Assembly: GCA_035653615.1 (NCBI GenBank)
Contig: DASRBN010000002.1
Coordinates: 1 to 64,000, forward strand
Source: Ktedonobacteraceae bacterium
GTDB taxonomy: Bacteria > Chloroflexota > Ktedonobacteria > Ktedonobacterales > Ktedonobacteraceae
Length of the DNA stretch: 64,000 nt
Reading direction: 5' to 3'
Translations under genes and position numbers: made by a program
The notes under the pieces: model-generated
Database searches by the model: none
What the model was told of the DNA's origin: nothing
Seen by the model: only the letters and a program-made list of their open reading frames with translations
Shown here: positions 1-64,000 of the stretch, piece after piece
Layout: each line of letters starts with the position of its first letter
Numbering within the stretch: position 1 is the first letter of the stretch

Positions 1-1268
1 CGCACCAGTTGACCGGCCTCTACAGCCTGGGTGCCACCTGCTCGAACCAGACGGGGCAGGGTTACGCCACGAGCTACGACCAGTGGGGCAACGTCACCGG
101 TCGCACCTACAGCGGCACCACCGGCACGCTGACCTATGACATTTTGGATCACCTGACGCAATGGTACGTCAGTAGCAGCAACCAGGAGCAGTACCTCTAC
201 GATGCCTCCGGCAATCGCGTGCTGCGCCGTTCCACCAACAACACCGGTACCACCCTCATCGTCTACCCCTTTGGCCTGGAGGAACACCAGTATAGCGGCA
301 GTGGCACCAACCAGTGGAACACCTATTACTATTTCCTGGGCAGCCGCTTAATTGGGGATCTGGACGCCAACAACACCTACTTCCTGCTGACTGACGCGCT
401 GGGCAGCATCCTCTCGGAGATCAGCTGGTCAGCAGGTGGGGCCTCGGTGCAAGGCAACCAACTCTTCGGGCCGTATGGCAACGGACGCTACTCTGCGGGC
501 AGCATCAACACGGCCAAGGGTTTTATCGGACAGTACAACGATGGCTTGACCGGGTTCGATTACTTCCACGCGCGCTATTATGACCCGGTAGCGGGAGTCT
601 TCCTCTCGGCGGACAAGGTGCAGGGGAACTGGCAGGGGATGAATCCGTATGGCTATGTGGATGGGAACCCGGAGACCAGGAGTGATCCAACCGGCAAGAT
701 GATCGAGGGGCAAAACGGCGAGTATGGTAATATCGATTCGCAGGGCAACCTGCACATCTGGGTACCCTATCCCTCCTATGGTAGCGGACAAGGCTACATC
801 TATCGCACCTACTTCTATACCCATGCGCAGCTCCAACAGCCGGCTCAGGATACCTCAGGGCCTTCGAGCTGGCAGAAGCTCATGGATGCCTTAGGTATTA
901 CCGACATTGAAAATACCTTCACTGACCCGAATGCCACTTTCTGGGATAAATTCGGAGCGGTGGCAGGAGCAGTTCTCAACGATGCCAATAATCTCCTGCT
1001 GGCCGGCTCCATCCTGTTCGGTGGTCCAGAGTTGGCAGGAACCGAAGAAAGGCAGGTGGGAGGTGCGGAGATATTGACTGAAGGTGGCGAGGAAGCATTA
1101 ATTCAAGGAGGTGAGGAAGCGCTCGCTCAAAGCGAAGAGGAAGTACTCCTTGTTCTAGAAAAGTGCTTTAAGGGTATTTTGAGACCAGTGATAATAACGG
1201 CCTTCCACCCCGGCTCAATTTGTTTCCATTCATCATCGTGTCCCCGGATTTTCGCCCCGGCTCTGTAA
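1..1268 (+). CDS. RHS/YD-repeat family protein, C-terminal part (5' partial) with variable polymorphic-toxin tip
   Basis: The ORF is open to the window edge. It has YD-like segments (YDASGNRV, YYYFLGSRLIGDLDANNTYF). The canonical RHS core terminus is ARYYDPVAGVFLSADKV...GMNPYGYVDGNPETRSDPTG. About 190 aa of unrecognisable C-terminal sequence follows, with EGGEEALIQGGEEALAQSEEE repeats and an odd hydrophobic/Cys tail. Confidence 0.75.
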   Translation, partial: HQLTGLYSLGATCSNQTGQGYATSYDQWGNVTGRTYSGTTGTLTYDILDHLTQWYVSSSNQEQYLYDASGNRVLRRSTNNTGTTLIVYPFGLEEHQYSGSGTNQWNTYYYFLGSRLIGDLDANNTYFLLTDALGSILSEISWSAGGASVQGNQLFGPYGNGRYSAGSINTAKGFIGQYNDGLTGFDYFHARYYDPVAGVFLSADKVQGNWQGMNPYGYVDGNPETRSDPTGKMIEGQNGEYGNIDSQGNLHIWVPYPSYGSGQGYIYRTYFYTHAQLQQPAQDTSGPSSWQKLMDALGITDIENTFTDPNATFWDKFGAVAGAVLNDANNLLLAGSILFGGPELAGTEERQVGGAEILTEGGEEALIQGGEEALAQSEEEVLLVLEKCFKGILRPVIITAFHPGSICFHSSSCPRIFAPAL

Positions 1269-1395
1269 TGTTTCCGTCACGATTCTGTCACGACTGATCT
1301 GTATGCTTTCTCCAGAAGAAAAAAATCACCTCATTCCTGATGTGCTGGATCAGTGAACTTTCAATGAGGGAGATGTACAGTGAAAGGAAAATCTC

Positions 1396-2655
1396 ATGTC
1401 TTACCCACGCCTGCGTTCTGTTGTCCTGCTGAGCGCTTTCTTGATCATGCTGCTGCTGGCAAGTGCTCCCAGCGCTTTCGCCAGAAGCCTGCACAGTAAT
1501 TTTCCGCTGGGCTGTCCTTCGATTACCAGCTTCACACCCAGCAGTGGAGCGCCCGGAACCCCAGTCACGCTGACCGGTTGTGGCTTTACTGGCTCGACCA
1601 GCGTTACCTTTCACGGCGTTGTGGCCAGTTTCGTCGTCAATTCGGACACCCAGATCACGGCCACGGTGCCCGTTGGGGCCACCAGCGGCGTGATCGCCGT
1701 TTACACCCCCACGAAGACCGTCAAGAGTCCTGGCAAGTTCATCGTGCTGAAGGCCTCGGCCTCGATCACGCTCTCGCCGACCGTTGGCCCGCCGACCAGT
1801 TCGATCACCGTGACCGGTAGTGGCTTCAGCAAGAATAAGGCGGTCGATGTCTACTTCGACACCTCTGACGAAGCGCTAGCAGGGACCGACGGCCAGGGGG
1901 CGTTCTCCATCACCATCACCGTGCCTGCTGATGCCGTACCCGGCACGCACACGGTGAGCGCGGTGCAGCGCTACACGGGACTCACGGCCCAGGCCTCGTT
2001 CCTGGTGCAGACCAACTGGGACGAGTTCGGCTACAACCTCCAGCACAGCGGCACCAATCCCTACGAAAACGTCCTCAACCCCTCCAACGTCTCCGGTCTG
2101 GGCCTCGACTGGACTGCTGCGACCGGAGATGACGTCGCCTCCGTGCCGGCTGTGGTCAACGGGGTGGTCTATGTCGGCTCCTATGATGACAACCTGTATG
2201 CCTTTAACGCTCAAACGGGAGCCGAGCTATGGAAGGCCGCAACTGGCAGTCTCGTCCTCTCCTCGCCGGCGGTGGCCAACGGGGTGGTCTATGCCGGCTC
2301 CTATGATGGCAACCTGTACGCCTTTAATGCAGTGCATGGTTCCCTGTTGTGGAAAGCCCCGGTCGGCACTTCCATCGCCTCCTCACCCGCCATAGCTAAC
2401 GGGGTGGTCTATGTCGGCTCAATAGATGGCAACCTCTATGCGTTCAATGCACAGACGGGAAGCGAGTTATGGTTCGCCGCGACCGGCAATAGCATCTACT
2501 CCTCACCGGCTGTGGCCAACGGGGTGGTCTATATTGGCTCGTCGGATGACAACCTGTATGCCTATGCCTTGCCAATCCAGCATCGCGCGCAGCCTCCGGC
2601 TCGACCTAATCCCGCGCAGTTGCATCCCAACCTGAAGCTTCGTCCGCAGTCCTGA
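1396..2655 (+). CDS. Secreted IPT/TIG-domain + PQQ-like beta-propeller repeat protein
   Basis: N-terminal signal peptide (MSYPRLRSVVLLSAFLIMLLLASAPSAFA). IPT/TIG-like segments (ITSFTPSSGAPGTPVTLTGCGF.., ITLSPTVGPPTSSITVTGSGF). Five VVNGVVYVGSYDDNLYAFNAQTGAELWKA-type PQQ repeats. Confidence 0.7.
   Translation: MSYPRLRSVVLLSAFLIMLLLASAPSAFARSLHSNFPLGCPSITSFTPSSGAPGTPVTLTGCGFTGSTSVTFHGVVASFVVNSDTQITATVPVGATSGVIAVYTPTKTVKSPGKFIVLKASASITLSPTVGPPTSSITVTGSGFSKNKAVDVYFDTSDEALAGTDGQGAFSITITVPADAVPGTHTVSAVQRYTGLTAQASFLVQTNWDEFGYNLQHSGTNPYENVLNPSNVSGLGLDWTAATGDDVASVPAVVNGVVYVGSYDDNLYAFNAQTGAELWKAATGSLVLSSPAVANGVVYAGSYDGNLYAFNAVHGSLLWKAPVGTSIASSPAIANGVVYVGSIDGNLYAFNAQTGSELWFAATGNSIYSSPAVANGVVYIGSSDDNLYAYALPIQHRAQPPARPNPAQLHPNLKLRPQS
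2141..2580 (+). repeat. Intragenic tandem DNA repeats, period 120 bp, 4 near-identical units encoding PQQ blades
   Basis: Units begin at about 2141, 2261, 2381 and 2501. They share the core ggccaacggggtggtctatgtcggctcctatgatgacaacctgtatgcctttaa with few substitutions. Confidence 0.7.
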
Positions 2656-2948
2656 AGATCAGGGGGCCTGCTTAACCAAGCGTCCTGGCTCCAATCAGGC
2701 AATGTAGTGGCGCAACTATGTTGTTCAACAACATAGTTCAGCAATCCCGCAAAGCCGATGAATCGGCGGTGGGCGCGATCAATCGGCCCCTACGCGGCTT
2801 CGCCGCGGGAATGCCCGTAGGCCCCGATTGATCGCGGGCAGCGCCGATTTATCGGCCTCCGTGGATTCCCAGTATAATTTGTTCATCTCCATAATCGGGC
2901 CTCCACAATCAGGTGCTTGTTATGGCTATATGAACAGGCAAATGCCTG

Positions 2949-4289
2949 TTATGAACTCGTAACGCCTGTAAAGTTAAAGCGTGCGATGCGCAGGGCGGGA
3001 GCCAGCACCGGAATGTAATCGCGGCACTGGATGCGCTCGCGGCCTATGGCCTGCACGTCGCGCAGGGCATCGAGAATGCTTTGTGTGAAGCGAAAATTCT
3101 TCAAGGGGCTGCTCAGTTCGCCGTGTTCGATCAAAAAAGTGCCATCGCGCGTCATGCCGGTGAAGAGCGTTTTGACCGGGTGTACGGTGTTGGTGTAGTG
3201 GAAGCGCGTGACATAGATGCCGCGTTCGATACCCCTTATCAGTTCCTCAAGGCTTGCATCGCCCGCTTCCATCATTGTGTGCATGGGCATTGGCCCCCAG
3301 GGATTGGGCGCGGGCATGGCATGGCCGGTGTCGGTCTTTCCCTGGCGAAAAGCGGTGAACGAATCGTAGACGACGGCGGTGGCAATGCCATGATCGATCA
3401 TATCCACACGCTGCTTCGGTACGCCTTCGTAGTCGAATGCCTGCGGCAAGCCTGCCGGATCATGCCCATCATCGTAGATCGTTACCAGCGGACTGGCAAT
3501 CTGCTTGCCGAACTGACCGTTCATAAAGCTGCGCTCCTCCTGGACGGCCAGGGCGGAAAGGCCCATGAAGACCAGGTTTTGCAGCATATCCGCGACGGCA
3601 TAAGTATCGAGCACGACCGGGTATTCGCCCAGCGGAAAATCGATGGGATTGCGGCTGCGCTCGGCCTTTTGCACCGCCTCACGCGCCATGGCCTCGAAGT
3701 CGATGGTCGAGGCATCGGTTGCGAGACGCTGCGTATAGCCCGAACCCTGGGCGTCGGCCATCACGACGGCGTGGCACTCGGCCTCGGTACGCGGCTCATA
3801 GGCAAAAATGCCCAGCGAGTTCGCGACCGCCACTTCGGTGGTATCAGTCGAAAAGGCTCCGGCGGCTTCCAGGCCGCGTTCCTTCGCCAGTTGCACGATG
3901 ATTCCGACGTTGCGGGCGCGTTCTTCGGGACTATATTGAGCGGTGCGCTGGCTGTATGCTGGCGCGGCAATGATAGGCCCCGGGCCGGGCAGCGAACGAA
4001 ATTCTGGATTTTCGGGCGAGATACGCGCAATTCCCAGGGCCTGCTCCGTAACGCGGCGCAGCGATTCGTCGTCCAGGCGATTGGTTGTGGCGACTCCCGT
4101 TCTTTTGCCCACGACAGCACGCACATGCAGTTCATGGTTGCTCTCGGCCACATTTTGATGAATATGGTTGTTGGCGAAGCGCGTCAGGGCGCTCTCCGTG
4201 CCAAAATAGAGTACTTCGGTCTGTTCGGCCCTTGAATAGCCGAGAATTGTATTGAGCAAGGAACGCACTTTTGACTCATCGGCATACAT
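2949..4289 (-). CDS. pmbA: Metalloprotease TldE/PmbA
   Basis: TldD/PmbA fold motifs (FHYTNTVHPVKTLFTGMTRDGTFLIEHGEL). It lacks the HExxxH motif present in its neighbour. Start re-placed at MYADESKV (ATG 4289), 20 bp after the tldD stop. Confidence 0.8.
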   Translation of the reverse strand: MYADESKVRSLLNTILGYSRAEQTEVLYFGTESALTRFANNHIHQNVAESNHELHVRAVVGKRTGVATTNRLDDESLRRVTEQALGIARISPENPEFRSLPGPGPIIAAPAYSQRTAQYSPEERARNVGIIVQLAKERGLEAAGAFSTDTTEVAVANSLGIFAYEPRTEAECHAVVMADAQGSGYTQRLATDASTIDFEAMAREAVQKAERSRNPIDFPLGEYPVVLDTYAVADMLQNLVFMGLSALAVQEERSFMNGQFGKQIASPLVTIYDDGHDPAGLPQAFDYEGVPKQRVDMIDHGIATAVVYDSFTAFRQGKTDTGHAMPAPNPWGPMPMHTMMEAGDASLEELIRGIERGIYVTRFHYTNTVHPVKTLFTGMTRDGTFLIEHGELSSPLKNFRFTQSILDALRDVQAIGRERIQCRDYIPVLAPALRIARFNFTGVTSS

Positions 4290-4309
4290 GGTTTTGTACT
4301 CTTTCTTTT

Positions 4310-5761
4310 CTACCAGCGCCCGACGCCGACCTGGACATTGCGGAACCGCGCGGGTGCAGCCCCATGGCCGGTACGCATGACCTGCATCGGTTCGCCTTTG
4401 CCGCAGTTGGGAGTGCCCCAGACGACCCAGTGGTCGCGGTTGCAGATGGCATCGCACGAACCCCAGAACTGGGGGGTGATGCCGGTATAGGTGGCATTCT
4501 TCAAGATGCGGCCCAGCTTGCCGTGCTTGATTTCGTAGGCCAGCTCAACGCCGAACTGGAAGTTCAAGCGGCGGTCGTCGATGCTCCAACTCTTGTTGAT
4601 GCTCATGTAGATGCCATCATCAGTATCGGCAATCAGATCGTCCAGCGTCCAGGTTCCTGGTTCCAGGCTGACGTTGGTCATGCGGATCATCGGCAGGCGA
4701 TTCCAGTTGTCGGCGCGCACGCAGCCATTGCTCGTCAAACCAAGCAAGGGCGCGGTATCCCGTGACATCAAGTAGCCGGTAAAGTTGCCGTTGGTGACAA
4801 TAGCCGTGCGCTGGGCGGGCACACCCTCGTCATCCCAGCCGAAGGTGCCCAACCCGCCAGGGATGGTGGCGTCGGCGGTGATATTGACGACATCCGAGCC
4901 GTAACGAAAATGACCCAATTTATCGGTTGTCAGAAAGCTCTTGCCGACAAAGCCCGCTTCATATCCCAGCACGCGATCCAGTTCAATGGGATGGCCGCAG
5001 GATTCATGCACCTGCAGCGCGACCTGCGGCCCATCGAGTATAATGGTTGTAATACCGGAAGGGCATTGAGGAGCGGCGAGCAGCTTCACGGCCTCTTCGC
5101 CGATCCTGGCGCCATGATCTGGCAGGCGCATGACCTCAATGAATTCGTAGCCAGAGGTTCCCGCCTGGCGACCGAAGGAATTAGGGTAAGAGCGCGTCTG
5201 TATCTCGCTGCTCGTGGGATCGACGGCGCTGGCATCAATGGCCGCGCCTATGTCGAACAGTTCCTGCTCGACCTCGCTGCCCTCTGAACTGACGAACAGC
5301 TTGCGCTCGCGGGCATACTCCATGTTGGCGCTGGTCAACGCCACGCCCTGCACGCTGCGCATAGCGGCATCGGCAGCGAGCAACAACTCTACTTTCTGGT
5401 TGAGGGGAACGGCAAAAGGGTCTTTTTGCATGGGCGTGCGGTAGAAGCCGTGCTGCGGAGCAAGCGGGGAGAGGCGCACCGGCTCGCCCGCCACAAGAGC
5501 GCTGGCGCGGGCAATCTGCACGGCCTGCCGCGCGACGTGTTCGGCCTCCGCATCATCCATGCGAGCGCTGCTGGCGAAGCCCCAGGCGCCATCCACAATG
5601 ACGCGCACATTGAAGCCACTGCTCGTACCGCTCGCGACTCCCTCGACATTGCCATTCTTGACGACGATGCCCTCGGTAGTGCGTTCCATAACGCGCACAT
5701 CGACATAGCTCGCACCAAGTTGCTGGGCGATATTCAACGCCCGGTTTGCTATATCACGCAT
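4310..5761 (-). CDS. tldD: Metalloprotease TldD
   Basis: N-terminus MRDIANRALNIAQQLGASYVDVRV. Catalytic motif HESCGHPIELD. Same-strand pair with pmbA. Confidence 0.85.
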   Translation of the reverse strand: MRDIANRALNIAQQLGASYVDVRVMERTTEGIVVKNGNVEGVASGTSSGFNVRVIVDGAWGFASSARMDDAEAEHVARQAVQIARASALVAGEPVRLSPLAPQHGFYRTPMQKDPFAVPLNQKVELLLAADAAMRSVQGVALTSANMEYARERKLFVSSEGSEVEQELFDIGAAIDASAVDPTSSEIQTRSYPNSFGRQAGTSGYEFIEVMRLPDHGARIGEEAVKLLAAPQCPSGITTIILDGPQVALQVHESCGHPIELDRVLGYEAGFVGKSFLTTDKLGHFRYGSDVVNITADATIPGGLGTFGWDDEGVPAQRTAIVTNGNFTGYLMSRDTAPLLGLTSNGCVRADNWNRLPMIRMTNVSLEPGTWTLDDLIADTDDGIYMSINKSWSIDDRRLNFQFGVELAYEIKHGKLGRILKNATYTGITPQFWGSCDAICNRDHWVVWGTPNCGKGEPMQVMRTGHGAAPARFRNVQVGVGRW

Positions 5762-5900
5762 AAAACACTTCTTTTCATCTTCAAAAAATAGATTTCAACA
5801 ACGTTTGTATTGTACGCATTTTACGAATGGCTGTCCAGCAGGGCTATTTAACAGTCCTGCTGAATTTTGACACGCAAAATCAGTAATCTGAGCGGTCCCG

Positions 5901-5984
5901 GGCGTGTCATTCTGAGCGCAGCGAAGAATCTGCCTGCATTCATCGGCCCGGAGATTCTTCGCTGCGCTCAGAATGACATGGCCG
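5901..5984. repeat. Palindromic repeat element, copy 1 (inverted pair of 27-nt core TGTCATTCTGAGCGCAGCGAAGAATCT with ~16-nt spacer)
   Basis: gcgTGTCATTCTGAGCGCAGCGAAGAATCTgcc ...spacer... gAGATTCTTCGCTGCGCTCAGAATGACAtggc. The same core recurs at 10776–10896 and 53251–53413. Confidence 0.8.
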
Positions 5985-6282
5985 ACTTTGATTGGTAAAA
6001 CTCATTATCAGAACGTCCTTTGGTCTGATGAATAGAATGATAGAAAGTGGGAAGCAATTCACATTTCATAGGATAAAAAAGAACTATACAAACGTTTATT
6101 TTTCGGTTATTCTATTGCTGACATGATAAATTCTATACATTTAGCTTATCAAGAAAGGAGCATTGCCAAAGACTTTTTCTATATCCTTCTACCTTCTACG
6201 TATTGTTTGTTTTATTAGCTTATTCTATCCAGCCAGGTCAAAAGGATTGTGCGATCTGGCCAAGTAGACGGAGAGTTTTCAG

Positions 6283-8061
6283 ATGATTCAAGCCCCACAC
6301 AATTCCCATAGGCGACCAACCCTGGGCGCGTTGGCGCTGTTGCTCATCACATTCATCCTGGTGAGTTGCGGTGGCTCCAATTCAAGCACGCAGCCTACAC
6401 CAACCCCCCCATCGCTGGTCCAATTTAGCCCGGTTACGGTGAACATTCCCCCCGCCGCGCTCAATTCGCCTGTGACAGGCCCATTACCCGATACCACCAT
6501 TTTACATGTAGACCTGACATTCAAGGCGAACATAAGCCACCAGGGCCAGTTGAATAAGACCGGCTCGGGCAAAGGACAGGACCTTGAAAAAGAGGCAAAT
6601 TCAATTGGCATCAGCGATGCGACCTACCAGCAGATCAAGGCTTTTCTTGGCATTCAGGATGCTAAGCTGACGCTGAGCAAGCTGCACACCGACCTGAAGG
6701 TCGATGCGAAGGCGAAGACCATCGCGTCGCTATTCCAGACGCACTTCGTGATCCACAAATACCAGGGCCGCACCTTCTATGCGCCGACAACGACGCCAAA
6801 GCTGCCCACATTTATCGTAAACCAGCTGATCACGGTGACCGGACTCGATAACTATGGTATGCCCTTCCATACAGGATCAGTGTTTAACAAGGTCATCCCG
6901 CTCACCAGCCATACTCAGGGACAGGCAAAAGCGGATTGCAATCCGCCGAACAACCAGGTATTCCCCAAGGATGTCGCGGATGCCTATGGGTATGCTCCAT
7001 TCTACCAGAACGGTTACCATGGCGAAAACCTGACGATTAACCTCGTGGAGATCGACGGGGCCACCGCGAACGATATTCAGAACTACGGGCAGTGCGTCGG
7101 ATTTCAAGGCCATATCGCGGTGAAGGATGTTGATGGCACACCCACCCAGGCCGAGGGTGAATCGGTACTGGATATCGAAATGATCGAGGGCCTGGATCGC
7201 AATGCCAACATCATCGACTATGAAACCGGTACGCCATCATCTGCCAGCCTGATAGATGAGCTGCAGCAAATCGTTGACGACAACACGAATAATGCCGGCG
7301 TAGGCAATGTCGTGAGCATCAGCCTGGGAGCAGTCGAAAGCGCTGAAACGCTGAATGATCTGAAGGCGCTCGATCAACGCCTGAGCATGCTGACACAGGT
7401 CGAGCATATGACGGTTTTCGTCTCCAGTGGAGACTGCGGCGCTTTTGCCGATGGCATCTATCAGAGCTTTTCTGTGCAATTCCCAACGACCGATCCAAAC
7501 GTCGTTTCTGTTGGTGGTACCGTGCTACACATCGATAACCAGGGCAATCGCACAGATGAGATCGTCTGGTCCGACAACTCGGACTTAAGCAAATGCACGA
7601 ACTCCTGGGGCAGCGGCGGCGGCAGCAGCAACTACTTCCCCCAGCCTTCGTGGCAAACTGGCCCCGGCGTGCAGAACGACGCTTCACGCGGGTTCCGCCA
7701 GATACCTGATGTCTCCGCGGTAGCGGCGAACCTGGCCTTCTACTTCGGAGGGCAATGGGTAACCTTCCCTGATGGCGAGGGCGGTGGCGGCGGCACAAGC
7801 GCGGCAGCTCCCATCTGGGCCTCGGGTATGTTGCTGGTCAATGAGGCATTGATACAACGCTATCACGTCTTTTTCTACGGACCCAGCCTGTTCTATTACG
7901 TCGCAAATCATGCAGGCAATCACCCGGCCTTCTACGACGTGACACAGGGGAACAATCTGGGGTTCAACGCGACTCCAGGGTGGGATTTCGCGACAGGATT
8001 GGGCACGCCCAACCTGGTGAATTTCTACAACGCTCTAGCCTCGGTCGCCAGCCAGGGCTGA
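6283..8061 (+). CDS. S53 sedolisin/kumamolisin-family serine-carboxyl peptidase, lipoprotein precursor
   Basis: Signal peptide with lipobox (LLLITFILVSCGGS). N-terminal pro-domain-like region. Catalytic Ser motif GGTSAAAPIWASG and SGDCGAF. Confidence 0.7.
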   Translation: MIQAPHNSHRRPTLGALALLLITFILVSCGGSNSSTQPTPTPPSLVQFSPVTVNIPPAALNSPVTGPLPDTTILHVDLTFKANISHQGQLNKTGSGKGQDLEKEANSIGISDATYQQIKAFLGIQDAKLTLSKLHTDLKVDAKAKTIASLFQTHFVIHKYQGRTFYAPTTTPKLPTFIVNQLITVTGLDNYGMPFHTGSVFNKVIPLTSHTQGQAKADCNPPNNQVFPKDVADAYGYAPFYQNGYHGENLTINLVEIDGATANDIQNYGQCVGFQGHIAVKDVDGTPTQAEGESVLDIEMIEGLDRNANIIDYETGTPSSASLIDELQQIVDDNTNNAGVGNVVSISLGAVESAETLNDLKALDQRLSMLTQVEHMTVFVSSGDCGAFADGIYQSFSVQFPTTDPNVVSVGGTVLHIDNQGNRTDEIVWSDNSDLSKCTNSWGSGGGSSNYFPQPSWQTGPGVQNDASRGFRQIPDVSAVAANLAFYFGGQWVTFPDGEGGGGGTSAAAPIWASGMLLVNEALIQRYHVFFYGPSLFYYVANHAGNHPAFYDVTQGNNLGFNATPGWDFATGLGTPNLVNFYNALASVASQG

Positions 8062-8077
8062 TCAATGTCAATGCGAT

Positions 8078-8117
8078 GAAAAGAAATACGCGTCCGGGCG
8101 GGCGCGTATTTCTTTTC
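8078..8117. terminator. Bidirectional intrinsic terminator (15-bp perfect stem) between convergent S53 protease and LuxR regulator genes
   Basis: gaaaagaaatacgcg-tccgggcggg-cgcgtatttcttttc. A/T runs lie on both sides. Confidence 0.7.
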
Positions 8118-8127
8118 ATCAGCTATT

Positions 8128-8808
8128 TCATATAATCTTGCGTTCTCGTGCGAGATTCGCCGCCTGCGTGCGATTCCCGGCATGGAGTTTGCCCAATATA
8201 TTGGAGACGTGGTTTTTGACGGTTCCTTCAGCCAGTACAAGCCTTTCGGCTATTTCGCGATTGCTGGCTCCGGCGGCGAGCAATTTGAGAACCTCAATTT
8301 CGCGCGCGCTCAATTCCTCTTCGGCTACACCGCTAGATGATGGCGAGACGGAACGCGTTCCCCTGCGACCATATTCCACAAGCAATTTGCTGGCGACCTT
8401 GGGCTGGATGAACGGCTCGCCTGCATAGACTTTGCGGATGGTAGCGGTGAGTTCACCGGCGGGCACATCTTTGAGCAGGTAGCCCATGGCTCCGGCCTTG
8501 ATGGCCTCGAAGACGTAGTCTTCATAGTCAAAGGTGGTAAGAATGATGACCCTGGCGCCTGGATGCGCGGTGGTGATGGCAGCCGTCGCCTGGACGCCGT
8601 TTTTACGCGGCATCTGGATATCCATGAGGACGATGTCGGGCGCGCGCCCCTGCTTTTGCAGTTCGTTGTACTTTTGAATAGCCTCTTCGCCATTGGCAGC
8701 TTCGGCCACGACCTCAAGGCCAGGCTCGAGTTCGAGAACGGTATGCAAACCCTCGCGCATCAGCGTCTGGTCTTCGCACAGCAAGATATGAATGACCTTT
8801 TCGCGCAT
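8128..8808 (-). CDS. NarL/FixJ (LuxR)-family response regulator, orphan
   Basis: REC domain (ILLCEDQTLMREGLHTVLE...DIVLMDIQMP) plus C-terminal LuxR HTH (LSAREIEVLKLLAAGASNREIAERLVLAEGTVKNHVSNILGKL). Start re-placed at MREKVIH (ATG 8808). No kinase is adjacent. Confidence 0.85.
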   Translation of the reverse strand: MREKVIHILLCEDQTLMREGLHTVLELEPGLEVVAEAANGEEAIQKYNELQKQGRAPDIVLMDIQMPRKNGVQATAAITTAHPGARVIILTTFDYEDYVFEAIKAGAMGYLLKDVPAGELTATIRKVYAGEPFIQPKVASKLLVEYGRRGTRSVSPSSSGVAEEELSAREIEVLKLLAAGASNREIAERLVLAEGTVKNHVSNILGKLHAGNRTQAANLARERKII

Positions 8809-8950
8809 AACATATCCTCCCTGATTTATATTTGTTATGAGTCTACACTTTTGTAGCGCAGGAAGCAAGAGCGGCTCAGGTATCCGGCGCGTCTCACACC
8901 AAAAGTGATATATTATATATATAAGGACATGAATTTCAGGGCATCGGGCG

Positions 8951-10732
8951 GTGCCGGAGAAAGTGATACATAACACGATGATAGGAGCGGTTTTACAGCA
9001 ACGGCAGCGTGAGATATTACAGGATGAGCGGAGAATTGCGCAGGAGCTGCAGGCGTGCCTGGTTGGATTTGAGGAGGCCGAGGCATACTCTACGACGTTA
9101 CGCGAGGTGATTACCTCATTGGATGAACTGTTCCTGCTGGTAGTGGTGGGCGAGTTCAACGCAGGAAAATCGGCCTGTATCAATGCGCTGCTGCATGCTA
9201 ATGTTCTGGAGGAGGGCGTGGTACCGACGACAAACCAGGTCACGATGCTGCGTTTCGGCGACCAGGATACAAGGCAATTACGAGACGGAGCAATCCTGGA
9301 ATTGCATTACCCGGCTGAATTTCTGCGCGATATCACCATCGTAGATACGCCGGGGGTAAACGCGGTGCTGCGACAGCACGAACGATTGACGGAGGATTTC
9401 ATACCGCGCAGCGATCTGATCCTGTTCGTGACCTCGGTGGACCGGCCCTTTACGGAGAGCGAGCGGGCTTTTATGGAGCGCATTCGCGCGTGGGGCAAAA
9501 AGGTCGTGATTGTGCTGAATAAAATCGACCTGCTGCGCACGCCGGAGGGATTGGCGGAAGTGGTCGATTTCGTGCATGAGAATTGTAAGAGCCTGCTGGG
9601 GTTCGAGCCTGAGATATTTCCGGTCTCGGCATTGCGGTCGCAGCAATCGCACACGGCTGTTGGGCACGAGGCGATACGCCTGTGGGAAGAGAGCGGGTTT
9701 AGCGCGCTGGAACATTACCTTTTCAAAAAGCTGGACGAGGTGGAACGGGTACGGTTGAAGTTGCTCAGCCCACTGGGCGTGATGCAGCGCCTGCTGGCAG
9801 AAACCCAGAGCGTGGTGGAGCAGCGGGCGAGCCTGCTGGCGGAAGATGCGCGAACGGTGAGCGCCATCGAAGACCAACTGCGCTTATACCGCGAGGATAT
9901 GGAGCAAAATTTCGGGCACCGCTTGAGCGAGATTGAAAATATTGTGCTGACGATGCGCGGGCGCGGTGATCGTTTCTTCGATGATACGATTCGCCTGGGG
10001 CGCATCTTCGACCTTATCCAGGCCAACCGGCTGCGGGATGAGTTCGAACGCGAAGTAATCGGCGATAGCGCGACGCGCATTGACGATGCGGTGCAGCAGT
10101 TGATCGACTGGCTGGTAGAGCATGAACACCGGCTGTGGCAGGATATCATGGAGTACCTGGACCGGCGACGGCAGGTGAGCGCGCGGCGCGATAGCGAAAT
10201 GGTCGGGACCATAGGCAGGCAGTTCGACTATAATCGCCGTACATTGTTGCAGTCTGTGGCGCGAATGGCGCATACGGTTGTGAATAGCTACGATCACCAG
10301 TCGGAGGCGCTGGTGCTGTCGCAGAATTTGCGCAATTCGGTGGCGCAGGCGGCTATCGCGGGTGCGGGCGGCATTGGATTAGGAGCGATTGTGGTAGCGG
10401 CGGTTGGGACGGCGGCGGCAGATGTGACCGGAATACTGGCGGGTCTGGTGCTGCTGAGCCTGGGTTTATACATTATACCGGCGCGCCGCACGCGGGCAAA
10501 GCGGGACTTCGATGAGAAGATGGAGGAGCTGCGCACACGTTTGCACGAGTCCATGGAGGAACAATTCCGCAAAGAATTGAATAACGCGACAGGCCGCGTG
10601 CAGGATGCGATTGCGCCATATACGCGCTTTGTGCGTGCCGAGCAAGAAAAAACGACAACGATGCAGGAATTGATCACGCGCCTGAATAACGCAGTGCTAG
10701 CACTAAGAAATACCATCGAAACAATAGCATAA
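8951..10732 (+). CDS. Bacterial dynamin-like GTPase with C-terminal transmembrane hairpin
   Basis: G1 P-loop GEFNAGKSACINALL, G3 DTPGVN, G4 VLNKIDLL. C-terminal hydrophobic hairpin AAIAGAGGIGLGAIVVAAVGTAAADVTGILAGLVLLSLGLYII. GTG start as in the ORF track. Confidence 0.75.
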   Translation: MPEKVIHNTMIGAVLQQRQREILQDERRIAQELQACLVGFEEAEAYSTTLREVITSLDELFLLVVVGEFNAGKSACINALLHANVLEEGVVPTTNQVTMLRFGDQDTRQLRDGAILELHYPAEFLRDITIVDTPGVNAVLRQHERLTEDFIPRSDLILFVTSVDRPFTESERAFMERIRAWGKKVVIVLNKIDLLRTPEGLAEVVDFVHENCKSLLGFEPEIFPVSALRSQQSHTAVGHEAIRLWEESGFSALEHYLFKKLDEVERVRLKLLSPLGVMQRLLAETQSVVEQRASLLAEDARTVSAIEDQLRLYREDMEQNFGHRLSEIENIVLTMRGRGDRFFDDTIRLGRIFDLIQANRLRDEFEREVIGDSATRIDDAVQQLIDWLVEHEHRLWQDIMEYLDRRRQVSARRDSEMVGTIGRQFDYNRRTLLQSVARMAHTVVNSYDHQSEALVLSQNLRNSVAQAAIAGAGGIGLGAIVVAAVGTAAADVTGILAGLVLLSLGLYIIPARRTRAKRDFDEKMEELRTRLHESMEEQFRKELNNATGRVQDAIAPYTRFVRAEQEKTTTMQELITRLNNAVLALRNTIETIA

Positions 10733-10775
10733 AGGGTTCCCAACCCCGATAATTTTTAACAACCAGCAGCGAGCT

Positions 10776-10896
10776 ATGTCATTCTGAGCGGAGCGAAGAA
10801 TCTGCGGTAAATAGGTGCTAGCGGTGTCATTCTGAGCGCAGCGAAGAATCTCAGCGTTCCAAGGTACAGATTCTTCGCTGCGCTCAGAATGACACC
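10776..10896. repeat. Palindromic repeat element, copy 2 (one partial direct unit plus inverted pair with 29-bp arms and 17-nt spacer)
   Basis: atgtcattctgagcggagcgaagaatctgcgg...GGTGTCATTCTGAGCGCAGCGAAGAATCTcagcgttccaaggtacaGATTCTTCGCTGCGCTCAGAATGACACC. It fills the gap between convergent dynamin and SPFH genes and abuts the SPFH stop codon. Confidence 0.8.
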
Positions 10897-10897
10897 A

Positions 10898-12469
10898 CTA
10901 GCGTTTGGTATTTGAGCCTACGCGTGCCTGGGCATTGTCCTCGATGGATTTGGCGCGTTGATAGAGGGTTCTCGCGGCACGTGCGGCGTCGAAATCGGCA
11001 TTCTGGCTGAGCTGCGGGTCGTGAGAAACTACCTCGAATTGACGAGCGATACCGCGAATAGTATTCGGGTCAGTAATACGGCTCTGCCGGACGGCCTCAT
11101 AGAGTTCCTTCAGTGAATCCATGCTGATAGGCCGGGAGGATAAGTCTGTGGGAGCATCGGAAGTGGATGCCGGTTGGGGTGGAACCTCCCGTTGTTGCAC
11201 GGCATTGCTAACCATTACGACTGTTGCATCATCGTCGCCGGCAGAGGGACCTGGTGCGACTGGAGTTCCTGTCCTGGTGGGTTGTTGCGCAGGCTGATCT
11301 GCAGGGTCCGGGGCATGACTGGCGGCAGGTACAGGCCTTTTTGTTTGTGCTTGCATGCCAGGAGGAGCAGTTGTGACAGGCATTAAATGAGGGATAAGGG
11401 TAATATCCTGGATGCGCACCCAGTTGACCTGAACGCCCCAGCCTGCTACGCGGTCCTGCGTGCGCGAAGCAAGGGCATGATTAATACGATCCCAGCGCGT
11501 ATCCTGAATTGGATCGAGGGGGGCAGGAGAGTGAGACGAGCGTAGAGGCTGACCCTGAGCCTGTGGCCAGGCGGTGAAATCGGCTGGGGAGAGCTGGCTG
11601 ACCAGAGCTTGAAGGGTGCCGATAAAGAGCTTATGCAGGCTTTCCTCCCAATTCTCGACGCTCAGGGTGAGGTAGGCGTCTTCGGGCACGACCTGAAAAG
11701 AGATGGTGGCTATGAGACGCACATCCTGATCGCGGGAGATTTTTACGACCTGCAACGGAGTTGTCCAGACCTTTTCCTTTATGCTGACGCGCTGGACAAC
11801 CTTTTCCCACGGCCAGAGAAATGCAGGGCCAGAATCAAGCGTGCGGCTGTATTTGCCGAAGGAATGAACGATCTCGACAGAGCCAGCGGCTACAATGCGA
11901 ACGCCGCGGCGCGCGTAGAACAGCACGATGACCAGTATGATAATCAAGAGGATGATGGCGCCACGGAGGCCAAAAATGGCAAAGGTGCCGACTAGCAGGA
12001 AGAGCGTGTAGCCCAGGGCGAGGCAGAGCAACCAGAGGTCGTCATTGGAGCCGACGTAGTAAAGCATAGTGCCTTGCAGGATAGCAAGGGCAAGCAATAG
12101 AATTGCCAGTGGCAGGGGTTGCAGATTAGGATGTGGCGACTTGTAGATGACGACATAGGTGATGATGAAGACGAAAAGGGCAAAAGGCAGAGGGACAAGA
12201 ATGGGCGAGAAGAGGCGCCCGAAATTGCGCAACGATTCCAGGGTAAAGAAAGAAGCATTGCCATCATCCTGATCTTCGTCCTCGTCAACGGCATCATCTG
12301 AATCGGCAGAATCGACCTGATTGGCCCTGGTATTTACGAACTGCGCCTGCATATTCTGAGCAGGTGGAGCTGAGCCATAGCCAGTTATGCCATTCCGGTC
12401 ATTTTCATCATCGTCGCCGTCACCCGGGTTTTGCCAGGTAGAACTAGAATCATCCTGATCCGTTGTCAT
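10898..12469 (-). CDS. Membrane protein with SPFH/band-7-like domain and disordered acidic N-terminal region
   Basis: Two or three TM helices, then VAAGSVEIVHSFGKYSRTLDSGPAFLWPW...VRLIATISFQVV resembling the SPFH fold. Start re-placed at MTTDQDD (ATG 12469) so that it does not overlap ricT. Confidence 0.5.
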   Translation of the reverse strand: MTTDQDDSSSTWQNPGDGDDDENDRNGITGYGSAPPAQNMQAQFVNTRANQVDSADSDDAVDEDEDQDDGNASFFTLESLRNFGRLFSPILVPLPFALFVFIITYVVIYKSPHPNLQPLPLAILLLALAILQGTMLYYVGSNDDLWLLCLALGYTLFLLVGTFAIFGLRGAIILLIIILVIVLFYARRGVRIVAAGSVEIVHSFGKYSRTLDSGPAFLWPWEKVVQRVSIKEKVWTTPLQVVKISRDQDVRLIATISFQVVPEDAYLTLSVENWEESLHKLFIGTLQALVSQLSPADFTAWPQAQGQPLRSSHSPAPLDPIQDTRWDRINHALASRTQDRVAGWGVQVNWVRIQDITLIPHLMPVTTAPPGMQAQTKRPVPAASHAPDPADQPAQQPTRTGTPVAPGPSAGDDDATVVMVSNAVQQREVPPQPASTSDAPTDLSSRPISMDSLKELYEAVRQSRITDPNTIRGIARQFEVVSHDPQLSQNADFDAARAARTLYQRAKSIEDNAQARVGSNTKR

Positions 12470-12494
12470 AAATATTTGCACCTCTCTTTTCTTA

Positions 12495-13553
12495 TTAGTG
12501 ACCAATGATGGTTCGCGCGTCGTAGGTTTGGGGGCGCGTTTGTCCCACCCTGCATCCACCACCCCCGCCAGAATTCGAGCCACAGGTGCAGCCACCGGTC
12601 TTGCCACAGCCACAAGCGGATGAGCCGGCAGAAGCTTTCGCCGTCGCATTGCTCACTCCACAGGAGCCACAGCCGCCACCAGCTTTGATGCCACAGGAGG
12701 CACAGCCACCAGCCTTATCGTTTGTATCCTGTTGAGGTTGTACCGGAACCTGTATAATGACGCCACTTTCCAGCATCACCTCAACGGAAGATTTCGGCAC
12801 ATTGATGGAAACTACCCTGCCCGTGCCGCTGGGGGTATCCAGAAAGGTGCCGACCTGCGGCATGGTCTGTTTGGCCTGGATGTAGTTCTCGTTTTCGTAT
12901 GAGAGACAACATAGCAGGCGGCCACAGACGCCGGAGATTTTGGCGGGGTTGAGCGGCAAATCCTGCTCTTTAGCCATCTTGATCGACACGACGCCAAAAT
13001 CGCTGATCCACGAACTACAACACAAGGTTTTGCCGCATGGGCCTACCCCGCCTTGCAGCTTGGCCTGGTCGCGCGCTCCGATTTGACGCAGTTCAATGCG
13101 CGTGCGGAATGTGGCTGCCAGGTCTCGCACGAGGGCGCGGAAATCGACCCGCTCATCGGCGGTAAAGTAGAATGTCAGGCGGCTGCCATCAAACGTATAT
13201 TCGGCCTCGACTAATTTCATAGGCAACTGGTGCTGCGCGACATGCCTGGCACATTGCACCAGCGCGTCTTTCTCTTTTCCTTTGAAAGAGAGCATCATGC
13301 GCAGTTCGTCTTCGGTAGCCAGGCGCAGAACAGGCTTTAAGGGGTCGCTTAGTTCGCTTGCGGCGATCTTCTTGGAGGCGATAACGACCCTACCAGCTTC
13401 TACACCGCGTACCGTTTCGACAATGACATATTGACCTGTCGTATAAGTTGCCCCCTGTGGGTCGAAGTTGTAAATACGCCCGGCGGGACGAAAACGAATG
13501 CCGACGATGGTAACCATGTTCTCTACGGTTGTCGCAGAAGACATTGTTGTCAA
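12495..13553 (-). CDS. ricT: PSP1 C-terminal domain protein RicT (YaaT) with unusual Cys/Gly-rich C-terminal tail
   Basis: PSP1 domain signature (FDGSRLTFYFTADERVDFRALVRDLAATFRTRIELRQIGARD...GPCGKTLCCSSWISDFG...CGRLLCCLSYE). About 70-aa C-terminal tail rich in Cys and Gly. Confidence 0.75.
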   Translation of the reverse strand: MTTMSSATTVENMVTIVGIRFRPAGRIYNFDPQGATYTTGQYVIVETVRGVEAGRVVIASKKIAASELSDPLKPVLRLATEDELRMMLSFKGKEKDALVQCARHVAQHQLPMKLVEAEYTFDGSRLTFYFTADERVDFRALVRDLAATFRTRIELRQIGARDQAKLQGGVGPCGKTLCCSSWISDFGVVSIKMAKEQDLPLNPAKISGVCGRLLCCLSYENENYIQAKQTMPQVGTFLDTPSGTGRVVSINVPKSSVEVMLESGVIIQVPVQPQQDTNDKAGGCASCGIKAGGGCGSCGVSNATAKASAGSSACGCGKTGGCTCGSNSGGGGGCRVGQTRPQTYDARTIIGH

Positions 13554-13585
13554 TCCTTACGTTGGCTCTCTATCCTTAGAGGGCG

Positions 13586-14158
13586 TTACATTTCGTTAGT
13601 GAGCAGGATGGCCTCGGCAACTTCGCGCATGGACTTGCGATTGTTCATGCTGGCCTTCTGTATCTTGCGAAATGCCTCTTGCTCGCTGAGACCCTGCTTT
13701 TCCATCAACAACCCCTTGGCGCGTTCGACGACCTTGCGCGTCTCCAGTTGCTCGCTAAGCGTGCGCGTCTTTTCTTCGAGGGCGCGAAACTCACCATAGC
13801 GCGCCAGGGCAACTTCTATGGCCGGGGTCACCTCGCTTTCGCGCAGGGGCTTGACGATATAGTTGACCACTCCTGCTTCTTTGGCTCGCTCGACCAGTGG
13901 CTGGTCGCCAAAAGCGGTGAGCAACAGGACGGGGGCTATTTTTTCCTGCGTGAGCGTTTCTGCCGCCGTGATGCCATCCATATCAGGCATACGAATATCC
14001 ATAATGACCAGGTCGGGACGCAACTCGCGGGCGAGGTTGACGGCGCTTATGCCGTCGCCTGCCTCACCGACTACCAGATAACCCTGCTTGGTCAGAACAT
14101 CTTTCAAATCCATGCGCTGAATCGTTTCGTCATCAGCAATTATTACACGTGTAGGCAT
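13586..14158 (-). CDS. ANTAR-domain response regulator (AmiR/NasT family), orphan
   Basis: REC domain (VIIADDETIQRMDLKDVL...DLVIMDIRMPDMDG) plus C-terminal ANTAR (ERAKGLLMEKQGLSEQEAFRKIQKASMNNRKSMREVAEAIL). Strong RBS AAAGGAGAA before ATG 14158. Confidence 0.8.
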   Translation of the reverse strand: MPTRVIIADDETIQRMDLKDVLTKQGYLVVGEAGDGISAVNLARELRPDLVIMDIRMPDMDGITAAETLTQEKIAPVLLLTAFGDQPLVERAKEAGVVNYIVKPLRESEVTPAIEVALARYGEFRALEEKTRTLSEQLETRKVVERAKGLLMEKQGLSEQEAFRKIQKASMNNRKSMREVAEAILLTNEM

Positions 14159-14170
14159 AGTGGTTCTCCT

Positions 14171-15019
14171 TTACCTTTTCCGTTCGCGGCGCTGGTTGTA
14201 GCGCTGCTGCTGGCGATACTCCTGGTAGAGGTCATCATCGACGCCTTTCACTCCCTGCTTCATTGCTGGTGGCTGATTCCTGATACTTCCAGGTTCAGAA
14301 GTACTCTTTGTCTGAACTGTTTTGCGCTGTGCTGACTGCTGACCACTCAACCCCGCCAGGTTGCGGGGGATGAGGTCGAAGCGCGCCAGAACGATTAAGA
14401 CGACGATCAACGTCAACAGGAAAAGGACTGTTGACAGGTTAACGGGAAATGACCCGATCGAGAAAAGCGTATAATTCATTTTATTCACGGTCAGGTAATT
14501 CGTCTCAAATGTGCCGATGAAATCGGCAATAATCAGGTACAGGAGCATGCCGAAGAGGTATTTCATCTTGAATGCCCCTGCCGGACGAGTGGGCGCGCTG
14601 CGAACCGCGGCGCTTCTGGCCGGCGCGCTTTTAACAGGCGCACTGGCAGCCGGCTGCTTGCTCTCTTTTGCTTGTACCGCTGTTTTCCCGGCTGTGGCGC
14701 GCGCGAGACGAGCCTGAGCAGGGTTCACTTCCGGTTTCTCCGTAGTCTTGCCGACCGTGGAAAAGAATTTCGGCAGGCGACGAGAGGGTGCAGTGACAGT
14801 CTTTGTTTCCTCGACTGCCTGGTTCGTAGTCCCGGTGTCGCTATCGCCACCGGACGAGATCAGCTCTTCCTGCGCTTTTTTATCATCTTCCGGTTCGGCG
14901 AGCGAATCGGGCGTTGCAGTGACGAGAACCGGGCGATTGCGGTTCGCGCGGCTGCGCCTGGCCGAACTGGATTTTCCGGCTGCATTCCCTCCTGGCCCCG
15001 AACCTGGTGCTTGTGTCAT
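14171..15019 (-). CDS. Hypothetical membrane protein (disordered Ala/Pro/Lys-rich N-terminus, two TM helices, basic tail)
   Basis: ORF with two clear TM segments (YLFGMLLYLIIADFIGTF; TVLFLLTLIVVLIVLARF). Stop overlaps the upstream gene start (ATGA). No recognisable domain. Confidence 0.45.
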   Translation of the reverse strand: MTQAPGSGPGGNAAGKSSSARRSRANRNRPVLVTATPDSLAEPEDDKKAQEELISSGGDSDTGTTNQAVEETKTVTAPSRRLPKFFSTVGKTTEKPEVNPAQARLARATAGKTAVQAKESKQPAASAPVKSAPARSAAVRSAPTRPAGAFKMKYLFGMLLYLIIADFIGTFETNYLTVNKMNYTLFSIGSFPVNLSTVLFLLTLIVVLIVLARFDLIPRNLAGLSGQQSAQRKTVQTKSTSEPGSIRNQPPAMKQGVKGVDDDLYQEYRQQQRYNQRRERKR

Positions 15020-15702
15020 GATTGGCCTCCACGAGATTCATTATACTGATCGAGTGGCAACTGCTCATCTTCAGAGCTGTAAGAGCCATCCTGATCAGGA
15101 TCGAGATGATGAGTGCTATTTGGAACATTTTGTGGTGCCGGCGCCGGATTGGCAGGCGCGTTGTAGAGCGAGCTGGCAGGAGACGGCATGGGAGGATATG
15201 ATGGCGTTGGCTGTAGAGCCGGCCTTGGTTGTGCCTGTCCTACCGGCTGTGGATGCTGCACAGGTTGCATGGCGGGAGCAGCCGGGGCCATAGCCTCCAA
15301 CGCTGCCAGGCCAGCACGCGCGATATCGTCATCACGGCCAGGCGCGTTGCCTCCGCTTACACCGATGCCGCCAACAGTCGCACCGCCGAGTCGAATAGGC
15401 CACCCTCCTGCCGCCATGATGAACTTTCCTTGCGACATGGCGGCCATGCTCGAGGCGAAGCCGGGGATACCGGAACCCCACTGGGCCACAGCGTCGGTCG
15501 ATTGATTGAACATCACTGCTGTACTGGCCTTGGCAACGCTGATATTGCCGGTGGCCCACCCATAGGGGGACATCATCCGCTCAAAAAGCACCAGATGACC
15601 GCCGGCATCGACGATGGCGATGCTCACAGGGCTGCGCAATTCTATAGCGCGCTGCTTGCTGGCTTCGAGAATGCGTCGCGCAATATCTATGGTTAAGTTC
15701 AT
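15016..15702 (-). CDS. GlcG/HbpS-like (DUF336) heme-binding-family protein with Pro-rich C-terminal tail
   Basis: MNLTIDIARRILEASKQRAIELRSPVSIAIVDAGGHLVLFERM...GGIGVSGGNAPGRDDDIARAGL. Start re-placed at ATG 15702. Confidence 0.65.
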   Translation of the reverse strand: MNLTIDIARRILEASKQRAIELRSPVSIAIVDAGGHLVLFERMMSPYGWATGNISVAKASTAVMFNQSTDAVAQWGSGIPGFASSMAAMSQGKFIMAAGGWPIRLGGATVGGIGVSGGNAPGRDDDIARAGLAALEAMAPAAPAMQPVQHPQPVGQAQPRPALQPTPSYPPMPSPASSLYNAPANPAPAPQNVPNSTHHLDPDQDGSYSSEDEQLPLDQYNESRGGQS

Positions 15703-15832
15703 ACGTCTGTCACTCCTTCTCGGGCGCAGTATGCGCGCCCAACGGATGATGTGCCGCTCAATACAAGATTGACCACGCGGCCTTCTGATGCTGTTAGTAT
15801 AACGTATTGAGCGGGGAGTCACAAGAGGGTTA

Positions 15833-16660
15833 TTATACACTCCCTGTCAAACTGATTCTCTCCCTCCGCCACTCCAACTTGCTATACTTCTCCTCGACCA
15901 ACTGCTGAGCCATCTCCCATTCCGACGCGCTCAACTCGCCAGGCACAAACTCTGCCCGCAAAGCCTCACCAAAACCGCTACGGAAGGTATGAGCGACATC
16001 ATCCCAGGATGCACCGGGCACGAAGGTGTGCAGGGGCGTCGTCTTTTCGCGATATTGGGCCAGGGCCTCCTGGCGCGAATCTTCATTCGGGAAGCGCAAC
16101 ATGGCGAAAAACTCGGCGGAACGATCATCGAGCGGGAGCGAACCCTGTTGCAGCAGGGCATCATCCTTCCAGACCTGGGCGCTACCGACCAGTTTGAAGC
16201 CCCCGCTGGTGAGATCGGCCTGCGTAGAGGAGGCAAAACAGGCAGCCGAAGGATGTTTGCTCACGCGCTCATCGCTGAGTTCGGCCCGCACACCCAAAAG
16301 GTTGAGAGCGGCGAGCAAACCCTGGGCGAGATAGGCATAGGCGGCCACTACGCCCGCCGGAACGCCGAAGCGCTTACCGATAACGATGCTGTAGGTAAAT
16401 TCATCGCAGTGATAGACGGCACGCCCACCCGTTGGCCGGCGTACCAGCGCGACTCCCTGTTGTTCGCACACATCGCGCAGGATTTCGCGTTCGATACTCT
16501 GGAAGCGTCCCAGCGAGATGGACGGCTGCGACCAGCGAAAGACGCGCAGAGTTGGAGGCGCCTCGCCCCGCAGGTGATGGGTCAGCACCGCCTCGTCGAT
16601 AGCCATATTCATAGCGGCATGCTGGATGCCGGTGTTTAAGAAGCGATAGGGTTCGGACAT
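15833..16660 (-). CDS. Lipoate-protein ligase / octanoyltransferase family protein (BPL_LplA_LipB domain)
   Basis: MSEPYRFLNTGIQHAAMNMAIDEAVL...LRVFRWSQPSISLGRFQ...RRPTGGRAVYH. Start re-placed at ATG 16660 with an AAGGAA RBS. Confidence 0.7.
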   Translation of the reverse strand: MSEPYRFLNTGIQHAAMNMAIDEAVLTHHLRGEAPPTLRVFRWSQPSISLGRFQSIEREILRDVCEQQGVALVRRPTGGRAVYHCDEFTYSIVIGKRFGVPAGVVAAYAYLAQGLLAALNLLGVRAELSDERVSKHPSAACFASSTQADLTSGGFKLVGSAQVWKDDALLQQGSLPLDDRSAEFFAMLRFPNEDSRQEALAQYREKTTPLHTFVPGASWDDVAHTFRSGFGEALRAEFVPGELSASEWEMAQQLVEEKYSKLEWRRERISLTGSV

Positions 16661-16671
16661 TGATGGTTCCT

Positions 16672-17853
16672 TCAGGATAAGCGAGAGCGCGCAGCCTTCC
16701 ATTTTTCGCGCTGGTCTTCACGCACCTTCTCTGAGGTGGGGACATACTGCGCTAAAAAGGTGTCGCGAAATTCGGGGAACGTTCCGGCCAGGATGCTGGC
16801 GCGAATCTCACCCGCCAGGCGCAACATGAAGCGGATATTATGGATGCTCCCCAATCGATAATACAATTGCTCCTCAGCCCTGGCAAGGTGATGCACGTAT
16901 GCCGCGCTGTAATTGCGACAGGTGTAGCAATCGCAGCCCTCTTCGACCGGGCCATGCTGGGCCGAGAAGCGCGACGCCTTGATATTGACACGTCCCTGGC
17001 GCGTGAAGAGGCCGCCGTGACGGGCAACCCGCGTGGGCAGGACGCAATCGAACATATCCATACCGAGGCTGACCCCCATCACCAGGTCTTCAGGAGAACC
17101 CACGCCTAACAAATGGCGTGGCTTGTCCCGTGGCAATTCGGGAGTCACGCAGCCCAATAATTCCCACATTTCGGCCTTGGGTTCGCCGACCGATAGCCCG
17201 CCAATGGAGAGGCCACGAAACGGCAGATTGCCGATGTAGTGGGCGCTTTGCCGCCGCAGTTCTGGATCGAAGGCGCCCTGCACAATGCCGAACAGCGTTT
17301 GCTCCGGTCGATACTGTTCCTTAGCAACCAGCGCGCGCTCGGCCCAGCGATGCGTCATCTCCATCGCATCTCGCGCCGCTTCGCGAGAACAAGGATAGGG
17401 CGCGCAGATATCCAGCGGCAGGATGATGTCCGCGCCAAGCTCGGACTCGATCTGCATCACGCTCTCCGGCGTCAGCATATGGGCGGAGCCATCCAGGTGT
17501 GATTTGAAAGCGGCCCCTTCCTCGCTCAATTTGCGCAGGTGCCCCAGGCTGAATACCTGGAAGCCGCCGCTATCGGTCAGAATAGGCCCATCCCAATGCA
17601 TAAAAGTGTGCAGGCCACCAAATTCGGCGATCAAGCGCGAGCCGGGGCGCAGCATCAGGTGATAGGTATTGGCGAGAATAATCTGCGCGCCCGCCTCGCG
17701 CAACTCCTCGGGTGAGACGCTCTTCACACTGGCCTGCGTCCCGACGGGCATAAAGATAGGCGTCGAAATCGTGCCGTGGGGCGTCTGGATGGTTCCCGCG
17801 CGCGCCCAGCTTGCAGGACATTCGGCGTCAATGGTGAATGAAAACGTTGGCAT
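16672..17853 (-). CDS. tgt: Queuine tRNA-ribosyltransferase
   Basis: FSFTIDAE...ARAGTIQTPHGTISTPIFMPVGTQASVK. Zinc site CDCYTCRNYSAAYVHHL. Start re-placed at MPTFSF (about 17852–17853, ±1 nt). Confidence 0.9.
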   Translation of the reverse strand: MPTFSFTIDAECPASWARAGTIQTPHGTISTPIFMPVGTQASVKSVSPEELREAGAQIILANTYHLMLRPGSRLIAEFGGLHTFMHWDGPILTDSGGFQVFSLGHLRKLSEEGAAFKSHLDGSAHMLTPESVMQIESELGADIILPLDICAPYPCSREAARDAMEMTHRWAERALVAKEQYRPEQTLFGIVQGAFDPELRRQSAHYIGNLPFRGLSIGGLSVGEPKAEMWELLGCVTPELPRDKPRHLLGVGSPEDLVMGVSLGMDMFDCVLPTRVARHGGLFTRQGRVNIKASRFSAQHGPVEEGCDCYTCRNYSAAYVHHLARAEEQLYYRLGSIHNIRFMLRLAGEIRASILAGTFPEFRDTFLAQYVPTSEKVREDQREKWKAARSRLS

Positions 17854-18267
17854 GCATTCCTCAACAATTAGAAAACAGGTATATAGTACAATTGTCTCAT
17901 ATGCGTCAAGCCGCCTGGGGTGACCCATAGTAGCTCCAGAGCGTATCCTTGCATTCACCCTGGTAGAGCCTTCAAGAGCGCTTCTCTAGAGGGCCAGGGA
18001 GCGAAATAACCATACGAATGCAGGCTTGCATGTAAAGAATACACATAAAAATTCCATAAAAATTCAGAATTTAACGAGAAATCTCTTGCAAACTGGCAAT
18101 GAATCGTGTATGCTCTTTTGCGGTATCTATCCGATCTCGGTCTGGCATATAGTGATCTTCCAGCACATCCGGTCCCGCGCTGCTTGGGGTGACAGACAAA
18201 CTGGTGACATCCGCCAGGATATGGACGACCCGGAGGAATACCAACATATCACTAAGGAGGTCCCTAG

Positions 18268-18579
18268 TTGAATTTCGTTGACAAAACCCTGAAGTGCCGT
18301 GAATGCGGAAATGATTTCGTTTTCACAGCGGGCGAACAAGAGTTTTACTCACAAAAAGGGTTGATGAACCAACCCGGTCGTTGTCCCTCATGCCGCGCGG
18401 CGCGCCGCAGCTCGTCTGGCAGCATGGGAGGCGGTCGCTCCGAGCGCGGCCCACGCGAAATGCACACGGTGATTTGCGCCGAGTGCGGCGTTGAGACGCA
18501 GGTTCCATTCTTGCCCAAGAATGATCGACCCGTGTATTGCAGCACCTGCTACGATAAAATTCGCGTCGCACGCAATTAG
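18268..18579 (+). CDS. Double zinc-ribbon domain protein (two CxxC-x17-21-CxxC units with Ser/Gly/Arg linker)
   Basis: KCRECGNDFVFTAGEQEFYSQKGLMNQPGRCPSCR and ICAECGVETQVPFLPKNDRPVYCSTCYDK. TTG start 8 nt after an AAGGAGG RBS. Candidate promoter TTGCAA-17-TATGCT at about 18097–18125. Confidence 0.6.
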   Translation: MNFVDKTLKCRECGNDFVFTAGEQEFYSQKGLMNQPGRCPSCRAARRSSSGSMGGGRSERGPREMHTVICAECGVETQVPFLPKNDRPVYCSTCYDKIRVARN

Positions 18580-18688
18580 TAGCCTGCGAATTCATCGAGC
18601 TTGTGCGGCCAATATTTGTTGGGCCGGCCCGCATTCGACGTTTTGACCGGATGAGGGTTGTTCCAGGCTTGCCTGGAAGTAAAGCAAG

Positions 18689-18737
18689 AGACAAGGCCAG
18701 GGCAGCTTCGTGGCCTCGTCCCTTTTTTATTTTTGGC
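18689..18737 (+). terminator. Putative intrinsic terminator of the zinc-ribbon gene
   Basis: An imperfect GC-rich stem (gacaaggcc...ggcctcgtc) is followed by ccctttttta ttttt. Confidence 0.5.
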
Positions 18738-19060
18738 GCGGCTCATACGTCTATTCATGTAGAATAAAGCCGGCCAGGGATTTGTTGTAATTATCAGATA
18801 CATTTACGCTATTATATCTATTCATTTGTATTATCATTAGTAGCGCCCTATATTGGTAAGTACCGGCCTCCAGGTGTTCGTAATGCTGCTGCTTCCCACT
18901 TGCATTGCATTACAAATTCCTCACATTACCGGCGGCCTGTTACATTATCTGCTAGCTGAACGTAAAATACTACAATAGCAAATACTTTACATGTTTATTG
19001 CAATGAACATAGCATTGTTCTAAACTATGTACGAGGAGCTTGTGGGAGACCCTCAGAGGG

Positions 19061-21421
19061 ATGTATATGATGACCACGAACCCTGATGAATTCCTGGCGC
19101 TTCCGCAGATGACGCTTGAGCATCTGCTGGAGGAAACGCGCCAATACCTCTCTCCAGAAGAAATGGAGAGAATTCAGCGTGCCTACGAGGTCGCGAACCT
19201 GGCACATAGGGGTGTCGTGCGTCGTTCTGGCGATCCTTACATTCAACATCCACTCGAGGTTGCGCTCCTGCTGGCCGATATGCGCATCGATGCCGATGGC
19301 ATCGTGGCCGCGCTGCTGCACGATGTCGTCGAGGATACAGATTTCACACTGGAGGAACTGCGCCAGCAATTTGGGGAGTCCGTTGCCAACATCGTGGACG
19401 GCGTCACAAAATTTGATGCGCTGGCAAGCAAACCCGCGCCCAGCACAAAGTTCGTGGCTCCTGATAACCAGGAGGGAACGGGCAGGAAGACCATCAGCGG
19501 CCCTCTGCCGGAGACGCCCGAGCAGGTGGAGCAAAGACAAAAGCAGGCGCGTGAGTTGAAACGGCGCCAGCGTTCTGAGACGGTACGCAAAATGCTGCTG
19601 GCAATGGCCGAGGATCCCCGCGTGGTGGTGCTGAAGCTGGCCGACCGCCTGCACAACATGCGCACATTGAGCGTCATGAACCCTGCCCAGCAACAGAATA
19701 AGGCCCGCGAGACGCGAGAAATCTACGCGCCCCTGGCGAGGCGGCTGGGGATGGCCTTAGTACAGGCAGAACTCGAAGACCTGGCTTTCAGCTACCTGGA
19801 GCCTGAGCGCTACGCGCAACTGGCGCGTGCCGTGGAAGCGGAGAGGCGCAAGCGCCAACCCTCAATCGATCAGATTTGCCAGGTATTGCGAGAGGAGATG
19901 GAGAAGGCCGACATTCACGCCGAGGTGCATGCCTGGCAAAAACACCTGTCCAGTATCGAGCGCAAACTGCAACAGAGTGGGGATGAATTGAGCCAGATTC
20001 ATGACCTCGTCTCTTTCCGCATCCTTGTTGACTCCGTCCAGGATTGCTATCTTGCGCTGGGACTCATTCACGCCCTGTGGCGGCCAAAGGATGGGCGCAT
20101 CAAAGATTTCATCGCCACTCCCAAGCTGAATGGCTACCAATCGCTGCACACGACGGTCTTCTGCCTGGACAACCAGCTGGCAGAGATCCAGATTCGCACG
20201 CATGAAATGCAGCGTATCGCGGACTATGGCATCGCGAGTTACTGGTATCTCAAGGACCGCGGTGGATCAAGGCTCTCAACCCATGAAATGATCGCCTGGA
20301 TTGAGCAACTGCGCGAGTGGCAGCGTGGCCTGCCGCAGAACGCGGACGAGTTTGTGGAAGCAGTCAAGGGAGATATCTTCCAGGAGCAGATTTTCGTCTT
20401 TACCCCCAAGGGCGAGATCAAAGACCTGCCGCGCGGCTCGACTCCGCTCGACATGGCGTATCGCATTCACACTGATATTGGCGACCACTGCGCGGGCGCG
20501 CGCATCATTACCACTCAAGATGATGGCGGGCGCCTGGTGACACGCATCGTGCCGCTGGATTATGAACTCAAGGGCGGGGAGATCGTCGATATTATTACAG
20601 ACGAGGCGGTGCATCCGACGCGCGAATGGCTCAACTTCGCGCGGACGGCCAGCGCGCGCACGAAAATTCGCCGGTACTTGAATACATACGAGCGAGAAGT
20701 TAACCTGCAACTGGGCCGCGAGCGTCTTGACCTGGCACTCAAGGCCGCTGGCGTATCCGGGCTGCGGGTCGTGCGCGACGAAGACCTGTCTCGCTTCAAT
20801 ACGAATAAGAAGTACACGACAGCCGATGACCTGTATGTGGCACTTGGGCGAGAGGACCTGCCAGTAGGGGCGGTGCTTGAGCATTTGACACCGCTCTTAC
20901 AGGACCGGGGCGAGATGAAGCAGGAGACGGAGCCGGTTAAAAATGGGCACCATACCAACGGCAACAATGGGAACGGTGAAGTACCGCAGGCTGTTGTCAG
21001 GCTCGCCAACTGCTGCTGCCCGCTGCCCGGCGACGCGATTATCGGATTCCTCAATCCCAATAAAGGAATCATCGTCCATCGCAGCGACTGCCGGACGCTG
21101 CGCCGCCTGCGAGTGCAGGAGAGCGAGCGATTTGTTGAGATCAACTGGCTGCAGATCGAAGCCGGGCATTACCTGGCGCCGATCATCATTATCGCGCATG
21201 ATCGCCCCGGCCTTTTACGCGATGTCGCGGCAGTTGTCTCTGACGCAGGTATCAACATGACCGCCGTTTCATCGACGACCAATGCCTCGCTGCAAAAGGC
21301 CGTCATCACGGCGACACTGGAGATAGAGAGCGTCGATCAGATCGAGCCGATCTTTGAACGATTGCAGCAGATTAAAAATGTGGTGAGTGTGGCGCGGAAT
21401 TTTGCCCGCCGCGCTGCTTAG
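19061..21421 (+). CDS. rel: Bifunctional (p)ppGpp synthetase/hydrolase, long RSH with intact HD domain
   Basis: HD motif HRGVVRRSGDPYIQHPLEVALLLADMRIDADGIVAALLHDVVEDT. Synthetase motifs DLVSFRILV...GYQSLHTTV...EIQIRTHEMQRIADYGIASYWYLK. TGS and C-terminal ACT domains (CCCPLPGD..., RNFARRAA end). Start is uncertain: TTG 19040, or ATG 19061/19067/19070 after an AGAGGGA RBS. Confidence 0.9.
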   Translation: MYMMTTNPDEFLALPQMTLEHLLEETRQYLSPEEMERIQRAYEVANLAHRGVVRRSGDPYIQHPLEVALLLADMRIDADGIVAALLHDVVEDTDFTLEELRQQFGESVANIVDGVTKFDALASKPAPSTKFVAPDNQEGTGRKTISGPLPETPEQVEQRQKQARELKRRQRSETVRKMLLAMAEDPRVVVLKLADRLHNMRTLSVMNPAQQQNKARETREIYAPLARRLGMALVQAELEDLAFSYLEPERYAQLARAVEAERRKRQPSIDQICQVLREEMEKADIHAEVHAWQKHLSSIERKLQQSGDELSQIHDLVSFRILVDSVQDCYLALGLIHALWRPKDGRIKDFIATPKLNGYQSLHTTVFCLDNQLAEIQIRTHEMQRIADYGIASYWYLKDRGGSRLSTHEMIAWIEQLREWQRGLPQNADEFVEAVKGDIFQEQIFVFTPKGEIKDLPRGSTPLDMAYRIHTDIGDHCAGARIITTQDDGGRLVTRIVPLDYELKGGEIVDIITDEAVHPTREWLNFARTASARTKIRRYLNTYEREVNLQLGRERLDLALKAAGVSGLRVVRDEDLSRFNTNKKYTTADDLYVALGREDLPVGAVLEHLTPLLQDRGEMKQETEPVKNGHHTNGNNGNGEVPQAVVRLANCCCPLPGDAIIGFLNPNKGIIVHRSDCRTLRRLRVQESERFVEINWLQIEAGHYLAPIIIIAHDRPGLLRDVAAVVSDAGINMTAVSSTTNASLQKAVITATLEIESVDQIEPIFERLQQIKNVVSVARNFARRAA

Positions 21422-21449
21422 TAAAGTCAGCAACACGCATTTACTGGAA

Positions 21450-23882
21450 ATGCTTATGATAGATATGTCTATAAAGAACCAGGCGAGGCCAAAAAAGGTC
21501 TCTAGCGAGCCAGCGGCTCAATTACTGAATACCGTACAGGAATATATGCCGGCTTCCGAAGTGGAACTGGTGCGCCACGCGCTTCAACTCGCGCGGGAGA
21601 CCTGTGGCGATGCGCGCGGCGAACGCACGCTCCCGCCGTTCGAATACGCGCTGGCAGTGGCGACGATTCTCGCCGAGATACATATCGATGCCGTGGGTGT
21701 CGCTTCCGGCCTGGTATTTGAGGCCGTCGACGCCGATCTTCTTCCCCTCGAGCGTGTAGAAGTGGAACTCGGCGTCCCTGTAGCGCGCGTGGTAGGAAGC
21801 ATGCTGCGTATGAATATCCTGGAGCGCACCAAGCAAACGGTGGCGCAGGTAGCCCAGTCACCAGCACAGGCGGAAAGCGAGAATACCCGCGAGCAAAAGA
21901 AGCAGCGCATCCGTGAGGCGCTGCGCCGCCAGCAAGCCGAAACGGTGCGCAAAATGTTCTTCGCCATGTCGGAAGACCCGCGCGTTGTTCTGCTCAAACT
22001 GGCCTACCGCCTGCATGTGATGCGCCTGATCTGCGCCCATCAATATCCCGCGGATCACCAGGAGATCATCTCCACGGCGCGAGAATCGCGTGAGATCTAT
22101 GCTCCCCTGGCCGGTCGTTTAGGCATGTCGCGCGTGGAAAGCGAACTGGATGACCTGGCATTTCAGATTCTGGAGCCTGAGCAATACGTCTGGGTGCGTG
22201 ACCAGGTAGAGGCCGAAAGCAAGCAGTGGCGCTCCTATGTAGACCGCGTCTGCACAATCCTGCGTGATGAAATGCAGAAGCTGGGTTTGAGAGCGGAAGT
22301 ATCGGGGCGCGTGAAGCACCTGTATAGTTTCTATAAGAAGCTGCAACGTAACGCGGGCAACGTCGAACACTTCGAGGTCTTGAAAGCATCCGCCGATTTC
22401 AGCCAGATTCATGACCTGATTGCATTTCGTATTCTGGTGGAGACGACGCCCGATTGCTACATCGCGCTGGGTCACGTGCATAGTCTATGGCGGCCCAAAG
22501 AGGGGCGCATCAAAGATTTCATCGCCAACCCCAAGCCAAACGGCTACCAGGCGCTGCATACGACGGTCTTCTGCCTGGACGACCACCTGGTAGAGATTCA
22601 GATTCGCACTTTTGCCATGCATGAAATGGCCGAATACGGCGTGGCGATGCACTGGCATTACAAGGACGTGGGCGATAGAGCATCCAGTTCGGCGAAAGAA
22701 CTGCTGGCCTGGTTGCGGCAATTGGCCGAATGGCAGCGCGAACTGCACTCGTCAACGGCGACCGATGCTGAATTCGTCGAGGCCGTCAAGGAAGAGATTT
22801 TCCAGGAGCAGATCTTTGTGTTCACACCGCGCGGCGAGGTCAAGGACCTGCCGGTTGGCTCGACGCCGGTCGATTTCGCCTATCGCGTTCACTCCGAGAT
22901 TGGCGACCACTGTTCCGGGGCGCGCATTATCACGGAGAGCGGCAGCGGCGACGGCGAACGCCTCGTCACGCGCATGGTGCCGCTGGACTACGAGCTGCGC
23001 AGCGGCGAGATTGTGGACATCGTGACGAGCCGCACCGCACACCCCACGCGTGACTGGCTGAATTTCGCCCGCACCGCGGCAGCGCGCAGCAAGATACGGC
23101 GCTACCTGAAAATTCACGAGCGGGACATCAATATCCAGATCGGACGCGAGCGCCTGGACCGTGAATTGAAATCGCGCGGTATCCCACGCGGTATCGACGC
23201 GATCACCGAAGATGCGCAACTCTGGCTGGCCAAAGAGTACGGCAAGGAAACGCTCGAGGATGTGCTGGCGGCGCTGGGTAGCGACGAGATGCGGCCACAT
23301 GGCATCGTCGTGAAACTGCAGGAGTTCTGGCAACAGCGCGAACCACGCGAAAGCAAAGAGCAGAAAGAAGAGGTGGAGCCGGTCGCGCTGCCTGCCGCAT
23401 CTAAAGCGGCTCCCACCGCACGCTTGCAGGTCGCGGGCGTCAGTGGATTGCTGACCAGCCTGGCGAACTGCTGCTGCCCGCTGCCTGGGGATGAAATCGT
23501 TGGCTTCATCAGCCGGGGCAAGGGGGCAATTATTCACCGCGCCGACTGCAAGAATATCGAGCGCTATCGCGAACGCGACCGCGAGCGCCTGGTGAACGTG
23601 AACTGGACCAATATGGGCTACCAGCGCTATCTGGCCCCAATACTGATTACGGCCCGCGACCGTGCGGGACTGATACGCGACATCGCTACAGTGGTAACCG
23701 AGATCGGCGTGAATATAACCTCGGTCAGTTCAAACGTGAGCGCAGGCAAAGAGACCGCTCTTATCAACGCCACGCTCGAAGTGGACGGTTTGGATCAGAT
23801 GTACCGCGTGTTCGCTAAATTGGAACGGGTCAGGGGAGTGATACACGTGGAGAGGGACCTGGGAAAAGGGAAGAAGAAATAA
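21450..23882 (+). CDS. RelA-like long RSH paralogue with degenerate (pseudo) HD hydrolase domain, synthetase motifs intact
   Basis: The HD-region equivalent is LARETCGDARGERTLPPFEYALAVATILAEIHIDAVGVASGLVFEAVDADL. Compared with the first paralogue, HR becomes RE, H becomes F, and HD becomes FE. Synthetase motifs are conserved (DLIAFRILVE...GYQALHTTV...EIQIRTFAMHEMAEYGVAMHWHYK). TGS and ACT domains are present. Start is one of the ATGs at 21450, 21456 or 21465. Confidence 0.85.
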   Translation: MLMIDMSIKNQARPKKVSSEPAAQLLNTVQEYMPASEVELVRHALQLARETCGDARGERTLPPFEYALAVATILAEIHIDAVGVASGLVFEAVDADLLPLERVEVELGVPVARVVGSMLRMNILERTKQTVAQVAQSPAQAESENTREQKKQRIREALRRQQAETVRKMFFAMSEDPRVVLLKLAYRLHVMRLICAHQYPADHQEIISTARESREIYAPLAGRLGMSRVESELDDLAFQILEPEQYVWVRDQVEAESKQWRSYVDRVCTILRDEMQKLGLRAEVSGRVKHLYSFYKKLQRNAGNVEHFEVLKASADFSQIHDLIAFRILVETTPDCYIALGHVHSLWRPKEGRIKDFIANPKPNGYQALHTTVFCLDDHLVEIQIRTFAMHEMAEYGVAMHWHYKDVGDRASSSAKELLAWLRQLAEWQRELHSSTATDAEFVEAVKEEIFQEQIFVFTPRGEVKDLPVGSTPVDFAYRVHSEIGDHCSGARIITESGSGDGERLVTRMVPLDYELRSGEIVDIVTSRTAHPTRDWLNFARTAAARSKIRRYLKIHERDINIQIGRERLDRELKSRGIPRGIDAITEDAQLWLAKEYGKETLEDVLAALGSDEMRPHGIVVKLQEFWQQREPRESKEQKEEVEPVALPAASKAAPTARLQVAGVSGLLTSLANCCCPLPGDEIVGFISRGKGAIIHRADCKNIERYRERDRERLVNVNWTNMGYQRYLAPILITARDRAGLIRDIATVVTEIGVNITSVSSNVSAGKETALINATLEVDGLDQMYRVFAKLERVRGVIHVERDLGKGKKK

Positions 23883-23915
23883 AAATCGGGGGCAATCCGG
23901 TTGCCCCCGATTTTT
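23881..23915. terminator. Bidirectional intrinsic terminator (15-bp perfect stem) between convergent relA-like and sigma-factor genes
   Basis: aaaaatcgggggcaa-tccgg-ttgcccccgattttt. A tracts lie 5' and T tracts 3'. Confidence 0.75.
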
Positions 23916-23923
23916 TTATAGTA

Positions 23924-25141
<1,218 letters not shown>

Positions 25142-25443
25142 ATTGCGCCCTCCTTGAACAGTAGCATCTTAAGCAGCAAGATAGCAGCAATTTCCGTCGC
25201 ACTCAGGGAAAGCGATTCCTTTCTATGAACTAAGCTATGAGCCCGAATACCGAGTGGGAGGAAGTCAATGATACGCACTGTCTTTCTATTCTATAGAAAC
25301 ACAGAGAAGGCGGAAAATATTCCTTCGCCACTCCAATTATAACGCAAACGCTCCCTTTCTTCTAGTCCCTAAAGCACTCAATTTATCAGGTTCAACCGGT
25401 GAGACAAAACTTTCATCTACTTATATTTATATACGTTCTAGAC

Positions 25444-26166
25444 TCACGAAAGTGGCAATTCGCCTGACCTTTGTGCGGGATTATCCGGCGGCATTGTTCC
25501 GGTTTTCTTGAACTGAACGATAGCCGGCTCTTTCATTGTGTCGAGCTTCTCCACTCTGCTACGGCGTGCCGTTCTAATCAGGTACAGCGTCAGAAATGTA
25601 GCAGCGAGCAGAGCCAGCGCAAATATCGAAAATGAACCTAATACATCGCCTACCGCTTCCCAGCTCGCACCAAAAGCATAACCGAGCGAAAGTGGGATCA
25701 CTGCTGATAAGATCTCTCCTGAGATATCGCACGGTAGAAAATAACGATAGGGATAGGGATCAGCGCCCGCGATCAGGTTTACAACGCCTCCCAATGCCGG
25801 AAAGAGAAAGCGTGTGAGAAAGACCGCCCAGGCAGCCTGTTTCTTAAAGCGCGCGCGGCCTCGTTCAATGGCTCTGGGCGAGATAAAGCGGTTCCACTTC
25901 GATGTTTCTAGCCAGTCAATAACTTTCGTACCCCAGCGCCGTCCAATAAAATAGCCCGTACTGTCGCCGCAAACCGAGGCGCTGAGGGCAAGCACCGCCA
26001 GCAAAAAGATATTGAAATCGCCAGCCTGGGCGAATGCTCCTGCCGCGAGCAAGACGAGGGCGCTGGGAATAGGAAACCCGGCAGAAGCTATGAAAATCGC
26101 GAACCAGATAACGGGATAGCCATAGGCCAGCAGCCAGTTCAGCACGATGGGGAGAAATATGCTCAT
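25444..26166 (-). CDS. DedA/VTT-family membrane protein
   Basis: Multiple TM segments. Motif region WAVFLTRFLFPALGGVVNLIAGADPYPYRYFLPCDISGEILSAV. Confidence 0.8.
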   Translation of the reverse strand: MSIFLPIVLNWLLAYGYPVIWFAIFIASAGFPIPSALVLLAAGAFAQAGDFNIFLLAVLALSASVCGDSTGYFIGRRWGTKVIDWLETSKWNRFISPRAIERGRARFKKQAAWAVFLTRFLFPALGGVVNLIAGADPYPYRYFLPCDISGEILSAVIPLSLGYAFGASWEAVGDVLGSFSIFALALLAATFLTLYLIRTARRSRVEKLDTMKEPAIVQFKKTGTMPPDNPAQRSGELPLS

Positions 26167-26585
26167 GGATTCTCCCTTCCAGGAGCACGAGGCGCGCCGT
26201 TCAACTGGCCGGTATGTATGGGCATTCCGGTCTGTGGGTTCTGCTTTCGATACGTCAGAATAGCCTTCTGGACTTCGTGGATGACATCATCCACAGGTTG
26301 ATTAGCCCGATCCGCCAGGACACGCAGGGTCGCATGACGAACCTGTTGAGGATTCGTGATATGTAAGGATTGGTAAAGGTAATTTTCGGGAACATGATAG
26401 GTCAGCGCGATATAATGAATCGTCATCCAGGGGCGAATGGTGCTGACATCGCCTGACGTGGTAAGCTGGTGCTGTTGCCTGAACTGCTGAATTGCCTGTA
26501 CGGTGGTGATAGCAGCAAAGATCGCAGCGCCCAACGCCACACATAAAAGCACGCCCAGAATGACGAACTTTACACGTGTGTTCAT
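26163..26585 (-). CDS. Hypothetical protein with N-terminal TM anchor
   Basis: Start re-placed at MNTRVKFVILGVLLCVALGAAIFAAI (ATG 26585). Stop overlaps the dedA start. No recognisable domain. Confidence 0.4.
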   Translation of the reverse strand: MNTRVKFVILGVLLCVALGAAIFAAITTVQAIQQFRQQHQLTTSGDVSTIRPWMTIHYIALTYHVPENYLYQSLHITNPQQVRHATLRVLADRANQPVDDVIHEVQKAILTYRKQNPQTGMPIHTGQLNGAPRAPGRENP

Positions 26586-26724
26586 TGGAGACAGCTCCTT
26601 CATACCCTGCAAAAGTTTGCTCCCTCGACCTATCATGCTAAAAATGGTTCCACCAGTAGATACGATTGGGCGCCTTAAGGGTTTTCACTTGACGACATCC
26701 CAACTCTACCTTAGAATAACAGAT

Positions 26725-27174
26725 ATGGAAACATCCGCGCAACATCTGCTGGTAAATATCAAACGAATAGATACCAGTTTGCCCCTGCCAACGTATGCCA
26801 CGGCAGGATCGGTCGGCTTTGACCTGCTCTGTCGCGAAGATACGGAGATTGAGCCGCGCACGATAGAACTGGTTCCTTGCAATGTGATCGTGCGCATTCC
26901 AGAGGGTTATATGCTGCTGCTTGCCCTTCGAAGCAGCACCCCACGTCGCAAGGGACTGCTCATCCCGAACGGTGTGGGCATCATCGACCAGGATTACTGC
27001 GGTGAGGGAGACGAGCTGAAGGCGCAGGTCTTCAATTTCCGCGAAGAGGCGGTCACAGTGAAACGCGGCGAGCGCATCGCTCAAGGTATTTTTGTTCCGA
27101 TTACGCGTGCCGTCTGGAACGAAGTGAGCGAGATGGGCCAGGGCCGCGGTGGATTTGGAAGCACAGGTGCATAA
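26725..27174 (+). CDS. dut: dUTP diphosphatase
   Basis: LPTYATAGSVGFDL...GLLIPNGVGIIDQDYCGE...GERIAQGIF. Start re-placed at METSAQ (ATG 26725). Confidence 0.85.
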   Translation: METSAQHLLVNIKRIDTSLPLPTYATAGSVGFDLLCREDTEIEPRTIELVPCNVIVRIPEGYMLLLALRSSTPRRKGLLIPNGVGIIDQDYCGEGDELKAQVFNFREEAVTVKRGERIAQGIFVPITRAVWNEVSEMGQGRGGFGSTGA

Positions 27175-27521
27175 TGCCGGACTACTATAAAATTCTTGAA
27201 GTGCCCCCAACTGCATCGATGGAAGAGATCAAACGCTCCTACCATCGCCTCGCGCGTATGCATCATCCTGACCTGAACCGGCACGCGCTCGACATCCATA
27301 TCAAACGCCTGAACCAGGCCTATGAAATCATCGGCAACCCGGCCAGGCGCGCCCAATACGACGCGCAGCGCAAGGAGATGCAACGACGTGCCGATGCCAG
27401 AGCCAATCTACATCGCCAGCAAAAGGAGCAGGCAAAAAAACAAGAGCCTGAAATGACCTGGATAGAGGGCATTTTCGGCTTCGTGAAAGAACTGCGCCGG
27501 AATCTGAAAGAGGATGTTTAA
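27174..27521 (+). CDS. J-domain (DnaJ N-terminal domain only) protein
   Basis: MPDYYKILEVPPTASMEEIKRSYHRLARMHHPDLN with the HPD motif. Start overlaps the dut stop (TAATG). Confidence 0.75.
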   Translation: MPDYYKILEVPPTASMEEIKRSYHRLARMHHPDLNRHALDIHIKRLNQAYEIIGNPARRAQYDAQRKEMQRRADARANLHRQQKEQAKKQEPEMTWIEGIFGFVKELRRNLKEDV

Positions 27522-27524
27522 AGA

Positions 27525-28046
27525 TCAGCCTGATTGTATCGCTTTCTTATGCTCTACTGCCCTCGCGCAATATCCGGCGGCGCTCGCGGGGATCTGATCC
27601 TTCTCCTCAACAGTGAGATTACGCGCTACTTTGGCGGGCACTCCCACCGCCAGTACGCCTTCTGGTATCGTCTTGCGCTCAGAAACCAGGGCACACGCGC
27701 CGATGATCGTGCGCGGGCCTACCTGGGCGTGCGAGAGGACAACGGCGTTCATGCCAACAAGTACATGGTCACCTATCGTCGCGCCATGCACGATAGCGCC
27801 GTGACCGATCGTACACTCATCCCCAATCGTCAGGGGCGCATCCTCATCGACGTGCAGCACGCAGTTATCCTGAATATTGGTGCGGCGTCCAATGACGATG
27901 GGCGCGCTATCTCCTCGCACGACCGCATTGTACCAGATGCTGGCCCCTTCGCGAATGGTGACATTGCCAATGATCATCGCGCCCGGGGCAATGAAGACGT
28001 TGCCCTCGATGGTGGGAGATATGCCCTTGTAGGGTAGAACTGTCAT
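27525..28046 (-). CDS. Gamma-class carbonic anhydrase family / hexapeptide-repeat protein
   Basis: Left-handed beta-helix hexapeptide repeats (VFIAPGAMIIGNVTIREGASIWYNAVVRGD...IGRRTNIQDNCVLHVD). Confidence 0.8.
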   Translation of the reverse strand: MTVLPYKGISPTIEGNVFIAPGAMIIGNVTIREGASIWYNAVVRGDSAPIVIGRRTNIQDNCVLHVDEDAPLTIGDECTIGHGAIVHGATIGDHVLVGMNAVVLSHAQVGPRTIIGACALVSERKTIPEGVLAVGVPAKVARNLTVEEKDQIPASAAGYCARAVEHKKAIQSG

Positions 28047-28050
28047 GCTT

Positions 28051-28998
28051 CTATTTCCGAATCATATTGCTCATCACAAATAACAGGTTAGCGGGCCGTT
28101 CCGCCATGCGCCGCATCAGGTAGGGATACCACTGCGAGCCATAGGGAACGTAGATGCGCATATTGTATCCCTGGGCAACCAGCTTTTCTTGCAGGTCGCG
28201 CCGGATGCCATAGAGCATCTGGAACTCGAAGGCCGACTTGCTGATGCCGTTGTCACGCGCAAACTTGCAGGTCGCATTGATGATAGCCTCGTCATGCGTG
28301 GCAATGGCCGGGTAATTGCCATGCTGGAGCAACATGGTCATTAGCCTGACATAATTGTGATCGACCTCGCTCTTGTTCTGGAATGCCACGGATTTCGGCT
28401 CTTTGTAGGCGCCCTTGACCAGGCGCACGCGCACTCCCTGGGCGATTAGCTGCTCGATATCCTTCTTGCTGCGATACAGGCAGGACTGTATGACCGTGCC
28501 TACATGCTCAAAGCGCTTGTGCATCCGTAGCGTAATATCCACCGTTCGCTCGGTATAGGCCGAACCCTCCATATCGATGCGCACGAAAATAGGAAACTGT
28601 TGCGCGTGTTCGAGGATGCGCGTCACATTTCGTTCGCATAACTCCTGCGAAACATCCAGTCCAAGCGCGGTGAGCTTGATGGAGATATTGGCATCGATAC
28701 CTGACTGCTTGATGCAATCAAGAATATTAATGTAATCCTGCGCGGCGGATATCGCTTCCTTCTCGTCAGAGACATTTTCTCCCAGGTGGTCGAGCGAAAC
28801 ATGCATGCCGCGTTGATTAAGCACGCGTGTTGCCGCGACGGCATCGTCCAGCACCTCACCGGCCACGAACCGGCGCGAAACGCTGCGAGTGGCACGATTA
28901 TGAATGACGAAGTTGCGTACCCTATTGTTCTGAGCCAGATACAGCAGTGTACCCTTGAGCATCATTGCCCCCCTTATTATGAAAGACTTAAACGGCAA
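28051..28998 (-). CDS. Proline dehydrogenase
   Basis: ProDH family motifs (GMHVSLDHLGENV...RIDMEGSAYTERT...VRLVKGAYKEP). Confidence 0.8.
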   Translation of the reverse strand: MPFKSFIIRGAMMLKGTLLYLAQNNRVRNFVIHNRATRSVSRRFVAGEVLDDAVAATRVLNQRGMHVSLDHLGENVSDEKEAISAAQDYINILDCIKQSGIDANISIKLTALGLDVSQELCERNVTRILEHAQQFPIFVRIDMEGSAYTERTVDITLRMHKRFEHVGTVIQSCLYRSKKDIEQLIAQGVRVRLVKGAYKEPKSVAFQNKSEVDHNYVRLMTMLLQHGNYPAIATHDEAIINATCKFARDNGISKSAFEFQMLYGIRRDLQEKLVAQGYNMRIYVPYGSQWYPYLMRRMAERPANLLFVMSNMIRK

Positions 28999-29040
28999 TC
29001 AGAGGAACCTTCTCTTGTTTATTCTAGCACAAAATAGACC

Positions 29041-29298
29041 TCAAGGGTCTTCATCGGCGAAAGGATCGGGTTTATAGCCTTCGGGTCCGATGCGGCTCCA
29101 TAATCCGAGGCGCACCAGCTCGCTACGTGCCTCGAAGCCGAAGAGTTCGGGGTCCATTTCCCGGCCATGACGAATGACAAGCCCGCGCAACATCTCTATT
29201 TGTTCCGCTTTGCTCGCGGTATCGCTTTCAAACGGTATATGCTGGGCCAGGTGTTCGATGGCCTGCCGATTGTACCATTGTTCTTGAGTTTCTGCCAT
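29041..29298 (-). CDS. Hypothetical small protein (85 aa)
   Basis: Intact ORF with coding-like composition. No recognisable domain. Confidence 0.35.
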   Translation of the reverse strand: MAETQEQWYNRQAIEHLAQHIPFESDTASKAEQIEMLRGLVIRHGREMDPELFGFEARSELVRLGLWSRIGPEGYKPDPFADEDP

Positions 29299-29597
29299 AT
29301 GTCGTCTCGCTCGGCCTCTATTTCCTCATGCGTGCGCTACAACTATCTCCTGTTTGAATGGTAACATGCAGGCATTATCTTGTTCAAGATACTTTTGATG
29401 CGAGTCGTCAGATACGTTTTGAAACACGTTTATATTTAACGAGGCATAGCCAATTTTCCCTACGGCCTGGATGAATACTTGACCGGGGAATACGTGGATG
29501 TTACTGTGGTTTTTAATGTGACAGAGAAATATACAAAAAGGTAGCCTCCTTTTGAAACGAGGAGAGCATTTATGGGAGAGAAAAAGGATCAACCATT

Positions 29598-30599
29598 ATG
29601 ATCTGCCCGTCATGCAATAATTTTAGACCTTCCAATCAAGAATTATGCCCGCATTGCAACGCGCCTTCTCCGCTGGTTGGAGAGCCGGGGACTGTTTCCA
29701 GCGCTCAGTTTATGCCCGGGATGGAAAATACCAGTCCCTTCGCAAGCAGCGCTATAAGAGGCGGTATTATGGCCGCGCCAGCAGGGTCGGGGGCAGAAAC
29801 GCACGATAATTCGCTCTGGGCACAGGTTATGGCTCCCCAGGCATTTCCTTCCATGTCTCCTACAAACGCAAACGAGTCACCTTCGTTGCTGCCTGTACCA
29901 TATCAACCACAGCGGGCAGGGATGTTTCCCCAGTCGTTGATGACAATGCCTCCCGGACTGCCAGCTATTCATACGGGAGCCGATGGAGGCGCGCTTATTC
30001 CCGCGCCGCCCACTACCGAGCCGGTGGTACACATTCCACCCATGTATACCAAACCGCGCCCGATTATTCCGCGCTACCGCGCCATCAGCGGCCTGTTAAG
30101 CGTGTTGATTGTGTTTGGATTGCTCTGCGCGGGCGCGGGCTATTATGCCAAAGTGACGGGTAAGCTTGCGTTTGTACATTACATCATAGGTGACGCGCGC
30201 GCGAAGAATATGCCGCCATCTCCCGTCACCGAGCTACCCATCCCGTCCATGACGCTCCAACAAGGCCCGGCGTTCAATATCATTCCTTCGGCCACGACCG
30301 CCTCTAAAGTGGCGTTTGTCTCCAATACGGTTGTAGCCCTGAATCCCACGAATCAATTCAAGGTGAACCAGGCTATTTACCTGACATACAGCGTGCATCC
30401 TCGCTCGCCCGGTACCGTTACCCTGAAGTGGTACACCAATTCCACCTTCTTTAATTCTTTCGACAAACCCGTTACGAAAGCGCAAGAATCTACCGGGTAC
30501 GCCGAAATACAATTCTCTCAACCGCTCGAGGGGAAAGTGGAAATTTACTGGAACAATGAGCTTGCGGTGACGCTCTTATTCGTGGTAGAGCCTGACTGA
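29598..30599 (+). CDS. Membrane protein with N-terminal cytoplasmic zinc ribbon, Pro-rich linker, one TM helix and ~150-aa extracellular beta-rich domain
   Basis: MICPSCNNFRPSNQELCPHCNAPSP. TM helix ISGLLSVLIVFGLLCAGAGYYA. Same architecture as the two giant proteins downstream. Confidence 0.55.
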   Translation: MICPSCNNFRPSNQELCPHCNAPSPLVGEPGTVSSAQFMPGMENTSPFASSAIRGGIMAAPAGSGAETHDNSLWAQVMAPQAFPSMSPTNANESPSLLPVPYQPQRAGMFPQSLMTMPPGLPAIHTGADGGALIPAPPTTEPVVHIPPMYTKPRPIIPRYRAISGLLSVLIVFGLLCAGAGYYAKVTGKLAFVHYIIGDARAKNMPPSPVTELPIPSMTLQQGPAFNIIPSATTASKVAFVSNTVVALNPTNQFKVNQAIYLTYSVHPRSPGTVTLKWYTNSTFFNSFDKPVTKAQESTGYAEIQFSQPLEGKVEIYWNNELAVTLLFVVEPD

Positions 30600-30603
30600 T
30601 AAG

Positions 30604-30669
30604 AGTTAGCAAAAAACGCGCCGGGCCCATCTCCAGCTGGGGATGGACCCGGCGCGTTTTTTGCTAACT
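30604..30669. terminator. Bidirectional terminator with ~28-bp stem between convergent genes
   Basis: agttagcaaaaaacgcgccgggcccatc-tccagctggg-gatggacccggcgcgttttttgctaact. There is one mismatch in the stem. Confidence 0.7.
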
Positions 30670-30972
30670 CCCACACTGCGTTTCCACGGTCACATCGCCG
30701 TAGACTTCGACCTGGCAAGAGAGGCGCATGTTGGGGTTCTTCTTCAGGTCCTTACGTAACCAGAATTTCTCCATAAAGGTGAGGGGATTGGTATTGGTCG
30801 CGGGAGAGACGGCTACGCGGTCCGTACCACACAGGCCATTGCCGTGGCAGTTGGCGAATTTCCACAGGCCGCAATAGACAGGCACATCGTTCTCCAGCGC
30901 CGGGTAGCGCACGTGATCGCCTTCGGGCACTTCCACCTGAATATTCTCACGCACAAAAGTAATGGTTGGCAC
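30664..30972 (-). CDS. Small Cys-containing protein, possibly 2Fe-2S ferredoxin-like
   Basis: Cys cluster YCGLWKFANCHGNGLCGTD plus a distal RLSCQV. The family assignment is tentative. Confidence 0.4.
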   Translation of the reverse strand: MPTITFVRENIQVEVPEGDHVRYPALENDVPVYCGLWKFANCHGNGLCGTDRVAVSPATNTNPLTFMEKFWLRKDLKKNPNMRLSCQVEVYGDVTVETQCGS

Positions 30973-31100
30973 GCTTACATCCTCCGAGTCACTATATTAG
31001 TTGAGTTCTTAACAGAGGCCTTCTAAATATGATGATCGGTACGTACATAGCCTCTGCCTATATATATAGGAGTGTAGCACAGGGGTACAAGAGCGTCAAC

Positions 31101-33386
31101 TTAACTCGAAACGGTCAGTGTCACGGTAATATATTGCGGCTGGACGGGTGAGCCGGAGTCGGTATCGCTGACCTCGAGTGTGGTCGTATAGGTGCCGGGA
31201 GAGAGCTGGCTGCTGTTGCACGTTACATTGACCAGCGCCGCCTCGGAAGGTCCTAGTGAGCCTGAACTGTTATCTACAGAGAGCCAGGAGGCCTGTGATT
31301 GACCGGACTGCGCCAGCGCCCAGTTGAGGACGGCAGAGCCGGTATTGGTGATTACGAGCAGTTCGGTAGATTGGGTTATCTGGCTGTTCTGGTCGAAGCT
31401 CATACTGTTTACGGAAACACTGATCTGCGCCTGGTTGAGAATAGTGATGGTAACAGCGATCTGTGCGCTCGGTACTTGCGAGCCTTTATCGCTATCATAG
31501 ACCGTGAGGACGGCGGAAATCGTTCCGGCTCCGGCCTGTGATACGTTGGGCTGGACGGTAATGGTGGTACTTTTCCCTGGATACAGCGTGGCATGCGTCG
31601 AGGCAAGAGGAATATACTTCGTGCCATTCGCATCCTCTGAGATTGCCCAGTCGAGCGGGGCTGTCCCGCTATCCGTAATTAAGAAGCTTTGCGGCGCTGG
31701 ATTGGTGCCCATAATGGTGCTGAAATTCAGCGTGCCGGGACGGACATTGAGGCCGGGAACCGGGAGCGGACTGACGGTGAACGAAACGGCTACCTGCATC
31801 GATGGGCCGCCAGCATAGCTAAAGGTCAGCGTTCCCTGATACGTACCGGAGTTGAGGGCTGCCGCATTAGCATTTACCGTGATGTTTGCCGCGACATGCG
31901 CAACGAGATAGCCCTGCGAAGGAGTAACACTCAACCAGTTTCCGCCATTGGCTGTGGCCGCAACCGCCGTCCAGTTCAGAGGCTGTCCGCCGCTGTTCTG
32001 CACCACCAATCCCTGGCTCGCCGCCTGCTGGCCCGCCACGGCGGAGAATGCCAGGGAAGAGGATGAGACACCCAGGTTGCCGGGAGAAGCGACAACCAGC
32101 GTTACCATCACCTGTGGGTTAGCCCCACCCTTAAAATTAATCGTTCCCTGGTACGTTCCGGGTGCCATGCCATGCGATTGAACGCTTACAGTCACGACCT
32201 GGCTGGCATTTGCCTGCAAACTTCCTCGCGCCGGGCTGATCGAGAGCCAGGAGCCTTTATTTGCCGTGGTTACGCTTGAACTCCAGGCGAGGGCAGCGGT
32301 GCCTTTGTTCTGAATAGTCAGCGCCTGGCCGGCAGGATTCTGGGCGGCGCTGCCATAGAAAGATAACGAGGCAAGCGACACGGCCAGATTGACGGGAGAT
32401 GCCTTGATTGCCATGGTGACCGTCAGGTCCGTCAACAGTGTATGGCTGCCCTGCTGGGCGAACGCGATATGGCCGGTATAGTTTCCAGCTGGCAATACAC
32501 CGCAATTGACAGTAATAGGAAGTGATGTAGTGGTATTGCCTGTCAATTTTCCGCTGGCCGGTGTAACGCTGAGCCAGGATGAATCGCTGCTCGCCTGCCA
32601 TATGATCGATTGTTCGCCGCTATTGGTCAGCACTATCGTTTTGTGATACACGCCCCCCGGTTCGGTTGTGCCCAGATCAATGTTAGCCGTCGATAATTGC
32701 AGGCGCGCGGGCGCGAGTACTGTGGGGCGGGTAGCATGCGATTTCCCATTCAACAGGAGAAACGCAAGCAGACTGGTCGCCAATAAAAAGAGGATACAGG
32801 CGGCTATTAACAGCACGGGTATGGCATGCGAGCGGAACTGTGATTTCCGCCGCGCTGCCGGGCGATACGCGGATGGTTGTTGATAGCGAGCTGCTACTTT
32901 TTGCGGCTGCTCTGGGCCGCGGGGAGCCGGAGCGGACGATGGTACAGGTGAGCCGCGTTGGGTCTCTGGCAGTGGTGAAGGAGACAGGGAAGCCACCAGT
33001 TTTACTGTTTTCTTCACCTGGCGCTGTTGAGAGTGAGCAGGCAGTCCTGGCGGAGTAATGGGATCATCTTCCTCTCGCGCGGGCAATACATTTTCCGCGG
33101 ATTCCTGGAAGGTCAAAGGTTGTGGAACATCAGGTTCGGGATGCACAGCAACCATGAAGCTGGATAGGTAGGGTTGATCTTCGGGGTGCAGGCCGGAATA
33201 ATGTCCCGCGCCATGCGGAGAAGCCGGTGGCTGGGATGAGTCAGACAATTGTAGCGTCGGGCGAGGGTGAGTTCTGGCCTTTCGCCTCACATAAGTAACC
33301 TGGACGAAGTTGTGCCCACAGGTACCACAAATCTGGGCATCGGCTCGCAACAGTTTATGACAGCCTGGACAGCGTTTCGTCTCCAT
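31101..33386 (-). CDS. Large membrane-anchored protein: N-terminal zinc ribbon, TM helix, about five tandem ~95-aa Ig-like/BACON-like beta-sandwich repeats
   Basis: METKRCPGCHKLLRADAQICGTCGHNF. TM helix IPVLLIAACILFLLATSLLAFLLL. Repeated units of type PVNLAVSLASLSFYGSAAQNPAGQALTIQNKGTAALAWSSSV...GSWLSISPARGSL...GTYQGTINF. RBS GGGAGGGG before ATG 33386. Confidence 0.6.
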   Translation of the reverse strand: METKRCPGCHKLLRADAQICGTCGHNFVQVTYVRRKARTHPRPTLQLSDSSQPPASPHGAGHYSGLHPEDQPYLSSFMVAVHPEPDVPQPLTFQESAENVLPAREEDDPITPPGLPAHSQQRQVKKTVKLVASLSPSPLPETQRGSPVPSSAPAPRGPEQPQKVAARYQQPSAYRPAARRKSQFRSHAIPVLLIAACILFLLATSLLAFLLLNGKSHATRPTVLAPARLQLSTANIDLGTTEPGGVYHKTIVLTNSGEQSIIWQASSDSSWLSVTPASGKLTGNTTTSLPITVNCGVLPAGNYTGHIAFAQQGSHTLLTDLTVTMAIKASPVNLAVSLASLSFYGSAAQNPAGQALTIQNKGTAALAWSSSVTTANKGSWLSISPARGSLQANASQVVTVSVQSHGMAPGTYQGTINFKGGANPQVMVTLVVASPGNLGVSSSSLAFSAVAGQQAASQGLVVQNSGGQPLNWTAVAATANGGNWLSVTPSQGYLVAHVAANITVNANAAALNSGTYQGTLTFSYAGGPSMQVAVSFTVSPLPVPGLNVRPGTLNFSTIMGTNPAPQSFLITDSGTAPLDWAISEDANGTKYIPLASTHATLYPGKSTTITVQPNVSQAGAGTISAVLTVYDSDKGSQVPSAQIAVTITILNQAQISVSVNSMSFDQNSQITQSTELLVITNTGSAVLNWALAQSGQSQASWLSVDNSSGSLGPSEAALVNVTCNSSQLSPGTYTTTLEVSDTDSGSPVQPQYITVTLTVSS

Positions 33387-33601
33387 TTCCCCTCCCAGGA
33401 GATGTAATAATCAAGACGCCAGGAATGCAACCCAACTATGGCCTGGCAAGTAAAAGAGGCCGTCTTGCGGCGGCATCCTTCTCCACAATCGGAAAGGTTG
33501 CACATTTCAAAGGTCTCACTCGCTTACTGCAATTCAGGAAAATAGTATGATACATGCTGTTATATTAATACACATGTTGAGATTTATTGCAAGGGGTATT
33601 C

Positions 33602-36600
33602 TTACCCAGAGAAGACATCGATATTGAACCCGCTGATATTGCCGGAGAGCTGAAGAGACGATGAAACGCCGTTATACTGCATCCCCCCCTGCATGCCACT
33701 GATAGTGATGATATAGAGTCCAGGAGGAACATGAGTAAATACATAATTGCCTGAAGGATCAGAAATCACGGTTTGAATTGCATTGCCGTTGCTGATGAGC
33801 GTGACCGTTGCGCCGGCTAATGGCTGGGGATTGGAACAGGAAGGAGGGAGTCCGGCGCAGGCAAAGATGGTGCCGCTGATATTGGCAGTGATGGTCAACT
33901 GAACCGTGACCACATAAGCGCCCTGTACGGAGACGCCATTGTTATCGGTCGCGGAGACGGTAATCTGCCCTGTATAGGTTCCAGGGGCCATATTTGTCGA
34001 AGCGATGGTGACGGTGACGAGGCTTCCGGTACCGCCATCACTGCCTGAAATGGGCGTAAAACTCAACCACGTGGTGCTGTTGGGATCTCCAACTGCCGTC
34101 CAGGAGACAGGATAACTACATCCCCCTGTTTCAGCAATCGTGAAAGTCTGGGACGCCGGTGAAGCAGGCTGCCCCTCAAGCGCTGTGAAGAGCAGCGGGG
34201 ATGGCGGCGACTGGAAAGTACAGGGCAGTACCACTGTCAGGGTCACGGTGAACGTCTGCGGGCTTCCCTGGGCAGGCGCGCCGGAATTATCGGTAGCGTT
34301 GATAGCGACCTGCGCGCTATACGTTCCCGGCAGCAGGCCGGTCGTATTCACGCTCACCTGTATGGTCGCAACTTCTCCGCCGGTTTTAATTGATCCACTG
34401 GCCGGGGTAAGCGTCAACCAGGTTGAAGACGGAGGGTTAAGCGCTGTCGTCCAATTCAAGGGCCAGGCACAGCTACCCGTCCCCGTAAACGTTACATTTT
34501 GCGGTGTGGGAGCCGTTCCCCCCTCTGTATAGCTGAAAGTCAATGAGCTGGACGAGGGCTGCGTCAGGACACAGGGCGGCTGGACCACGAGATTGACGGT
34601 AACATTTTGCGGGCTGCCGCTAGCCACATGCCCACTTTTGTCCGTTCCTTCAAGAACTACCTGTCCAACGTAGGTGCCGGGCGAGAGCGTAGATGTATCT
34701 ACATTAACGGTTACCTGTCCCGTCTGCTTCGCTTGAATAACGCCCCCTGTCGGCGCTGCGCCAAGCCAGCTTGATGAAAATTGATTGACCGTTGTTTTCC
34801 AGTAGAGCGGGCCGGTTCCGTTGTTGGTAATGGTTACCACCTGGCCCGACGGGTTTGGTTGGCCCTGTATATTGCTAAAATTGAGATTCAGCGGCGAGGC
34901 GCTCATGATGGGTTCAGCCGGTGGCGGCGCTGGCTGGACCGTCAGCTGAACTGCCACCGTCAGCGTACTTTGCCCGGCAGCAAAAGTAAGCGCACCGTTA
35001 TATCTTCCCGGAGCAAGCCCATTGATATTCACAGCGACGGAAGTCGCCGTATTCATCGCCCCTTTTAACTGGCCGCTTGAGGGCGTTGCCGATAGCCAGC
35101 CCACCGATGGAACTGCATGCCAGGTGACGATTGAACCGTCACAGCTGTTCGTCAGTGAGAGGTTCAAGGTCTGATTACTGGGATTACCCTGCCCCTGCAC
35201 AGAGGTAAAAGTTAGACCCCCGGGGCTGACAACCAGCCCACAATGCGGCTGCACCGTCAAGGAGACGCTTACCGACTGTGGGCCATCGATCGCGCCTTTC
35301 GCATTGAAGTTCAGCGTACCAAGGTAAGTACCGGGGAGCAGCATAGCACTCTGGACACTCACCTCAATTGTCTCAGATGAGCCAGCTGCAATGACACCGG
35401 AGGACAGACTCGTTGTCAGCCAATGTACATTCGAGCCGAGCATATGTAAAAACGCATCCTGGCTGGACTGATCTGTAGAATCATTCACAGTGAGCGACCA
35501 GTTTAGCGTCTGAGACCCCGGATCGCTGATTGTTAACGCCTGGCTAAGTATTTGAGTATTTCCATCGGTGGCCGTAAACGAAAGCACGGCGGGCGACAGG
35601 GATAGCACCGGGCCTGCTTTTGCGGAGAGCGGGCGCACATCCATTTGTATGACTATACCCTGAGCCGGTCCAACGTTTGAAGAAAAGGTGAGCTTTCCGG
35701 TATAGCTTCCTGGCTTCAGACCTGAACGCTGGGCGGCGATCACAATCGTCTGGCTCTTGCTGAACATGCCCTGAGATGGAGAGACCTGCAGCCAGGATGA
35801 ATTGCTGCTCGCCGTCCAGTTGATTGCCCCATCGCCACCATTCGTGAGCGTGATATTTTGAATGGTATTGGCGCCTTGATAATCGGTGCCCAGATTGATG
35901 GTTGCTGCCGGGAGAACGAGGCGTGGAGGACGTGATTGCCCCTGACCTACGATCTGCAATTGCGCGCTGGCAGTATAGCGAGTCTGGACATCCTCGGCGA
36001 AAAGTAAATGAAAACCCGGCCCCCAGGTATTATCGATAACAATCGCCGTCCTGGCATTCCCCCGCGCGTCGATTGGAAGATACTTGGTATCGTTGGCCGT
36101 CTGTACGGTTTCATCTATATCATGCGTCAAATAGACAGTCGTTGACGGCGTGAAGTGACTGATGACCAACTGCAGAGTGGTGCCGATACTGGCCTGATTG
36201 GAAGAAAGCGTCAAAGCCGGTGGGCCGCCAGGCCCATTGCTGGCCTGATGCGAGTGATTAAACGCGAAAGAAAGCAGAATGCCATCGGCTATCATTGCCA
36301 GAATTGCTAAAACTGCCAGGGCGATAAACGCGGTACGCAGGCGAGGCGAGCGGTGGGAACGACGGTACGAAGGAAAAGGTGCAGTGGATATGCCCTCGGC
36401 AGCTGCGCGCCGCATATCCTCTTCCTCTATACGCGCCGATTCGCTGCTATCGGGAAAATGACGGGACAATAATGGGTCGGTCTGGTTTGCCCAGTTATCA
36501 ACCTCTTTGTCTTCCAGCTCGGTATCCAGCCAGGGCCAGAGGTCGGGCAATTCAACATCTTTGGCAGCCAGGCCTGGGGTTGATACAGTCGCCTGATTTG

Positions 36601-37135
36601 CAATATCATCCGGCTTACCCTCACCTGATATGGGTAGCGCGCCATCGGAGGAAGGATTACCGGAAGCCGGGGTGTTTTCGGCGGGCATTGAGACTTTCGG
36701 CAAAGGTGTACTCGCGCGTTGGATATCGGCGGAAATGTCCCTGATCGGCGCCAGGCGCGAAGCATGGGGATATTGACGACCTTTATGTTCGCTCCTGCCC
36801 TGTTTTGCCTGCGAGATGCGCCGCGCCGCTTCGTTCAACCTTGAGAGCGTCTGTTCGGCAACATTAGCATAGCTGGAGAGCGTGGGAGGCGGGGGGGTCT
36901 GTGGATCGCGTACAATCGGCTGGGGACCGGTTACAGGCTCACCGGCATCCTGGCCCTTCGTCTCTAATGTGGGACGTTCAGAGAATGAGGAAGCTACCGC
37001 GAGGGGTTCCTGCGGTTGTTGCATATCCGGTGAAGCAGGACCCTGCGGCAATTGATAATGCAGCAAAGAGCGGCATTCATCACAAAATACACTGGTTGTC
37101 GCGCAAGGCTTGCTACAACGCAAACACTGGCTCAT
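33602..37135 (-). CDS. Giant membrane-anchored protein (1177 aa): N-terminal zinc ribbon, long disordered cytoplasmic region, TM helix, about eight Ig-like/BACON-like repeats, C-terminal carboxypeptidase-regulatory-like domain
   Basis: MSQCLRCSKPCATTSVFCDECRSLL. TM helix AFIALAVLAILAMIADGILLSFAF. Repeats of type LSLSPAVLSFTATDGNTQILSQALTISDPGSQTLNWSL... C-terminus ISGTIFACAGLPP...GATVTLISNGNAIQTVISDPSGNYVFTHVPPGLYIITIS. Paralogous to 31101–33386. Confidence 0.6.
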   Translation of the reverse strand: MSQCLRCSKPCATTSVFCDECRSLLHYQLPQGPASPDMQQPQEPLAVASSFSERPTLETKGQDAGEPVTGPQPIVRDPQTPPPPTLSSYANVAEQTLSRLNEAARRISQAKQGRSEHKGRQYPHASRLAPIRDISADIQRASTPLPKVSMPAENTPASGNPSSDGALPISGEGKPDDIANQATVSTPGLAAKDVELPDLWPWLDTELEDKEVDNWANQTDPLLSRHFPDSSESARIEEEDMRRAAAEGISTAPFPSYRRSHRSPRLRTAFIALAVLAILAMIADGILLSFAFNHSHQASNGPGGPPALTLSSNQASIGTTLQLVISHFTPSTTVYLTHDIDETVQTANDTKYLPIDARGNARTAIVIDNTWGPGFHLLFAEDVQTRYTASAQLQIVGQGQSRPPRLVLPAATINLGTDYQGANTIQNITLTNGGDGAINWTASSNSSWLQVSPSQGMFSKSQTIVIAAQRSGLKPGSYTGKLTFSSNVGPAQGIVIQMDVRPLSAKAGPVLSLSPAVLSFTATDGNTQILSQALTISDPGSQTLNWSLTVNDSTDQSSQDAFLHMLGSNVHWLTTSLSSGVIAAGSSETIEVSVQSAMLLPGTYLGTLNFNAKGAIDGPQSVSVSLTVQPHCGLVVSPGGLTFTSVQGQGNPSNQTLNLSLTNSCDGSIVTWHAVPSVGWLSATPSSGQLKGAMNTATSVAVNINGLAPGRYNGALTFAAGQSTLTVAVQLTVQPAPPPAEPIMSASPLNLNFSNIQGQPNPSGQVVTITNNGTGPLYWKTTVNQFSSSWLGAAPTGGVIQAKQTGQVTVNVDTSTLSPGTYVGQVVLEGTDKSGHVASGSPQNVTVNLVVQPPCVLTQPSSSSLTFSYTEGGTAPTPQNVTFTGTGSCAWPLNWTTALNPPSSTWLTLTPASGSIKTGGEVATIQVSVNTTGLLPGTYSAQVAINATDNSGAPAQGSPQTFTVTLTVVLPCTFQSPPSPLLFTALEGQPASPASQTFTIAETGGCSYPVSWTAVGDPNSTTWLSFTPISGSDGGTGSLVTVTIASTNMAPGTYTGQITVSATDNNGVSVQGAYVVTVQLTITANISGTIFACAGLPPSCSNPQPLAGATVTLISNGNAIQTVISDPSGNYVFTHVPPGLYIITISGMQGGMQYNGVSSSLQLSGNISGFNIDVFSG

Positions 37136-37430
37136 AGCTTACTCTTCCCACAGCCTGCCTTTCTTCCCCCCCACCCTAAATACACCACCCGGAGGCGTTT
37201 CTAACTGTTTCCCCCAAATATCTCAATATCAAGAACGGCCCGCGTTTCTCCACGATACTTCATCTGAGAGCGAGCAGCTTAAGTTCTTGTACTAGTAGAA
37301 CGTTGAAGCGGGCCAATTTGTCACATCAAGCAAGCAGTAAAACAGGCCGCATGTATTGTCATTTAGAGGGTTTGCTGTAGTTATCCACAAGTTTTCCACT
37401 TGTTTGCTCTAAATTTGGTGGATAAGACCC

Positions 37431-37488
37431 TTCACCAGACTTACAATGTAATGCTATAATGTGGTGGGGAGAAGTGGGGGGCTGTGGT
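37431..37488 (+). promoter_or_regulatory. Candidate dcw promoter (TTCACC-17-TATAAT) followed by three direct TGGGG/TGGGG/TGGTG repeats at exact 10-bp spacing (MraZ-box-like operator)
   Basis: Perfect -10 TATAAT at 37454–37459. Repeats at 37464, 37474 and 37484. About 280 nt upstream of the mraZ start. Confidence 0.4.
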
Positions 37489-37769
37489 GAATTTGAACTG
37501 AAAATGGTGAGTTCGACCAGCGAGTGGGAGAATACGGTGAAGTCTTCCGGCATGAGGGAGAACATGCTGGAAGACTTCCCAGGGGAACGCTGGTCGGGCG
37601 AACTCTGGTGCATCTGCACTTGATCTTTGCGGGTTTGGCAGTTCTACTGCTCCCATAGGGCAGCGGAGCCGCCAGACCCTTTCCTGAACCTGTTGAGGGG
37701 ATGGAAATTCGGGCGACCGCCGGGCCTGAGGCTCAATGGTCGATTTCTCGATTGGGATTGAAAAGAAAC

Positions 37770-38177
37770 ATGTTTCTGGGCGAATACGAGCATACCATTG
37801 ACTCAAAAGGGCGCATGGCGGTCCCCGCGAGGTTTCGCGGGCAGCTGGATCGCGGTGCGGTCATTAGTAAAGGAATGGGAACCTGCTTATCGGTCTATAC
37901 CATGCAGCGCTGGGAGGAAAAATCGGCGGAACTCGTCGCGGGCAAATCAAGTGATGAACTGCGCGACTTCGAACGGCGCATTTATCCCAGCGCAAGCGAG
38001 ATAGAACTGGATGGGCAGGGGCGGCTCGTTATTCCGGCCAGATTACGCGCCTACGCAAAGTTGGACAGTGAGGTGACCGTTGCCGGTGTGCGCGATCATT
38101 TCGAAATCTGGGATCGCGCCACCTGGCAGCAGTATCAGGAACGACTCGACGCCGAGGGGAATACCATCCCCTTTTAA
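37770..38177 (+). CDS. mraZ: Transcriptional regulator MraZ
   Basis: MFLGEYEHTIDSKGRMAVPARFRGQL. Two SpoVT/AbrB-like halves. Start re-placed at ATG 37770. Confidence 0.9.
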   Translation: MFLGEYEHTIDSKGRMAVPARFRGQLDRGAVISKGMGTCLSVYTMQRWEEKSAELVAGKSSDELRDFERRIYPSASEIELDGQGRLVIPARLRAYAKLDSEVTVAGVRDHFEIWDRATWQQYQERLDAEGNTIPF

Positions 38178-38194
38178 GATCATATACTACACTT

Positions 38195-39181
38195 ATGGAA
38201 ACACAAAAACTCGGTCATGTACCGGTCATGCTGGAAGAGGTGCTGCAACTGCTCTCACCCACACCCGGTACAGATTTTATCGATTGTACGTTAGGAGGAG
38301 GAGGCCATACCGAAGCAATTCTGAAGCTGACTGCGCCGGACGGAAGAGTCCTGGGTATCGACAAAGATGCCAGAGCCCTGGCAAGGGTAGAGGATCGACT
38401 TTCCGAGCAGGTGAACAATGGGCGATTGGTGCTGGTGCATGGGAATTACGCTGAACTGGCCCGTTTTGCGCGCGAGGCCGGTTTTGTATCGCCAAAAGGC
38501 GTCTTACTCGACCTGGGGTTCTCATCGTACCAGATGGATGATCCGGCACGCGGATTTTCTTTCAGCGCGAATGGCCCGCTGGACATGCGGCTGGACCAGT
38601 CACAGGAATTGACCGCCGCTGACATCGTCAACAATGCCAGCGAGCAGGAACTGGCCGATATCTTCTGGCGCTACGGCGAAGAAACACGGGCGCGTCCGAT
38701 TGCCTGGCGCATTACACGCGAGCGGGCAAAAGGGCCGATTACCACGACGGCGCAACTCGCCAGGCTGGTGTTGATCGGCGCCCCGTATAAGCCGGGGATG
38801 ATTCACCCGGCTACGCGAGTGTTTCAGGCGCTGCGCATCGCCGTCAATTCAGAACTGGAGAACCTGGAAAAGGCGCTCCCTCAAATACTGGATGTGTTAA
38901 GTGTGGGGAGGGAGGATAGAGAAAGTGGTGGAAAGGTTGGAGGAAGAATGGTAGTGATCTCTTTTCATTCGTTAGAGGACCGGCGGGTCAAAGAGTTTAT
39001 GCGGCGCGAGGCAAAAGATTGTATTTGCCCACCCGACCTGCCTGTCTGTATGTGCGGGCACAAGGCGCGTTTGCGCATTCTGACAACGAAGCCCTTGACC
39101 CCAACTCAACAGGAGATTGTGGCTAACCCCCGCGCTCGCAGCGCCAAACTGCGGGCCGCTGAAGCTATTATTGGCTCGTAG
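38195..39181 (+). CDS. rsmH: 16S rRNA (cytosine1402-N4)-methyltransferase RsmH
   Basis: HVPVMLEEVLQLL...FIDCTLGGGGHTEAIL...LDLGFSSYQMDDPARGFSF. Carries a small Gly/Arg-rich insertion. Confidence 0.9.
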   Translation: METQKLGHVPVMLEEVLQLLSPTPGTDFIDCTLGGGGHTEAILKLTAPDGRVLGIDKDARALARVEDRLSEQVNNGRLVLVHGNYAELARFAREAGFVSPKGVLLDLGFSSYQMDDPARGFSFSANGPLDMRLDQSQELTAADIVNNASEQELADIFWRYGEETRARPIAWRITRERAKGPITTTAQLARLVLIGAPYKPGMIHPATRVFQALRIAVNSELENLEKALPQILDVLSVGREDRESGGKVGGRMVVISFHSLEDRRVKEFMRREAKDCICPPDLPVCMCGHKARLRILTTKPLTPTQQEIVANPRARSAKLRAAEAIIGS

Positions 39182-39300
39182 TGCGTCTTTTGTAAGTGCA
39201 GATGCTCATCTCGTAGAGCGCCGGCATGTGATTGCAATGACTCCACTTTGGGGAAGGTAAAGCCCCCAAGCGGTATCAGGCATACAAGTACCGGCACGAG

Positions 39301-39780
39301 GTGTCGCAGGGAACGCAGAAAATGGATCGCCTTAGAGACCGAAAAGAATTGCATGGAGGGCAGGCTCAACCCGCCAGCTCTTCCACGCCTGGCAAGCCTG
39401 TACAGAGTATCCCGGCAGGGCCAATTCTGGCCGCGAAACGGCGGCGTCACCTGCATCCATTTTTCTATCGTATTGGTCCCGGCACCCTGAGCGTCTGTAG
39501 CGTCCTTCTGATTGGCCTGATGGCTATCCTTTACCTTTCTCAATTGGGGCAGGCTGTCAACGACAATCAGCAAATTCAAAATTTGCACCAGCAACAGGCC
39601 ACACTGCAACGAGAGAACCAGGACCTGATCAACACCATCGCTCAGGAAGAATCACCGGCCTACATTATCACGCACGCTAAAGCGATGGGCCTGGCTCCAG
39701 CCGATCCGAAGACAATACAGATTCTGGTGATAAAGCACCTGAGAACGATTCCGCGCGACGACCAGAATTTACAACCATAA
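39301..39780 (+). CDS. ftsL: FtsL-like cell-division protein (cytoplasmic tail, TM helix, coiled-coil)
   Basis: Position between rsmH and ftsI. TM helix LSVCSVLLIGLMAILYLSQL followed by a heptad-like segment IQNLHQQQATLQRENQDLINTIAQ. Start is uncertain (GTG 39301 or ATG 39322). Confidence 0.5.
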   Translation: MSQGTQKMDRLRDRKELHGGQAQPASSSTPGKPVQSIPAGPILAAKRRRHLHPFFYRIGPGTLSVCSVLLIGLMAILYLSQLGQAVNDNQQIQNLHQQQATLQRENQDLINTIAQEESPAYIITHAKAMGLAPADPKTIQILVIKHLRTIPRDDQNLQP

Positions 39781-39796
39781 CACACAGGGGAAAATA

Positions 39797-41560
39797 ATGA
39801 GTGCTGAAATGCGCCGGGCGCGAAATCGACAAATGCTCATTTTCTTACTGGTCTGTGTTGGCATGTTGATACTTTTAGGCAGGCTCTTTTACTGGCAGAT
39901 ACTCGAATCACATAGCGGATACAACCTGGCGGAGCTTGCCAACGAGGAGCACACTCAAAATCAAATACTAAACGCGCCGCGCGGCCTCATCTTTGACAGC
40001 CAGGGCCGTATCCTGGCAACGAATGTCGTGCGTGACGATGTGTACGTCGAGCCGATTCAATTCTCGATAGACCATCCCGATAACACGCAGAGCGACCTGG
40101 AGGCCTTGATCAACTCACTGCACCAGGTGTTGCCGAATGTTTCCATGCAGAAGCTGCAACAGGCGTTCAGCAGTGATTTGCCTACAGTGAGAATCGCGGT
40201 ACGCATTGACCCGCAGCAAAGCCAGCAATTGCGAGCGCTGCAACTACCGGATGTGTTCCTGCAGCCGCGTACCTGGCGCATCTATCCGGCAGGAGAGCTG
40301 GCCGCCCAGATTCTGGGCTATGTCACACAGAACGACGGCGATAATGTGGGTGTGTATGGTATCGAGGGCCAGTACAACTCGCTGCTGGCTGGAAAGCCGG
40401 GCAGCTTCACCGCCGAAACCGACCTGCAAGGCAATCCGCTGGTGGTAGGGGCCGATAATGAGCAACCGCCGGTGAGCGGGGCAAATATCACGCTCACTAT
40501 CGATAGCGCAGTCGAGTACATGGTACAGAACGCGCTGGCAAATGCCGTGCAAAAATTGCAGGCGGAAAGCGGCAGCGTCGTCGTCATCGATGCGCGCACG
40601 GGCGCGGTCGTCGCCATGGCCGGGGTAGGAACCTTCGATCCTAACAACTATGGCAAATACGCGAACCAGGTGGGTTGCCTGAATAGCGAACAGGTCTACT
40701 TCAATCCGGTTCTGTATTGCGCCTACGAGCCTGGCTCTACGATGAAGGCTGTTACGATGGCTGCCGCGCTCGACCAGGGGCTGATTACGCCGGATACGAC
40801 CCTGGATGACCAGGGATGCCTGTCCTTCAGCGACGGGACGCCCACAGTCTGCAACTGGGAATATCTGGCTTATGGCACCGAGACAATGACCCAGGTGCTG
40901 GAACACTCGGCCAATGTAGGCGCGGCCTATGTCGCGCACAACATCCTTGGGCCATCGCGGTATTATCCGTACCTGGCACGCTTCGGCTTCGGGCAGGCGA
41001 CGGGTATCGATGGACCGGAGGCCACGGGCTATTATCGCAAGCCCGGCGACCCGAACTGGACGGAAAGCGATCTGACCCGCCAGGCGTTCGGACAGAGTAT
41101 CCTGGCAACGCCTTTGCAAATGGCAATGGCCTATGAAGCAATCGCGAATGGAGGCGTGATGATGCGCCCATACCTGGTGGCATCGATCAATAACAATGGT
41201 CATATTGTTGCGACGCAGCCACAGGTAGAACGGCGCGTGATTAGCGAAAAAACGGCCCAGACCTTGACGGGCATGCTGGAAGATTCGGCTTTATACGGTT
41301 TCGCCCAGCCTGCGCAGGTTCCCGGCTATACTATCGCGGCCAAGACGGGCACGGCGACAACGCAGGGTATCTCGGCTGACCAGACCGAGGCTTCGCTGGC
41401 AGGATTTATTCCTGCAACGAACCCGCGCTTCGTCATCTTAGTCAAGCTGGACAGGCCGCAAAAGGCAATCTACGGCAGTACGGCGGCGGCACCCCTCTGG
41501 GGTATCATCGCGCAGCAGTTGATGGAGTATTATTCCGTCCCGCCGGACGCGCTAAAATAA
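39797..41560 (+). CDS. ftsI: Peptidoglycan D,D-transpeptidase FtsI (class B PBP)
   Basis: N-terminal TM helix. PBP dimerisation region. Transpeptidase motifs STMK (..GSTMKAVTMAAAL), SxN (HSANVG) and KTGTA. Confidence 0.9.
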   Translation: MSAEMRRARNRQMLIFLLVCVGMLILLGRLFYWQILESHSGYNLAELANEEHTQNQILNAPRGLIFDSQGRILATNVVRDDVYVEPIQFSIDHPDNTQSDLEALINSLHQVLPNVSMQKLQQAFSSDLPTVRIAVRIDPQQSQQLRALQLPDVFLQPRTWRIYPAGELAAQILGYVTQNDGDNVGVYGIEGQYNSLLAGKPGSFTAETDLQGNPLVVGADNEQPPVSGANITLTIDSAVEYMVQNALANAVQKLQAESGSVVVIDARTGAVVAMAGVGTFDPNNYGKYANQVGCLNSEQVYFNPVLYCAYEPGSTMKAVTMAAALDQGLITPDTTLDDQGCLSFSDGTPTVCNWEYLAYGTETMTQVLEHSANVGAAYVAHNILGPSRYYPYLARFGFGQATGIDGPEATGYYRKPGDPNWTESDLTRQAFGQSILATPLQMAMAYEAIANGGVMMRPYLVASINNNGHIVATQPQVERRVISEKTAQTLTGMLEDSALYGFAQPAQVPGYTIAAKTGTATTQGISADQTEASLAGFIPATNPRFVILVKLDRPQKAIYGSTAAAPLWGIIAQQLMEYYSVPPDALK

Positions 41561-41688
41561 GCGGGGTACAGATTCGGCAGCTCCTTTCAGGGGCGTGCTT
41601 ATCTCTTTACCCCTTTCCGCCGTTAGAGGTGGCAGATCATATACGGAAAAAACTTGTTTGTTGAGGCAATTCTTATGAGGGTATAAAT

Positions 41689-41928
41689 ATGCAATATCAA
41701 CAAGATGAAGAAGAGAGCCTGGCGGGCGAGCCCTGTAGCGCGCGGGTTGAACCAGCACAAGGTATGCCCTTACAGTATGATCCGTGGAGCGCGTTGCTGC
41801 ACTCCCAGGGCATCGAGGTTGTGGATTTAGGGCAAATACGTTCGCACATGGTGCAGGAACCTGGAGACATTCTCGACGTTGAACAGGCTCTGGATATCAT
41901 GCAAGAGCGGCCCGAAAGTGAGTCATAA
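41689..41928 (+). CDS. Hypothetical small acidic protein (79 aa) at the position normally occupied by murE/murF/mraY/murD
   Basis: Intact ORF with coding-like codon usage and a weak GAGGG RBS. No similarity recognised. Confidence 0.3.
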   Translation: MQYQQDEEESLAGEPCSARVEPAQGMPLQYDPWSALLHSQGIEVVDLGQIRSHMVQEPGDILDVEQALDIMQERPESES

Positions 41929-42016
41929 ACTCGATCTGCCGTTATTTTTTCAGGTGCAAGCCATCATCTGGAAGCAAGTATAATAGAAATTTTGTTCTAT
42001 GTCAAGACTTTGACGG

Positions 42017-43735
42017 ATGAATTGCCATTGGAGAACTCGTAAGAAAATGACTCGTCAAACCGGCAGAGGACAATTGAATAAGAGGCAGGCTGAGCGGGGA
42101 GAGGAACGCCGGGCGAGTGCAGCAGGCAAGAGGGGTACGCGGCAGGCGGCCACGAGGGTACGCCCCTATGACATGCGTTCACCAGCATTGGAGTCTGTGG
42201 AACGAAGAAAGGAAAGCCTGCTCGCTGAGTCGAGGCGGAGACCCGCGCAAAGCGGCGGCACGCGGCGGAATGTACGCTTTGCCGCCGAAGAGAGCCTGTC
42301 ACGCCCCGCTATTGCGCTGCCGCGCAAACGCCTACCGGGCAGGCGCGCCGGGTTGGGCGAGCGTTTATCATCCATCCGGGCACAGTTCGCTTCATCCGCG
42401 GTGGAGAGCGTGGTTAGCAAAAACGCGGACGCTCATTGGAGCGAACCGCGCTGGGGATACCGGCCCACTACCCCTTCGCGAGCAGAGAATCAGGATGCTA
42501 AGAGCAACGGCCCGCTGATCAGCGAGGAGGAACAGAGAAAACTTGACGCGCTGGAAATGCAGCTGCCGCGAGTTGCGGGAAAGATTGATTCGTGGTTGCT
42601 GATTAGCGTACTGGCGCTGCTGTGTATTGGCGTTGTGATGGTGTACAGCGCAAGCTCGTATATCGCTGCAAGCCAGCAGGGAGATGCATCTTACTACTTC
42701 CAGCGCGAACTGATATGGCTGGTGCTGGGAGTCGTGGCCATGCTTATAACGATGCGCGTGGACTACCGGTTCTGGCGGCGCATCTCGCTGATAGGAATGG
42801 TGATCATCCTGCCGTTGCTGGTGATCGTGCTGAAATTCGGCATCACGGCGTATGGTGCTTCGCGCTGGCTGGCGCTCGGTTCTTTCTTCACCTTCCAGCC
42901 GAGCGAATTGACCAAGCTGGTGCTGGCGTTGTACATCGCCGATTGGCTGGCGCGGAAAGGAAACCAGGTCAGCTCGTTTCTGTATGGCCTGGCGCCTTTC
43001 ATTATCCTGGTCGGCATCGTGCTGGGGCTGGTCTTGCTGGAAAACGATCTGGGCACCGCCATCATCATTGCCGCCTTCGCGACGGCCATGTTCTTTACGG
43101 CGGGCGCCAATATCATCCAGTTTTTGCTGGCGATGGCCTGCGGTGGATTGATTTTTTTGAGGGAAGCTTTCAACGGTTATCGTTATTACCGTATAACAGG
43201 TTTTTTGCATCCGTTTCAGAATGTTACGGGCATCAACCTGCAACTCTACCAGGCGCTTTTAGCCTTTGGTTCGGGGGGATGGTTCGGCCTGGGATTGGGA
43301 GCCAGCCGTCAAAAGACAGGCTACCTGCCCTTTCCCTATACCGATTCGATCTTTCCGATCATCGGAGAAGAACTGGGCTTTATCGGCTGTACGGTCATCG
43401 TCGTGCTGTTCATGGTGCTGGCATTTCGCGGGTTCCGCCTGGCGAGGCGCTCGCCGGACATCTACGGCTCGCTGCTGGCGACTGGTATCACGACCTGGCT
43501 AATCGTGCAGGCGATGATCAATATCGGCGCGAATACGGGCACGATCCCCTACACGGGGGTGCCGCTGCCGTTTATCAGTTTCGGTGGCTCATCGCTGGTC
43601 GTTTCGCTGGCGGCCATCGGCGTGCTGCTGAATATCTCGCGCTACATACGCGAACCGGAGGACCCGGTGCTTTCACGCCAGACGCTCACGTTTCGCAAAA
43701 GGCGCGCGGGGAAGCAATATGTAACACCGGCTTAA
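42017..43735 (+). CDS. ftsW: SEDS-family peptidoglycan glycosyltransferase FtsW with long Arg-rich N-terminal extension (start uncertain)
   Basis: Core from IDSWLLISVLALLCIGVVMVYSASSY... with about 10 TM helices. ...PLPFISFGGSS near the C-terminus. About 180 aa of basic low-complexity sequence precedes the first TM helix. Alternative internal starts are possible. Confidence 0.85.
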   Translation: MNCHWRTRKKMTRQTGRGQLNKRQAERGEERRASAAGKRGTRQAATRVRPYDMRSPALESVERRKESLLAESRRRPAQSGGTRRNVRFAAEESLSRPAIALPRKRLPGRRAGLGERLSSIRAQFASSAVESVVSKNADAHWSEPRWGYRPTTPSRAENQDAKSNGPLISEEEQRKLDALEMQLPRVAGKIDSWLLISVLALLCIGVVMVYSASSYIAASQQGDASYYFQRELIWLVLGVVAMLITMRVDYRFWRRISLIGMVIILPLLVIVLKFGITAYGASRWLALGSFFTFQPSELTKLVLALYIADWLARKGNQVSSFLYGLAPFIILVGIVLGLVLLENDLGTAIIIAAFATAMFFTAGANIIQFLLAMACGGLIFLREAFNGYRYYRITGFLHPFQNVTGINLQLYQALLAFGSGGWFGLGLGASRQKTGYLPFPYTDSIFPIIGEELGFIGCTVIVVLFMVLAFRGFRLARRSPDIYGSLLATGITTWLIVQAMINIGANTGTIPYTGVPLPFISFGGSSLVVSLAAIGVLLNISRYIREPEDPVLSRQTLTFRKRRAGKQYVTPA

Positions 43736-43745
43736 AGGATTTGTA

Positions 43746-44870
43746 ATGCGAGTGCTTGTATCAGGCGGAGGTACCGGCGGGCACATTTACCCGGCTCTGG
43801 CGGTAGCGACGCAGTTACGGACGGAGTATGATGCCGAGATACTGTTTCTCGGCAGCGATGACGGATTGGAGACAGAACTGGTGCCTGCGGCAGGATTTCG
43901 CTTAGCCACGGTGCGGGCCGGCAAATTGCGGCGCTACATCTCGCCTGAGACTGTGACAGGCGTGTTGCGCGTGCCGCTGGGCATGGTACAGGCGATCAAC
44001 ATCGTGCGGGCATTCCGGCCACAGGTAGCGTTTACCAGCGGAGGGTATGTAGCGGTTCCCGCAGGGCTGGCCGCCCGCCTGAACGGCGTACCGCTGCTGA
44101 TGCACCAGCAGGATGTGCCGCCCAACCTGTCGAATCGCCTGGTAGCGCCGCTGGCGACACGCATCTCGGTTGCATTTGCCGATTCGCTGGCCTATTTTCC
44201 GGCCCGCAAAAGCGTACAGCTGGGCAACCCGATACGCCAGGCAATGCTGGATGCGCGCCAGGTAACGCCGCAGGAGGCACGGGCCGGACTAGGATTCGCG
44301 AAGGATGCGCCTTTGCTGCTCGTTACCGGGGGCAGCCAGGGAGCAAGGCACCTGAACCAGGTCGTATGCCAGGCATTGCCGGAATTGCTGGCCTGCTGCC
44401 AGGTCTTACAGATCAGCGGCAAGGAGTTATACAACGAGACGCAGGCATGGTCTGAAGGAATGCTGGCGAATGTGGATGAAGCGACCAGGAAGCGCTATCG
44501 CCTGGTCGCCTATCTCAGCGCCGAAATGCCAATGGCATTGCAGGCAGCAGACCTGGTGTTGTGTCGTTCCGGCGCATCCACCTTGAGCGAACTGGCGGTA
44601 TTAGGCAAGCCGAGCATCCTGGTTCCGCTGCCGCCCGCTATTGGCAGTTCGCCGCAAGAGGCAAACGCGGCCATGTTTGCTCGCAAGCAGGCAGCCGAGG
44701 TGATTAAGGATAACGATTTGAAACCAGGAATACTTGTAGAGCGTGTAAATTATACTATCACATCTATTACACTTCTAGAATCAATGGCGAGTGCGGCGCG
44801 AGCTTTTGCCAGGCCACAGGCGACGCAGGAGATCGCGGCGGAAATAGTAAAGATTGCTAAAGTAAAATAA
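43746..44870 (+). CDS. murG: UDP-N-acetylglucosamine--N-acetylmuramyl-(pentapeptide) pyrophosphoryl-undecaprenol N-acetylglucosamine transferase
   Basis: MRVLVSGGGTGGHIYPALAVA... Stop overlaps the murC start (TAATG). Confidence 0.9.
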   Translation: MRVLVSGGGTGGHIYPALAVATQLRTEYDAEILFLGSDDGLETELVPAAGFRLATVRAGKLRRYISPETVTGVLRVPLGMVQAINIVRAFRPQVAFTSGGYVAVPAGLAARLNGVPLLMHQQDVPPNLSNRLVAPLATRISVAFADSLAYFPARKSVQLGNPIRQAMLDARQVTPQEARAGLGFAKDAPLLLVTGGSQGARHLNQVVCQALPELLACCQVLQISGKELYNETQAWSEGMLANVDEATRKRYRLVAYLSAEMPMALQAADLVLCRSGASTLSELAVLGKPSILVPLPPAIGSSPQEANAAMFARKQAAEVIKDNDLKPGILVERVNYTITSITLLESMASAARAFARPQATQEIAAEIVKIAKVK

Positions 44871-46363
44871 TGAGCGCATCGACGAAGTATGAACAACTGA
44901 ATAAAGCGCGCTTGCATTTCATGGGCATTGGCGGCTCAGGTATCTCGGCAGTAGCTCAGATGGCAATGCTGGGCGGGGCAACCGTGACGGGTTGCGATCA
45001 GTCGGAGTCGTCGACGACGCATTTGCTGGAACGGCTCGGTGTGCCGGTACAGATTGGGCATAGCCCCGAGCACCTGGCCGGAGCCGACGCCTTGATCTAC
45101 GTACCGGCGGTGGCCGCGCTGAATCCCGATAACCCGGAACTGGTCGCGGCCAAAGCCAGCGGCATGCCTGTGATGACATGGCAGGAGATGCTGGGCAGGT
45201 GGCTGGAGGGCAAGTGCCTGCTCTCGGTGAGCGGCGTGCATGGCAAGGGCACGACCACAGCTCTGCTGGCGCTGATGCTGGTCGATGCGGGGCTTGATCC
45301 GTGGTGTGAAATCGGAGCCGTTGTGCCGCGTTTCGGCGCCAACTACCGTTTGGGCAAGAGCCAGTACTTTGTCAACGAGGCCGACGAGTTCAATAACAAT
45401 TTCTGGCACTACCACCCGCGCCTGGCCGTCGTGACTTCAATTGAATTTGAGCACCCGGAGTTCTTCGCGAACTACGAAGAGTACCTGGCGGCTTTCGAGC
45501 ATTTTGTACGCGGCATGGATATGCAGGGAGACTGGCCTTTCCCGCCAACGCTGGTTGTGAACAGCGACAGTCCTGGCTGCCTGGAACTGCTTGAGCGCGT
45601 CGCGGGCTGGCCGGGGCGCATCATCACATACGCGATTGAGGGAAAAGCGGACTTTATCGCCTATGATCTAAAGCTGGATGGAGAAACAAGCTTCCGCGTG
45701 CGGACCGCGGATGGCTCATTTGATGAAATACATGCTATTCATTTACAACTGCCGGGAGCGCACAACATCCAGAACGCGCTGGCAGCACTGGCTGCGGCGA
45801 GAGCTATCGACCTGGATACGAAGGTCATCGTGAGGACGCTGGAAGATTTTGGCGGTATCCGCCGGCGCTTTGAGATTCGCCACCAGGGGCCGCTGTCGCT
45901 CAATGGAGAGCCGCGGGATATTGTGCTGGTCGATGACTACGCGCATCATCCTACGGCAATCGCGGCAACCCTGGAGGCCGCGCGCCGGCGCTATCCCGCG
46001 CGGCGATTGGTCGCGGTCTACCAGCCGCATATGTACAGCCGGACGAAGACCTTTTTCGAGCAGTTTTTGACGGCATTTGATAGCGCGGATGTCGTCGTAC
46101 TCGCCGATATCTATCCGGGGCGCGAACACGATACCGGCCTGATACATACACGCGCCCTGGTCGAGGCGATGGCGCAATCGCCACGTTACGCCCGGGGTGG
46201 AAAATCGGTTATCTACGCGGGCAACGTGCCGGAAACCGCTACGGCACTACGCCATATCCTGCGCAGTGGCGACCTGGTCATTATCATGGGAGCTGGCGAT
46301 ATTTATCGCGCCAGCGAGATGCTCTTGCAGGATAGGCAGTCCCAGGAGAACGAGGCCTTATGA
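44870..46363 (+). CDS. murC: UDP-N-acetylmuramate--L-alanine ligase
   Basis: LHFMGIGGSGISAVAQ...SGVHGKGTTTALLA...DEIHLQLPGAHNIQNALAA. Confidence 0.9.
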   Translation: MSASTKYEQLNKARLHFMGIGGSGISAVAQMAMLGGATVTGCDQSESSTTHLLERLGVPVQIGHSPEHLAGADALIYVPAVAALNPDNPELVAAKASGMPVMTWQEMLGRWLEGKCLLSVSGVHGKGTTTALLALMLVDAGLDPWCEIGAVVPRFGANYRLGKSQYFVNEADEFNNNFWHYHPRLAVVTSIEFEHPEFFANYEEYLAAFEHFVRGMDMQGDWPFPPTLVVNSDSPGCLELLERVAGWPGRIITYAIEGKADFIAYDLKLDGETSFRVRTADGSFDEIHAIHLQLPGAHNIQNALAALAAARAIDLDTKVIVRTLEDFGGIRRRFEIRHQGPLSLNGEPRDIVLVDDYAHHPTAIAATLEAARRRYPARRLVAVYQPHMYSRTKTFFEQFLTAFDSADVVVLADIYPGREHDTGLIHTRALVEAMAQSPRYARGGKSVIYAGNVPETATALRHILRSGDLVIIMGAGDIYRASEMLLQDRQSQENEAL

Positions 46364-47388
46364 CGTTCGAGATCGATACAACCTATGAGCAGCTGCGCCC
46401 CTACTTCCAGGGACGCATACGGCGCAATGAGCCGCTGTCGCGTCATGGCACCTTCGGTGTTGGCGGTCCGGCGGACATCTGGATTTCGCTCGAGACGGCA
46501 AAGGAAGTTATCGACCTGGTGCGCCTGTGCATGCAGGATCGCTGGCCGCTGTTGCTGGTTGGGAACGGCACCAATACGCTGTACGCCGACGCGGGGGCGC
46601 GCGGCATTGTCGGGCGCATTGCTCTGAACAACTACGAGATCGAAGACCATGGCAATGGAACGGCGCTGCTGCGGGCGGGCGCGGGCGTAAGCTGGCCGCG
46701 TTTGCTGAACGAGCTGGCCAACCTTGGTTGGGGCGGACTGGAATTTGGGCCGGGGATACCTGGCACGCTTGGTGGGGGCATTATCTCTAACGCGGGGGCC
46801 CACAACAGCGAGATCGGTGAGGTACTGGAATGGGTAGAGGTACTGGATGCGCGGCGCGGCTCCGAGTCAGAGGATGGGATTACAGTACCCAACCTGCGGC
46901 GTTATACGCGTGATGAATTGGACTTGAGCTACCGGCATAGTCGTTTTCGCTCAGAGCGGCGCGTCCAGTTCGATGAGCAGGGCTACCCCGTTGTGGCGCC
47001 TGCCGGACTGATTGAACCCGCCGAGATCATTTTGCAGGTGGCTGTGCGGCTGCATCGAGACAATCCTGAGAAACTGAAAGTACTCATAGAACAATACAAA
47101 CAACATCGTAAGATGACGCAGCCGCCGCAGCAGAGCGCTGGCTCAGTCTTCAAGAACCCGCCGGGTGATTTCGCGGGTCGCCTGATTGAGCAGGCTGGTT
47201 TAAAGGGCCGCGTTCATGGCAAAGCGCAAATTTCTGAGCGCCATGCCAACTTTATCGTCAATCTAGGAGGAGCCAGCGCCGCCGATGTGGTCGCGCTGAT
47301 AGTCGAGGCTCGCAATCGGGTGCGCGCACTGTTTGGAGTAGAGCTGGAGCTGGAAGTCGAGCTGCGCGGAGAATGGGGAAAATCATGA
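46360..47388 (+). CDS. murB: UDP-N-acetylenolpyruvoylglucosamine reductase
   Basis: FGVGGPADIWISLETAKEV...GNGTNTL...AGSVFKNP. ATGA overlaps with murC and ftsQ. Confidence 0.9.
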   Translation: MTFEIDTTYEQLRPYFQGRIRRNEPLSRHGTFGVGGPADIWISLETAKEVIDLVRLCMQDRWPLLLVGNGTNTLYADAGARGIVGRIALNNYEIEDHGNGTALLRAGAGVSWPRLLNELANLGWGGLEFGPGIPGTLGGGIISNAGAHNSEIGEVLEWVEVLDARRGSESEDGITVPNLRRYTRDELDLSYRHSRFRSERRVQFDEQGYPVVAPAGLIEPAEIILQVAVRLHRDNPEKLKVLIEQYKQHRKMTQPPQQSAGSVFKNPPGDFAGRLIEQAGLKGRVHGKAQISERHANFIVNLGGASAADVVALIVEARNRVRALFGVELELEVELRGEWGKS

Positions 47389-48527
47389 CTGAGTATAAAC
47401 GGCCAAAGGAACAGATCGCCCATCGCTATCGCTATCACCAGCCAACGGGCGAGGGCATGGCAAGCAGGCCGGTAAATAGAGGCCGGAGAGCGACGGTATC
47501 GTCGCCGGATACACATGCGCGCAGGCGTGTGGTCAGGAATCCCGACCACATCATGCAGCCGCCGACATGGGCCGAGAGGCGAGCGCGGCAGCATCGTCCA
47601 ACGGCGGAATCATATACTGGAACGCGGTTCGCGCGGCGCAGCCTGGCTATGACAGGCGAACCCGCTCCCACCGGACGCGTGCGCGTTGCGAAGCCACTGC
47701 CGCGCATGCGAGCCGGCTCGCACATTCCGAGGCGCAGCGGGCAGCACCAGGCGCGTCGTGGAGGCTTGTGGAAGCGCATATTGGGAATGCTGGGTCTGGC
47801 TATTGTGGGTATACTTGGCGTCAGTTTTGCGCTCACCAGTCCAACCTTTCAAATACAGCGGGTTGATGTCGAGGGGACGCAAAATCACTTGCTGGCGCAA
47901 AGTATCCAGCAGATGGGCGAGCAGAACCAGAACATCTTTCTTCTCGATACACAGGCACTGACGAATCGTATCGATGCATTGCCGGTGGTGGCTTCTACCA
48001 ATGTCGCCAGGCAGTTGCCCAACCACCTGACGATAACAGTTGTGGAGCGGATCCCTGTATTGCTCTGGCAGACAAAACAGGGCACATACAGTGTAGATAA
48101 AAGTGGGGTGGTCATCGCTCCCGCGAGTGGAACAGCGGGAGCAGCCCATTTACCAACCGTTGTAGACATGCGAACCGGAACCGCGATTCAGCAGGTACAT
48201 CCAGGCGCCCGGCTGAATGCGATGGATATCGCATTTGCGGCGCAAATATTCGCGCAATTGCCGCAAATGATAGGCGGTTCCAACTTCACGCTGCGCTACA
48301 ACGGGGCGGGGAGCGGTGGTGAGGGGGAAAATGGGTCGTTCGTGGTCGCGAGTTCAAATGGCTGGTTAGCCTATCTGGGCGGGGCGGATGATACGAATCC
48401 ATTAAATAACCGGCTGATTGAACTCCAGCACATTCTGAACCTGGCGCAACAGCAACAGCTACGCCTGGCAACTGTTGACCTGCGCTTTGGATTACGCCCT
48501 GTCTATACATTACAATCGTCGTCGTAG
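47385..48527 (+). CDS. ftsQ: Cell-division protein FtsQ/DivIB (POTRA domain) with Arg-rich cytoplasmic N-terminus
   Basis: TM helix ILGMLGLAIVGILGVSFAL followed by a POTRA-like segment FQIQRVDVEGTQNHLLAQSIQQ...IFLLDTQALTNRIDALPVVASTNVARQLPNHLTITVVER. Confidence 0.8.
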   Translation: MTEYKRPKEQIAHRYRYHQPTGEGMASRPVNRGRRATVSSPDTHARRRVVRNPDHIMQPPTWAERRARQHRPTAESYTGTRFARRSLAMTGEPAPTGRVRVAKPLPRMRAGSHIPRRSGQHQARRGGLWKRILGMLGLAIVGILGVSFALTSPTFQIQRVDVEGTQNHLLAQSIQQMGEQNQNIFLLDTQALTNRIDALPVVASTNVARQLPNHLTITVVERIPVLLWQTKQGTYSVDKSGVVIAPASGTAGAAHLPTVVDMRTGTAIQQVHPGARLNAMDIAFAAQIFAQLPQMIGGSNFTLRYNGAGSGGEGENGSFVVASSNGWLAYLGGADDTNPLNNRLIELQHILNLAQQQQLRLATVDLRFGLRPVYTLQSSS

Positions 48528-48700
48528 TTGTTCCCGCGCGGGAACTCATTGTAGAATTGCAGCCTGATACGGGGCCTGAACGAGGCCAATCATGAGGTTG
48601 AACAAACGAATCGGCTCGCCCGGGCCCACGTCAGGCTACAACATAAAACCGTAGTGCGTCTCATATAACCGCCCAAGCGGCAACAAATGGAGCGTGTATC

Positions 48701-49936
48701 GTGCAAGAGCGGGTGATCGTCGGTATCGACGTAGGAACAACAAAAATCTGTGTCCTCGTTGGCGAGTTGGACCGCGACGGGAAGCTGAATATTGTTGGCG
48801 TTGGCACCTGCCCTTCACAGGGTTTGCGCCGTGGGGTGGTAGTGAACATCGAAGAAACGGTCACTTCCATTGCAGCGGCGCTGGATCGTGCAGAACGCCT
48901 TTCAGGGAAAACTATTACCACTGCTTACGTGGGAATAGCCGGCAGCCATATCGAGTCTGAAAATAGCAAGGGCTTTGTCGCCATCTCGCCAAGTCATCGC
49001 GACATCGTGCATAACGACATTAGCCGCGCTATCGAGGTCGCGCGCGCAATTCCCATTCCCGCGAATCGCGAGGTTATTCATGTGATTCCTCGCGGCTATG
49101 TTGTAGATGGTCAGGAGGGCATCAAGAACCCTATTGGCATGTCCGGTTTCCGCCTGGAAGTGGAGACGCACATCATTACGGGCGCGGTGTCATCTATTCA
49201 CAATTTAATTAAGTGCGTGCATAAGGCGCGGGTAGAGATCGAGGACCTTGTTTTGGAGCCGCTGGCTTCCAGCGAGGCAGTGCTGGGGGACGGCGAAACC
49301 GATCTCGGTGTCGCGCTGGTCGATATCGGCGGTGGTACGACCGATGTCGCGGTTTTCACCGATGGAGCTATCTGGCAGACGGTGGTGCTGCCAATCGGCG
49401 GGAACCTGATCACCAGCGATATCGCCATTGGACTGCGCCTGCCTTTCGGCGTCGCCGAGGAACTCAAGGTAACCTATGGTCACTGCGACCCCTCGACCAT
49501 CGCCGATGATGATATGATCGACCTCTCGCAGTATATGCCTGATTGTAACGACCTGGTACCGCGCAAGCTGCTCGCCGAGATCATCGCGGCGCGGGTAGAA
49601 GAGTTGTTCGAGATGGTGCATGAGGAGATCAAGAAGTCCGGCTATGACGGGCTACTGCCGGCAGGACTGGTCGTGACCGGTGGAACGGCGGAACTACCCG
49701 GCATCCTGGACGTAGCGGGCCAGATTCTGGACCTGCCGGCGCGAATCGGCACGCCATTGGGATTGCACGGGCTTGCCGATTCGATCAGTCGCCCGGCTTA
49801 TGCCACTTCGGTTGGATTGTTGTTGTGGGGATTGCGCCACACCTCATTCCTGACCGAGGAGGAAGAGCTGGCAGAAATTGACCAGGGAACTATGCTTGCT
49901 CGCTTAGGCCGCTGGCTGCGAGCGTTTATACCTTGA
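48701..49936 (+). CDS. ftsA: Cell-division protein FtsA
   Basis: Actin-like ATPase motifs (IVGIDVGTTKICVLVGE...ALVDIGGGTTDVAVF). C-terminal amphipathic helix LARLGRWLRAFIP. GTG start at 48701. Confidence 0.9.
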   Translation: MQERVIVGIDVGTTKICVLVGELDRDGKLNIVGVGTCPSQGLRRGVVVNIEETVTSIAAALDRAERLSGKTITTAYVGIAGSHIESENSKGFVAISPSHRDIVHNDISRAIEVARAIPIPANREVIHVIPRGYVVDGQEGIKNPIGMSGFRLEVETHIITGAVSSIHNLIKCVHKARVEIEDLVLEPLASSEAVLGDGETDLGVALVDIGGGTTDVAVFTDGAIWQTVVLPIGGNLITSDIAIGLRLPFGVAEELKVTYGHCDPSTIADDDMIDLSQYMPDCNDLVPRKLLAEIIAARVEELFEMVHEEIKKSGYDGLLPAGLVVTGGTAELPGILDVAGQILDLPARIGTPLGLHGLADSISRPAYATSVGLLLWGLRHTSFLTEEEELAEIDQGTMLARLGRWLRAFIP

Positions 49937-50060
49937 GATTGTTCCGGGGGCAAGCACTTGCCCCCACCATTGCCATCACCTGTTTGTTGAGTACGGAAGG
50001 ACTTGAGCGGGGAGACCATTAGACCTTTCGAGGCAACAAAACAAGGAAAGGGGGCCACAA

Positions 50061-51554
50061 ATGCTACCATTAGGAAATCATCAAGTTGAGGGCTTCGCCC
50101 AGATACGCGTGATCGGTGTTGGGGGCGGAGGAAGTAATGCGGTGAACCGCATGATACAGGCAAATATGATGGGCATCGAGTTTATCGCTGTCAATACCGA
50201 TGCCCAGGCGTTGCTGCAGACGGAGGCACCGCATTATATTCGTATCGGCGATAAGCTGACCCGTGGCCTCGGGGCGGGTGGCAATCCAAGCGTGGGGGCG
50301 AAGGCCGCGGAAGAGAATGCCGAGGAACTCTACGAGGCGCTCAAAGGCTCTGATATGGTCTTCATCACCGCGGGCATGGGCGGGGGCACCGGCACCGGCG
50401 CCAGCCCGATCATCGCGCAAATCGCACGCGAGGTCGGGGCGCTGACCGTCGGCGTCGTGACCAAGCCATTCACGTTTGAAGGAAACAAGCGCCGCCTGGC
50501 CGCTGAAGAGGGCATCGCTAATCTGAAACAGCACGTGGATACGTTGATCACGGTGCCAAATGACCGCCTGTTGCAGGTGGCAGATAAGAAGATGCCCTTG
50601 AAAGAGGCTTTCCGGCTGGCCGACGACGTGCTGCGACAGGGCATTCAGGGCATCAGCGACCTCATCACCGTGCCCGGTCTGATCAACCTGGACTTTGCCG
50701 ACGTAAAAACCATTATGTCGGCGGCGGGCTCGGCGCTGATGGCGATTGGCGAGGCCACCGGCGAGTCCCGCGCTGTCGATGCCGCGCATATAGCGATTTC
50801 CAGCCCATTGCTCGATATCGATATCAACGGGGCGCGCGGCGTCCTCTTCAATATCACCGGCGGACTCGACCTGACGCTTTTCGAGGTGAACGAGGCGGCT
50901 GATATCATCAGCAAGGCAGCTCACCCGGAGGCCAATATCATCTTCGGCGCCGTTCAGGACCCGGCTTACGACGGCAAAGTGAAGATCACTGTGATCGCTA
51001 CGGGCTTCGACGCACGGGGGCAAGTGGTCGGCGCGCAGGCTGGTCGCATGGAGTACAACCGGAATATGTTCTACACAGGCGCATCGTCACCCAACGCCGG
51101 TTCTGGCGGGCGCCCGGTGCAGCAGAGCAGTTACAGCCCGCTGCCCGTTACGCCGCCGCCACTGAATATTGCCAGGCATCCAACGGGACCGCTTCAGAAC
51201 GCCGGACGGGCCATGCCGCCTGCTCCGCCAGTGCAGGATCCCATCTCGTCTTCGGCCCGTCAACCCCTGGCTTCCCTCAGCCGTGGCGATATGGGACGCG
51301 GGGATGTCGATGACGACCTGTACGATGACGGCGAGGATACAGGCGATAGGATGGAAATGTCGGCCCAGGCATCGCATTCACAACTGCCCGTGCCGGAGCC
51401 GGAGGCGCAGCCGTTACAGCGCCCCGCCGCGGACGCCCGCCAGCAGCGCCCGGTCCGACGCATGGACCCCAAGGCGCTCGATCTGCCACGCGGCAACCGC
51501 AATACGCCACAGGGTGATGTGATCGACATTCCGGCATTCTTGCGCAAACGGTAA
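50061..51554 (+). CDS. ftsZ: Cell-division GTPase FtsZ with long Pro-rich disordered linker
   Basis: [14 protein letters not shown]. Tubulin signature [16 protein letters not shown]. Conserved C-terminal peptide DIPAFLRKR. Confidence 0.95.
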
Positions 51555-51623
51555 TCTAAACCGCTCATAAAAAATGGGCAAACCAGACAAGCTCTGGTTT
51601 GCCCATTTTTTATGAGTGGTTTA
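51555..51623. terminator. Bidirectional terminator with ~31-bp near-perfect stem between the ftsZ stop and a convergent gene
   Basis: ctaaaccgctcataaaaaatgggcaaaccag-acaagct-ctggtttgcccattttttatgagtggtttag, with one mismatch. The arms flank both stop codons. Confidence 0.75.
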
Positions 51624-52415
51624 GATGCGCGCTATCCTGTTCATTGTTTTGCCAAGGTTGCCGGGGATGTTTTCATTCAAGCCGATATGGTTGATGACGA
51701 CGCGAGCGCCGGGGATGCCGGTGATTTCTTTCTCCAGCATGTACTTCATCTCATTGTTCGGCACCTCACCGTAGAGGCTGACGATATAGTTTTCGACCAG
51801 AGCCGAGAGGTTCTTAGCGCCCTCGAGCTTGCCTGCAGCCTTCAACCTTTCAATCAATGCGTTCACCTGGTTCAAGAGCTCATCCTCGGCCACCAGGAAG
51901 TTCAGCACGTCGAGGACACCGGGTATCTTGCGCAGGGCCTCTTCAACTTCCACTTTTTGCGCTTCCAGTTCGACCTTGCCATACAGCGCCAGTACGACGC
52001 CATCAGGCTCCTCACGATCAATAAAGACCTTGACGGGGTGAGCGCTCCAGGCAGTACTGCTGATGGTCACAATTTCATGAACCCTATCTTCAGCCTCTTG
52101 TAGCACGGCCTCCGGCGACGTGAACGGCCTGGAGAACGGCTCCGCCTTGTGCGTAGCAGCCATGGGGTCTTCCAATCCCCAGCCCAGAATGCCGACCAGC
52201 ACCAGCACAAGACCAGCGATAGTAACCCAGGGGGCGCTGGTAATGAAGAAGATACCGGAGATAGTGATGAGGATGGCCACGCTCAGGACAATCGGCCAGT
52301 AACTGGGGCCTGGCAGATGAACGTGGCTCTCTTCCCCGGCCTCTTCTACTTCTGGTGAGGCAGGATGGGCAAGCTGATCCTCTATGATGCGCGTATTTTG
52401 AAGAGAAGTATCCAT
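51621..52415 (-). CDS. Hypothetical membrane protein (two TM helices) with C-terminal BON-like domain
   Basis: Start re-placed at MDTSLQ (ATG 52415) after a GGAAAGAGAG RBS. TM helices PSYWPIVLSVAILITISGIFFITSAPWVTIAGLVLVLVGILGW. C-terminal segment VKVFIDREEPDGVVLALYGKVELEAQKVEVEEALRKIPGVLDVLNFL. Family assignment is tentative. Confidence 0.45.
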   Translation of the reverse strand: MDTSLQNTRIIEDQLAHPASPEVEEAGEESHVHLPGPSYWPIVLSVAILITISGIFFITSAPWVTIAGLVLVLVGILGWGLEDPMAATHKAEPFSRPFTSPEAVLQEAEDRVHEIVTISSTAWSAHPVKVFIDREEPDGVVLALYGKVELEAQKVEVEEALRKIPGVLDVLNFLVAEDELLNQVNALIERLKAAGKLEGAKNLSALVENYIVSLYGEVPNNEMKYMLEKEITGIPGARVVINHIGLNENIPGNLGKTMNRIARI

Positions 52416-52578
52416 AAGTTCTCTCTTTCCATTCGAGTTTGGTCTATGATCCAGCGATCTACTCGGAAACAGTTTCCTGGCAATATTCCTATTATGAGAA
52501 TACCAGATATACGCGGCTGATGCAAGCACTTATGAGATTGAGGGCATGAACAGGCTCGAATCAAGCCACATCCTGTTA

Positions 52579-53196
52579 TCAGGCGTAAGCTTGCAGGCAG
52601 GCCTCGACATCAGCAATTGCCTGAGCGGTTTCTTGAAAGAGGATGGCATGAATACCAAACTTACGCGCTTCGACCACTGACTTCTCGATATCATCGAGGA
52701 AGACGGTCTCTTCGGGCTTTACGCCAGGACGCTCGCAGGTAATCTCGAAAATGCGGCGTTCCGGCTTGCCGGTCTTCTCTTCGTAAGAGTAAATGATGAG
52801 ATCGGCCATTTCCGCGAAATGAAAACGTTTCTGTTCTACGCGCCTGGCCCCAGGAACGCCGTTGCTGAGGATGGCCGTTCAATAGCGCGGGCGCAGGCTT
52901 CTGAAGTAGGCGGCCAGCTCGCTATTGAGTTCACCGCAATAGCTGTCCCAGAAATCCAGCATAAACTCGTCCACCTGCGCCCGATTCATGCCAAAAATCT
53001 CGCCAAGTTTCTGGAGCATTTCCTCTTCCGTGAATTTTCCGTAGGTAGCGTCTATGAGCCAGCCCGTACTGAAGTGGCGCTCACGTAGTTCGCCTGGCTT
53101 GAGGCCCAGCCGTGCTTCCCACCTTACATGCATATCAGTCTCAATTTCGTTCTCCAGCACGCCGCCAAGATCAAAGACAATGGCCCGGATTGTCAT
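52579..53196 (-). pseudogene. HAD-superfamily hydrolase interrupted by a single in-frame TGA immediately before motif II
   Basis: ORFs 52879–53196 and 52579–52809 are in the same frame. They read ...MTIRAIVFDLGGVL(motif I)...AAYFRSLRPRY-TGA(52879–52881)-TAILSNG(motif II)...KTGKPERRIF...VFLDDIEKS(motifs III/IV). Total length is 206 codons. Confidence 0.6.
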
Positions 53197-53250
53197 AACT
53201 AGATTCCTTTCAGCCTTCTATTTTGCGAGCCATCCCACCGTGGGACGCAG

Positions 53251-53413
53251 TCTGTCATTCTGAGCGACAGCGAAGAATCTACGTTCATGGCGATTCCTGT
53301 GCCGAGGCTGCGGATTCTTCGCTGCCGCTCAGAATGACATGCGGGCAGGCTCAAGAACTTTGGCCTCCAGACTACCTGAGCTGCGGATTCTTCGCTGCCG
53401 CTCAGAATGACAT
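53251..53413. repeat. Palindromic repeat element, copy 3 (one forward unit and two inverted units)
   Basis: cTGTCATTCTGAGCGACAGCGAAGAATCTacg ... ggATTCTTCGCTGCCGCTCAGAATGACAtgcgggc ... ggATTCTTCGCTGCCGCTCAGAATGACAtgcgatg. The units are variants with a compensating change. Confidence 0.8.
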
Positions 53414-53513
53414 GCGATGAGGAGCCGCTTCCCGATACTGGTTGTTCAACTTCAAATTTGGCTTTCCGCTCAAAATCCCAAGATCAACCTCACAGTGGCC
53501 ATCAGTTCTGCAT

Positions 53514-54545
53514 CTAAGACACCCGGGCAACGACCGCCGTCACATTGTCCGGGCCGCCCTGCTCGTTTGCCAGTTCGATCAGCCGCTGCACGCTTTGCCG
53601 CGGCTCGAATTGCTGCACAACTTGGGCGATCTGTTCATCGCTGATGATTCTTGAAAGGCCATCGGTGCAAAGCACAACGATATCGCCAGATTGCACCGGT
53701 TCTGTGAAGACATCCACCTCGACAAAGGGATCAGTACCCATGCAGCGCGTGATCTTATTGCCCTGCTGCGCGCGCGCCTGCTCTACAGTCAACAGGCCAG
53801 CCCGCACCTGCTCTGCTTCCGGCGTGTGATCCTGCGATACCTGCTTCACCTGCCCATTCCGCACAATGTAAGCACGGCTATCACCCACGTTTGCCACATA
53901 AAGTGTATCGCCTTTCAGTACTGCCGCGACGCAGGTCGATCCCATACTATGTTCCTGATCCGGCGGCTGCGCCTGGTTTTGATTAGCTGCATAGATGAGC
54001 GCACTCGCATGTTCCACGGCATGGCGCAGAGAAGCTGCGATATCGTCGCTCTCATTCTGGTAATAGGCCTCGCGCACATGTTTGATGACCATTTCGCTGG
54101 CCACTTCTCCCTTAGTATGCCCTCCCAACCCGTCGGCCACCACAAACAGAGCACCTTTTTTCGTCATTATCTGGGTATCATCAGGAATAACAGAGATCAT
54201 ATTATCTTCATTACTTTCACGCTTGCGTCCGATATCAGTTAGTTGAGCGACATTCAGGCTAAATTGCTGTACCATAAGAATAGGTTCCTTTCCTTTCATC
54301 TTAGAAACAAATTCACGCGTATGTTCAATCAATGCCGTCTTTGCCAGATCATACAGGATGGCTCCCCATAGCCTGGTCACACCCGCCTGCCCGCGTTCAA
54401 GCAGCGCCTCGCGGTAACAGTCATAGAAGGTCTGCATCATCTCGCGGCCAAATTCCCGCCTGAACCGGCGAGGATAGCATCGCAGGAGCAGACTATAGCA
54501 ATGTTCCGAGAACGATGCGTTCCTCTTCAATGGAGTTGTCGTCAT
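53514..54545 (-). CDS. PP2C-family Ser/Thr protein phosphatase with ~85-aa N-terminal helical extension of unknown function
   Basis: The PP2C core begins at LTDIGRKRESNEDN and includes ALFVVADGLGGHTKGEVAS...GDTLYVANVGDSRAY...VLCTDGL. Start overlaps the padR stop (ATGA). Confidence 0.8.
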   Translation of the reverse strand: MTTTPLKRNASFSEHCYSLLLRCYPRRFRREFGREMMQTFYDCYREALLERGQAGVTRLWGAILYDLAKTALIEHTREFVSKMKGKEPILMVQQFSLNVAQLTDIGRKRESNEDNMISVIPDDTQIMTKKGALFVVADGLGGHTKGEVASEMVIKHVREAYYQNESDDIAASLRHAVEHASALIYAANQNQAQPPDQEHSMGSTCVAAVLKGDTLYVANVGDSRAYIVRNGQVKQVSQDHTPEAEQVRAGLLTVEQARAQQGNKITRCMGTDPFVEVDVFTEPVQSGDIVVLCTDGLSRIISDEQIAQVVQQFEPRQSVQRLIELANEQGGPDNVTAVVARVS

Positions 54546-54922
54546 GGCAGGCCTCCAATCTGTTTCGGATTGGCTAAAATCTGCTTGCTCTCGATGATGC
54601 TTACCAGTTGCTCGAGCCTTTGAGCCTCGGCTTGCAGGACACGCAGGCCGAAGTTGGTCAGGCGATAGTAGCGACGGCGCTCATCATCCAGTTCGGGGTC
54701 TGGACGTTCAGCCGCCTGTTCTATTAAGCCGTCTGCCAGCATGCGCTTAATGGAGCCATAGAGCGTTCCCGGCCCCATGCGCATGGTTCCCTGAGTGCGC
54801 GCGGCGATCTCCTGCATAATGCCATAACCATGCCGCTCGCCATCCGCCAGGGCCAGCAGGATATGAAAGACGGCCGGTGTCAAAGGAAGCAGGTCCTCCG
54901 GGTTCTTTTGCGCTTTCTTCAT
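54542..54922 (-). CDS. PadR-family transcriptional regulator
   Basis: Winged HTH LLALADGERHGYGIMQEIAARTQGTMRMGPGTLYGSIKRMLADGLIEQ. C-terminal helix. Confidence 0.85.
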   Translation of the reverse strand: MKKAQKNPEDLLPLTPAVFHILLALADGERHGYGIMQEIAARTQGTMRMGPGTLYGSIKRMLADGLIEQAAERPDPELDDERRRYYRLTNFGLRVLQAEAQRLEQLVSIIESKQILANPKQIGGLP

Positions 54923-54956
54923 CGAACCTCCATTTCGATATAGGAAAACCTACGAA

Positions 54957-55000
54957 GTTACTATATCACTAACGGATATATCCGTTAGTGATATAGTAAC
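54957..55000. promoter_or_regulatory. Perfect 44-bp palindrome (22-bp arms) 35 bp upstream of padR, a candidate autoregulatory operator
   Basis: GTTACTATATCACTAACGGATAT|ATATCCGTTAGTGATATAGTAAC. The two arms are exact reverse complements. Confidence 0.6.
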
Positions 55001-55137
55001 CGGAAAAGGGGAGATTGTCAAGGGGCTATTGGCTCAATAAACGTTTATACTACTATGTGAGCAAGCAGTTCTATTACAAGCAGGTTGTTAATAGTGATTT
55101 ACCTGTCAAGCCCTGATGTGCGGTTACTCATTTTATA

Positions 55138-56712
55138 TCACTTCAGAGGCAGCGGCAACGTCGCCTGATTCGGAAGCTGCTCTGGCGCAACCTGTGGTAA
55201 GGTGAAGACGATGCGGGCGCCATGCTGATCTGTATTTTCGGCGTGGATAGTCCCGCCGTGGGCTTCGACGATGGCGCGGACGATGGTGAGACCGAGGCCG
55301 CTGCCGCCGGTGGAGACCTGGCGCGAGGCATCGGCGCGATAGAAGCGGTCGAAGACGCGCGGCAGGGCAGAGGTGGGGATGCCCTCGCCGGTATCGGTAA
55401 CGGAAACTTCGAGCATATTGCCGCACGCCTGAGCATCGATGGTGACGGTACCACCGGATGGGGTGTGGCGCAGCGCGTTATCGCAGAGATTGGTGAAGAC
55501 CCGTTTGAGCATGTCTTGATCGGCCCAGGCGGGTGGCAGATTGTAGGCAATGGCGTTGCGTGGCTCTACATTGGCGCGCTCAAATTCGGGACTCAGGACG
55601 GCCAATACGTCATCGACCAGCGCGGCCAGGCGTATTGCTTTGCGTTGGGGCTGCATGACGCCGGCCTCTACTTTCGCCATCATATGCAGGTCCTTGACCA
55701 TACGGTGCAGGCGTAGGGTTTCGCGCACGATAACGCGGCCTGTGGCCTCGTAGTCCTCGCGGCTGGTATTGACACCATCCACCAGCGACTCGCCTAATCC
55801 GGCGATGGCGGTGAGGGGAGTTGCGAGGTCATGGGTAATGTTCATGATGAGTTCGCGGCGGAAGAGTTCCTGGCGGTGCAGTTCGTTGACATCAGCCTCG
55901 AGTTTGGCGGCCATTTTATTGAAAGTACCGGCAAGCTCACCCAGCTCGCCACCTGCTCCTGTCGTGACGCGGGCGCTGTAGTCGCCAGACGCGAGTACGT
56001 GCGCGGCACTCGTCATTTTGGCGAGCGGGCGTGTGATGGTGCGTGAGAAGAGAATAGCAGCCAGGGTTGCGAGTACAGCTACGACGAGCGCGGCGATCAG
56101 GATGAACTGGCGCACGGTGGCGATAAAAGGCGGAATGGTGTCGGCGACTGCGAAACGGGGTATGACGACCAGGATACCAATGACCCGGCCGCTGCTCTGA
56201 CCACCCTCGAATACCGGTTCGACTACAAATGGGCGCGTGGAACTTCCGGGTGTACCGTTGCCAAGATCACCCACAGTTGTCGTGCCCAAACGAGCATTAC
56301 GAATGGCAGTGACTAATTTGGTGTAATCGCTCTGCTGTATCGCAGGATCGGTTACTTTCACTAAAAGAGCGCTCGTAAGAGGATGCAGGCCACCTATGCG
56401 TGGATAGACAAGCAGAGCAAATCTATTAAAGACGAGCAAGAGATTATCTTGATTTTCAGCGTTCTGCTGCGGTGTATTCGGCAAAACGTTATTGACGGCC
56501 ATTGCAAGCGTGCCATTCTGGGTATAACTGACGCCCAGCCGTTGTGAGAGGCTATTCGCAACATCAACGAGTTGTTGTTGCTCATTGGCTCCATAATAAT
56601 AGTTAATGGCGAAGATTACCGCCAATGAGAGTATTGTGGTCGCGATCAACGCTACCAACATTGACCCCAGGGCCAGCCGCCAGCGAATACTCTGCCACCA
56701 ACGCATGCGCAT
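55138..56712 (-). CDS. Sensor histidine kinase (two TM helices, periplasmic sensor, HAMP, HisKA, HATPase_c)
   Basis: H-box ELIMNITHDLATPLTAIAG. N, G1 and G2 boxes (...DTGEGIPTSALPRVFDRFYRAD...GGSGLGLTIV). Start re-placed at MRMRWWQ (ATG 56712). Confidence 0.85.
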   Translation of the reverse strand: MRMRWWQSIRWRLALGSMLVALIATTILSLAVIFAINYYYGANEQQQLVDVANSLSQRLGVSYTQNGTLAMAVNNVLPNTPQQNAENQDNLLLVFNRFALLVYPRIGGLHPLTSALLVKVTDPAIQQSDYTKLVTAIRNARLGTTTVGDLGNGTPGSSTRPFVVEPVFEGGQSSGRVIGILVVIPRFAVADTIPPFIATVRQFILIAALVVAVLATLAAILFSRTITRPLAKMTSAAHVLASGDYSARVTTGAGGELGELAGTFNKMAAKLEADVNELHRQELFRRELIMNITHDLATPLTAIAGLGESLVDGVNTSREDYEATGRVIVRETLRLHRMVKDLHMMAKVEAGVMQPQRKAIRLAALVDDVLAVLSPEFERANVEPRNAIAYNLPPAWADQDMLKRVFTNLCDNALRHTPSGGTVTIDAQACGNMLEVSVTDTGEGIPTSALPRVFDRFYRADASRQVSTGGSGLGLTIVRAIVEAHGGTIHAENTDQHGARIVFTLPQVAPEQLPNQATLPLPLK

Positions 56713-56747
56713 AGATATAGTTCCTTTGAAATGATTCATGGAAAACC

Positions 56748-57479
56748 TTAAACTGCTGTACGCGCTCCTACTTCAAATTTATAGCCGATACGCCAGACGG
56801 TTTTGATATAGCGATAGTCGGTATTTGCCTCGATTTTCTTGCGCAGCGCGCTGATATGTACATCGACGATATGACCATCGCCGTAGTAGTCATAGCCCCA
56901 GATTTTGTTCATCAGGATTTCGCGCGTAAAAACGCGATCGGGAGACTGCGCCATCAGGGCCAGCAGGTCAAATTCGGTCGGCGTTAGCGTGACTTCGAAG
57001 CCATTCACTTCGACGCGGCGTGCTAACAGGTCGATAGTAAGGCTGGGAAAGCGCAGTACGGTCTTCGCGCTCGAAGCGTGGCCGTCCGCAGCCTGCCCTT
57101 CGCCAGCATCTGTATCACCCACACGCCGCAGGATGGCTCGCACTCTGCTGACCAGTTCGCGCGGGCTGAAAGGTTTCGTCAGGTAGTCATCGGCCCCCAG
57201 GTCAAGTCCGGCAATGCGATCTTCCTCGTCGGCACGCGCCGTCAGGATCAGAATGGGCGTTTTTGACCATGCCCGAATGCGGCGGCAGACCTCGAAGCCA
57301 TCGATGGCGGGCAGCATGATATCCAGGATGACGAGATCAGGATGCGTGCGCGCGTGCAGTGCCAGCCCATCGGCACCATCTTTGGCGACTACGACATCGT
57401 AGCCGGCGTTTTTCAGATAGAGATTGAGCAGGTGAATGATGCCATCTTCATCTTCAATAATGAGGATTTTCTGGGCCAT
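56748..57479 (-). CDS. OmpR-family response regulator
   Basis: MAQKILIIEDEDGIIHLLNLYL...DLVILDIMLP. Winged-helix C-terminus ...YIKTVWRIGYKF. Confidence 0.9.
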   Translation of the reverse strand: MAQKILIIEDEDGIIHLLNLYLKNAGYDVVVAKDGADGLALHARTHPDLVILDIMLPAIDGFEVCRRIRAWSKTPILILTARADEEDRIAGLDLGADDYLTKPFSPRELVSRVRAILRRVGDTDAGEGQAADGHASSAKTVLRFPSLTIDLLARRVEVNGFEVTLTPTEFDLLALMAQSPDRVFTREILMNKIWGYDYYGDGHIVDVHISALRKKIEANTDYRYIKTVWRIGYKFEVGARTAV

Positions 57480-57666
57480 GCTATGAACTCTCCTACATAT
57501 ACCCTTGTTTTTAAATAGTACCACACCTTTTTGCTGAAAGCAGGATATTTTCAATCGTTCTCACGCCCATCGGACGAATCTTGAGCAAATCTTGAACTTT
57601 TAACTACGCCGCCCGCTCATCGCCCTTCCCATGACACCTGACAACGAGAGATACGAGGGATGACAG

Positions 57667-58809
57667 CTATTCTGACAGCTTATCATGCCGCAAGAACCTC
57701 TCCATCGCATGAGCAGCCTCTTCGTGCATCTCACGAGTTACATGCCCATAAATGTTGGCAGTGATCGCGTAACTCGCATGTCCTAATATTGCCTGCACCG
57801 TCTTCATTGGTATACCCATACTCAACAGGAGTGTAGCGGCACTATGTCGTAATTCATGGAAATGCATAGCTGGCACTCCTGCCCGTTTGAGCAACGAATA
57901 GAACCGCGCACGCAGGGTACTCGATGACAGAAACCCTCCAGCAGTATTCGGGAAAACCAGGCCAGTATCCTCTTTCCAACCCTTCTTAACTCGCTCTTGT
58001 TCCTGTGCCACGCGATGCTTAGACAACACTTCTCTCACGAAGGGAGCGAGCGTAATCGTGCGCCGACCGCTCCTCGTTTTTGGCTCGCCCATAACAAAGC
58101 CGTGAGTAGCGACATAGGAGAGCGTCCACTTCACATCGAGATATCCCTCATCCAGGTGAACATCTTCCCAATGCAGGCCAAGTAGCTCACCCTCTCGCAT
58201 ACCGGTTGCCAGGGCAACAATGAGTACCGTGCGCATCCACTCTTTCTTTGCCGCCGCTATCAATCGATGTGCCTGTTCAGGTGTCAGTGTCTTGCCCTCC
58301 GGAGTATCTACTCTTGGCAGGTCAGCACCTGCACTCGCATTTATTCCCACCAACCCCAGGCGCCTAGCATGTTCTAGCGCCTTGTGAAGGACATTATGCA
58401 TGGTGCGAATGCGATTGGGGGAAGCCCCAGTTCTCTGCTTTTCGGCATAGAACTTCTGGATATGCTGTGGTGTTAATTTCTGTAGCTTCAAGTGGCCCAG
58501 CGCAGGAATCAGGTGCGCATGGATAATACACCGATACAACTGATAAGACCCCGGACGAAGCTGCGGCTTCCGCACATCCTCTAACCAATATTCAAGGAAC
58601 TGCTTCACTGTCTGCTGGGGACCAGTCGCCAGCTTCCCCTGTTCTAGTTCGCGTTGCGCCACCCATATTTTCCGCTCAACTTCACGCTCTGTTTTCCCAT
58701 AAAAGTACTTGCGCTTATGATCTTCCAGCGTGATAAAACCAGAATAACGCCCATCTGCACGCTTATAGACCGACCCATCACCACGCCTGCGTGATTTTTC
58801 CTTAGCCAT
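57667..58809 (-). CDS. int: Tyrosine-type site-specific integrase
   Basis: Catalytic region LATGMREGELLGLHWEDV...HELRHSAATLLLSMGIPMKTVQAILGHASYAITANIYGHV (R..H..R..Y). RBS GAGGAGAA before ATG 58809. Confidence 0.9.
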   Translation of the reverse strand: MAKEKSRRRGDGSVYKRADGRYSGFITLEDHKRKYFYGKTEREVERKIWVAQRELEQGKLATGPQQTVKQFLEYWLEDVRKPQLRPGSYQLYRCIIHAHLIPALGHLKLQKLTPQHIQKFYAEKQRTGASPNRIRTMHNVLHKALEHARRLGLVGINASAGADLPRVDTPEGKTLTPEQAHRLIAAAKKEWMRTVLIVALATGMREGELLGLHWEDVHLDEGYLDVKWTLSYVATHGFVMGEPKTRSGRRTITLAPFVREVLSKHRVAQEQERVKKGWKEDTGLVFPNTAGGFLSSSTLRARFYSLLKRAGVPAMHFHELRHSAATLLLSMGIPMKTVQAILGHASYAITANIYGHVTREMHEEAAHAMERFLRHDKLSE

Positions 58810-58894
58810 CGCGATTTCTCCTCATGAAGAAAAGCTGTTCTATATTCAAATCGGCTACCAGTAAATCACTCCTACAAACCCGCTAAAACCACGC

Positions 58895-59101
58895 CTACGC
58901 ACTCTGTTCCTCGCACTGCTTGAGCCACTTTTGTAGCGACTCAGGATGGATGCGCCGCACTCCTCGCAATTGAATAGACGGCAACCCCTTATAATAGATC
59001 AGGTTATACACCGTTTGCCGACACACGCCCAACTGGACAGCCACATCAGGTATAGAAAGCAACAATGGTTGCGCTATCGATACTTTTTTTCGTCGTGCCA
59101 T
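58895..59101 (-). CDS. xis: Excisionase-family HTH DNA-binding protein
   Basis: MARRKKVSIAQPLLLSIPDVAVQLGVCRQTVYNLIYYKGLPSIQL. RBS GAGGAGGAGG before ATG 59101. Lies immediately upstream of int on the same strand. Confidence 0.6.
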   Translation of the reverse strand: MARRKKVSIAQPLLLSIPDVAVQLGVCRQTVYNLIYYKGLPSIQLRGVRRIHPESLQKWLKQCEEQSA

Positions 59102-59217
59102 AAACCTCCTCCTCACTGAACAGGGGCGGCAGTATCCAGGAATCGGCTCCCATCAAACACTGCTACGAATTCTGTTCTTCACGGTTGTGTTAACAGCAAG
59201 CTATTAAAAATCTGCAC

Positions 59218-59265
59218 ATGCTATAAGCATAGGCAAAAACAAAAAAACTATGCTGTGAGCATAGT
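59218..59265. promoter_or_regulatory. Two related palindromes (ATGCT-ATA-AGCAT and CTATGCT-GTG-AGCATAG) upstream of xis-int
   Basis: catgctataagcatagg ... ctatgctgtgagcatag. Candidate repressor or activator sites for the xis-int promoter. Confidence 0.3.
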
Positions 59266-59307
59266 CTCATACAAGTCCCGAATACGTCCTCCTTGCCTTC
59301 TTGCACT

Positions 59308-59562
59308 TCACTCCTCTGAAAAGCGACAAAGCAGCCAGGCATAAAACTCTGGATAGCGATGTTCGATCAAGGTGAGGATGTCCTTGAACCCTCTCCTTTC
59401 GCACGTTTCCAGCAGGTACACTCCAATCACTTCATGCCTGACATGCCACCAGGCAGGCCGGGTCGGGTCATTCCCCAGGATGTACACCTCCCCATCAGTT
59501 CGGAACACCAGTTCCTGAAGAGGACATCGCAACACATACTGCTCTACTCGTTCCCAATCCAT
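59308..59562 (-). CDS. Hypothetical protein (84 aa) of the integrated element
   Basis: Start re-placed at MDWERV (ATG 59562) after a strong AGAAGGAG RBS. No similarity recognised. Confidence 0.4.
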   Translation of the reverse strand: MDWERVEQYVLRCPLQELVFRTDGEVYILGNDPTRPAWWHVRHEVIGVYLLETCERRGFKDILTLIEHRYPEFYAWLLCRFSEE

Positions 59563-59634
59563 GGTTCGCTCCTTCTCTGCATCAGAAGGTGACACAAGTA
59601 AAAAAGCTGTGCCCTATTCCCACCAGAACCATCA

Positions 59635-60231
59635 CTACCCTGGCCGAAACGCCCGTGCCACATGCTCCCAAACGATTAGAGTGTAGGTGTTCTGTATCAG
59701 ATCGGAAATCAGCCGTGAGATGAATGCCTGCTTGCACCGATGCAGTGCCGAGGCATCAATCCAGGCATCCACCATCGCTCTCAACCCCTCGTGCAACGCA
59801 TCAGCTGCCGCATAGCCATTCGGAGCCTCATGCATCACTCTGCTCGCCCAATCCTGCACTTGGCGATCATCCAGGAGATTGCGGTAGAGCGTCATCGTAA
59901 AGAGGTTTTCACAAGTCTGCGCTTCTCCCACCAGTAATGCGACCAGGCCATCCCAATCCGCATACGCCAGCGCTGAACCAGCCAGGTCCCACACCAACAG
60001 TAACAGGCTCGCATCATGCTGCCTATTGCGACCAGGAAAGCGCGTGAGCCAGTGGTCCAATGCCAGCCTCACCCACATTTCTACCAGCCGACCAGCAGCA
60101 CCCTCATTCGGTTCATGGGCTACCAGTTCCACAAGCTCATTCATCAGTTGTTCCTCATTGCTGAGGTGCAGGTGTATCAGCCAGGTGAACTTGTTTTCCC
60201 AGCCGTTGTACGTGTTCAGTTCCAATTTCAC
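59635..60231 (-). CDS. Hypothetical protein (about 170–198 aa) of the integrated element
   Basis: Intact ORF with Trp/Leu-rich helical composition. Start is GTG 60231 or ATG 60144 (GAGGAA RBS). Follows the rep stop by 14 bp. Confidence 0.4.
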   Translation of the reverse strand: MKLELNTYNGWENKFTWLIHLHLSNEEQLMNELVELVAHEPNEGAAGRLVEMWVRLALDHWLTRFPGRNRQHDASLLLLVWDLAGSALAYADWDGLVALLVGEAQTCENLFTMTLYRNLLDDRQVQDWASRVMHEAPNGYAAADALHEGLRAMVDAWIDASALHRCKQAFISRLISDLIQNTYTLIVWEHVARAFRPG

Positions 60232-60244
60232 CTCACTTTCATCT

Positions 60245-61342
60245 TCAACTTGCCCAACGTCGTTGGTTACGCTGGTACGCCCAGATGTTAATCACGCGCC
60301 GCGACAGGTTGCGCCGCCCCTCATGCAGATCGATGAGCGCCTCTAACAAGGCCTTGCGGCACCGCCGCTTATACTCTTTATAATCCTGGGTGAATTCCTC
60401 ACACTGCACCAGTGCCCAGGATGACCGTTTGACTACCGGTGTGTCGCTCTCTCCAGGAATGCCAGCAGTATCACTCACTTCACTGGCCGCCGCATCACCT
60501 GCTGAAGCCTCATGCCCCGACTGTTCCATGGACTGCTGCTCAAGCTCAGCGAACAACCGGGCGCGGAGGTCAGATACCTTTTCAGGGAAGAAATGACGCG
60601 AGTAGCGAATGCGCCGAGCACGACTCACCAGTTCCACGGTGTAGCTCTGCCGTTCCTCAACCACCTTGCCTGTCTCATCCAGACCGATCACCGCTGCCTC
60701 CCGTTCTTCCCGCCGGATGCCCTTTTCACCCGCGGTCAGACTTTTCATGAGGTATTTCGTGACGTAGCCAATCACCTGGGGCTTGCGGATCGCTTCCACA
60801 TGCACGATATAGGCCACCCCATGCCGTGCCGAGCGCCAGGCTTCCTTGAGAATGTCATGCGGAATGAAATCCGCCCCCTTGACCAACAGATGCCAGTGAA
60901 ACCCATTCTCTTCAAAGTCGCTGTGCCGTTCCAGGACGGCAAAGTATTCGATGGCGTAGGCTTCACGCGCCCCAATGTGTTCACGCCCCCGACCTGTTGA
61001 ACCGCGCCGCAGGTATTGCAGAAAGGTAGTCAGCGCGCGGGCCGCTTCCTCAACCGTCTTGCCCGCTTTGCTGAGGGTAATGAACAGGGTCGGTTCTGCC
61101 GCTTTGACCAGTTGACGCCACTGATCGACTTTGCGTGGTCCACAAAAGAGACAATCCCAGCGATTACAGCGCGCACGAACGACTTCACCGGTCTCCTGAT
61201 TGATGAAGACGTGACGTAAAGCCCAGGCGTTGGGACAGAATAGGAGCGTTTCTATCCCGTGCTTTTCCGCCAGGTCTGCCTGCTCATGCAGGGGAAGTAT
61301 GGGAAAACGCGAAGCAGATGTTGTCTCAGTCTCATGTGCCAT
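60245..61342 (-). CDS. Rolling-circle replication initiator of the phiX174 gpA / RepSA (pSAM2) HUH family
   Basis: HUH motif FHWHLLVKG. Two-Tyr active-site motif YVTKYLMKS (compare phiX174 gpA YVAKYVNK). N-terminal Cys cluster CNRWDCLFCGPRK. Start re-placed at MAHETE (ATG 61342) after a GGGGGAGGTGG RBS. Confidence 0.65.
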   Translation of the reverse strand: MAHETETTSASRFPILPLHEQADLAEKHGIETLLFCPNAWALRHVFINQETGEVVRARCNRWDCLFCGPRKVDQWRQLVKAAEPTLFITLSKAGKTVEEAARALTTFLQYLRRGSTGRGREHIGAREAYAIEYFAVLERHSDFEENGFHWHLLVKGADFIPHDILKEAWRSARHGVAYIVHVEAIRKPQVIGYVTKYLMKSLTAGEKGIRREEREAAVIGLDETGKVVEERQSYTVELVSRARRIRYSRHFFPEKVSDLRARLFAELEQQSMEQSGHEASAGDAAASEVSDTAGIPGESDTPVVKRSSWALVQCEEFTQDYKEYKRRCRKALLEALIDLHEGRRNLSRRVINIWAYQRNQRRWAS

Positions 61343-61440
61343 AGCACCACCTCCCCCTTGGAACCGCACTGCTCAGGAGCAAAAAGAGGAACCCCTCAGG
61401 GCTTTTTGTCGTGAAGAACGAACCAGGACGTGTGTGACTT

Positions 61441-61560
61441 ACGCTTAGAAGGGTCAAGGGAAGGCCCCGGCGGTTGTACGACGTGCGGGCGGGGCCCCTT
61501 CCCCACCCGCCGCGTACAACCGCCACCCCGCCAGCCAGCACCCATCCCCACCACCCCAGG
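61441..61560. other. GC-rich structured non-coding region with nested inverted repeats, a candidate double-strand origin or attachment/regulatory region of the element
   Basis: Perfect 12-bp inverted repeat GGCGGTTGTACG...CGTACAACCGCC enclosing GCGGGCGGGGCCCCTTCCCC. Outer pairing GGGAAGGCCCCG/CGGGGCCCCTTCCC. Directly upstream of rep. Further upstream lies gcaaaaag-N15-ctttttgc. Confidence 0.4.
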
Positions 61561-61758
61561 CGAGCGAGCCGAACAGCGCAACCCGAACGTGGTTGGTCGG
61601 CAAGGCGGTGGCGAGAGATAGGCCCCCGCAACAGCCGCACCACCACCCTGATCGGCCAGCCCCCAACTAGTGCAGCCAGGCGAAACGCACCCAGCATACC
61701 ACGCGCCACAACGGAGCCACCCGCTTCCCCCGCCGCCGTCACCGTTTCATCAACCGTG

Positions 61759-62127
61759 TCATCTCACTCCCTCCTTCCCATGAGGGTGATGCAGCGACCT
61801 TCCATGAGACGGACGCACGGCCAGCCTTACCCCATTGCCACGATAAAGCAGCGAATGATCGCATGCCGCCGCCACATGCCCCGCTGAGCGCACCCCAGAC
61901 GCCCGCATCACCTGTTCAACCGCCACAAACGCACACGACGCCTCCGCGAACGTCGTGATCGGCAACGAGCGATACCCATCCGCACACTGCGCCCAGGCCG
62001 GCCAGATCGCCATATCCAAACGCATCGGGAACTTCTCTTTTCTCTCCATTTCCTCGCCATCACCAGGTGAGCAACCAGCGAGGAGAGAGCAGATGGCACC
62101 AATGGCTTGCTTGCCATGCGTCACCAT
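61759..62127 (-). CDS. Hypothetical protein (122 aa), start adjacent to the PrimPol stop
   Basis: ORF with ATG 62127 immediately after the PrimPol stop codon. Composition is GC-biased like its neighbours. No similarity recognised. Confidence 0.25.
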   Translation of the reverse strand: MVTHGKQAIGAICSLLAGCSPGDGEEMERKEKFPMRLDMAIWPAWAQCADGYRSLPITTFAEASCAFVAVEQVMRASGVRSAGHVAAACDHSLLYRGNGVRLAVRPSHGRSLHHPHGKEGVR

Positions 62128-63089
62128 CCTTCTTCTCGAATACGCCGCCACATCGCTTGTGGACTGACCTCATAGTACAAACACAGAAAATCAAACAGGT
62201 TGCCAGCCCGTTGCCAGGTGTAACAATACCAATGCGGGTCCGGCCCACCGAAGACCTGAAAGCTGGGACGCACATCCCCACGAGAATGATGCGCTTTGAA
62301 CGGACACGACCCCAGACCACGCTGATCGAGCACCACGTAGCGACCGATCACCTCGACCAGGTCTTGTGCCTGGCACCATGCTCGAATGCTCGCATACCTC
62401 CCATGGCTTGCCATAGGCGCACTCCCTCTCACCTCACCACTCTCCACAGGCCCCTTTCCTGCCGTTGTTTGCCCAGCCACCGCCACCTCTACAGGAACCG
62501 CCACCGGCTGGACCTGCTGACAGAGCCAGGTGCAGCACTCGGCCACCGTTTCCCCAACCGGCACCAGGTTCCCAGAGCTATCCATCGCAACAAAGGGATA
62601 CCAGCCACGACTGAGCCGATGCACCCCCAGGGGCAGTCGAATGAGCGACCCGGACCCACCAGGCGCGAGCATATCCTGCTTGGGATACAACTCGACCCCC
62701 AGCGCCACCGCAGAGGGCACGAGCCAGGCGCGTACTAAAGCGGCGGGCGTCGGTTCCCTCAGATGTACCCACAGATGCCCACCGCGCCGGCTGGCTTCCA
62801 ACACCGAGGGGATACCGGAGTGTGCCAGTTCGCAGGAGAGCGCCGCCAACTGCTCGAGACCCATTTCCCCATCGGCATCGAAGACGGCGAAACGGCACGT
62901 ACTCTGCGCATCCAGCAGGTACGTGCCCAGCGTCCACTGACCGCACAGATGCGCCGCCAAGAGCGACAGGGAAAGCGGTTCCTGCACCCGCCAGTAGGAG
63001 CCATCGCGCTGCTGCACAGCATACTGGTCAGCGCAGTGGACAAACAGCGCGGCATAGGCTGCCAGCAGCTCAGGCGCGACCGGTTCCAT
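62121..63089 (-). CDS. Primase-polymerase (AEP/PrimPol domain) with C-terminal DnaG-type CHC2-like zinc finger
   Basis: AEP motif I FAVFDADGE (DxD). Motif II RRGGHLWVHL (GxH). Motif III QDMLAPGGSGSLIRLPLGVH (RLP.G). C-terminus GSCPFKAHHSRGDVRPSFQVFGGPDPHWYCYTW...NLFDFL resembles the DnaG zinc-binding domain CPFHxExxPSFxV...HCFGCG. Start re-placed at MEPVAPE (ATG 63089). Confidence 0.65.
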   Translation of the reverse strand: MEPVAPELLAAYAALFVHCADQYAVQQRDGSYWRVQEPLSLSLLAAHLCGQWTLGTYLLDAQSTCRFAVFDADGEMGLEQLAALSCELAHSGIPSVLEASRRGGHLWVHLREPTPAALVRAWLVPSAVALGVELYPKQDMLAPGGSGSLIRLPLGVHRLSRGWYPFVAMDSSGNLVPVGETVAECCTWLCQQVQPVAVPVEVAVAGQTTAGKGPVESGEVRGSAPMASHGRYASIRAWCQAQDLVEVIGRYVVLDQRGLGSCPFKAHHSRGDVRPSFQVFGGPDPHWYCYTWQRAGNLFDFLCLYYEVSPQAMWRRIREEGW

Positions 63090-63357
63090 CGCCAGCTGCC
63101 TCCTGCACCAGCACCTGCAACCAGGCACACACCTCGTGCAGCGTCACGACCCCCAACGTGACAGCCTCACTGATCAGCAGGTCATACGACAACAGGAACA
63201 GCACAAACAGTTCCGGGAGCTGCTGTACCTGCTCGAGACAGCCTTGCCGTTGCGCTTCCTGGATGAGCGCACGCAGGGAGCGCCGGACTTGCGCACGCGC
63301 CGCCAGGCCGTCACGCCCACTACACCCGTGCAGATGTTCCTCTCCTGTTATCCCCAT
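63070..63357 (-). CDS. Hypothetical protein (95 aa) upstream of PrimPol
   Basis: Intact ORF. Its ATG lies inside the stop region of the upstream small ORF (8-nt overlap ATGGGGATAA). No similarity recognised. Confidence 0.35.
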   Translation of the reverse strand: MGITGEEHLHGCSGRDGLAARAQVRRSLRALIQEAQRQGCLEQVQQLPELFVLFLLSYDLLISEAVTLGVVTLHEVCAWLQVLVQEAAGDGTGRA

Positions 63358-63515
63358 CGCAGCCCCTCAATCGTCCCAGCAGGGACAACGACCATCACGT
63401 GTTGAACCGCTGGCCGTGCGTTCATGTTGGGGTAATGATGCGCTCCATAGAGTTGCCAGGCCAGCAACCCGATCACCAGGATCGTCGCCAGGTAGACGAT
63501 CAGACGAAATCGCAT
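63348..63515 (-). CDS. Small membrane protein (55 aa) not present in the ORF track
   Basis: MRFRLIVYLATILVIGLLAWQLYGAHHYPNMNARPAVQHVMVVVPAGTIEGLRWG. Strong RBS AAGGAG 7 nt before ATG 63515. One TM helix. Stop overlaps the next gene start. Confidence 0.45.
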   Translation of the reverse strand: MRFRLIVYLATILVIGLLAWQLYGAHHYPNMNARPAVQHVMVVVPAGTIEGLRWG

Positions 63516-63542
63516 AGGATACTCCTTTCTTTCTTACAAACT

Positions 63543-63986
63543 TCATGCTTCTTGCAGGTGCAGCTTGCCCTGAAACTGCTTGTAGGCCTCGATTTGCTCC
63601 AGGTAGTCCCGCGCACTGTTGTAGAGGCCCTCCCCCAACTCGGTGCCAGGGGCAGGAGCCGGTAACGGATACGCCTCCAGGTGGGGAATGGAGAGACTGA
63701 GTTCCTGTTGCACCGCGTGCCAGAGGACTTGCAAGCGCTCGCTGTAGCCGGCCATGCGCCCGGCGAACTCCTCCCGCAACTGTTCGTAGTCGGCCCGCAA
63801 CGCCTCCACATCAGCAGCGTAGCGGCCCGTCACCTGCTGCCAGATGCTCGACAACTCGCGCTCTAAGGCATCTTCCGCTTGCTGGACCCGTCCAGACAGC
63901 GAGGTGTCATAGTAGCACGCGATGCATTGTTGCAGCAGGGCTTGTAACTCCCCTGGATAGAGCGCTTCCAGGGCATCCAACTCCAC
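63543..63986 (-). CDS. Hypothetical protein (147 aa or more; may extend past the window edge)
   Basis: Intact ORF on the element strand. Helical Gln/Glu/Leu-rich composition. No similarity recognised. Confidence 0.35.
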   Translation of the reverse strand: MELDALEALYPGELQALLQQCIACYYDTSLSGRVQQAEDALERELSSIWQQVTGRYAADVEALRADYEQLREEFAGRMAGYSERLQVLWHAVQQELSLSIPHLEAYPLPAPAPGTELGEGLYNSARDYLEQIEAYKQFQGKLHLQEA

Positions 63987-64000
63987 GGCTCCCTCCCCAT

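Follow-up and report, generated by a model that had tools for sequence, protein, structure and literature searches.

Tandem long RelA/SpoT homologues in Ktedonobacteria: a probable lineage-specific duplication with reciprocal specialisation of the two copies

The locus

In the window, that is, the whole 64,000-nucleotide stretch of Ktedonobacteraceae DNA that was analysed, two full-length long RelA/SpoT homologues (long RSHs; here Rel1 and Rel2) lie head to tail, 3' of a small zinc-ribbon gene. Ktedonobacteria are a class of soil bacteria, and RSH enzymes make and break the starvation signal (p)ppGpp. The genes and signals of the locus are as follows:

16672-17958, minus strand: TGT (queuine tRNA-ribosyltransferase) gene (Pfam PF01702, E = 6.5e-154)
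18268-18579, plus strand: two-domain zinc-ribbon gene (PF13451, 1.6e-23; PF23477, 1.1e-19; TIGR04272)
18676-18736, plus strand: intrinsic-terminator-like hairpin and U-tract that would end the zinc-ribbon transcription unit (folding, 18-locus conservation)
18986-19026, plus strand: promoter-like sites of Rel1, TTTACA-18-TAGCAT and TTGCAA-17-TAAACT (consensus match only)
19061/19067-21421, plus strand: Rel1, a long RSH in which the hydrolase site is canonical and the donor site of the synthetase remodelled
21422-21449, plus strand: Rel1/Rel2 spacer, 28 bp, with neither hairpin nor terminator
21450-23882, plus strand: Rel2, an 810-aa long RSH whose hydrolase domain is a pseudo-hydrolase and whose synthetase site is fully canonical
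23881-23915, no strand assigned: perfect palindromic hairpin, 15-pair stem, with A-run and T-run flanks
23924-25141, minus strand: sigma-70 family gene, 405 aa, with an acidic N-terminal extension (Pfam regions 1.2, 2, 3 and 4)

Both Rel proteins contain the Pfam domains HD_4, RelA_SpoT, TGS, RelA_AH_RIS and ACT_4, and both pass as long RSHs on TIGR00691 (cut-off 499.2), Rel1 with 657.7 bits and Rel2 with 546.7 bits. The two are 45% identical over about 795 residues, and TGS H432 and the zinc-finger residues C612, C613, P615, H634 and C638 are kept in each. For Rel2 these residues are sequence prerequisites of a RelA-like activation by deacylated tRNA on stalled ribosomes. Rel1 has 786 aa when counted from the ATG at 19061, but its start is probably the ATG at 19067, as orthologue N-termini read MM(T/A)xNP. 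By the same reasoning (orthologue N-termini M(L)MI(D/N)..), Rel2 would start at the ATG at 21450 or at 21456, giving a gap of 28-34 bp. A preliminary description of the locus had reported two tandem full-length RSHs 28 bp apart, which is borne out by the Pfam domains and the ORF coordinates, and a small double zinc-ribbon gene before them, which the PF13451, PF23477 and TIGR04272 matches confirm.

The zinc-ribbon protein is a treble-clef protein of 103 aa (CxxC-x17-CxxC), whose gene starts at a TTG codon with the Shine-Dalgarno sequence AAGGAGG just 5' of it. The gene is found 5' of Rel at duplicated and unduplicated loci alike, although in six Ktedonobacteraceae loci the adjoining 5.5 kb or so upstream did not contain it. 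The 480-bp spacer between it and Rel1 had been described as an AT-rich leader. The composition is indeed low in GC (0.45 versus about 0.57 in the flanks); rather than a transcribed leader, however, the spacer holds the hairpin that probably terminates the zinc-ribbon transcript. This hairpin folds at -22.7 kcal/mol (z = -3.17; 0 of 200 shuffles fold as well), its stem and T-run are conserved with paired changes in an alignment of 18 loci, and it was missed by a simple terminator scan because its loop exceeds 8 nt. Since the zinc-ribbon gene has its own terminator, it is likely a separate transcription unit, and co-transcription with the rel pair is unlikely.

Promoter-like sites within the spacer occur only about 40 nt 5' of the Rel1 start, where the same alignment shows conserved TTGCA and TA.AC blocks. 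The 28-bp gap without a terminator suggests that Rel1 and Rel2 are probably co-transcribed here, from a promoter just 5' of Rel1. Thus the operon arrangement proposed earlier is plausible for the window, but it extends less readily to other genera, in which the gap is 384 bp (Thermosporothrix) or 495 bp (Thermogemmatispora); elsewhere it varies from an 8-bp overlap (locus L058) and 5 bp (L053) to roughly 37-165 bp in most Ktedonobacteraceae. At the 3' end, the palindrome looks like a bidirectional terminator common to Rel2 and the convergent sigma-70 gene, a neighbour present at this place in Thermosporothrix and at most Ktedonobacteraceae loci. The upstream position of TGT is likewise kept in Ktedonobacteraceae loci, Thermogemmatispora, Thermosporothrix and the unduplicated loci L056 and L059.

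The catalytic sites of Rel2

The hydrolase sites were read from an alignment of 178 sequences, with 14 orthologues examined per copy; the 16 synthetase sites checked carry E. coli RelA numbering. The relevant segments of Rel2, all on the plus strand, are:

21603-21650: CGDARGERTLPPFEYA, first of the degenerate hydrolase motifs (21603-22028 in all)
21711-21737: LVFEAVDAD, degenerate hydrolase motif
21816-21947: expanded alpha6-alpha7 loop of the HD domain (loop-length comparison)
21996-22028: KLAYRLHVMRL, degenerate hydrolase motif
22302-22664: synthetase core, with SGRVKHLYSFYKK, HDLIAFR, RIKD, NGYQALHT, EIQIRT and AEYGVAMHWHYK

In all 14 Rel2 orthologues HD has become FE, ED has become DA, the Asp is Tyr and the Asn is Val or Ala, so that at most one of seven HD sites is canonical. 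These derived states (H/Y, F, E, D, A, Y, A/V/T) recur in more than 70 protein clusters, including those of Thermosporothrix, Thermogemmatispora and Ktedonosporobacter. Every HD metal ligand had been described as replaced, with HR changed to RE, H to F and HD to FE; the loss of ligands and the change to FE hold, whereas the residue-by-residue mapping was slightly off, because the first metal-binding His, which is Tyr in this genome, is kept as His in 13 of the 14 orthologues.

The synthetase domain, by contrast with the hydrolase domain, is canonical at 16 of 16 sites, in agreement with the earlier statement that the second copy conserves all synthetase motifs, and the protein as a whole has the [hS] pattern of lost hydrolase and intact synthetase residues. 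A family-specific insertion of about 12 aa lies in this domain, within 22350-22406, and the segment from K262 to D275 measures 22-26 residues in Rel2 as against 12 in 134 of 145 other sequences.

The catalytic sites of Rel1

The corresponding segments of Rel1, again on the plus strand, are:

19205-19252 and 19313-19339: hydrolase metal-binding and catalytic motifs HRGVVRRSGDPYIQHP and LLHDVVEDT (canonical in 14 of 14 orthologues and about 90 clusters)
19418-19585: expanded alpha6-alpha7 loop of the HD domain (loop-length comparison)
19634-19666: KLADRLHNMRT, bearing the fourth metal-binding Asp and the Asn (178-sequence alignment)
19928-19966: altered ATP-binding motif HAWQKHLSSIERK (sGRxKHxYSIyxK in other long RSHs), with G251 to A and R252 to W
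20219-20254: ADYGIASYWYLK (AExGvAAHWxYK in other long RSHs), with E348 to D, H354 to Y and Y357 to L

The preliminary description had called this copy an intact Rel. That is accurate for the hydrolase site, where H..HP, HD, ED and D..N are canonical in every orthologue (seven of seven HD sites), but not for the synthetase, where only 11 of 16 sites are canonical and five carry clade-fixed replacements, among them Trp for the adenine-stacking Arg. Rel1 is thus not a bifunctional Rel[HS] with all sites canonical, and with these five replacements a RelA/SpoT-like split looks reciprocal. Across about 90 protein clusters, G251 is replaced by Ala or another residue, R252 by Trp, E348 by Asp, H354 by Tyr and Y357 by Leu or Met. 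Arg at position 252 is 99% conserved in 141 other long RSHs, whereas Trp is present in 13 of 14 Rel1 orthologues and in all of the clusters. Position 251 is never Gly in the clusters. A G251E change reportedly inactivates E. coli RelA. On the other hand, D275, E335 and Q337, which are catalytic, are retained throughout the clusters, as are Y319, which stacks on guanine, and the G-loop motif in full; R280, H323 and the RXKD motif are retained as well.

Published structures allow some of these positions to be read in terms of function. The equivalents of R252, namely R249 of RelTt and Arg78 of SaRelP, contact adenine (PMC9974481, PMC5794853), and structural roles have been assigned to R249, R277, Y329, D272 and Q347 of RelTt (PMC9974481) and to Arg78, Arg112 and His190 of SaRelP (PMC5794853), the last of which is matched to H354 by motif order and not by structural superposition. 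Compared with the losses that mark the SpoT[Hs] type (PMC9974481), Rel1 lacks the R249 equivalent only, and retains those of R277, Y329, D272 and Q347.

A shared loop and purifying selection

An insertion shared by the two copies had been placed between the HD and synthetase domains. The insertion is real and shared, but it sits inside the HD domain, in the loop that joins the GV.K motif to E..RKM (alpha6-alpha7 in PMC9974481). This loop measures 43-68 residues in Rel1 and 44-64 in Rel2; its modal length in the 141 other long RSHs is 20. Since it is also long (66-71 residues) in unduplicated Rel, the loop is older than the duplication, as the preliminary description had argued.

Purifying selection is seen on every domain of Rel1 and Rel2, with dN/dS values that are rough because dS is saturated (about 1.5): about 0.07 and 0.08 for the synthetase domains of Rel1 and Rel2, respectively, about 0.12 for the pseudo-HD domain of Rel2, and 0.39 for the fast-evolving expanded loop of Rel1. 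As Rel2 orthologues are also 61-95% identical, a check on whether Rel2 might be a pseudogene points to a conserved gene.

Distribution and phylogeny

The same pair, with its substitutions and synteny, is found in about 33 Ktedonobacteraceae species, and also in the cultured Thermosporothrix hazakensis and Thermogemmatispora carboxidivorans, in both of which the reciprocal site pattern is identical to that of the window. Ktedonosporobacter rubrisoli is a further cultured and sequenced carrier. Unduplicated loci (L056, L059) read TGT/ZnR/Rel/RsgA, and the Ktedonobacteria-type Rel that they encode has the canonical residue at each of the 23 sites. Its identity is 54-60% with Rel1 and 50-57% with Rel2, higher than the 45-48% that the two copies have with each other.

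In two further lineages, represented by loci L053/L055 and L058, tandem pairs are present in which the upstream copy lacks the catalytic Glu. In these copies Glu has become Asp or Gln, and the catalytic Gln has become His, which places them among the pseudo-synthetases by the residue losses used for the SpoT[Hs] type (PMC9974481). They appear to show the same polarity as the window pair, carried to completion.

Rel1, Rel2 and the Ktedonobacteria-type RSHs form one clade, with bootstrap values of 100 (all columns) and 95 (synthetase and C-terminal domains), and E. coli RelA, E. coli SpoT and 140 other long RSHs fall outside it; in a second tree the clade without E. coli RelA and SpoT has a bootstrap of 72. 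The pair is therefore independent of the proteobacterial relA/spoT split, as had been claimed, since both E. coli proteins lie outside the lineage-specific clade. Within it, the neighbour-joining topology is poorly resolved. Trees of the C-terminal domain favour two splits and those of the catalytic domains a single duplication; it is rather improbable that a RelA/SpoT-like split arose twice within this Chloroflexota group.

Identification of either copy with its proteobacterial counterpart was considered and rejected. Rel2 ranks higher on the RelA model and Rel1 on the SpoT model, but Rel2 stays below the RelA equivalog cut-off (NF008124; 483.4 bits versus 728) and Rel1 below that for SpoT (NF008303; 555.2 bits versus 947). 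Moreover, Rel2 groups with Rel1 and reads RIKD, not EXDD, and E. coli SpoT is outside the clade to which Rel1 belongs. For comparison, the motif is EFDD in E. coli RelA and RVKD in SpoT; the exchange of RXKD for EXDD reportedly represents a charge reversal in monofunctional synthetases.

Division of labour between the two copies

The arrangement is suggestive of a lineage-specific tandem duplication followed by reciprocal specialisation, in which Rel1 became hydrolase-biased and Rel2 synthetase-only, and we consider this the probable history. An ancestral bifunctional Rel would have been located between the zinc-ribbon gene and rsgA, as it is at unduplicated loci. Its tandem duplication on the branch to the class Ktedonobacteria would have given two copies, which then divided the work. 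The downstream copy would have lost the Mn-binding and catalytic residues of its hydrolase while keeping the domain as a regulatory pseudo-HD. Rel2 would thus be a dedicated, RelA-like (p)ppGpp synthetase, which retains a ribosome- and tRNA-sensing C-terminal domain (TGS His, zinc-finger Cys/His, ACT/RRM). The upstream Rel1 would be the long-RSH (p)ppGpp hydrolase of the cell. Its remodelled donor pocket (Arg to Trp, His to Tyr, Tyr to Leu or Met, Glu to Asp) suggests that synthesis is probably weak or off, as in SpoT. The invariant catalytic residues and G-loop, and the low dN/dS of the domain, speak against so strong a loss, and the conservation of Rel1 is no less compatible with a synthetase that is altered but working than with a dead one. 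These activities and regulatory roles are predicted from sequence.

The same conservation lends some weight to an asymmetric outcome like that of SpoT[HS]/RelA[hS], in which Rel1 is still fully bifunctional, its synthetase changes are neutral and Rel2 is an extra, dedicated synthetase. D275, R280, Y319, H323, E335, Q337 and RXKD are all in place, the synthetase domain of Rel1 is constrained as strongly as that of Rel2 (0.07 versus 0.08), and the exchanges of Arg for Trp and His for Tyr are chemically conservative, in that Trp could still stack on adenine and Tyr could still form a hydrogen bond. We nevertheless regard this outcome as rather unlikely, for 141 other long RSHs, the weakly active E. 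coli SpoT among them, are 95-99% invariant where Rel1 is changed; position 251 has lost its Gly without exception; and the upstream copies of L053/L055 and L058, which are clearly dead, have changes at the same or neighbouring positions. It is less probable still, but worth stating, that the Rel1 synthetase is being remodelled instead of decaying, and takes its pyrophosphate from another donor, or yields another product, beside a normal hydrolase; the four donor-pocket residues share their replacements (Trp, Asp, Tyr, Leu/Met) in about 90 clusters and two orders.

Horizontal acquisition of Rel2 from another lineage, with insertion beside a resident rel and no local duplication, might be suspected from the 45% identity of the copies and the poorly resolved topology inside the clade, but it is very improbable. 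A search of 1.84 billion representative proteins returned Rel1 and unduplicated Ktedonobacteria-type Rel as the nearest non-family relatives of Rel2, the expanded HD loop is common to both copies, the two genes are alike in base composition, and their tandem order is conserved across two orders. Hardly any probability attaches to one copy being a decaying pseudogene or a non-enzymatic scaffold with no alarmone role. Reading frames of Rel1 or Rel2 are broken at loci L021, L023, L029 and L038; however, three of these four are long-read MAG contigs, and the TGT and sigma genes beside the pair are split too at L023 and L038, which points to indel errors of assembly. About 30 other species and the cultured strains have intact versions of both genes, every domain shows a dN/dS well below 1, and the derived residues are fixed.

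Comparison with known systems

With lineage-specific duplication and reciprocal specialisation as the preferred history, the Ktedonobacteria pair is, on the best reading of the sequences, an independent repeat of the division of labour between E. coli RelA and SpoT. In both systems a bifunctional Rel would have been duplicated to yield one synthetase-only copy with a pseudo-HD domain and one hydrolase-competent copy, with TGS, zinc-finger and ACT/RRM domains kept in each. The differences are the separate origin, the adjacency of the Ktedonobacteria genes where the proteobacterial ones are unlinked, the RXKD motif of Rel2 as against EXDD in RelA, the replacement of HD ligands by FE/DA/Y in place of FP/DA/E, and the extra insertion of about 12 aa in the Rel2 synthetase domain.

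Reciprocal specialisation is also known from the RelA[hS]/SpoT[Hs] pair of Moraxellaceae (Acinetobacter baumannii SpoT, PDB 7QPR; PMC9974481), where the hydrolase copy loses synthetase residues that include the Arg in contact with adenine (RelTt R249). A further resemblance to SpoT[Hs] is the loss of the catalytic Glu and Gln from the upstream copies of L053/L055 and L058. In Rel1, unlike in SpoT[Hs], the catalytic Asp, Glu and Gln and the Tyr that stacks on guanine are still present, so that the protein is intermediate and no clear pseudo-synthetase; its alpha6-alpha7 loop is also very long (61 aa), whereas that of SpoT[Hs] is short (PMC9974481). Bifunctional Rel proteins (Rel_Seq 1VJ7, Rel_Tt 6S2T, B. 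subtilis Rel 6YXA/6HTQ) have the same architecture, and the unduplicated Rel of L056 and L059 is like them at the checked HD and synthetase sites, whereas neither Rel1 nor Rel2 is canonical at both.

Lineage-specific second long RSHs have been described as RshA (Actinobacteria), RshB (Bacteroidia), RshC (Bacilli) and RshD (Deltaproteobacteria) (Atkinson et al. 2011, PMC3153485), and a 2020 update speaks of 13 long-RSH subfamilies (PMC7229694). As with the Ktedonobacteria pair, RshA-RshD are second, more divergent Rels nested within the Rel of their own phylum, and RshB shows RelA-like divergence of its HD domain; the 2011 survey, however, mentions no tandem genes and no reciprocal alteration of the first copy. 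Chloroflexi in that survey had a single Rel only, and Ktedonobacteria were absent from it (PMC3153485).

An independent replicate with the two genes still adjacent is of interest for several reasons. Alarmone metabolism has its textbook example of subfunctionalisation in the RelA/SpoT split, which is essentially one historical event, with a further step in Moraxellaceae. Here, relatives with an unduplicated, fully canonical rel in the same genomic context are available for comparison, and the hydrolase copy can be seen at an intermediate stage and, in sister lineages, at an apparently fully synthetase-dead one. Because the pair is carried by the cultured, sequenced Thermosporothrix hazakensis, Thermogemmatispora carboxidivorans and Ktedonosporobacter rubrisoli, recent ideas on which residues and disordered loops tune the balance of hydrolysis and synthesis (PMC9974481) become testable.

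In public records, Rel2 orthologues are annotated as 'bifunctional (p)ppGpp synthetase/hydrolase' (for instance, QBD81153.1). This is a problem of annotation, as the proteins are named bifunctional, yet every checked hydrolase ligand except one His is missing.

Organization of the tandem RSH locus

Rel1 and Rel2, the upstream and downstream members of the tandem pair of long RSHs (RelA/SpoT homologues), are preceded on the plus strand by a zinc-ribbon gene, and the three genes are enclosed by the genes for TGT (queuine tRNA-ribosyltransferase) and a sigma-70 factor:

16672-17958, minus strand: TGT gene, divergent left neighbour
18268-18579, plus strand: 103-aa protein with two treble-clef zinc-ribbon domains (matches PF13451, PF23477 and TIGR04272)
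19061/19067-21421, plus strand: Rel1, long RSH; most likely start ATG 19067, from orthologue N-termini
21450-23882, plus strand: Rel2, long RSH; start ATG 21450 or 21456, from orthologue N-termini
23924-25141, minus strand: sigma-70 gene, convergent right neighbour

The two RSHs have HD_4, RelA_SpoT, TGS, RelA_AH_RIS and ACT_4 domains in common, are 45% identical end to end, and lie 28-34 bp apart, depending on which Rel2 start is used. A tblastn search of the whole window found no further RSH genes; there are no tRNAs in the window, nor any Rfam match at gathering score. An ORF of 282 aa at 14171-15019 (minus strand) has a long, low-complexity N-terminal half rich in Ala, Pro, Ser and Lys, predicted membrane helices, and no Pfam match.

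Active sites of Rel1 and Rel2

Active-site residues were read off alignments including E. coli RelA, E. coli SpoT and ~140 other long RSHs. Seven positions were scored in the hydrolase domain (HD; E. coli SpoT H48, H72, D73, E76, D77, D139 and N143) and sixteen in the synthetase domain (SYNTH; E. coli RelA G251, R252, K254, S258, K262, D275, R280, Y319, H323, E335, Q337, E348, H354, W355, Y357 and K358).

Residues at the scored HD and SYNTH positions
Canonical / E. coli SpoT: HD, HHDEDDN; SYNTH, GRKSKDRYHEQEHWYK
Rel1: HD, HHDEDDN; SYNTH, AWKSKDRYHEQDYWLK
Rel2: HD, (Y/H)FEDAY(V/A/T); SYNTH, GRKSKDRYHEQEHWYK

The proposal in the preliminary description that Rel2 has replaced its hydrolase ligands while keeping the synthetase motifs is borne out by this alignment, and by recurrence of the derived states in 14 Ktedonobacteraceae orthologue pairs, >70 Rel2 clusters, ~90 Rel1 clusters, Thermogemmatispora and Thermosporothrix. 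The exact residue mapping of the HD losses differs slightly, as the first HD His is Tyr in the window genome, yet His in most orthologues. Rel1, on the other hand, had been called intact, a description that fails for its synthetase domain, where the changed positions are 95-99% invariant among 141 other long RSHs. The equivalents of R252 in Rel_Tt (R249) and SaRelP (Arg78) are in contact with the donor ATP's adenine or stack on it (PMC9974481; PMC5794853), and H354 is probably the counterpart of the ribose-binding His190 of SaRelP, an equivalence drawn by motif order only. Rel1 still has its catalytic Asp, Glu and Gln, as well as the second Arg that stacks on adenine and the Tyr that stacks on guanine.

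The insertion shared by the two copies, previously placed between the HD and synthetase domains, is in fact the alpha6-alpha7 loop within the HD domain. Its modal length elsewhere is 20 residues, compared with 43-68 in Rel1 and 44-64 in Rel2. Systematic differences in the length of this loop are reported between SpoT[Hs] (hydrolase kept, synthetase lost), Rel and RelA (PMC9974481). Unduplicated Rel proteins have the long loop too, with 66-71 residues, and it therefore predates the duplication, as had been suggested. A second insertion, of ~12 residues, lies in the Rel2 synthetase domain (window 22350-22406, Rel2 residues ~301-319), between the phosphate-binding helix (K262 equivalent) and the strand of the catalytic Asp. 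It is found in all Ktedonobacteraceae Rel2 proteins, and is absent from Rel1, from the parallel tandem copies described below (L053- and L058-type), and from 134 of 145 other long RSHs.

Selective constraint

Pairwise Nei-Gojobori dN/dS, a rough measure here with dS saturated (~1.5), is far below 1 in all domains of the two genes (0.06 for the Rel1 HD, 0.12 for the Rel2 pseudo-HD, and 0.07 and 0.08 for the Rel1 and Rel2 SYNTH domains). By this measure neither gene is a pseudogene, and the pseudo-HD of Rel2 is kept under constraint, like the regulatory pseudo-HD of RelA. In four of the loci compared (L021, L023, L029 and L038), Rel1 and/or Rel2 look fragmented by frameshifts. Long-read MAG contigs account for three of these (L023, L029 and L038), and neighbouring genes are split too, TGT in L023 and the sigma gene in L038. 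Thus, the broken frames are more likely to be assembly indel errors than true pseudogenes, and the pseudogene reading was rejected.

Distribution of the pair

The nearest genome contig is a Ktedonobacteraceae MAG with 95% protein identity. Among the 33 species-level Ktedonobacteraceae loci recovered, Rel1 is directly followed by Rel2 in every locus with enough upstream sequence, and the TGT, zinc-ribbon and sigma neighbours are present in most. Cultured strains from two orders share the tandem arrangement: Thermosporothrix hazakensis (BIFX01000001.1) has TGT, zinc ribbon, Rel1 (793 aa), Rel2 (815 aa) and sigma, in that order, and Thermogemmatispora carboxidivorans (JNIM01000001.1) has TGT, zinc ribbon, Rel1 (876 aa) and Rel2 (865 aa). 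Because it is present both in the Ktedonobacteraceae loci and in these cultured strains, the pair is a long-standing, stable feature of the class Ktedonobacteria, and not peculiar to the window genome. Rel2-type proteins are also on record for Ktedonosporobacter rubrisoli and Thermosporothrix sp. COM3, and Rel1-type proteins for Thermogemmatispora argillosa. Public names of Rel2 orthologues (for instance QBD81153.1 of K. rubrisoli) read 'bifunctional (p)ppGpp synthetase/guanosine-3',5'-bis(diphosphate) 3'-pyrophosphohydrolase' or '3'-pyrophosphohydrolase'; with the HD ligands absent, the hydrolase naming is likely an over-annotation.

Origin of the pair

When 1.84 billion representative proteins were scanned, the nearest relatives of Rel2 beyond its own family were Rel1-type and Ktedonobacteria-type RSHs. 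Rel1, Rel2 and their relatives form one clade in bootstrapped NJ trees (support 100 with all columns, 95 with SYNTH plus C-terminal domains (CTD), 72 with more taxa). The RelA and SpoT of E. coli, and every other long RSH sampled, fall outside this clade. Both proteins score below the NCBIfam equivalog cut-offs for RelA and SpoT, and Rel2 has RXKD where RelA has EXDD. Unduplicated loci are also found, in metagenomic or MAG sequences (L056/L057 and L059; 31 protein clusters), with the order TGT(-), zinc ribbon(+), one Rel, RsgA(-):

L056, 3820-9320: TGT(-)/zinc-ribbon(+), single canonical Rel, convergent rsgA
L059, 2700-8603: the same arrangement

The single Rel of these loci is canonical at 23 of 23 sites, and is 54-60% identical to Rel1 and 50-57% to Rel2, exceeding the identity of Rel1 to Rel2, as expected if it is an unduplicated, slowly evolving counterpart. 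Taken together, these observations argue that the split is independent of the proteobacterial RelA/SpoT split and is most simply a local tandem duplication, in agreement with the preliminary description on both points. Horizontal transfer of Rel2 was rejected as unlikely, given its nearest relatives, the shared loop and base composition.

The NJ trees could not resolve the order of events inside the clade. A likelihood comparison was therefore made with a home-made, BLOSUM62-derived rate matrix and gamma rates (16 taxa, 610 ungapped columns). Three independent duplications were rejected (delta lnL ~ -90). The HD, SYNTH and all-column data favour a single duplication, with one clade of upstream ('A') and one of downstream ('B') copies, by 14-30 lnL. 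The 250 CTD columns instead group Rel1, Rel2 and the unduplicated Rel together, with single-duplication trees 15-24 lnL worse. The degenerate catalytic domains may be subject to long-branch and heterotachy effects that cause this conflict; gene conversion between the tandem CTDs could also produce it. With the catalytic domains and the CTD favouring different trees, the data fit either one or two duplications.

Expression signals and the zinc-ribbon gene

The region ahead of Rel1, earlier described as a 480-bp AT-rich leader, has two conserved blocks, and a palindrome lies exactly between the convergent stop codons of Rel2 and the sigma-70 gene:

18676-18736: hairpin and U-tract after the zinc-ribbon gene (fold energy -22.7 kcal/mol, z = -3.2)
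18986-19026: promoter-like hexamers, ~40 nt upstream of the Rel1 start
23881-23915: perfect palindrome, 15-bp stem, with A-run and T-run flanks

The terminator stem is kept with paired changes across 18 loci. Because of these conserved blocks, the region is better read as a terminator, a spacer and promoter-like sites than as a long 5' UTR. A regulatory RNA in the spacer was considered and discarded, as Rfam gave no match and alignment across loci was confined to the terminator and promoter-like blocks.

The palindrome looks like a bidirectional terminator shared by Rel2 and the sigma-70 gene, and the gap from Rel1 to Rel2 has neither a terminator-like nor a promoter-like site. Co-transcription of the two RSH genes is thus likely in the window genome. 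This does not hold as a general rule, since 384-495 bp separate the two genes in Thermosporothrix and Thermogemmatispora. The proposed operon is therefore plausible for Rel1 and Rel2 here, and was rejected for the zinc-ribbon gene, which has its own conserved terminator, lies at a variable distance from Rel1 (223 bp to 2.5 kb), and is missing from six Ktedonobacteraceae loci. Its adjacency to Rel predates the duplication, and it is treated as a conserved neighbour.

Predicted activities

For both proteins, we infer activities from the residues retained. Rel2 would be a dedicated (p)ppGpp synthetase, probably activated by the ribosome, with its pseudo-HD acting as a regulatory domain; Rel1 would be a hydrolase with an attenuated or altered synthetase, and a single transcript for both genes would fix the Rel1:Rel2 ratio. 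Whether Rel1 still synthesises is the main uncertainty of this mechanism. Possibly, its donor pocket is remodelled and working, perhaps with changed specificity, a reading that stays viable because Rel1 keeps the catalytic synthetase residues and is under strong constraint.

Parallel pairs and known systems

Two further kinds of tandem pair, L053/L055 and L058, occur in higher-GC lineages (58-69% GC):

L053, 296-4839
L055, 4883-9406
L058, 3786-8553

The upstream copies (695 and 684 aa in L053/L055, 740 aa in L058) combine a canonical HD with a synthetase that lacks its catalytic Glu and Gln. In L053/L055 the substitutions are E335D, Q337H, R280T/Q and GR to PH, and in L058 E335Q, Q337H and H354Y; by these substitutions, the synthetase is predicted to be dead. 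The downstream copies have a degenerate HD without the hydrolase ligands and a canonical synthetase, and the HD-ligand replacements differ among the three downstream families (Rel2, L053/L055 and L058). These pairs take the Rel1/Rel2 polarity further. The two RSH genes of L058 share an 8-bp overlap, with a Ppx-GppA gene 2 kb downstream.

Lineage-specific second long RSHs have been documented (RshA-D, including RshB with a RelA-like divergent HD; PMC3153485), as has reciprocal specialisation of RelA/SpoT copies in Moraxellaceae (PMC9974481), and the Rel1/Rel2 pair therefore belongs to a kind of system already known. In the 2011 census, Chloroflexi are entered with a single Rel only, Ktedonobacteria not being included (PMC3153485), and a search of the literature joining Ktedonobacteria with ppGpp or the stringent response found no paper dealing with these genes. 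The pair is an undescribed and independent variation on the RelA/SpoT theme, distinguished by its tandem layout, graded series of states and culturable hosts. Like E. coli RelA, Rel2 keeps a pseudo-HD under constraint, but the two differ in the RXKD/EXDD motif.

A lone, very divergent long RSH of the [hS] type (hydrolase lost, synthetase kept), P0236 (JGI 3300047160), has no HD_4 Pfam match and no adjacent partner, and groups loosely with the Rel2-like group in trees. Its contig also carries a Cas12f1-like_TNB (PF07282) gene.

Follow-up and report, generated by a model that had tools for sequence, protein, structure and literature searches.

A 14.2-kb integrative element of Ktedonobacteraceae that pairs a gpA-type initiator with a primase-polymerase belongs to a conserved family

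The chromosome of a Ktedonobacteraceae bacterium (Chloroflexota) carries a 14,161-bp mobile element, and the 64,000-nucleotide stretch of DNA that we analysed (the window) stops inside it. An identical public contig (L035) prolongs the window past its end, and on the joined sequence the element is bounded by two perfect 43-bp direct repeats, with zero mismatches and zero matches expected by chance. The attR core (AAAAGTTCAAGATTTGCTCAAGATTCGTCCGATGGGCGTGAGA) lies at 57559-57601, between the stop of the integrase gene and the start of a response-regulator gene; this and all other features given here with window coordinates are on the minus strand. The second copy, attL, is at L035 1754-1796 (virtual window 71720-71762), about 7.7 kb beyond the window end. 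An earlier, sequence-only reading of the window had proposed an integrated element, and these repeats, with int and xis at one end of the 14.16-kb unit, bear it out, but its boundary is the attR core and not the integrase stop. The reading was also right that the int-proximal junction is not a tRNA gene, as the window has no tRNA gene, and we found no Rfam family at the attR site. The GC difference from the flank that it described is not real: the element has a GC content of 0.552, compared with 0.559 +/- 0.022 in host 2-kb windows, and the profile inside the element varies from 0.47 to 0.61. A cluster of (A/T)AGCTGTCA / TGTCA repeats is found at the 3' end of int (57632-57682), and a tandem pair of the same motif is located about 95 nt inside attL (L035 1891-1911). 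Four of the seven matches to this motif in 20 kb make up two tandem pairs adjoining the two att cores, and these repeats are candidate arm-type binding sites for the integrase. We found neither an attP circular junction nor an attB empty site for the 14.2-kb element itself; all public contigs that carry it have it in the integrated state.

The integrase, excisionase, Rep, PrimPol and two unknown ORFs that had been named from the sequence were all confirmed as intact genes at the coordinates given here, with support from profile searches for the first four and for one of the two ORFs, now a DUF7249 gene. The tyrosine integrase (380 amino acids; 57667-58809) matches PF00589 (8e-32), PF14659 (2.5e-17) and phrog_1 (8e-76), and identical copies of the protein are encoded on 19 public contigs. 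It is followed, in order of rising window coordinates, by a 68-amino-acid excisionase/HTH_17 protein (58895-59101; PF12728, 2.8e-11; TIGR01764, 4.3e-9), by an 84-amino-acid protein with no family match (59308-59562), which some relatives keep at another position, and by a 196-amino-acid DUF7249 protein (59635-60225; PF23907, 1.9e-6; phrog_871), the gene for which is directly downstream of rep throughout the family. A called gene for a 122-amino-acid protein with no family match (61759-62127) has a start that overlaps the PrimPol stop. Two further small proteins, one of 95 amino acids with a single hydrophobic segment (63070-63357) and one of 55 amino acids with an N-terminal transmembrane segment (63348-63515), are what stands of the 'small-protein operon' once assigned to 63070-64000; the remaining ORF, at 63543-63986, turned out to be the C-terminal 147 amino acids of a 443-amino-acid Mini-A-like protein.

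Rep (365 amino acids; 60245-61342) is a rolling-circle replication initiator of HUH superfamily I. It matches PF23343 (REP_ORF2-G2P) with 36 bits against a cut-off of 27.8, and contains a CxxC-type N-terminal motif (RCNRWDCLFCGPRK), motif 1 (TLFITLS), motif 2 (HWHLLV) and motif 3 (YVTKYLMK), the last two of which are invariant across 26 homologues. Its distant matches were to one RCR plasmid Rep and to microvirus initiators only, and an hhalign comparison with a microvirus initiator, in which every catalytic motif was in register, gave a probability of 93.8% (E 1.8e-7). Relaxase families gave no match to Rep in the profile searches. These matches place the HUH protein among replication initiators of the phiX174 gpA/microvirus type and not among relaxases, as the sequence-only reading had held, but its RepSA-family label was not borne out: the RepSA profile scored 17.5 bits, under the cut-off of 34. 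Between the PrimPol and rep genes lies a GC-rich hairpin (61459-61538) whose stem spans about 24 bp; it has a predicted DNA fold of -35.7 kcal/mol (z -4.6) and shows compensatory changes in 6 of 19 pairs. A covariance model built on it matches the hairpin once in the 64-kb window and again in the related loci L017, L019, L020, L029 and L032, with a new match in L045 (3.8e-6). We regard the hairpin as a candidate replication origin; it could be a double-strand origin (dso), a single-strand origin (sso) or a transcriptional element.

PrimPol (322 amino acids; 62121-63089) consists of an AEP domain fused to a DnaG-type zinc ribbon, in agreement with the initial assignment. It matches PF22548 (2.6e-19), a CRISPR-associated PrimPol model (1e-21) and the CHC2 zinc ribbon PF01807 (2.1e-6; 27.9 bits against a cut-off of 24.9); the ligand pattern of the ribbon is C-H-H-C. 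The closest solved structures are Marinitoga CAPP (7nqd) and the DnaG ZBD (1d0q). The catalytic residues D70, D72, H104 and E132 and the zinc ligands C261, H266/267, H285 and C288 are invariant in ten homologues, and the gene reads as intact.

The Mini-A/topoisomerase VI-A-like gene enters the window with its C-terminal third (63543-64000) and continues to virtual position 64874. The protein combines 5Y-CAP and Toprim domains with a C-terminal coiled coil, matches phrog_6247 ('DNA topoisomerase'; 4.4e-27) and has invariant residues at E175, DFDPAG and VELDAL; its AF2 model (pLDDT 76.6) is most similar in the PDB to Topo VI-A (1d3y; probability 1.0, E 5e-5). Beyond the window, the element encodes the rest of this protein, a NUDIX hydrolase and a TehB-like methyltransferase placed at the end opposite attR, an XRE-TPR repressor divergent from a sigma-70 family factor, and six small unassigned genes. 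One long rightward operon ends with rep, the DUF7249 gene, xis and int beside attR. Membrane proteins of the element are g250, which is polytopic, and three small proteins with transmembrane segments; the six conserved small proteins could hide transfer or virion functions. No called gene of the whole element has a P-loop or Walker A motif, and the element therefore encodes no helicase, FtsK/TraB translocase or terminase; the absence of a helicase, first seen in the window, thus extends to the complete element.

The gene order of the element recurs in more than 14 Ktedonobacteria loci (L017, L018, L019, L020, L022, L023, L031, L043/L044, L045, L048 and the P0105 contig among them), mostly beside tRNA or tmRNA genes, and the integration sites of these relatives are the 3' ends of tRNA-Leu, tRNA-Pro, tRNA-Phe and tmRNA genes. 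In most of these loci the PrimPol gene precedes rep by 0.3-2.2 kb; in L026 the distance is 6.4 kb, and matches there are limited to g250, PrimPol, a NUDIX homologue and Rep. Because the same order is found at so many loci, Rep and PrimPol form a conserved module and not a chance 'composite', as had been suggested. The Rep part of it does not strictly require PrimPol, because two relatives (L029 and L032) keep Rep and the hairpin with no detectable PrimPol. Tyrosine and serine recombinase modules are interchangeable within the family (L048). One relative, 70% identical, occurs in two states, one integrated and the other a circle or concatemer of 18,637 bp: L043 has an exact repeat unit of this length inside a 37,497-bp contig, L044 is the same element in the integrated state, and the two sequences part exactly at the tRNA-Leu junction. 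The element is a member of a conserved, undescribed Ktedonobacteria family.

We think it probable, with the full working proposed here included, that the 14.2-kb element is a site-specifically integrated, self-replicating, plasmid-like element. Int and Xis would recombine the 43-bp cores to release a circle; the cores are present here, and the circular form was observed for the 70%-identical relative only. The gpA-type Rep would then nick an origin, which would lie within the conserved hairpin upstream of rep or close to it, for leading-strand rolling-circle synthesis with host polymerase and helicase. Judging from its family and by analogy with plasmid-encoded primases, PrimPol would prime the displaced single strand by means of its DnaG-like zinc ribbon, and complementary-strand synthesis would then be independent of host RNA polymerase or DnaG. 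In rolling-circle and conjugative replicons, such primases provide an established third way of priming the second strand (PMC4595007), and in RSF1010 an HUH nickase is coupled to a primase that is AEP-like (PMC5862659). More speculatively, the Mini-A-like protein may, from its family membership, cleave or resolve replication products. With no NTPase gene of its own, the element must rely on the host or a helper for unwinding and for any transfer between cells.

Some of these features would also suit a temperate virus or phage satellite, in which the small and membrane proteins would serve virion or hijacking functions and Rep, PrimPol and Mini-A would form the genome replication module. Reports of Mini-A proteins to date come from viruses and proviruses (PMC7671362), Rep has its closest recognisable relatives among microvirus initiators, and this reading would fit the 14-19 kb size, the repressor/operon layout, the membrane proteins and the occurrence of one relative as a free circle or concatemer. 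However, PHROGs and Pfam searches found no capsid, portal, terminase, packaging ATPase or Zot-like ATPase, the P-loop is absent altogether and 2.9 million IMG/VR contigs include no relative, and we consider this explanation unlikely, if worth keeping in view. Somewhat more doubtful still is a scheme in which PrimPol is the real replicase (theta or strand-displacement) and the HUH protein mainly a relaxase-like nickase for single-strand transfer, so that the element would be mobilised by the conjugation machinery of a helper and PrimPol would prime the incoming strand in the recipient. Rep-type initiators do double as relaxases in some ICEs and conjugative-plasmid primases act in recipients (PMC4595007), the RSF1010 pairing is a precedent (PMC5862659), and the element itself lacks a transfer ATPase; against this, Rep matches initiator families only, the family loci examined contain no oriT, coupling protein or T4SS component, and the two relatives without detectable PrimPol retain Rep and the hairpin. 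That the element is a true AICE (an actinomycete-type conjugative element) with a double-strand DNA translocase diverged beyond recognition is very improbable: its layout is pSAM2-like (regulator, NUDIX, rep-xis-int), its hosts are mycelial and actinomycete-like and its small membrane proteins could be Spd-like, but it lacks the FtsK/SpoIIIE Tra that defines AICEs, its called genes contain no Walker A motif, no P-loop protein was seen in relatives at a position conserved within the element, those relatives whose neighbour genes carry Pfam annotation gave no FtsK/Tra family match, and the RepSA score is under its cut-off.

The pSAM2-type AICEs of Streptomyces have a RepSA-Xis-Int operon, the regulators KorSA and Pra, the NUDIX protein Pif and the transfer protein TraSA. 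Like them, our element integrates site-specifically with direct repeats in a size range of 11-14 kb and has a rep-xis-int cluster at one end. It also shares with them a NUDIX hydrolase gene, an HUH initiator with two tyrosines from the same superfamily and a repressor gene that diverges from one of activator-like type, and its family likewise has interchangeable Tyr/Ser recombinase modules. Unlike them, it lacks an FtsK/SpoIIIE Tra and recognisable Spd proteins, its Rep is closer to PF23343 than to RepSA, it has additional PrimPol and Mini-A genes, its host phylum is Chloroflexota and it occupies an intergenic 43-bp site instead of a tRNA gene. The description 'pSAM2-like' therefore holds for the layout but not as AICE membership: without a Tra the element does not count as an AICE, and the RepSA score and the host phylum point the same way. 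SLP1/pMEA-type AICEs are likewise integrative elements in which a primase-polymerase gene adjoins a second replication gene, but RepSA and Prim-Pol clades are separate among actinomycete AICEs and the pairing of Rep with PrimPol is not reported there (PMC3218068; Ghinet et al. 2011), which agrees with the initial view that the pairing is unusual. In SLP1/pMEA-type elements the partner is RepAM or RepPP and not an HUH rolling-circle initiator, the AEP is PF09250 and not PF22548/CAPP-like with a DnaG zinc ribbon, and Tra is present.

The IncQ plasmids RSF1010/R1162 encode the HUH nickase MobA and the AEP-fold primase RepB', and have the hairpins ssiA and ssiB. Our element resembles them as a small replicon with an HUH nickase and its own primase, which would act on hairpin-forming single-strand initiation sites and would make replication independent of host priming; unlike the element, RSF1010 also encodes the helicase RepA and the iteron-binding initiator RepC, has a conjugative relaxase as its HUH protein and is not integrative. 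Rep shares a homologous catalytic core with Microviridae gpA/VP4 and small RCR plasmid Reps (such as Geobacillus pGTG5 Rep), the Cys motif, motif 1 (xTLT), the HUH motif and the YxxKYxxK motif all aligning, but identity is only 22-29%, Rep has a long C-terminal extension, and the element, unlike Microviridae, is a 14-kb integrative unit with none of the microvirus structural genes. The Mini-A-like protein has the 5Y-CAP and Toprim folds, the E...DxDxxG metal site and, in VELDAL, a match to the xWELDAL T2BI box of Mini-A, and it too is carried by a mobile element with no B subunit nearby (Takahashi et al. 2020, PMC7671362). It is longer than Mini-A (443 versus about 300 amino acids) and ends in a coiled coil of about 130 amino acids, the context of its putative catalytic tyrosine is RRVHY compared with R..(F/Y)Y, and the element that carries it has no viral hallmark genes. 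Finally, PrimPol shares catalytic motifs with Marinitoga piezophila CAPP, its closest solved AEP homologue (PDB 7nqd; E 1e-12), but stands outside a CRISPR context and is fused to a DnaG-type zinc ribbon in place of the CAPP partner domains.

We listed the open reading frames of window 54000-64000 and found a co-directional minus-strand block, with assignments made by profile search. The genes named in the sequence-only reading were all present on that strand, each with profile support: a tyrosine integrase (Int; 57667-58809; PF00589, 8e-32; PF14659, 2.5e-17), an excisionase-type HTH_17 protein (Xis; 58895-59101; PF12728, 2.8e-11; TIGR01764, 4e-9), an HUH initiator (Rep; 60245-61342; PF23343 REP_ORF2-G2P, 36 bits against a cut-off of 27.8) and an AEP primase-polymerase with a DnaG-type CHC2 zinc ribbon (PrimPol; 62121-63089; PF22548, 2.6e-19; PF01807, 27.9 bits against a cut-off of 24.9). 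The same strand encodes a DUF7249 protein (59635-60225; PF23907, 1.9e-6) and two proteins, of 84 aa (59308-59562) and 122 aa (61759-62127), without a family match. Approximately 20 public contigs, drawn from metagenomes of soil and peat and from Ktedonobacteraceae MAGs, encode the exact sequences of the integrase, of Rep and of a 55-aa protein. In these exact-protein look-ups, the ATG-start versions of PrimPol and Rep gave matches and their longest GTG-start open reading frames gave none. One public contig, L007, is identical to the window across all 13,756 overlapping bases, and another, L035, provides a longer extension (window position = 73516 - L035 position).

L035 contains two copies of a perfect 43-bp direct repeat, AAAAGTTCAAGATTTGCTCAAGATTCGTCCGATGGGCGTGAGA, at 1754-1796 and 15915-15957, for which no chance matches are expected. 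The second copy corresponds to window 57559-57601, in the gap that separates the stop of the integrase gene from the start of the response-regulator gene. These repeats give the element a length of 14,161 bp, with its right 6.4 kb inside the window. Its left end lies 420 nt past L007 and was located after the second extension; no att repeats were found within L007 or in relatives with short left flanks. A 12-15-nt match, TGCGGCATGATA(A/G)GC, had been considered as the att repeat and was dropped as a chance match once the 43-mer was found. The element has the flanking direct repeat (43 bp, perfect) and the recombinase gene at one end that are expected of a site-specific integrative element, and the direct repeat that the sequence-only reading had proposed to look for at this junction was found past the window. 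Tandem (A/T)AGCTGTCA motifs just within both ends (L035 1891-1911 and 15835-15855) are candidate arm-type integrase sites. The target is an intergenic site: ARAGORN detected no tRNA in the window, in agreement with the earlier statement that the int-proximal junction is not a tRNA gene, no Rfam family lies at the att target site, and an Rfam scan of the element and flanks returned only hairpin-like miRNA noise. The att repeat was one half of the earlier proposal; the other half, an empty site, was not found for this element. A scan of metagenome contigs with the 43-mer gave no match, neither attB nor attP was obtained, and public contigs held the integrated form alone. The GC and codon difference from the flank on which that reading had drawn was rejected as a boundary signal. 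In one JGI sample (3300005607), one contig stops and a second begins within the start of the response-regulator gene, the two overlapping by 120 nt at L007 13815-13934 (window 57409-57528). This break in the assembly, on the response-regulator side of int, was discarded as an att marker because it falls 31 nt outside the core; it may reflect strain variation or an assembler k-mer effect.

Read from attL to attR, the element begins with a NUDIX hydrolase, a TehB-like SAM methyltransferase (minus), an 80-aa protein and an XRE-HTH/TPR regulator (minus), from which a sigma-70 family factor gene diverges. Seven small open reading frames follow (74, 34, 75, 72, 174, 111 and 250 aa), of which the 34-aa product has one hydrophobic segment and the 250-aa product two, and then a 443-aa protein, open reading frames of 55 and 95 aa, PrimPol and the 122-aa reading frame. 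A 416-bp non-coding gap separates the latter from Rep, after which DUF7249, the 84-aa reading frame, Xis and Int form the right end. No Walker A motif was found in any called gene, and the element therefore has no helicase, FtsK-like translocase or terminase; the absence of a helicase, noted before for the visible part, extends to all called genes of the whole element. Promoter and terminator scans showed no enrichment relative to shuffles, and PADLOC returned generic domain matches only and no defence system.

Several of the off-window genes have features of their own. The 80-aa protein (L035 3280-3522, minus; 69994-70236 in window numbering continued past 64000) is a homologue of the integrase N-terminal arm-binding domain, with 42% identity over 38 aa to the element's own integrase (E 3e-7) and further matches to relatives' integrases; judged from its sequence, it could be a competitor for arm sites, a directionality factor or a remnant. 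The TehB-like methyltransferase is a conserved accessory gene that adjoins the XRE-TPR regulator in three elements (L035 2585-3271, L048 714-1361 and the P0105 contig 894-1928) and in two of them is either fused to a Lumazine_bd_2 domain or next to one. The 111-aa protein (L035 7293-7628) shares 70-81% identity with its counterparts in four close relatives (L017, L018, L022 and L023) and 32-50% in more distant ones. Its sequence appears rich in beta structure; it could be an OB-fold protein that binds single-stranded DNA, a role in keeping with a rolling-circle replicon.

The Rep profile, run against species-representative genomes, found 18 loci, all in Ktedonobacteria, including Dictyobacter kobayashii, D. 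aurantiacus and Ktedonobacter robiniae. In a protein collection (E <= 0.001), it matched 504 proteins and the 443-aa protein matched 3002; the few with a source name were Ktedonobacteraceae. Searching the 18 loci with all element proteins by tblastn revealed a recurring order: the XRE-TPR regulator and sigma factor, the 74-, 75-, 72-, 174-, 111- and 250-aa proteins, then the 443-aa protein, PrimPol, Rep, DUF7249, Xis and Int, with four more cases on further contigs. Of the 14 loci with sufficient flank, 12 have PrimPol upstream of Rep; two loci, L029 and L032, keep Rep and lack PrimPol. The sequence-only reading had taken Rep and PrimPol together as a sign of a composite or previously uncharacterised replicon type; we reject the composite idea because this synteny is conserved across Ktedonobacteria loci. 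In relatives, int is usually followed directly by a tRNA or tmRNA gene (tRNA-Leu, tRNA-Pro, tRNA-Phe or tmRNA); the intergenic site described here is an exception. Cargo varies among members; Dictyobacter and one further relative (L043) carry restriction and defence genes. Genes for FtsK/Tra, capsid or terminase were found in none of the relatives. A scan of IMG/VR with the Rep profile found no relatives, and none of the papers searched gives an account of such elements in Ktedonobacteria. The element is an intact representative of a family of integrative, self-replicating elements that is conserved in Ktedonobacteria and apparently undescribed.

Individual members depart from this plan. L032, from Ktedonobacter robiniae SOSP1-30, is probably a minimal copy or one in decay: its integrase match is distributed over two frames (11539-12670) and no PrimPol or 443-aa homologue lies within 10 kb upstream, with Rep, a conserved hairpin and a tRNA-Leu junction remaining. 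In L048, a 658-aa large serine recombinase (12061-14037) replaces the tyrosine integrase and excisionase, and the gene for the 443-aa protein is missing; modules for recombination and for accessory replication functions can thus be swapped between family members.

A relative at 70% Rep identity was found in two forms from different metagenomes. In one (L043; JGI 3300054962, Ga0556603_001008), a 37,497-bp contig consists of 2.01 units of an 18,637-bp repeat whose copies match exactly (0 mismatches in the 2,509 bp that can be seen twice). In the other (L044; JGI 3300062132), this sequence sits integrated within a contig of 191 kb. L043 and L044 agree at every base as far as position 14,924, after which L044 continues into tRNA-Leu(CAG) and L043 into the other end of the element, the signature of attP versus attR. 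These data show that the family leaves the chromosome and occurs as either a circle or a head-to-tail concatemer. Calculation places both ends of the L043 contig, themselves unseen, within approximately 130 nt of the att core, which would fit an assembly-graph branch caused by the integrated and circular forms coexisting in the sample.

We then asked what kind of protein Rep is. Motif 1 (TLFITLS), the HUH motif (HWHLLV) and the two-tyrosine motif (YVTKYLMK), the latter two already singled out from the sequence, are invariant in 26 homologues, and with its YxxxY arrangement Rep has the features of HUH superfamily I (phiX174 gpA type). Outside its own family, its sole database relatives are the Rep of a 1.5-kb Geobacillus rolling-circle plasmid and microvirus replication initiators. 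Aligned with the microvirus initiator profile (probability 93.8%, E 1.8e-7), the Rep profile pairs TLFxTLT with FVTLT (motif 1), HWHLLV with HYHMIL (HUH) and YVTKYLTK with YVMKYINK (two-tyrosine), and the N-terminal Cys motif is aligned as well. Against RepSA (PF20199), Rep scores 17.5 bits and a Dictyobacter homologue 26.3 bits, both below the gathering threshold of 34. Conjugative relaxase (MOB) profiles in Pfam, NCBIfam and PHROGs gave no match. A PDB sequence search with the Rep profile returned only noise, and the Foldseek result was meaningless because the AlphaFold model (pLDDT 52.6) is too low in confidence to use. With PF23343 above its cut-off, the sequence evidence identifies Rep as a replication initiator and not a relaxase, upholding its earlier description as a rolling-circle initiator.

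PrimPol has the AEP motifs I (DxD, D70/D72), II (H104) and III (acidic, E132) and a DnaG-type CHC2 zinc ribbon with a C-H-H-C variant of the ligand pattern. The ten homologues compared all retain these four residues and the zinc ligands C261, H266/267, H285 and C288. Among solved structures, PrimPol is closest to the Marinitoga CRISPR-associated PrimPol (CAPP, 7nqd, 1e-12) and the DnaG zinc-binding domain (1d0q). On these residues, PrimPol is intact, and the possibility raised earlier that it is a degraded fragment did not hold.

Between the 122-aa/PrimPol genes and Rep lies a GC-rich hairpin with a stem of approximately 24 bp (window 61459-61538; -35.7 kcal/mol as DNA, z = -4.6). Near-identical or compensated hairpins occur in five relatives (L017, L019, L020, L029 and L032), with double compensatory changes in 6 of 19 pairs. 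A covariance model found an extra copy in L045 (3.8e-6), weak copies in Dictyobacter loci and a single copy in the 64-kb window. The hairpin always occupies the PrimPol-to-Rep interval and is kept where PrimPol is absent: L029 and L032 retain it together with Rep, which weakens the idea that it belongs to PrimPol rather than Rep. It is our best candidate for an origin, either a dso (nick site) or an sso (single-strand priming site). A 136-aa GTG reading frame (61332-61742, minus) overlaps the hairpin and the high-GC (0.65) gap; absent from public gene calls, it is probably a by-product of GC-rich non-coding sequence and not a gene.

The 443-aa protein, whose C terminus is encoded at window 63543-63986, matches phrog_6247 'DNA topoisomerase' (4.4e-27). 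The best solved match of its AlphaFold model (pLDDT 76.6) is topoisomerase VI subunit A (1d3y; probability 1.0, E 5e-5, approximately 320 aligned columns). Invariant residues include E175, DFDPAG (227-232) and VELDAL (297-302). E175 and DFDPAG correspond to the E...DxDxxG metal site, and VELDAL to the T2BI box, xWELDAL, by which 'Mini-A' proteins are defined (PMC7671362). No Bergerat-fold gene (B subunit) was found in the element. The protein thus resembles Mini-A in its 5Y-CAP and Toprim fold, E and DxDxxG residues, T2BI box and lack of a B subunit, but is 443 aa long compared with approximately 300 aa for a typical Mini-A.

These features suggest how the element might work. Excision by Int and Xis would come first; Rep would then nick the origin, with rolling-circle synthesis by host polymerase and helicase. 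A plasmid-encoded primase is one route to second-strand synthesis (PMC4595007), and by analogy PrimPol would prime the displaced strand. The Mini-A-like protein may, speculatively, cleave or resolve replication products. The XRE-TPR repressor and sigma factor are probably the switch, like KorSA and Pra of pSAM2, and transfer would use host or helper functions or the small proteins without an assigned role. A bolder reading, which we consider possible but doubtful, is that a gpA-type nickase, a zinc-ribbon PrimPol priming at a hairpin sso and a stand-alone Spo11/TopoVI-A-like cleavage enzyme form an NTPase-free module in first-seen, Ktedonobacteria-wide integrative episomes that spread without DNA translocase or terminase, either as a new virus-like or vesicle-borne element or as an obligate helper hitch-hiker. 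The element itself would carry the pSAM2-like integrative-replicative design beyond Actinobacteria, into the actinomycete-like Chloroflexota. The lack of an NTPase in an abundant, conserved and at least sometimes episomal family raises the question of how it moves between cells. With relatives in cultured Dictyobacter and Ktedonobacter strains, among them D. kobayashii Uno11, D. aurantiacus S27 and K. robiniae SOSP1-30, the family is a tractable setting for Mini-A function and allows asking whether an element-encoded PrimPol frees rolling-circle replication from host priming.

Among known systems, a tailed, corticovirus-like or filamentous prophage is not supported: PHROGs and Pfam searches found no capsid or coat, terminase, packaging or Zot-like ATPase gene and there is no P-loop, although divergent folds are possible. 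The pSAM2/AICE-like description in the sequence-only reading stands as an analogy of layout. The element shares with pSAM2 the rep-xis-int end, a divergent regulator pair, a NUDIX gene, its size and a swappable recombinase, and it has the site-specific tyrosine or serine recombinase of AICEs (PMC3218068). Membership of the AICEs does not stand. No FtsK/SpoIIIE Tra was matched by Pfam, PHROGs or NCBIfam, and the hosts are Ktedonobacteraceae, Dictyobacter and Ktedonobacter and not Actinomycetales. For the replication protein, which in AICEs is of RepSA, RepAM or Prim-Pol type, the element has functional analogues: a Rep below the RepSA threshold and a PrimPol that matches PF22548, not PF09250. 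In actinomycete AICEs, Prim-Pol partners RepAM or RepPP, and RepSA clades carry no Prim-Pol (PMC3218068), so the pairing of Rep with PrimPol is new relative to that literature, and the trio of rolling-circle initiator, dedicated PrimPol and Mini-A is unreported for AICEs. The pairing is nevertheless mechanistically precedented, most closely by RSF1010, in which an HUH nickase is combined with an AEP-fold primase acting on ssi hairpins (PMC5862659).
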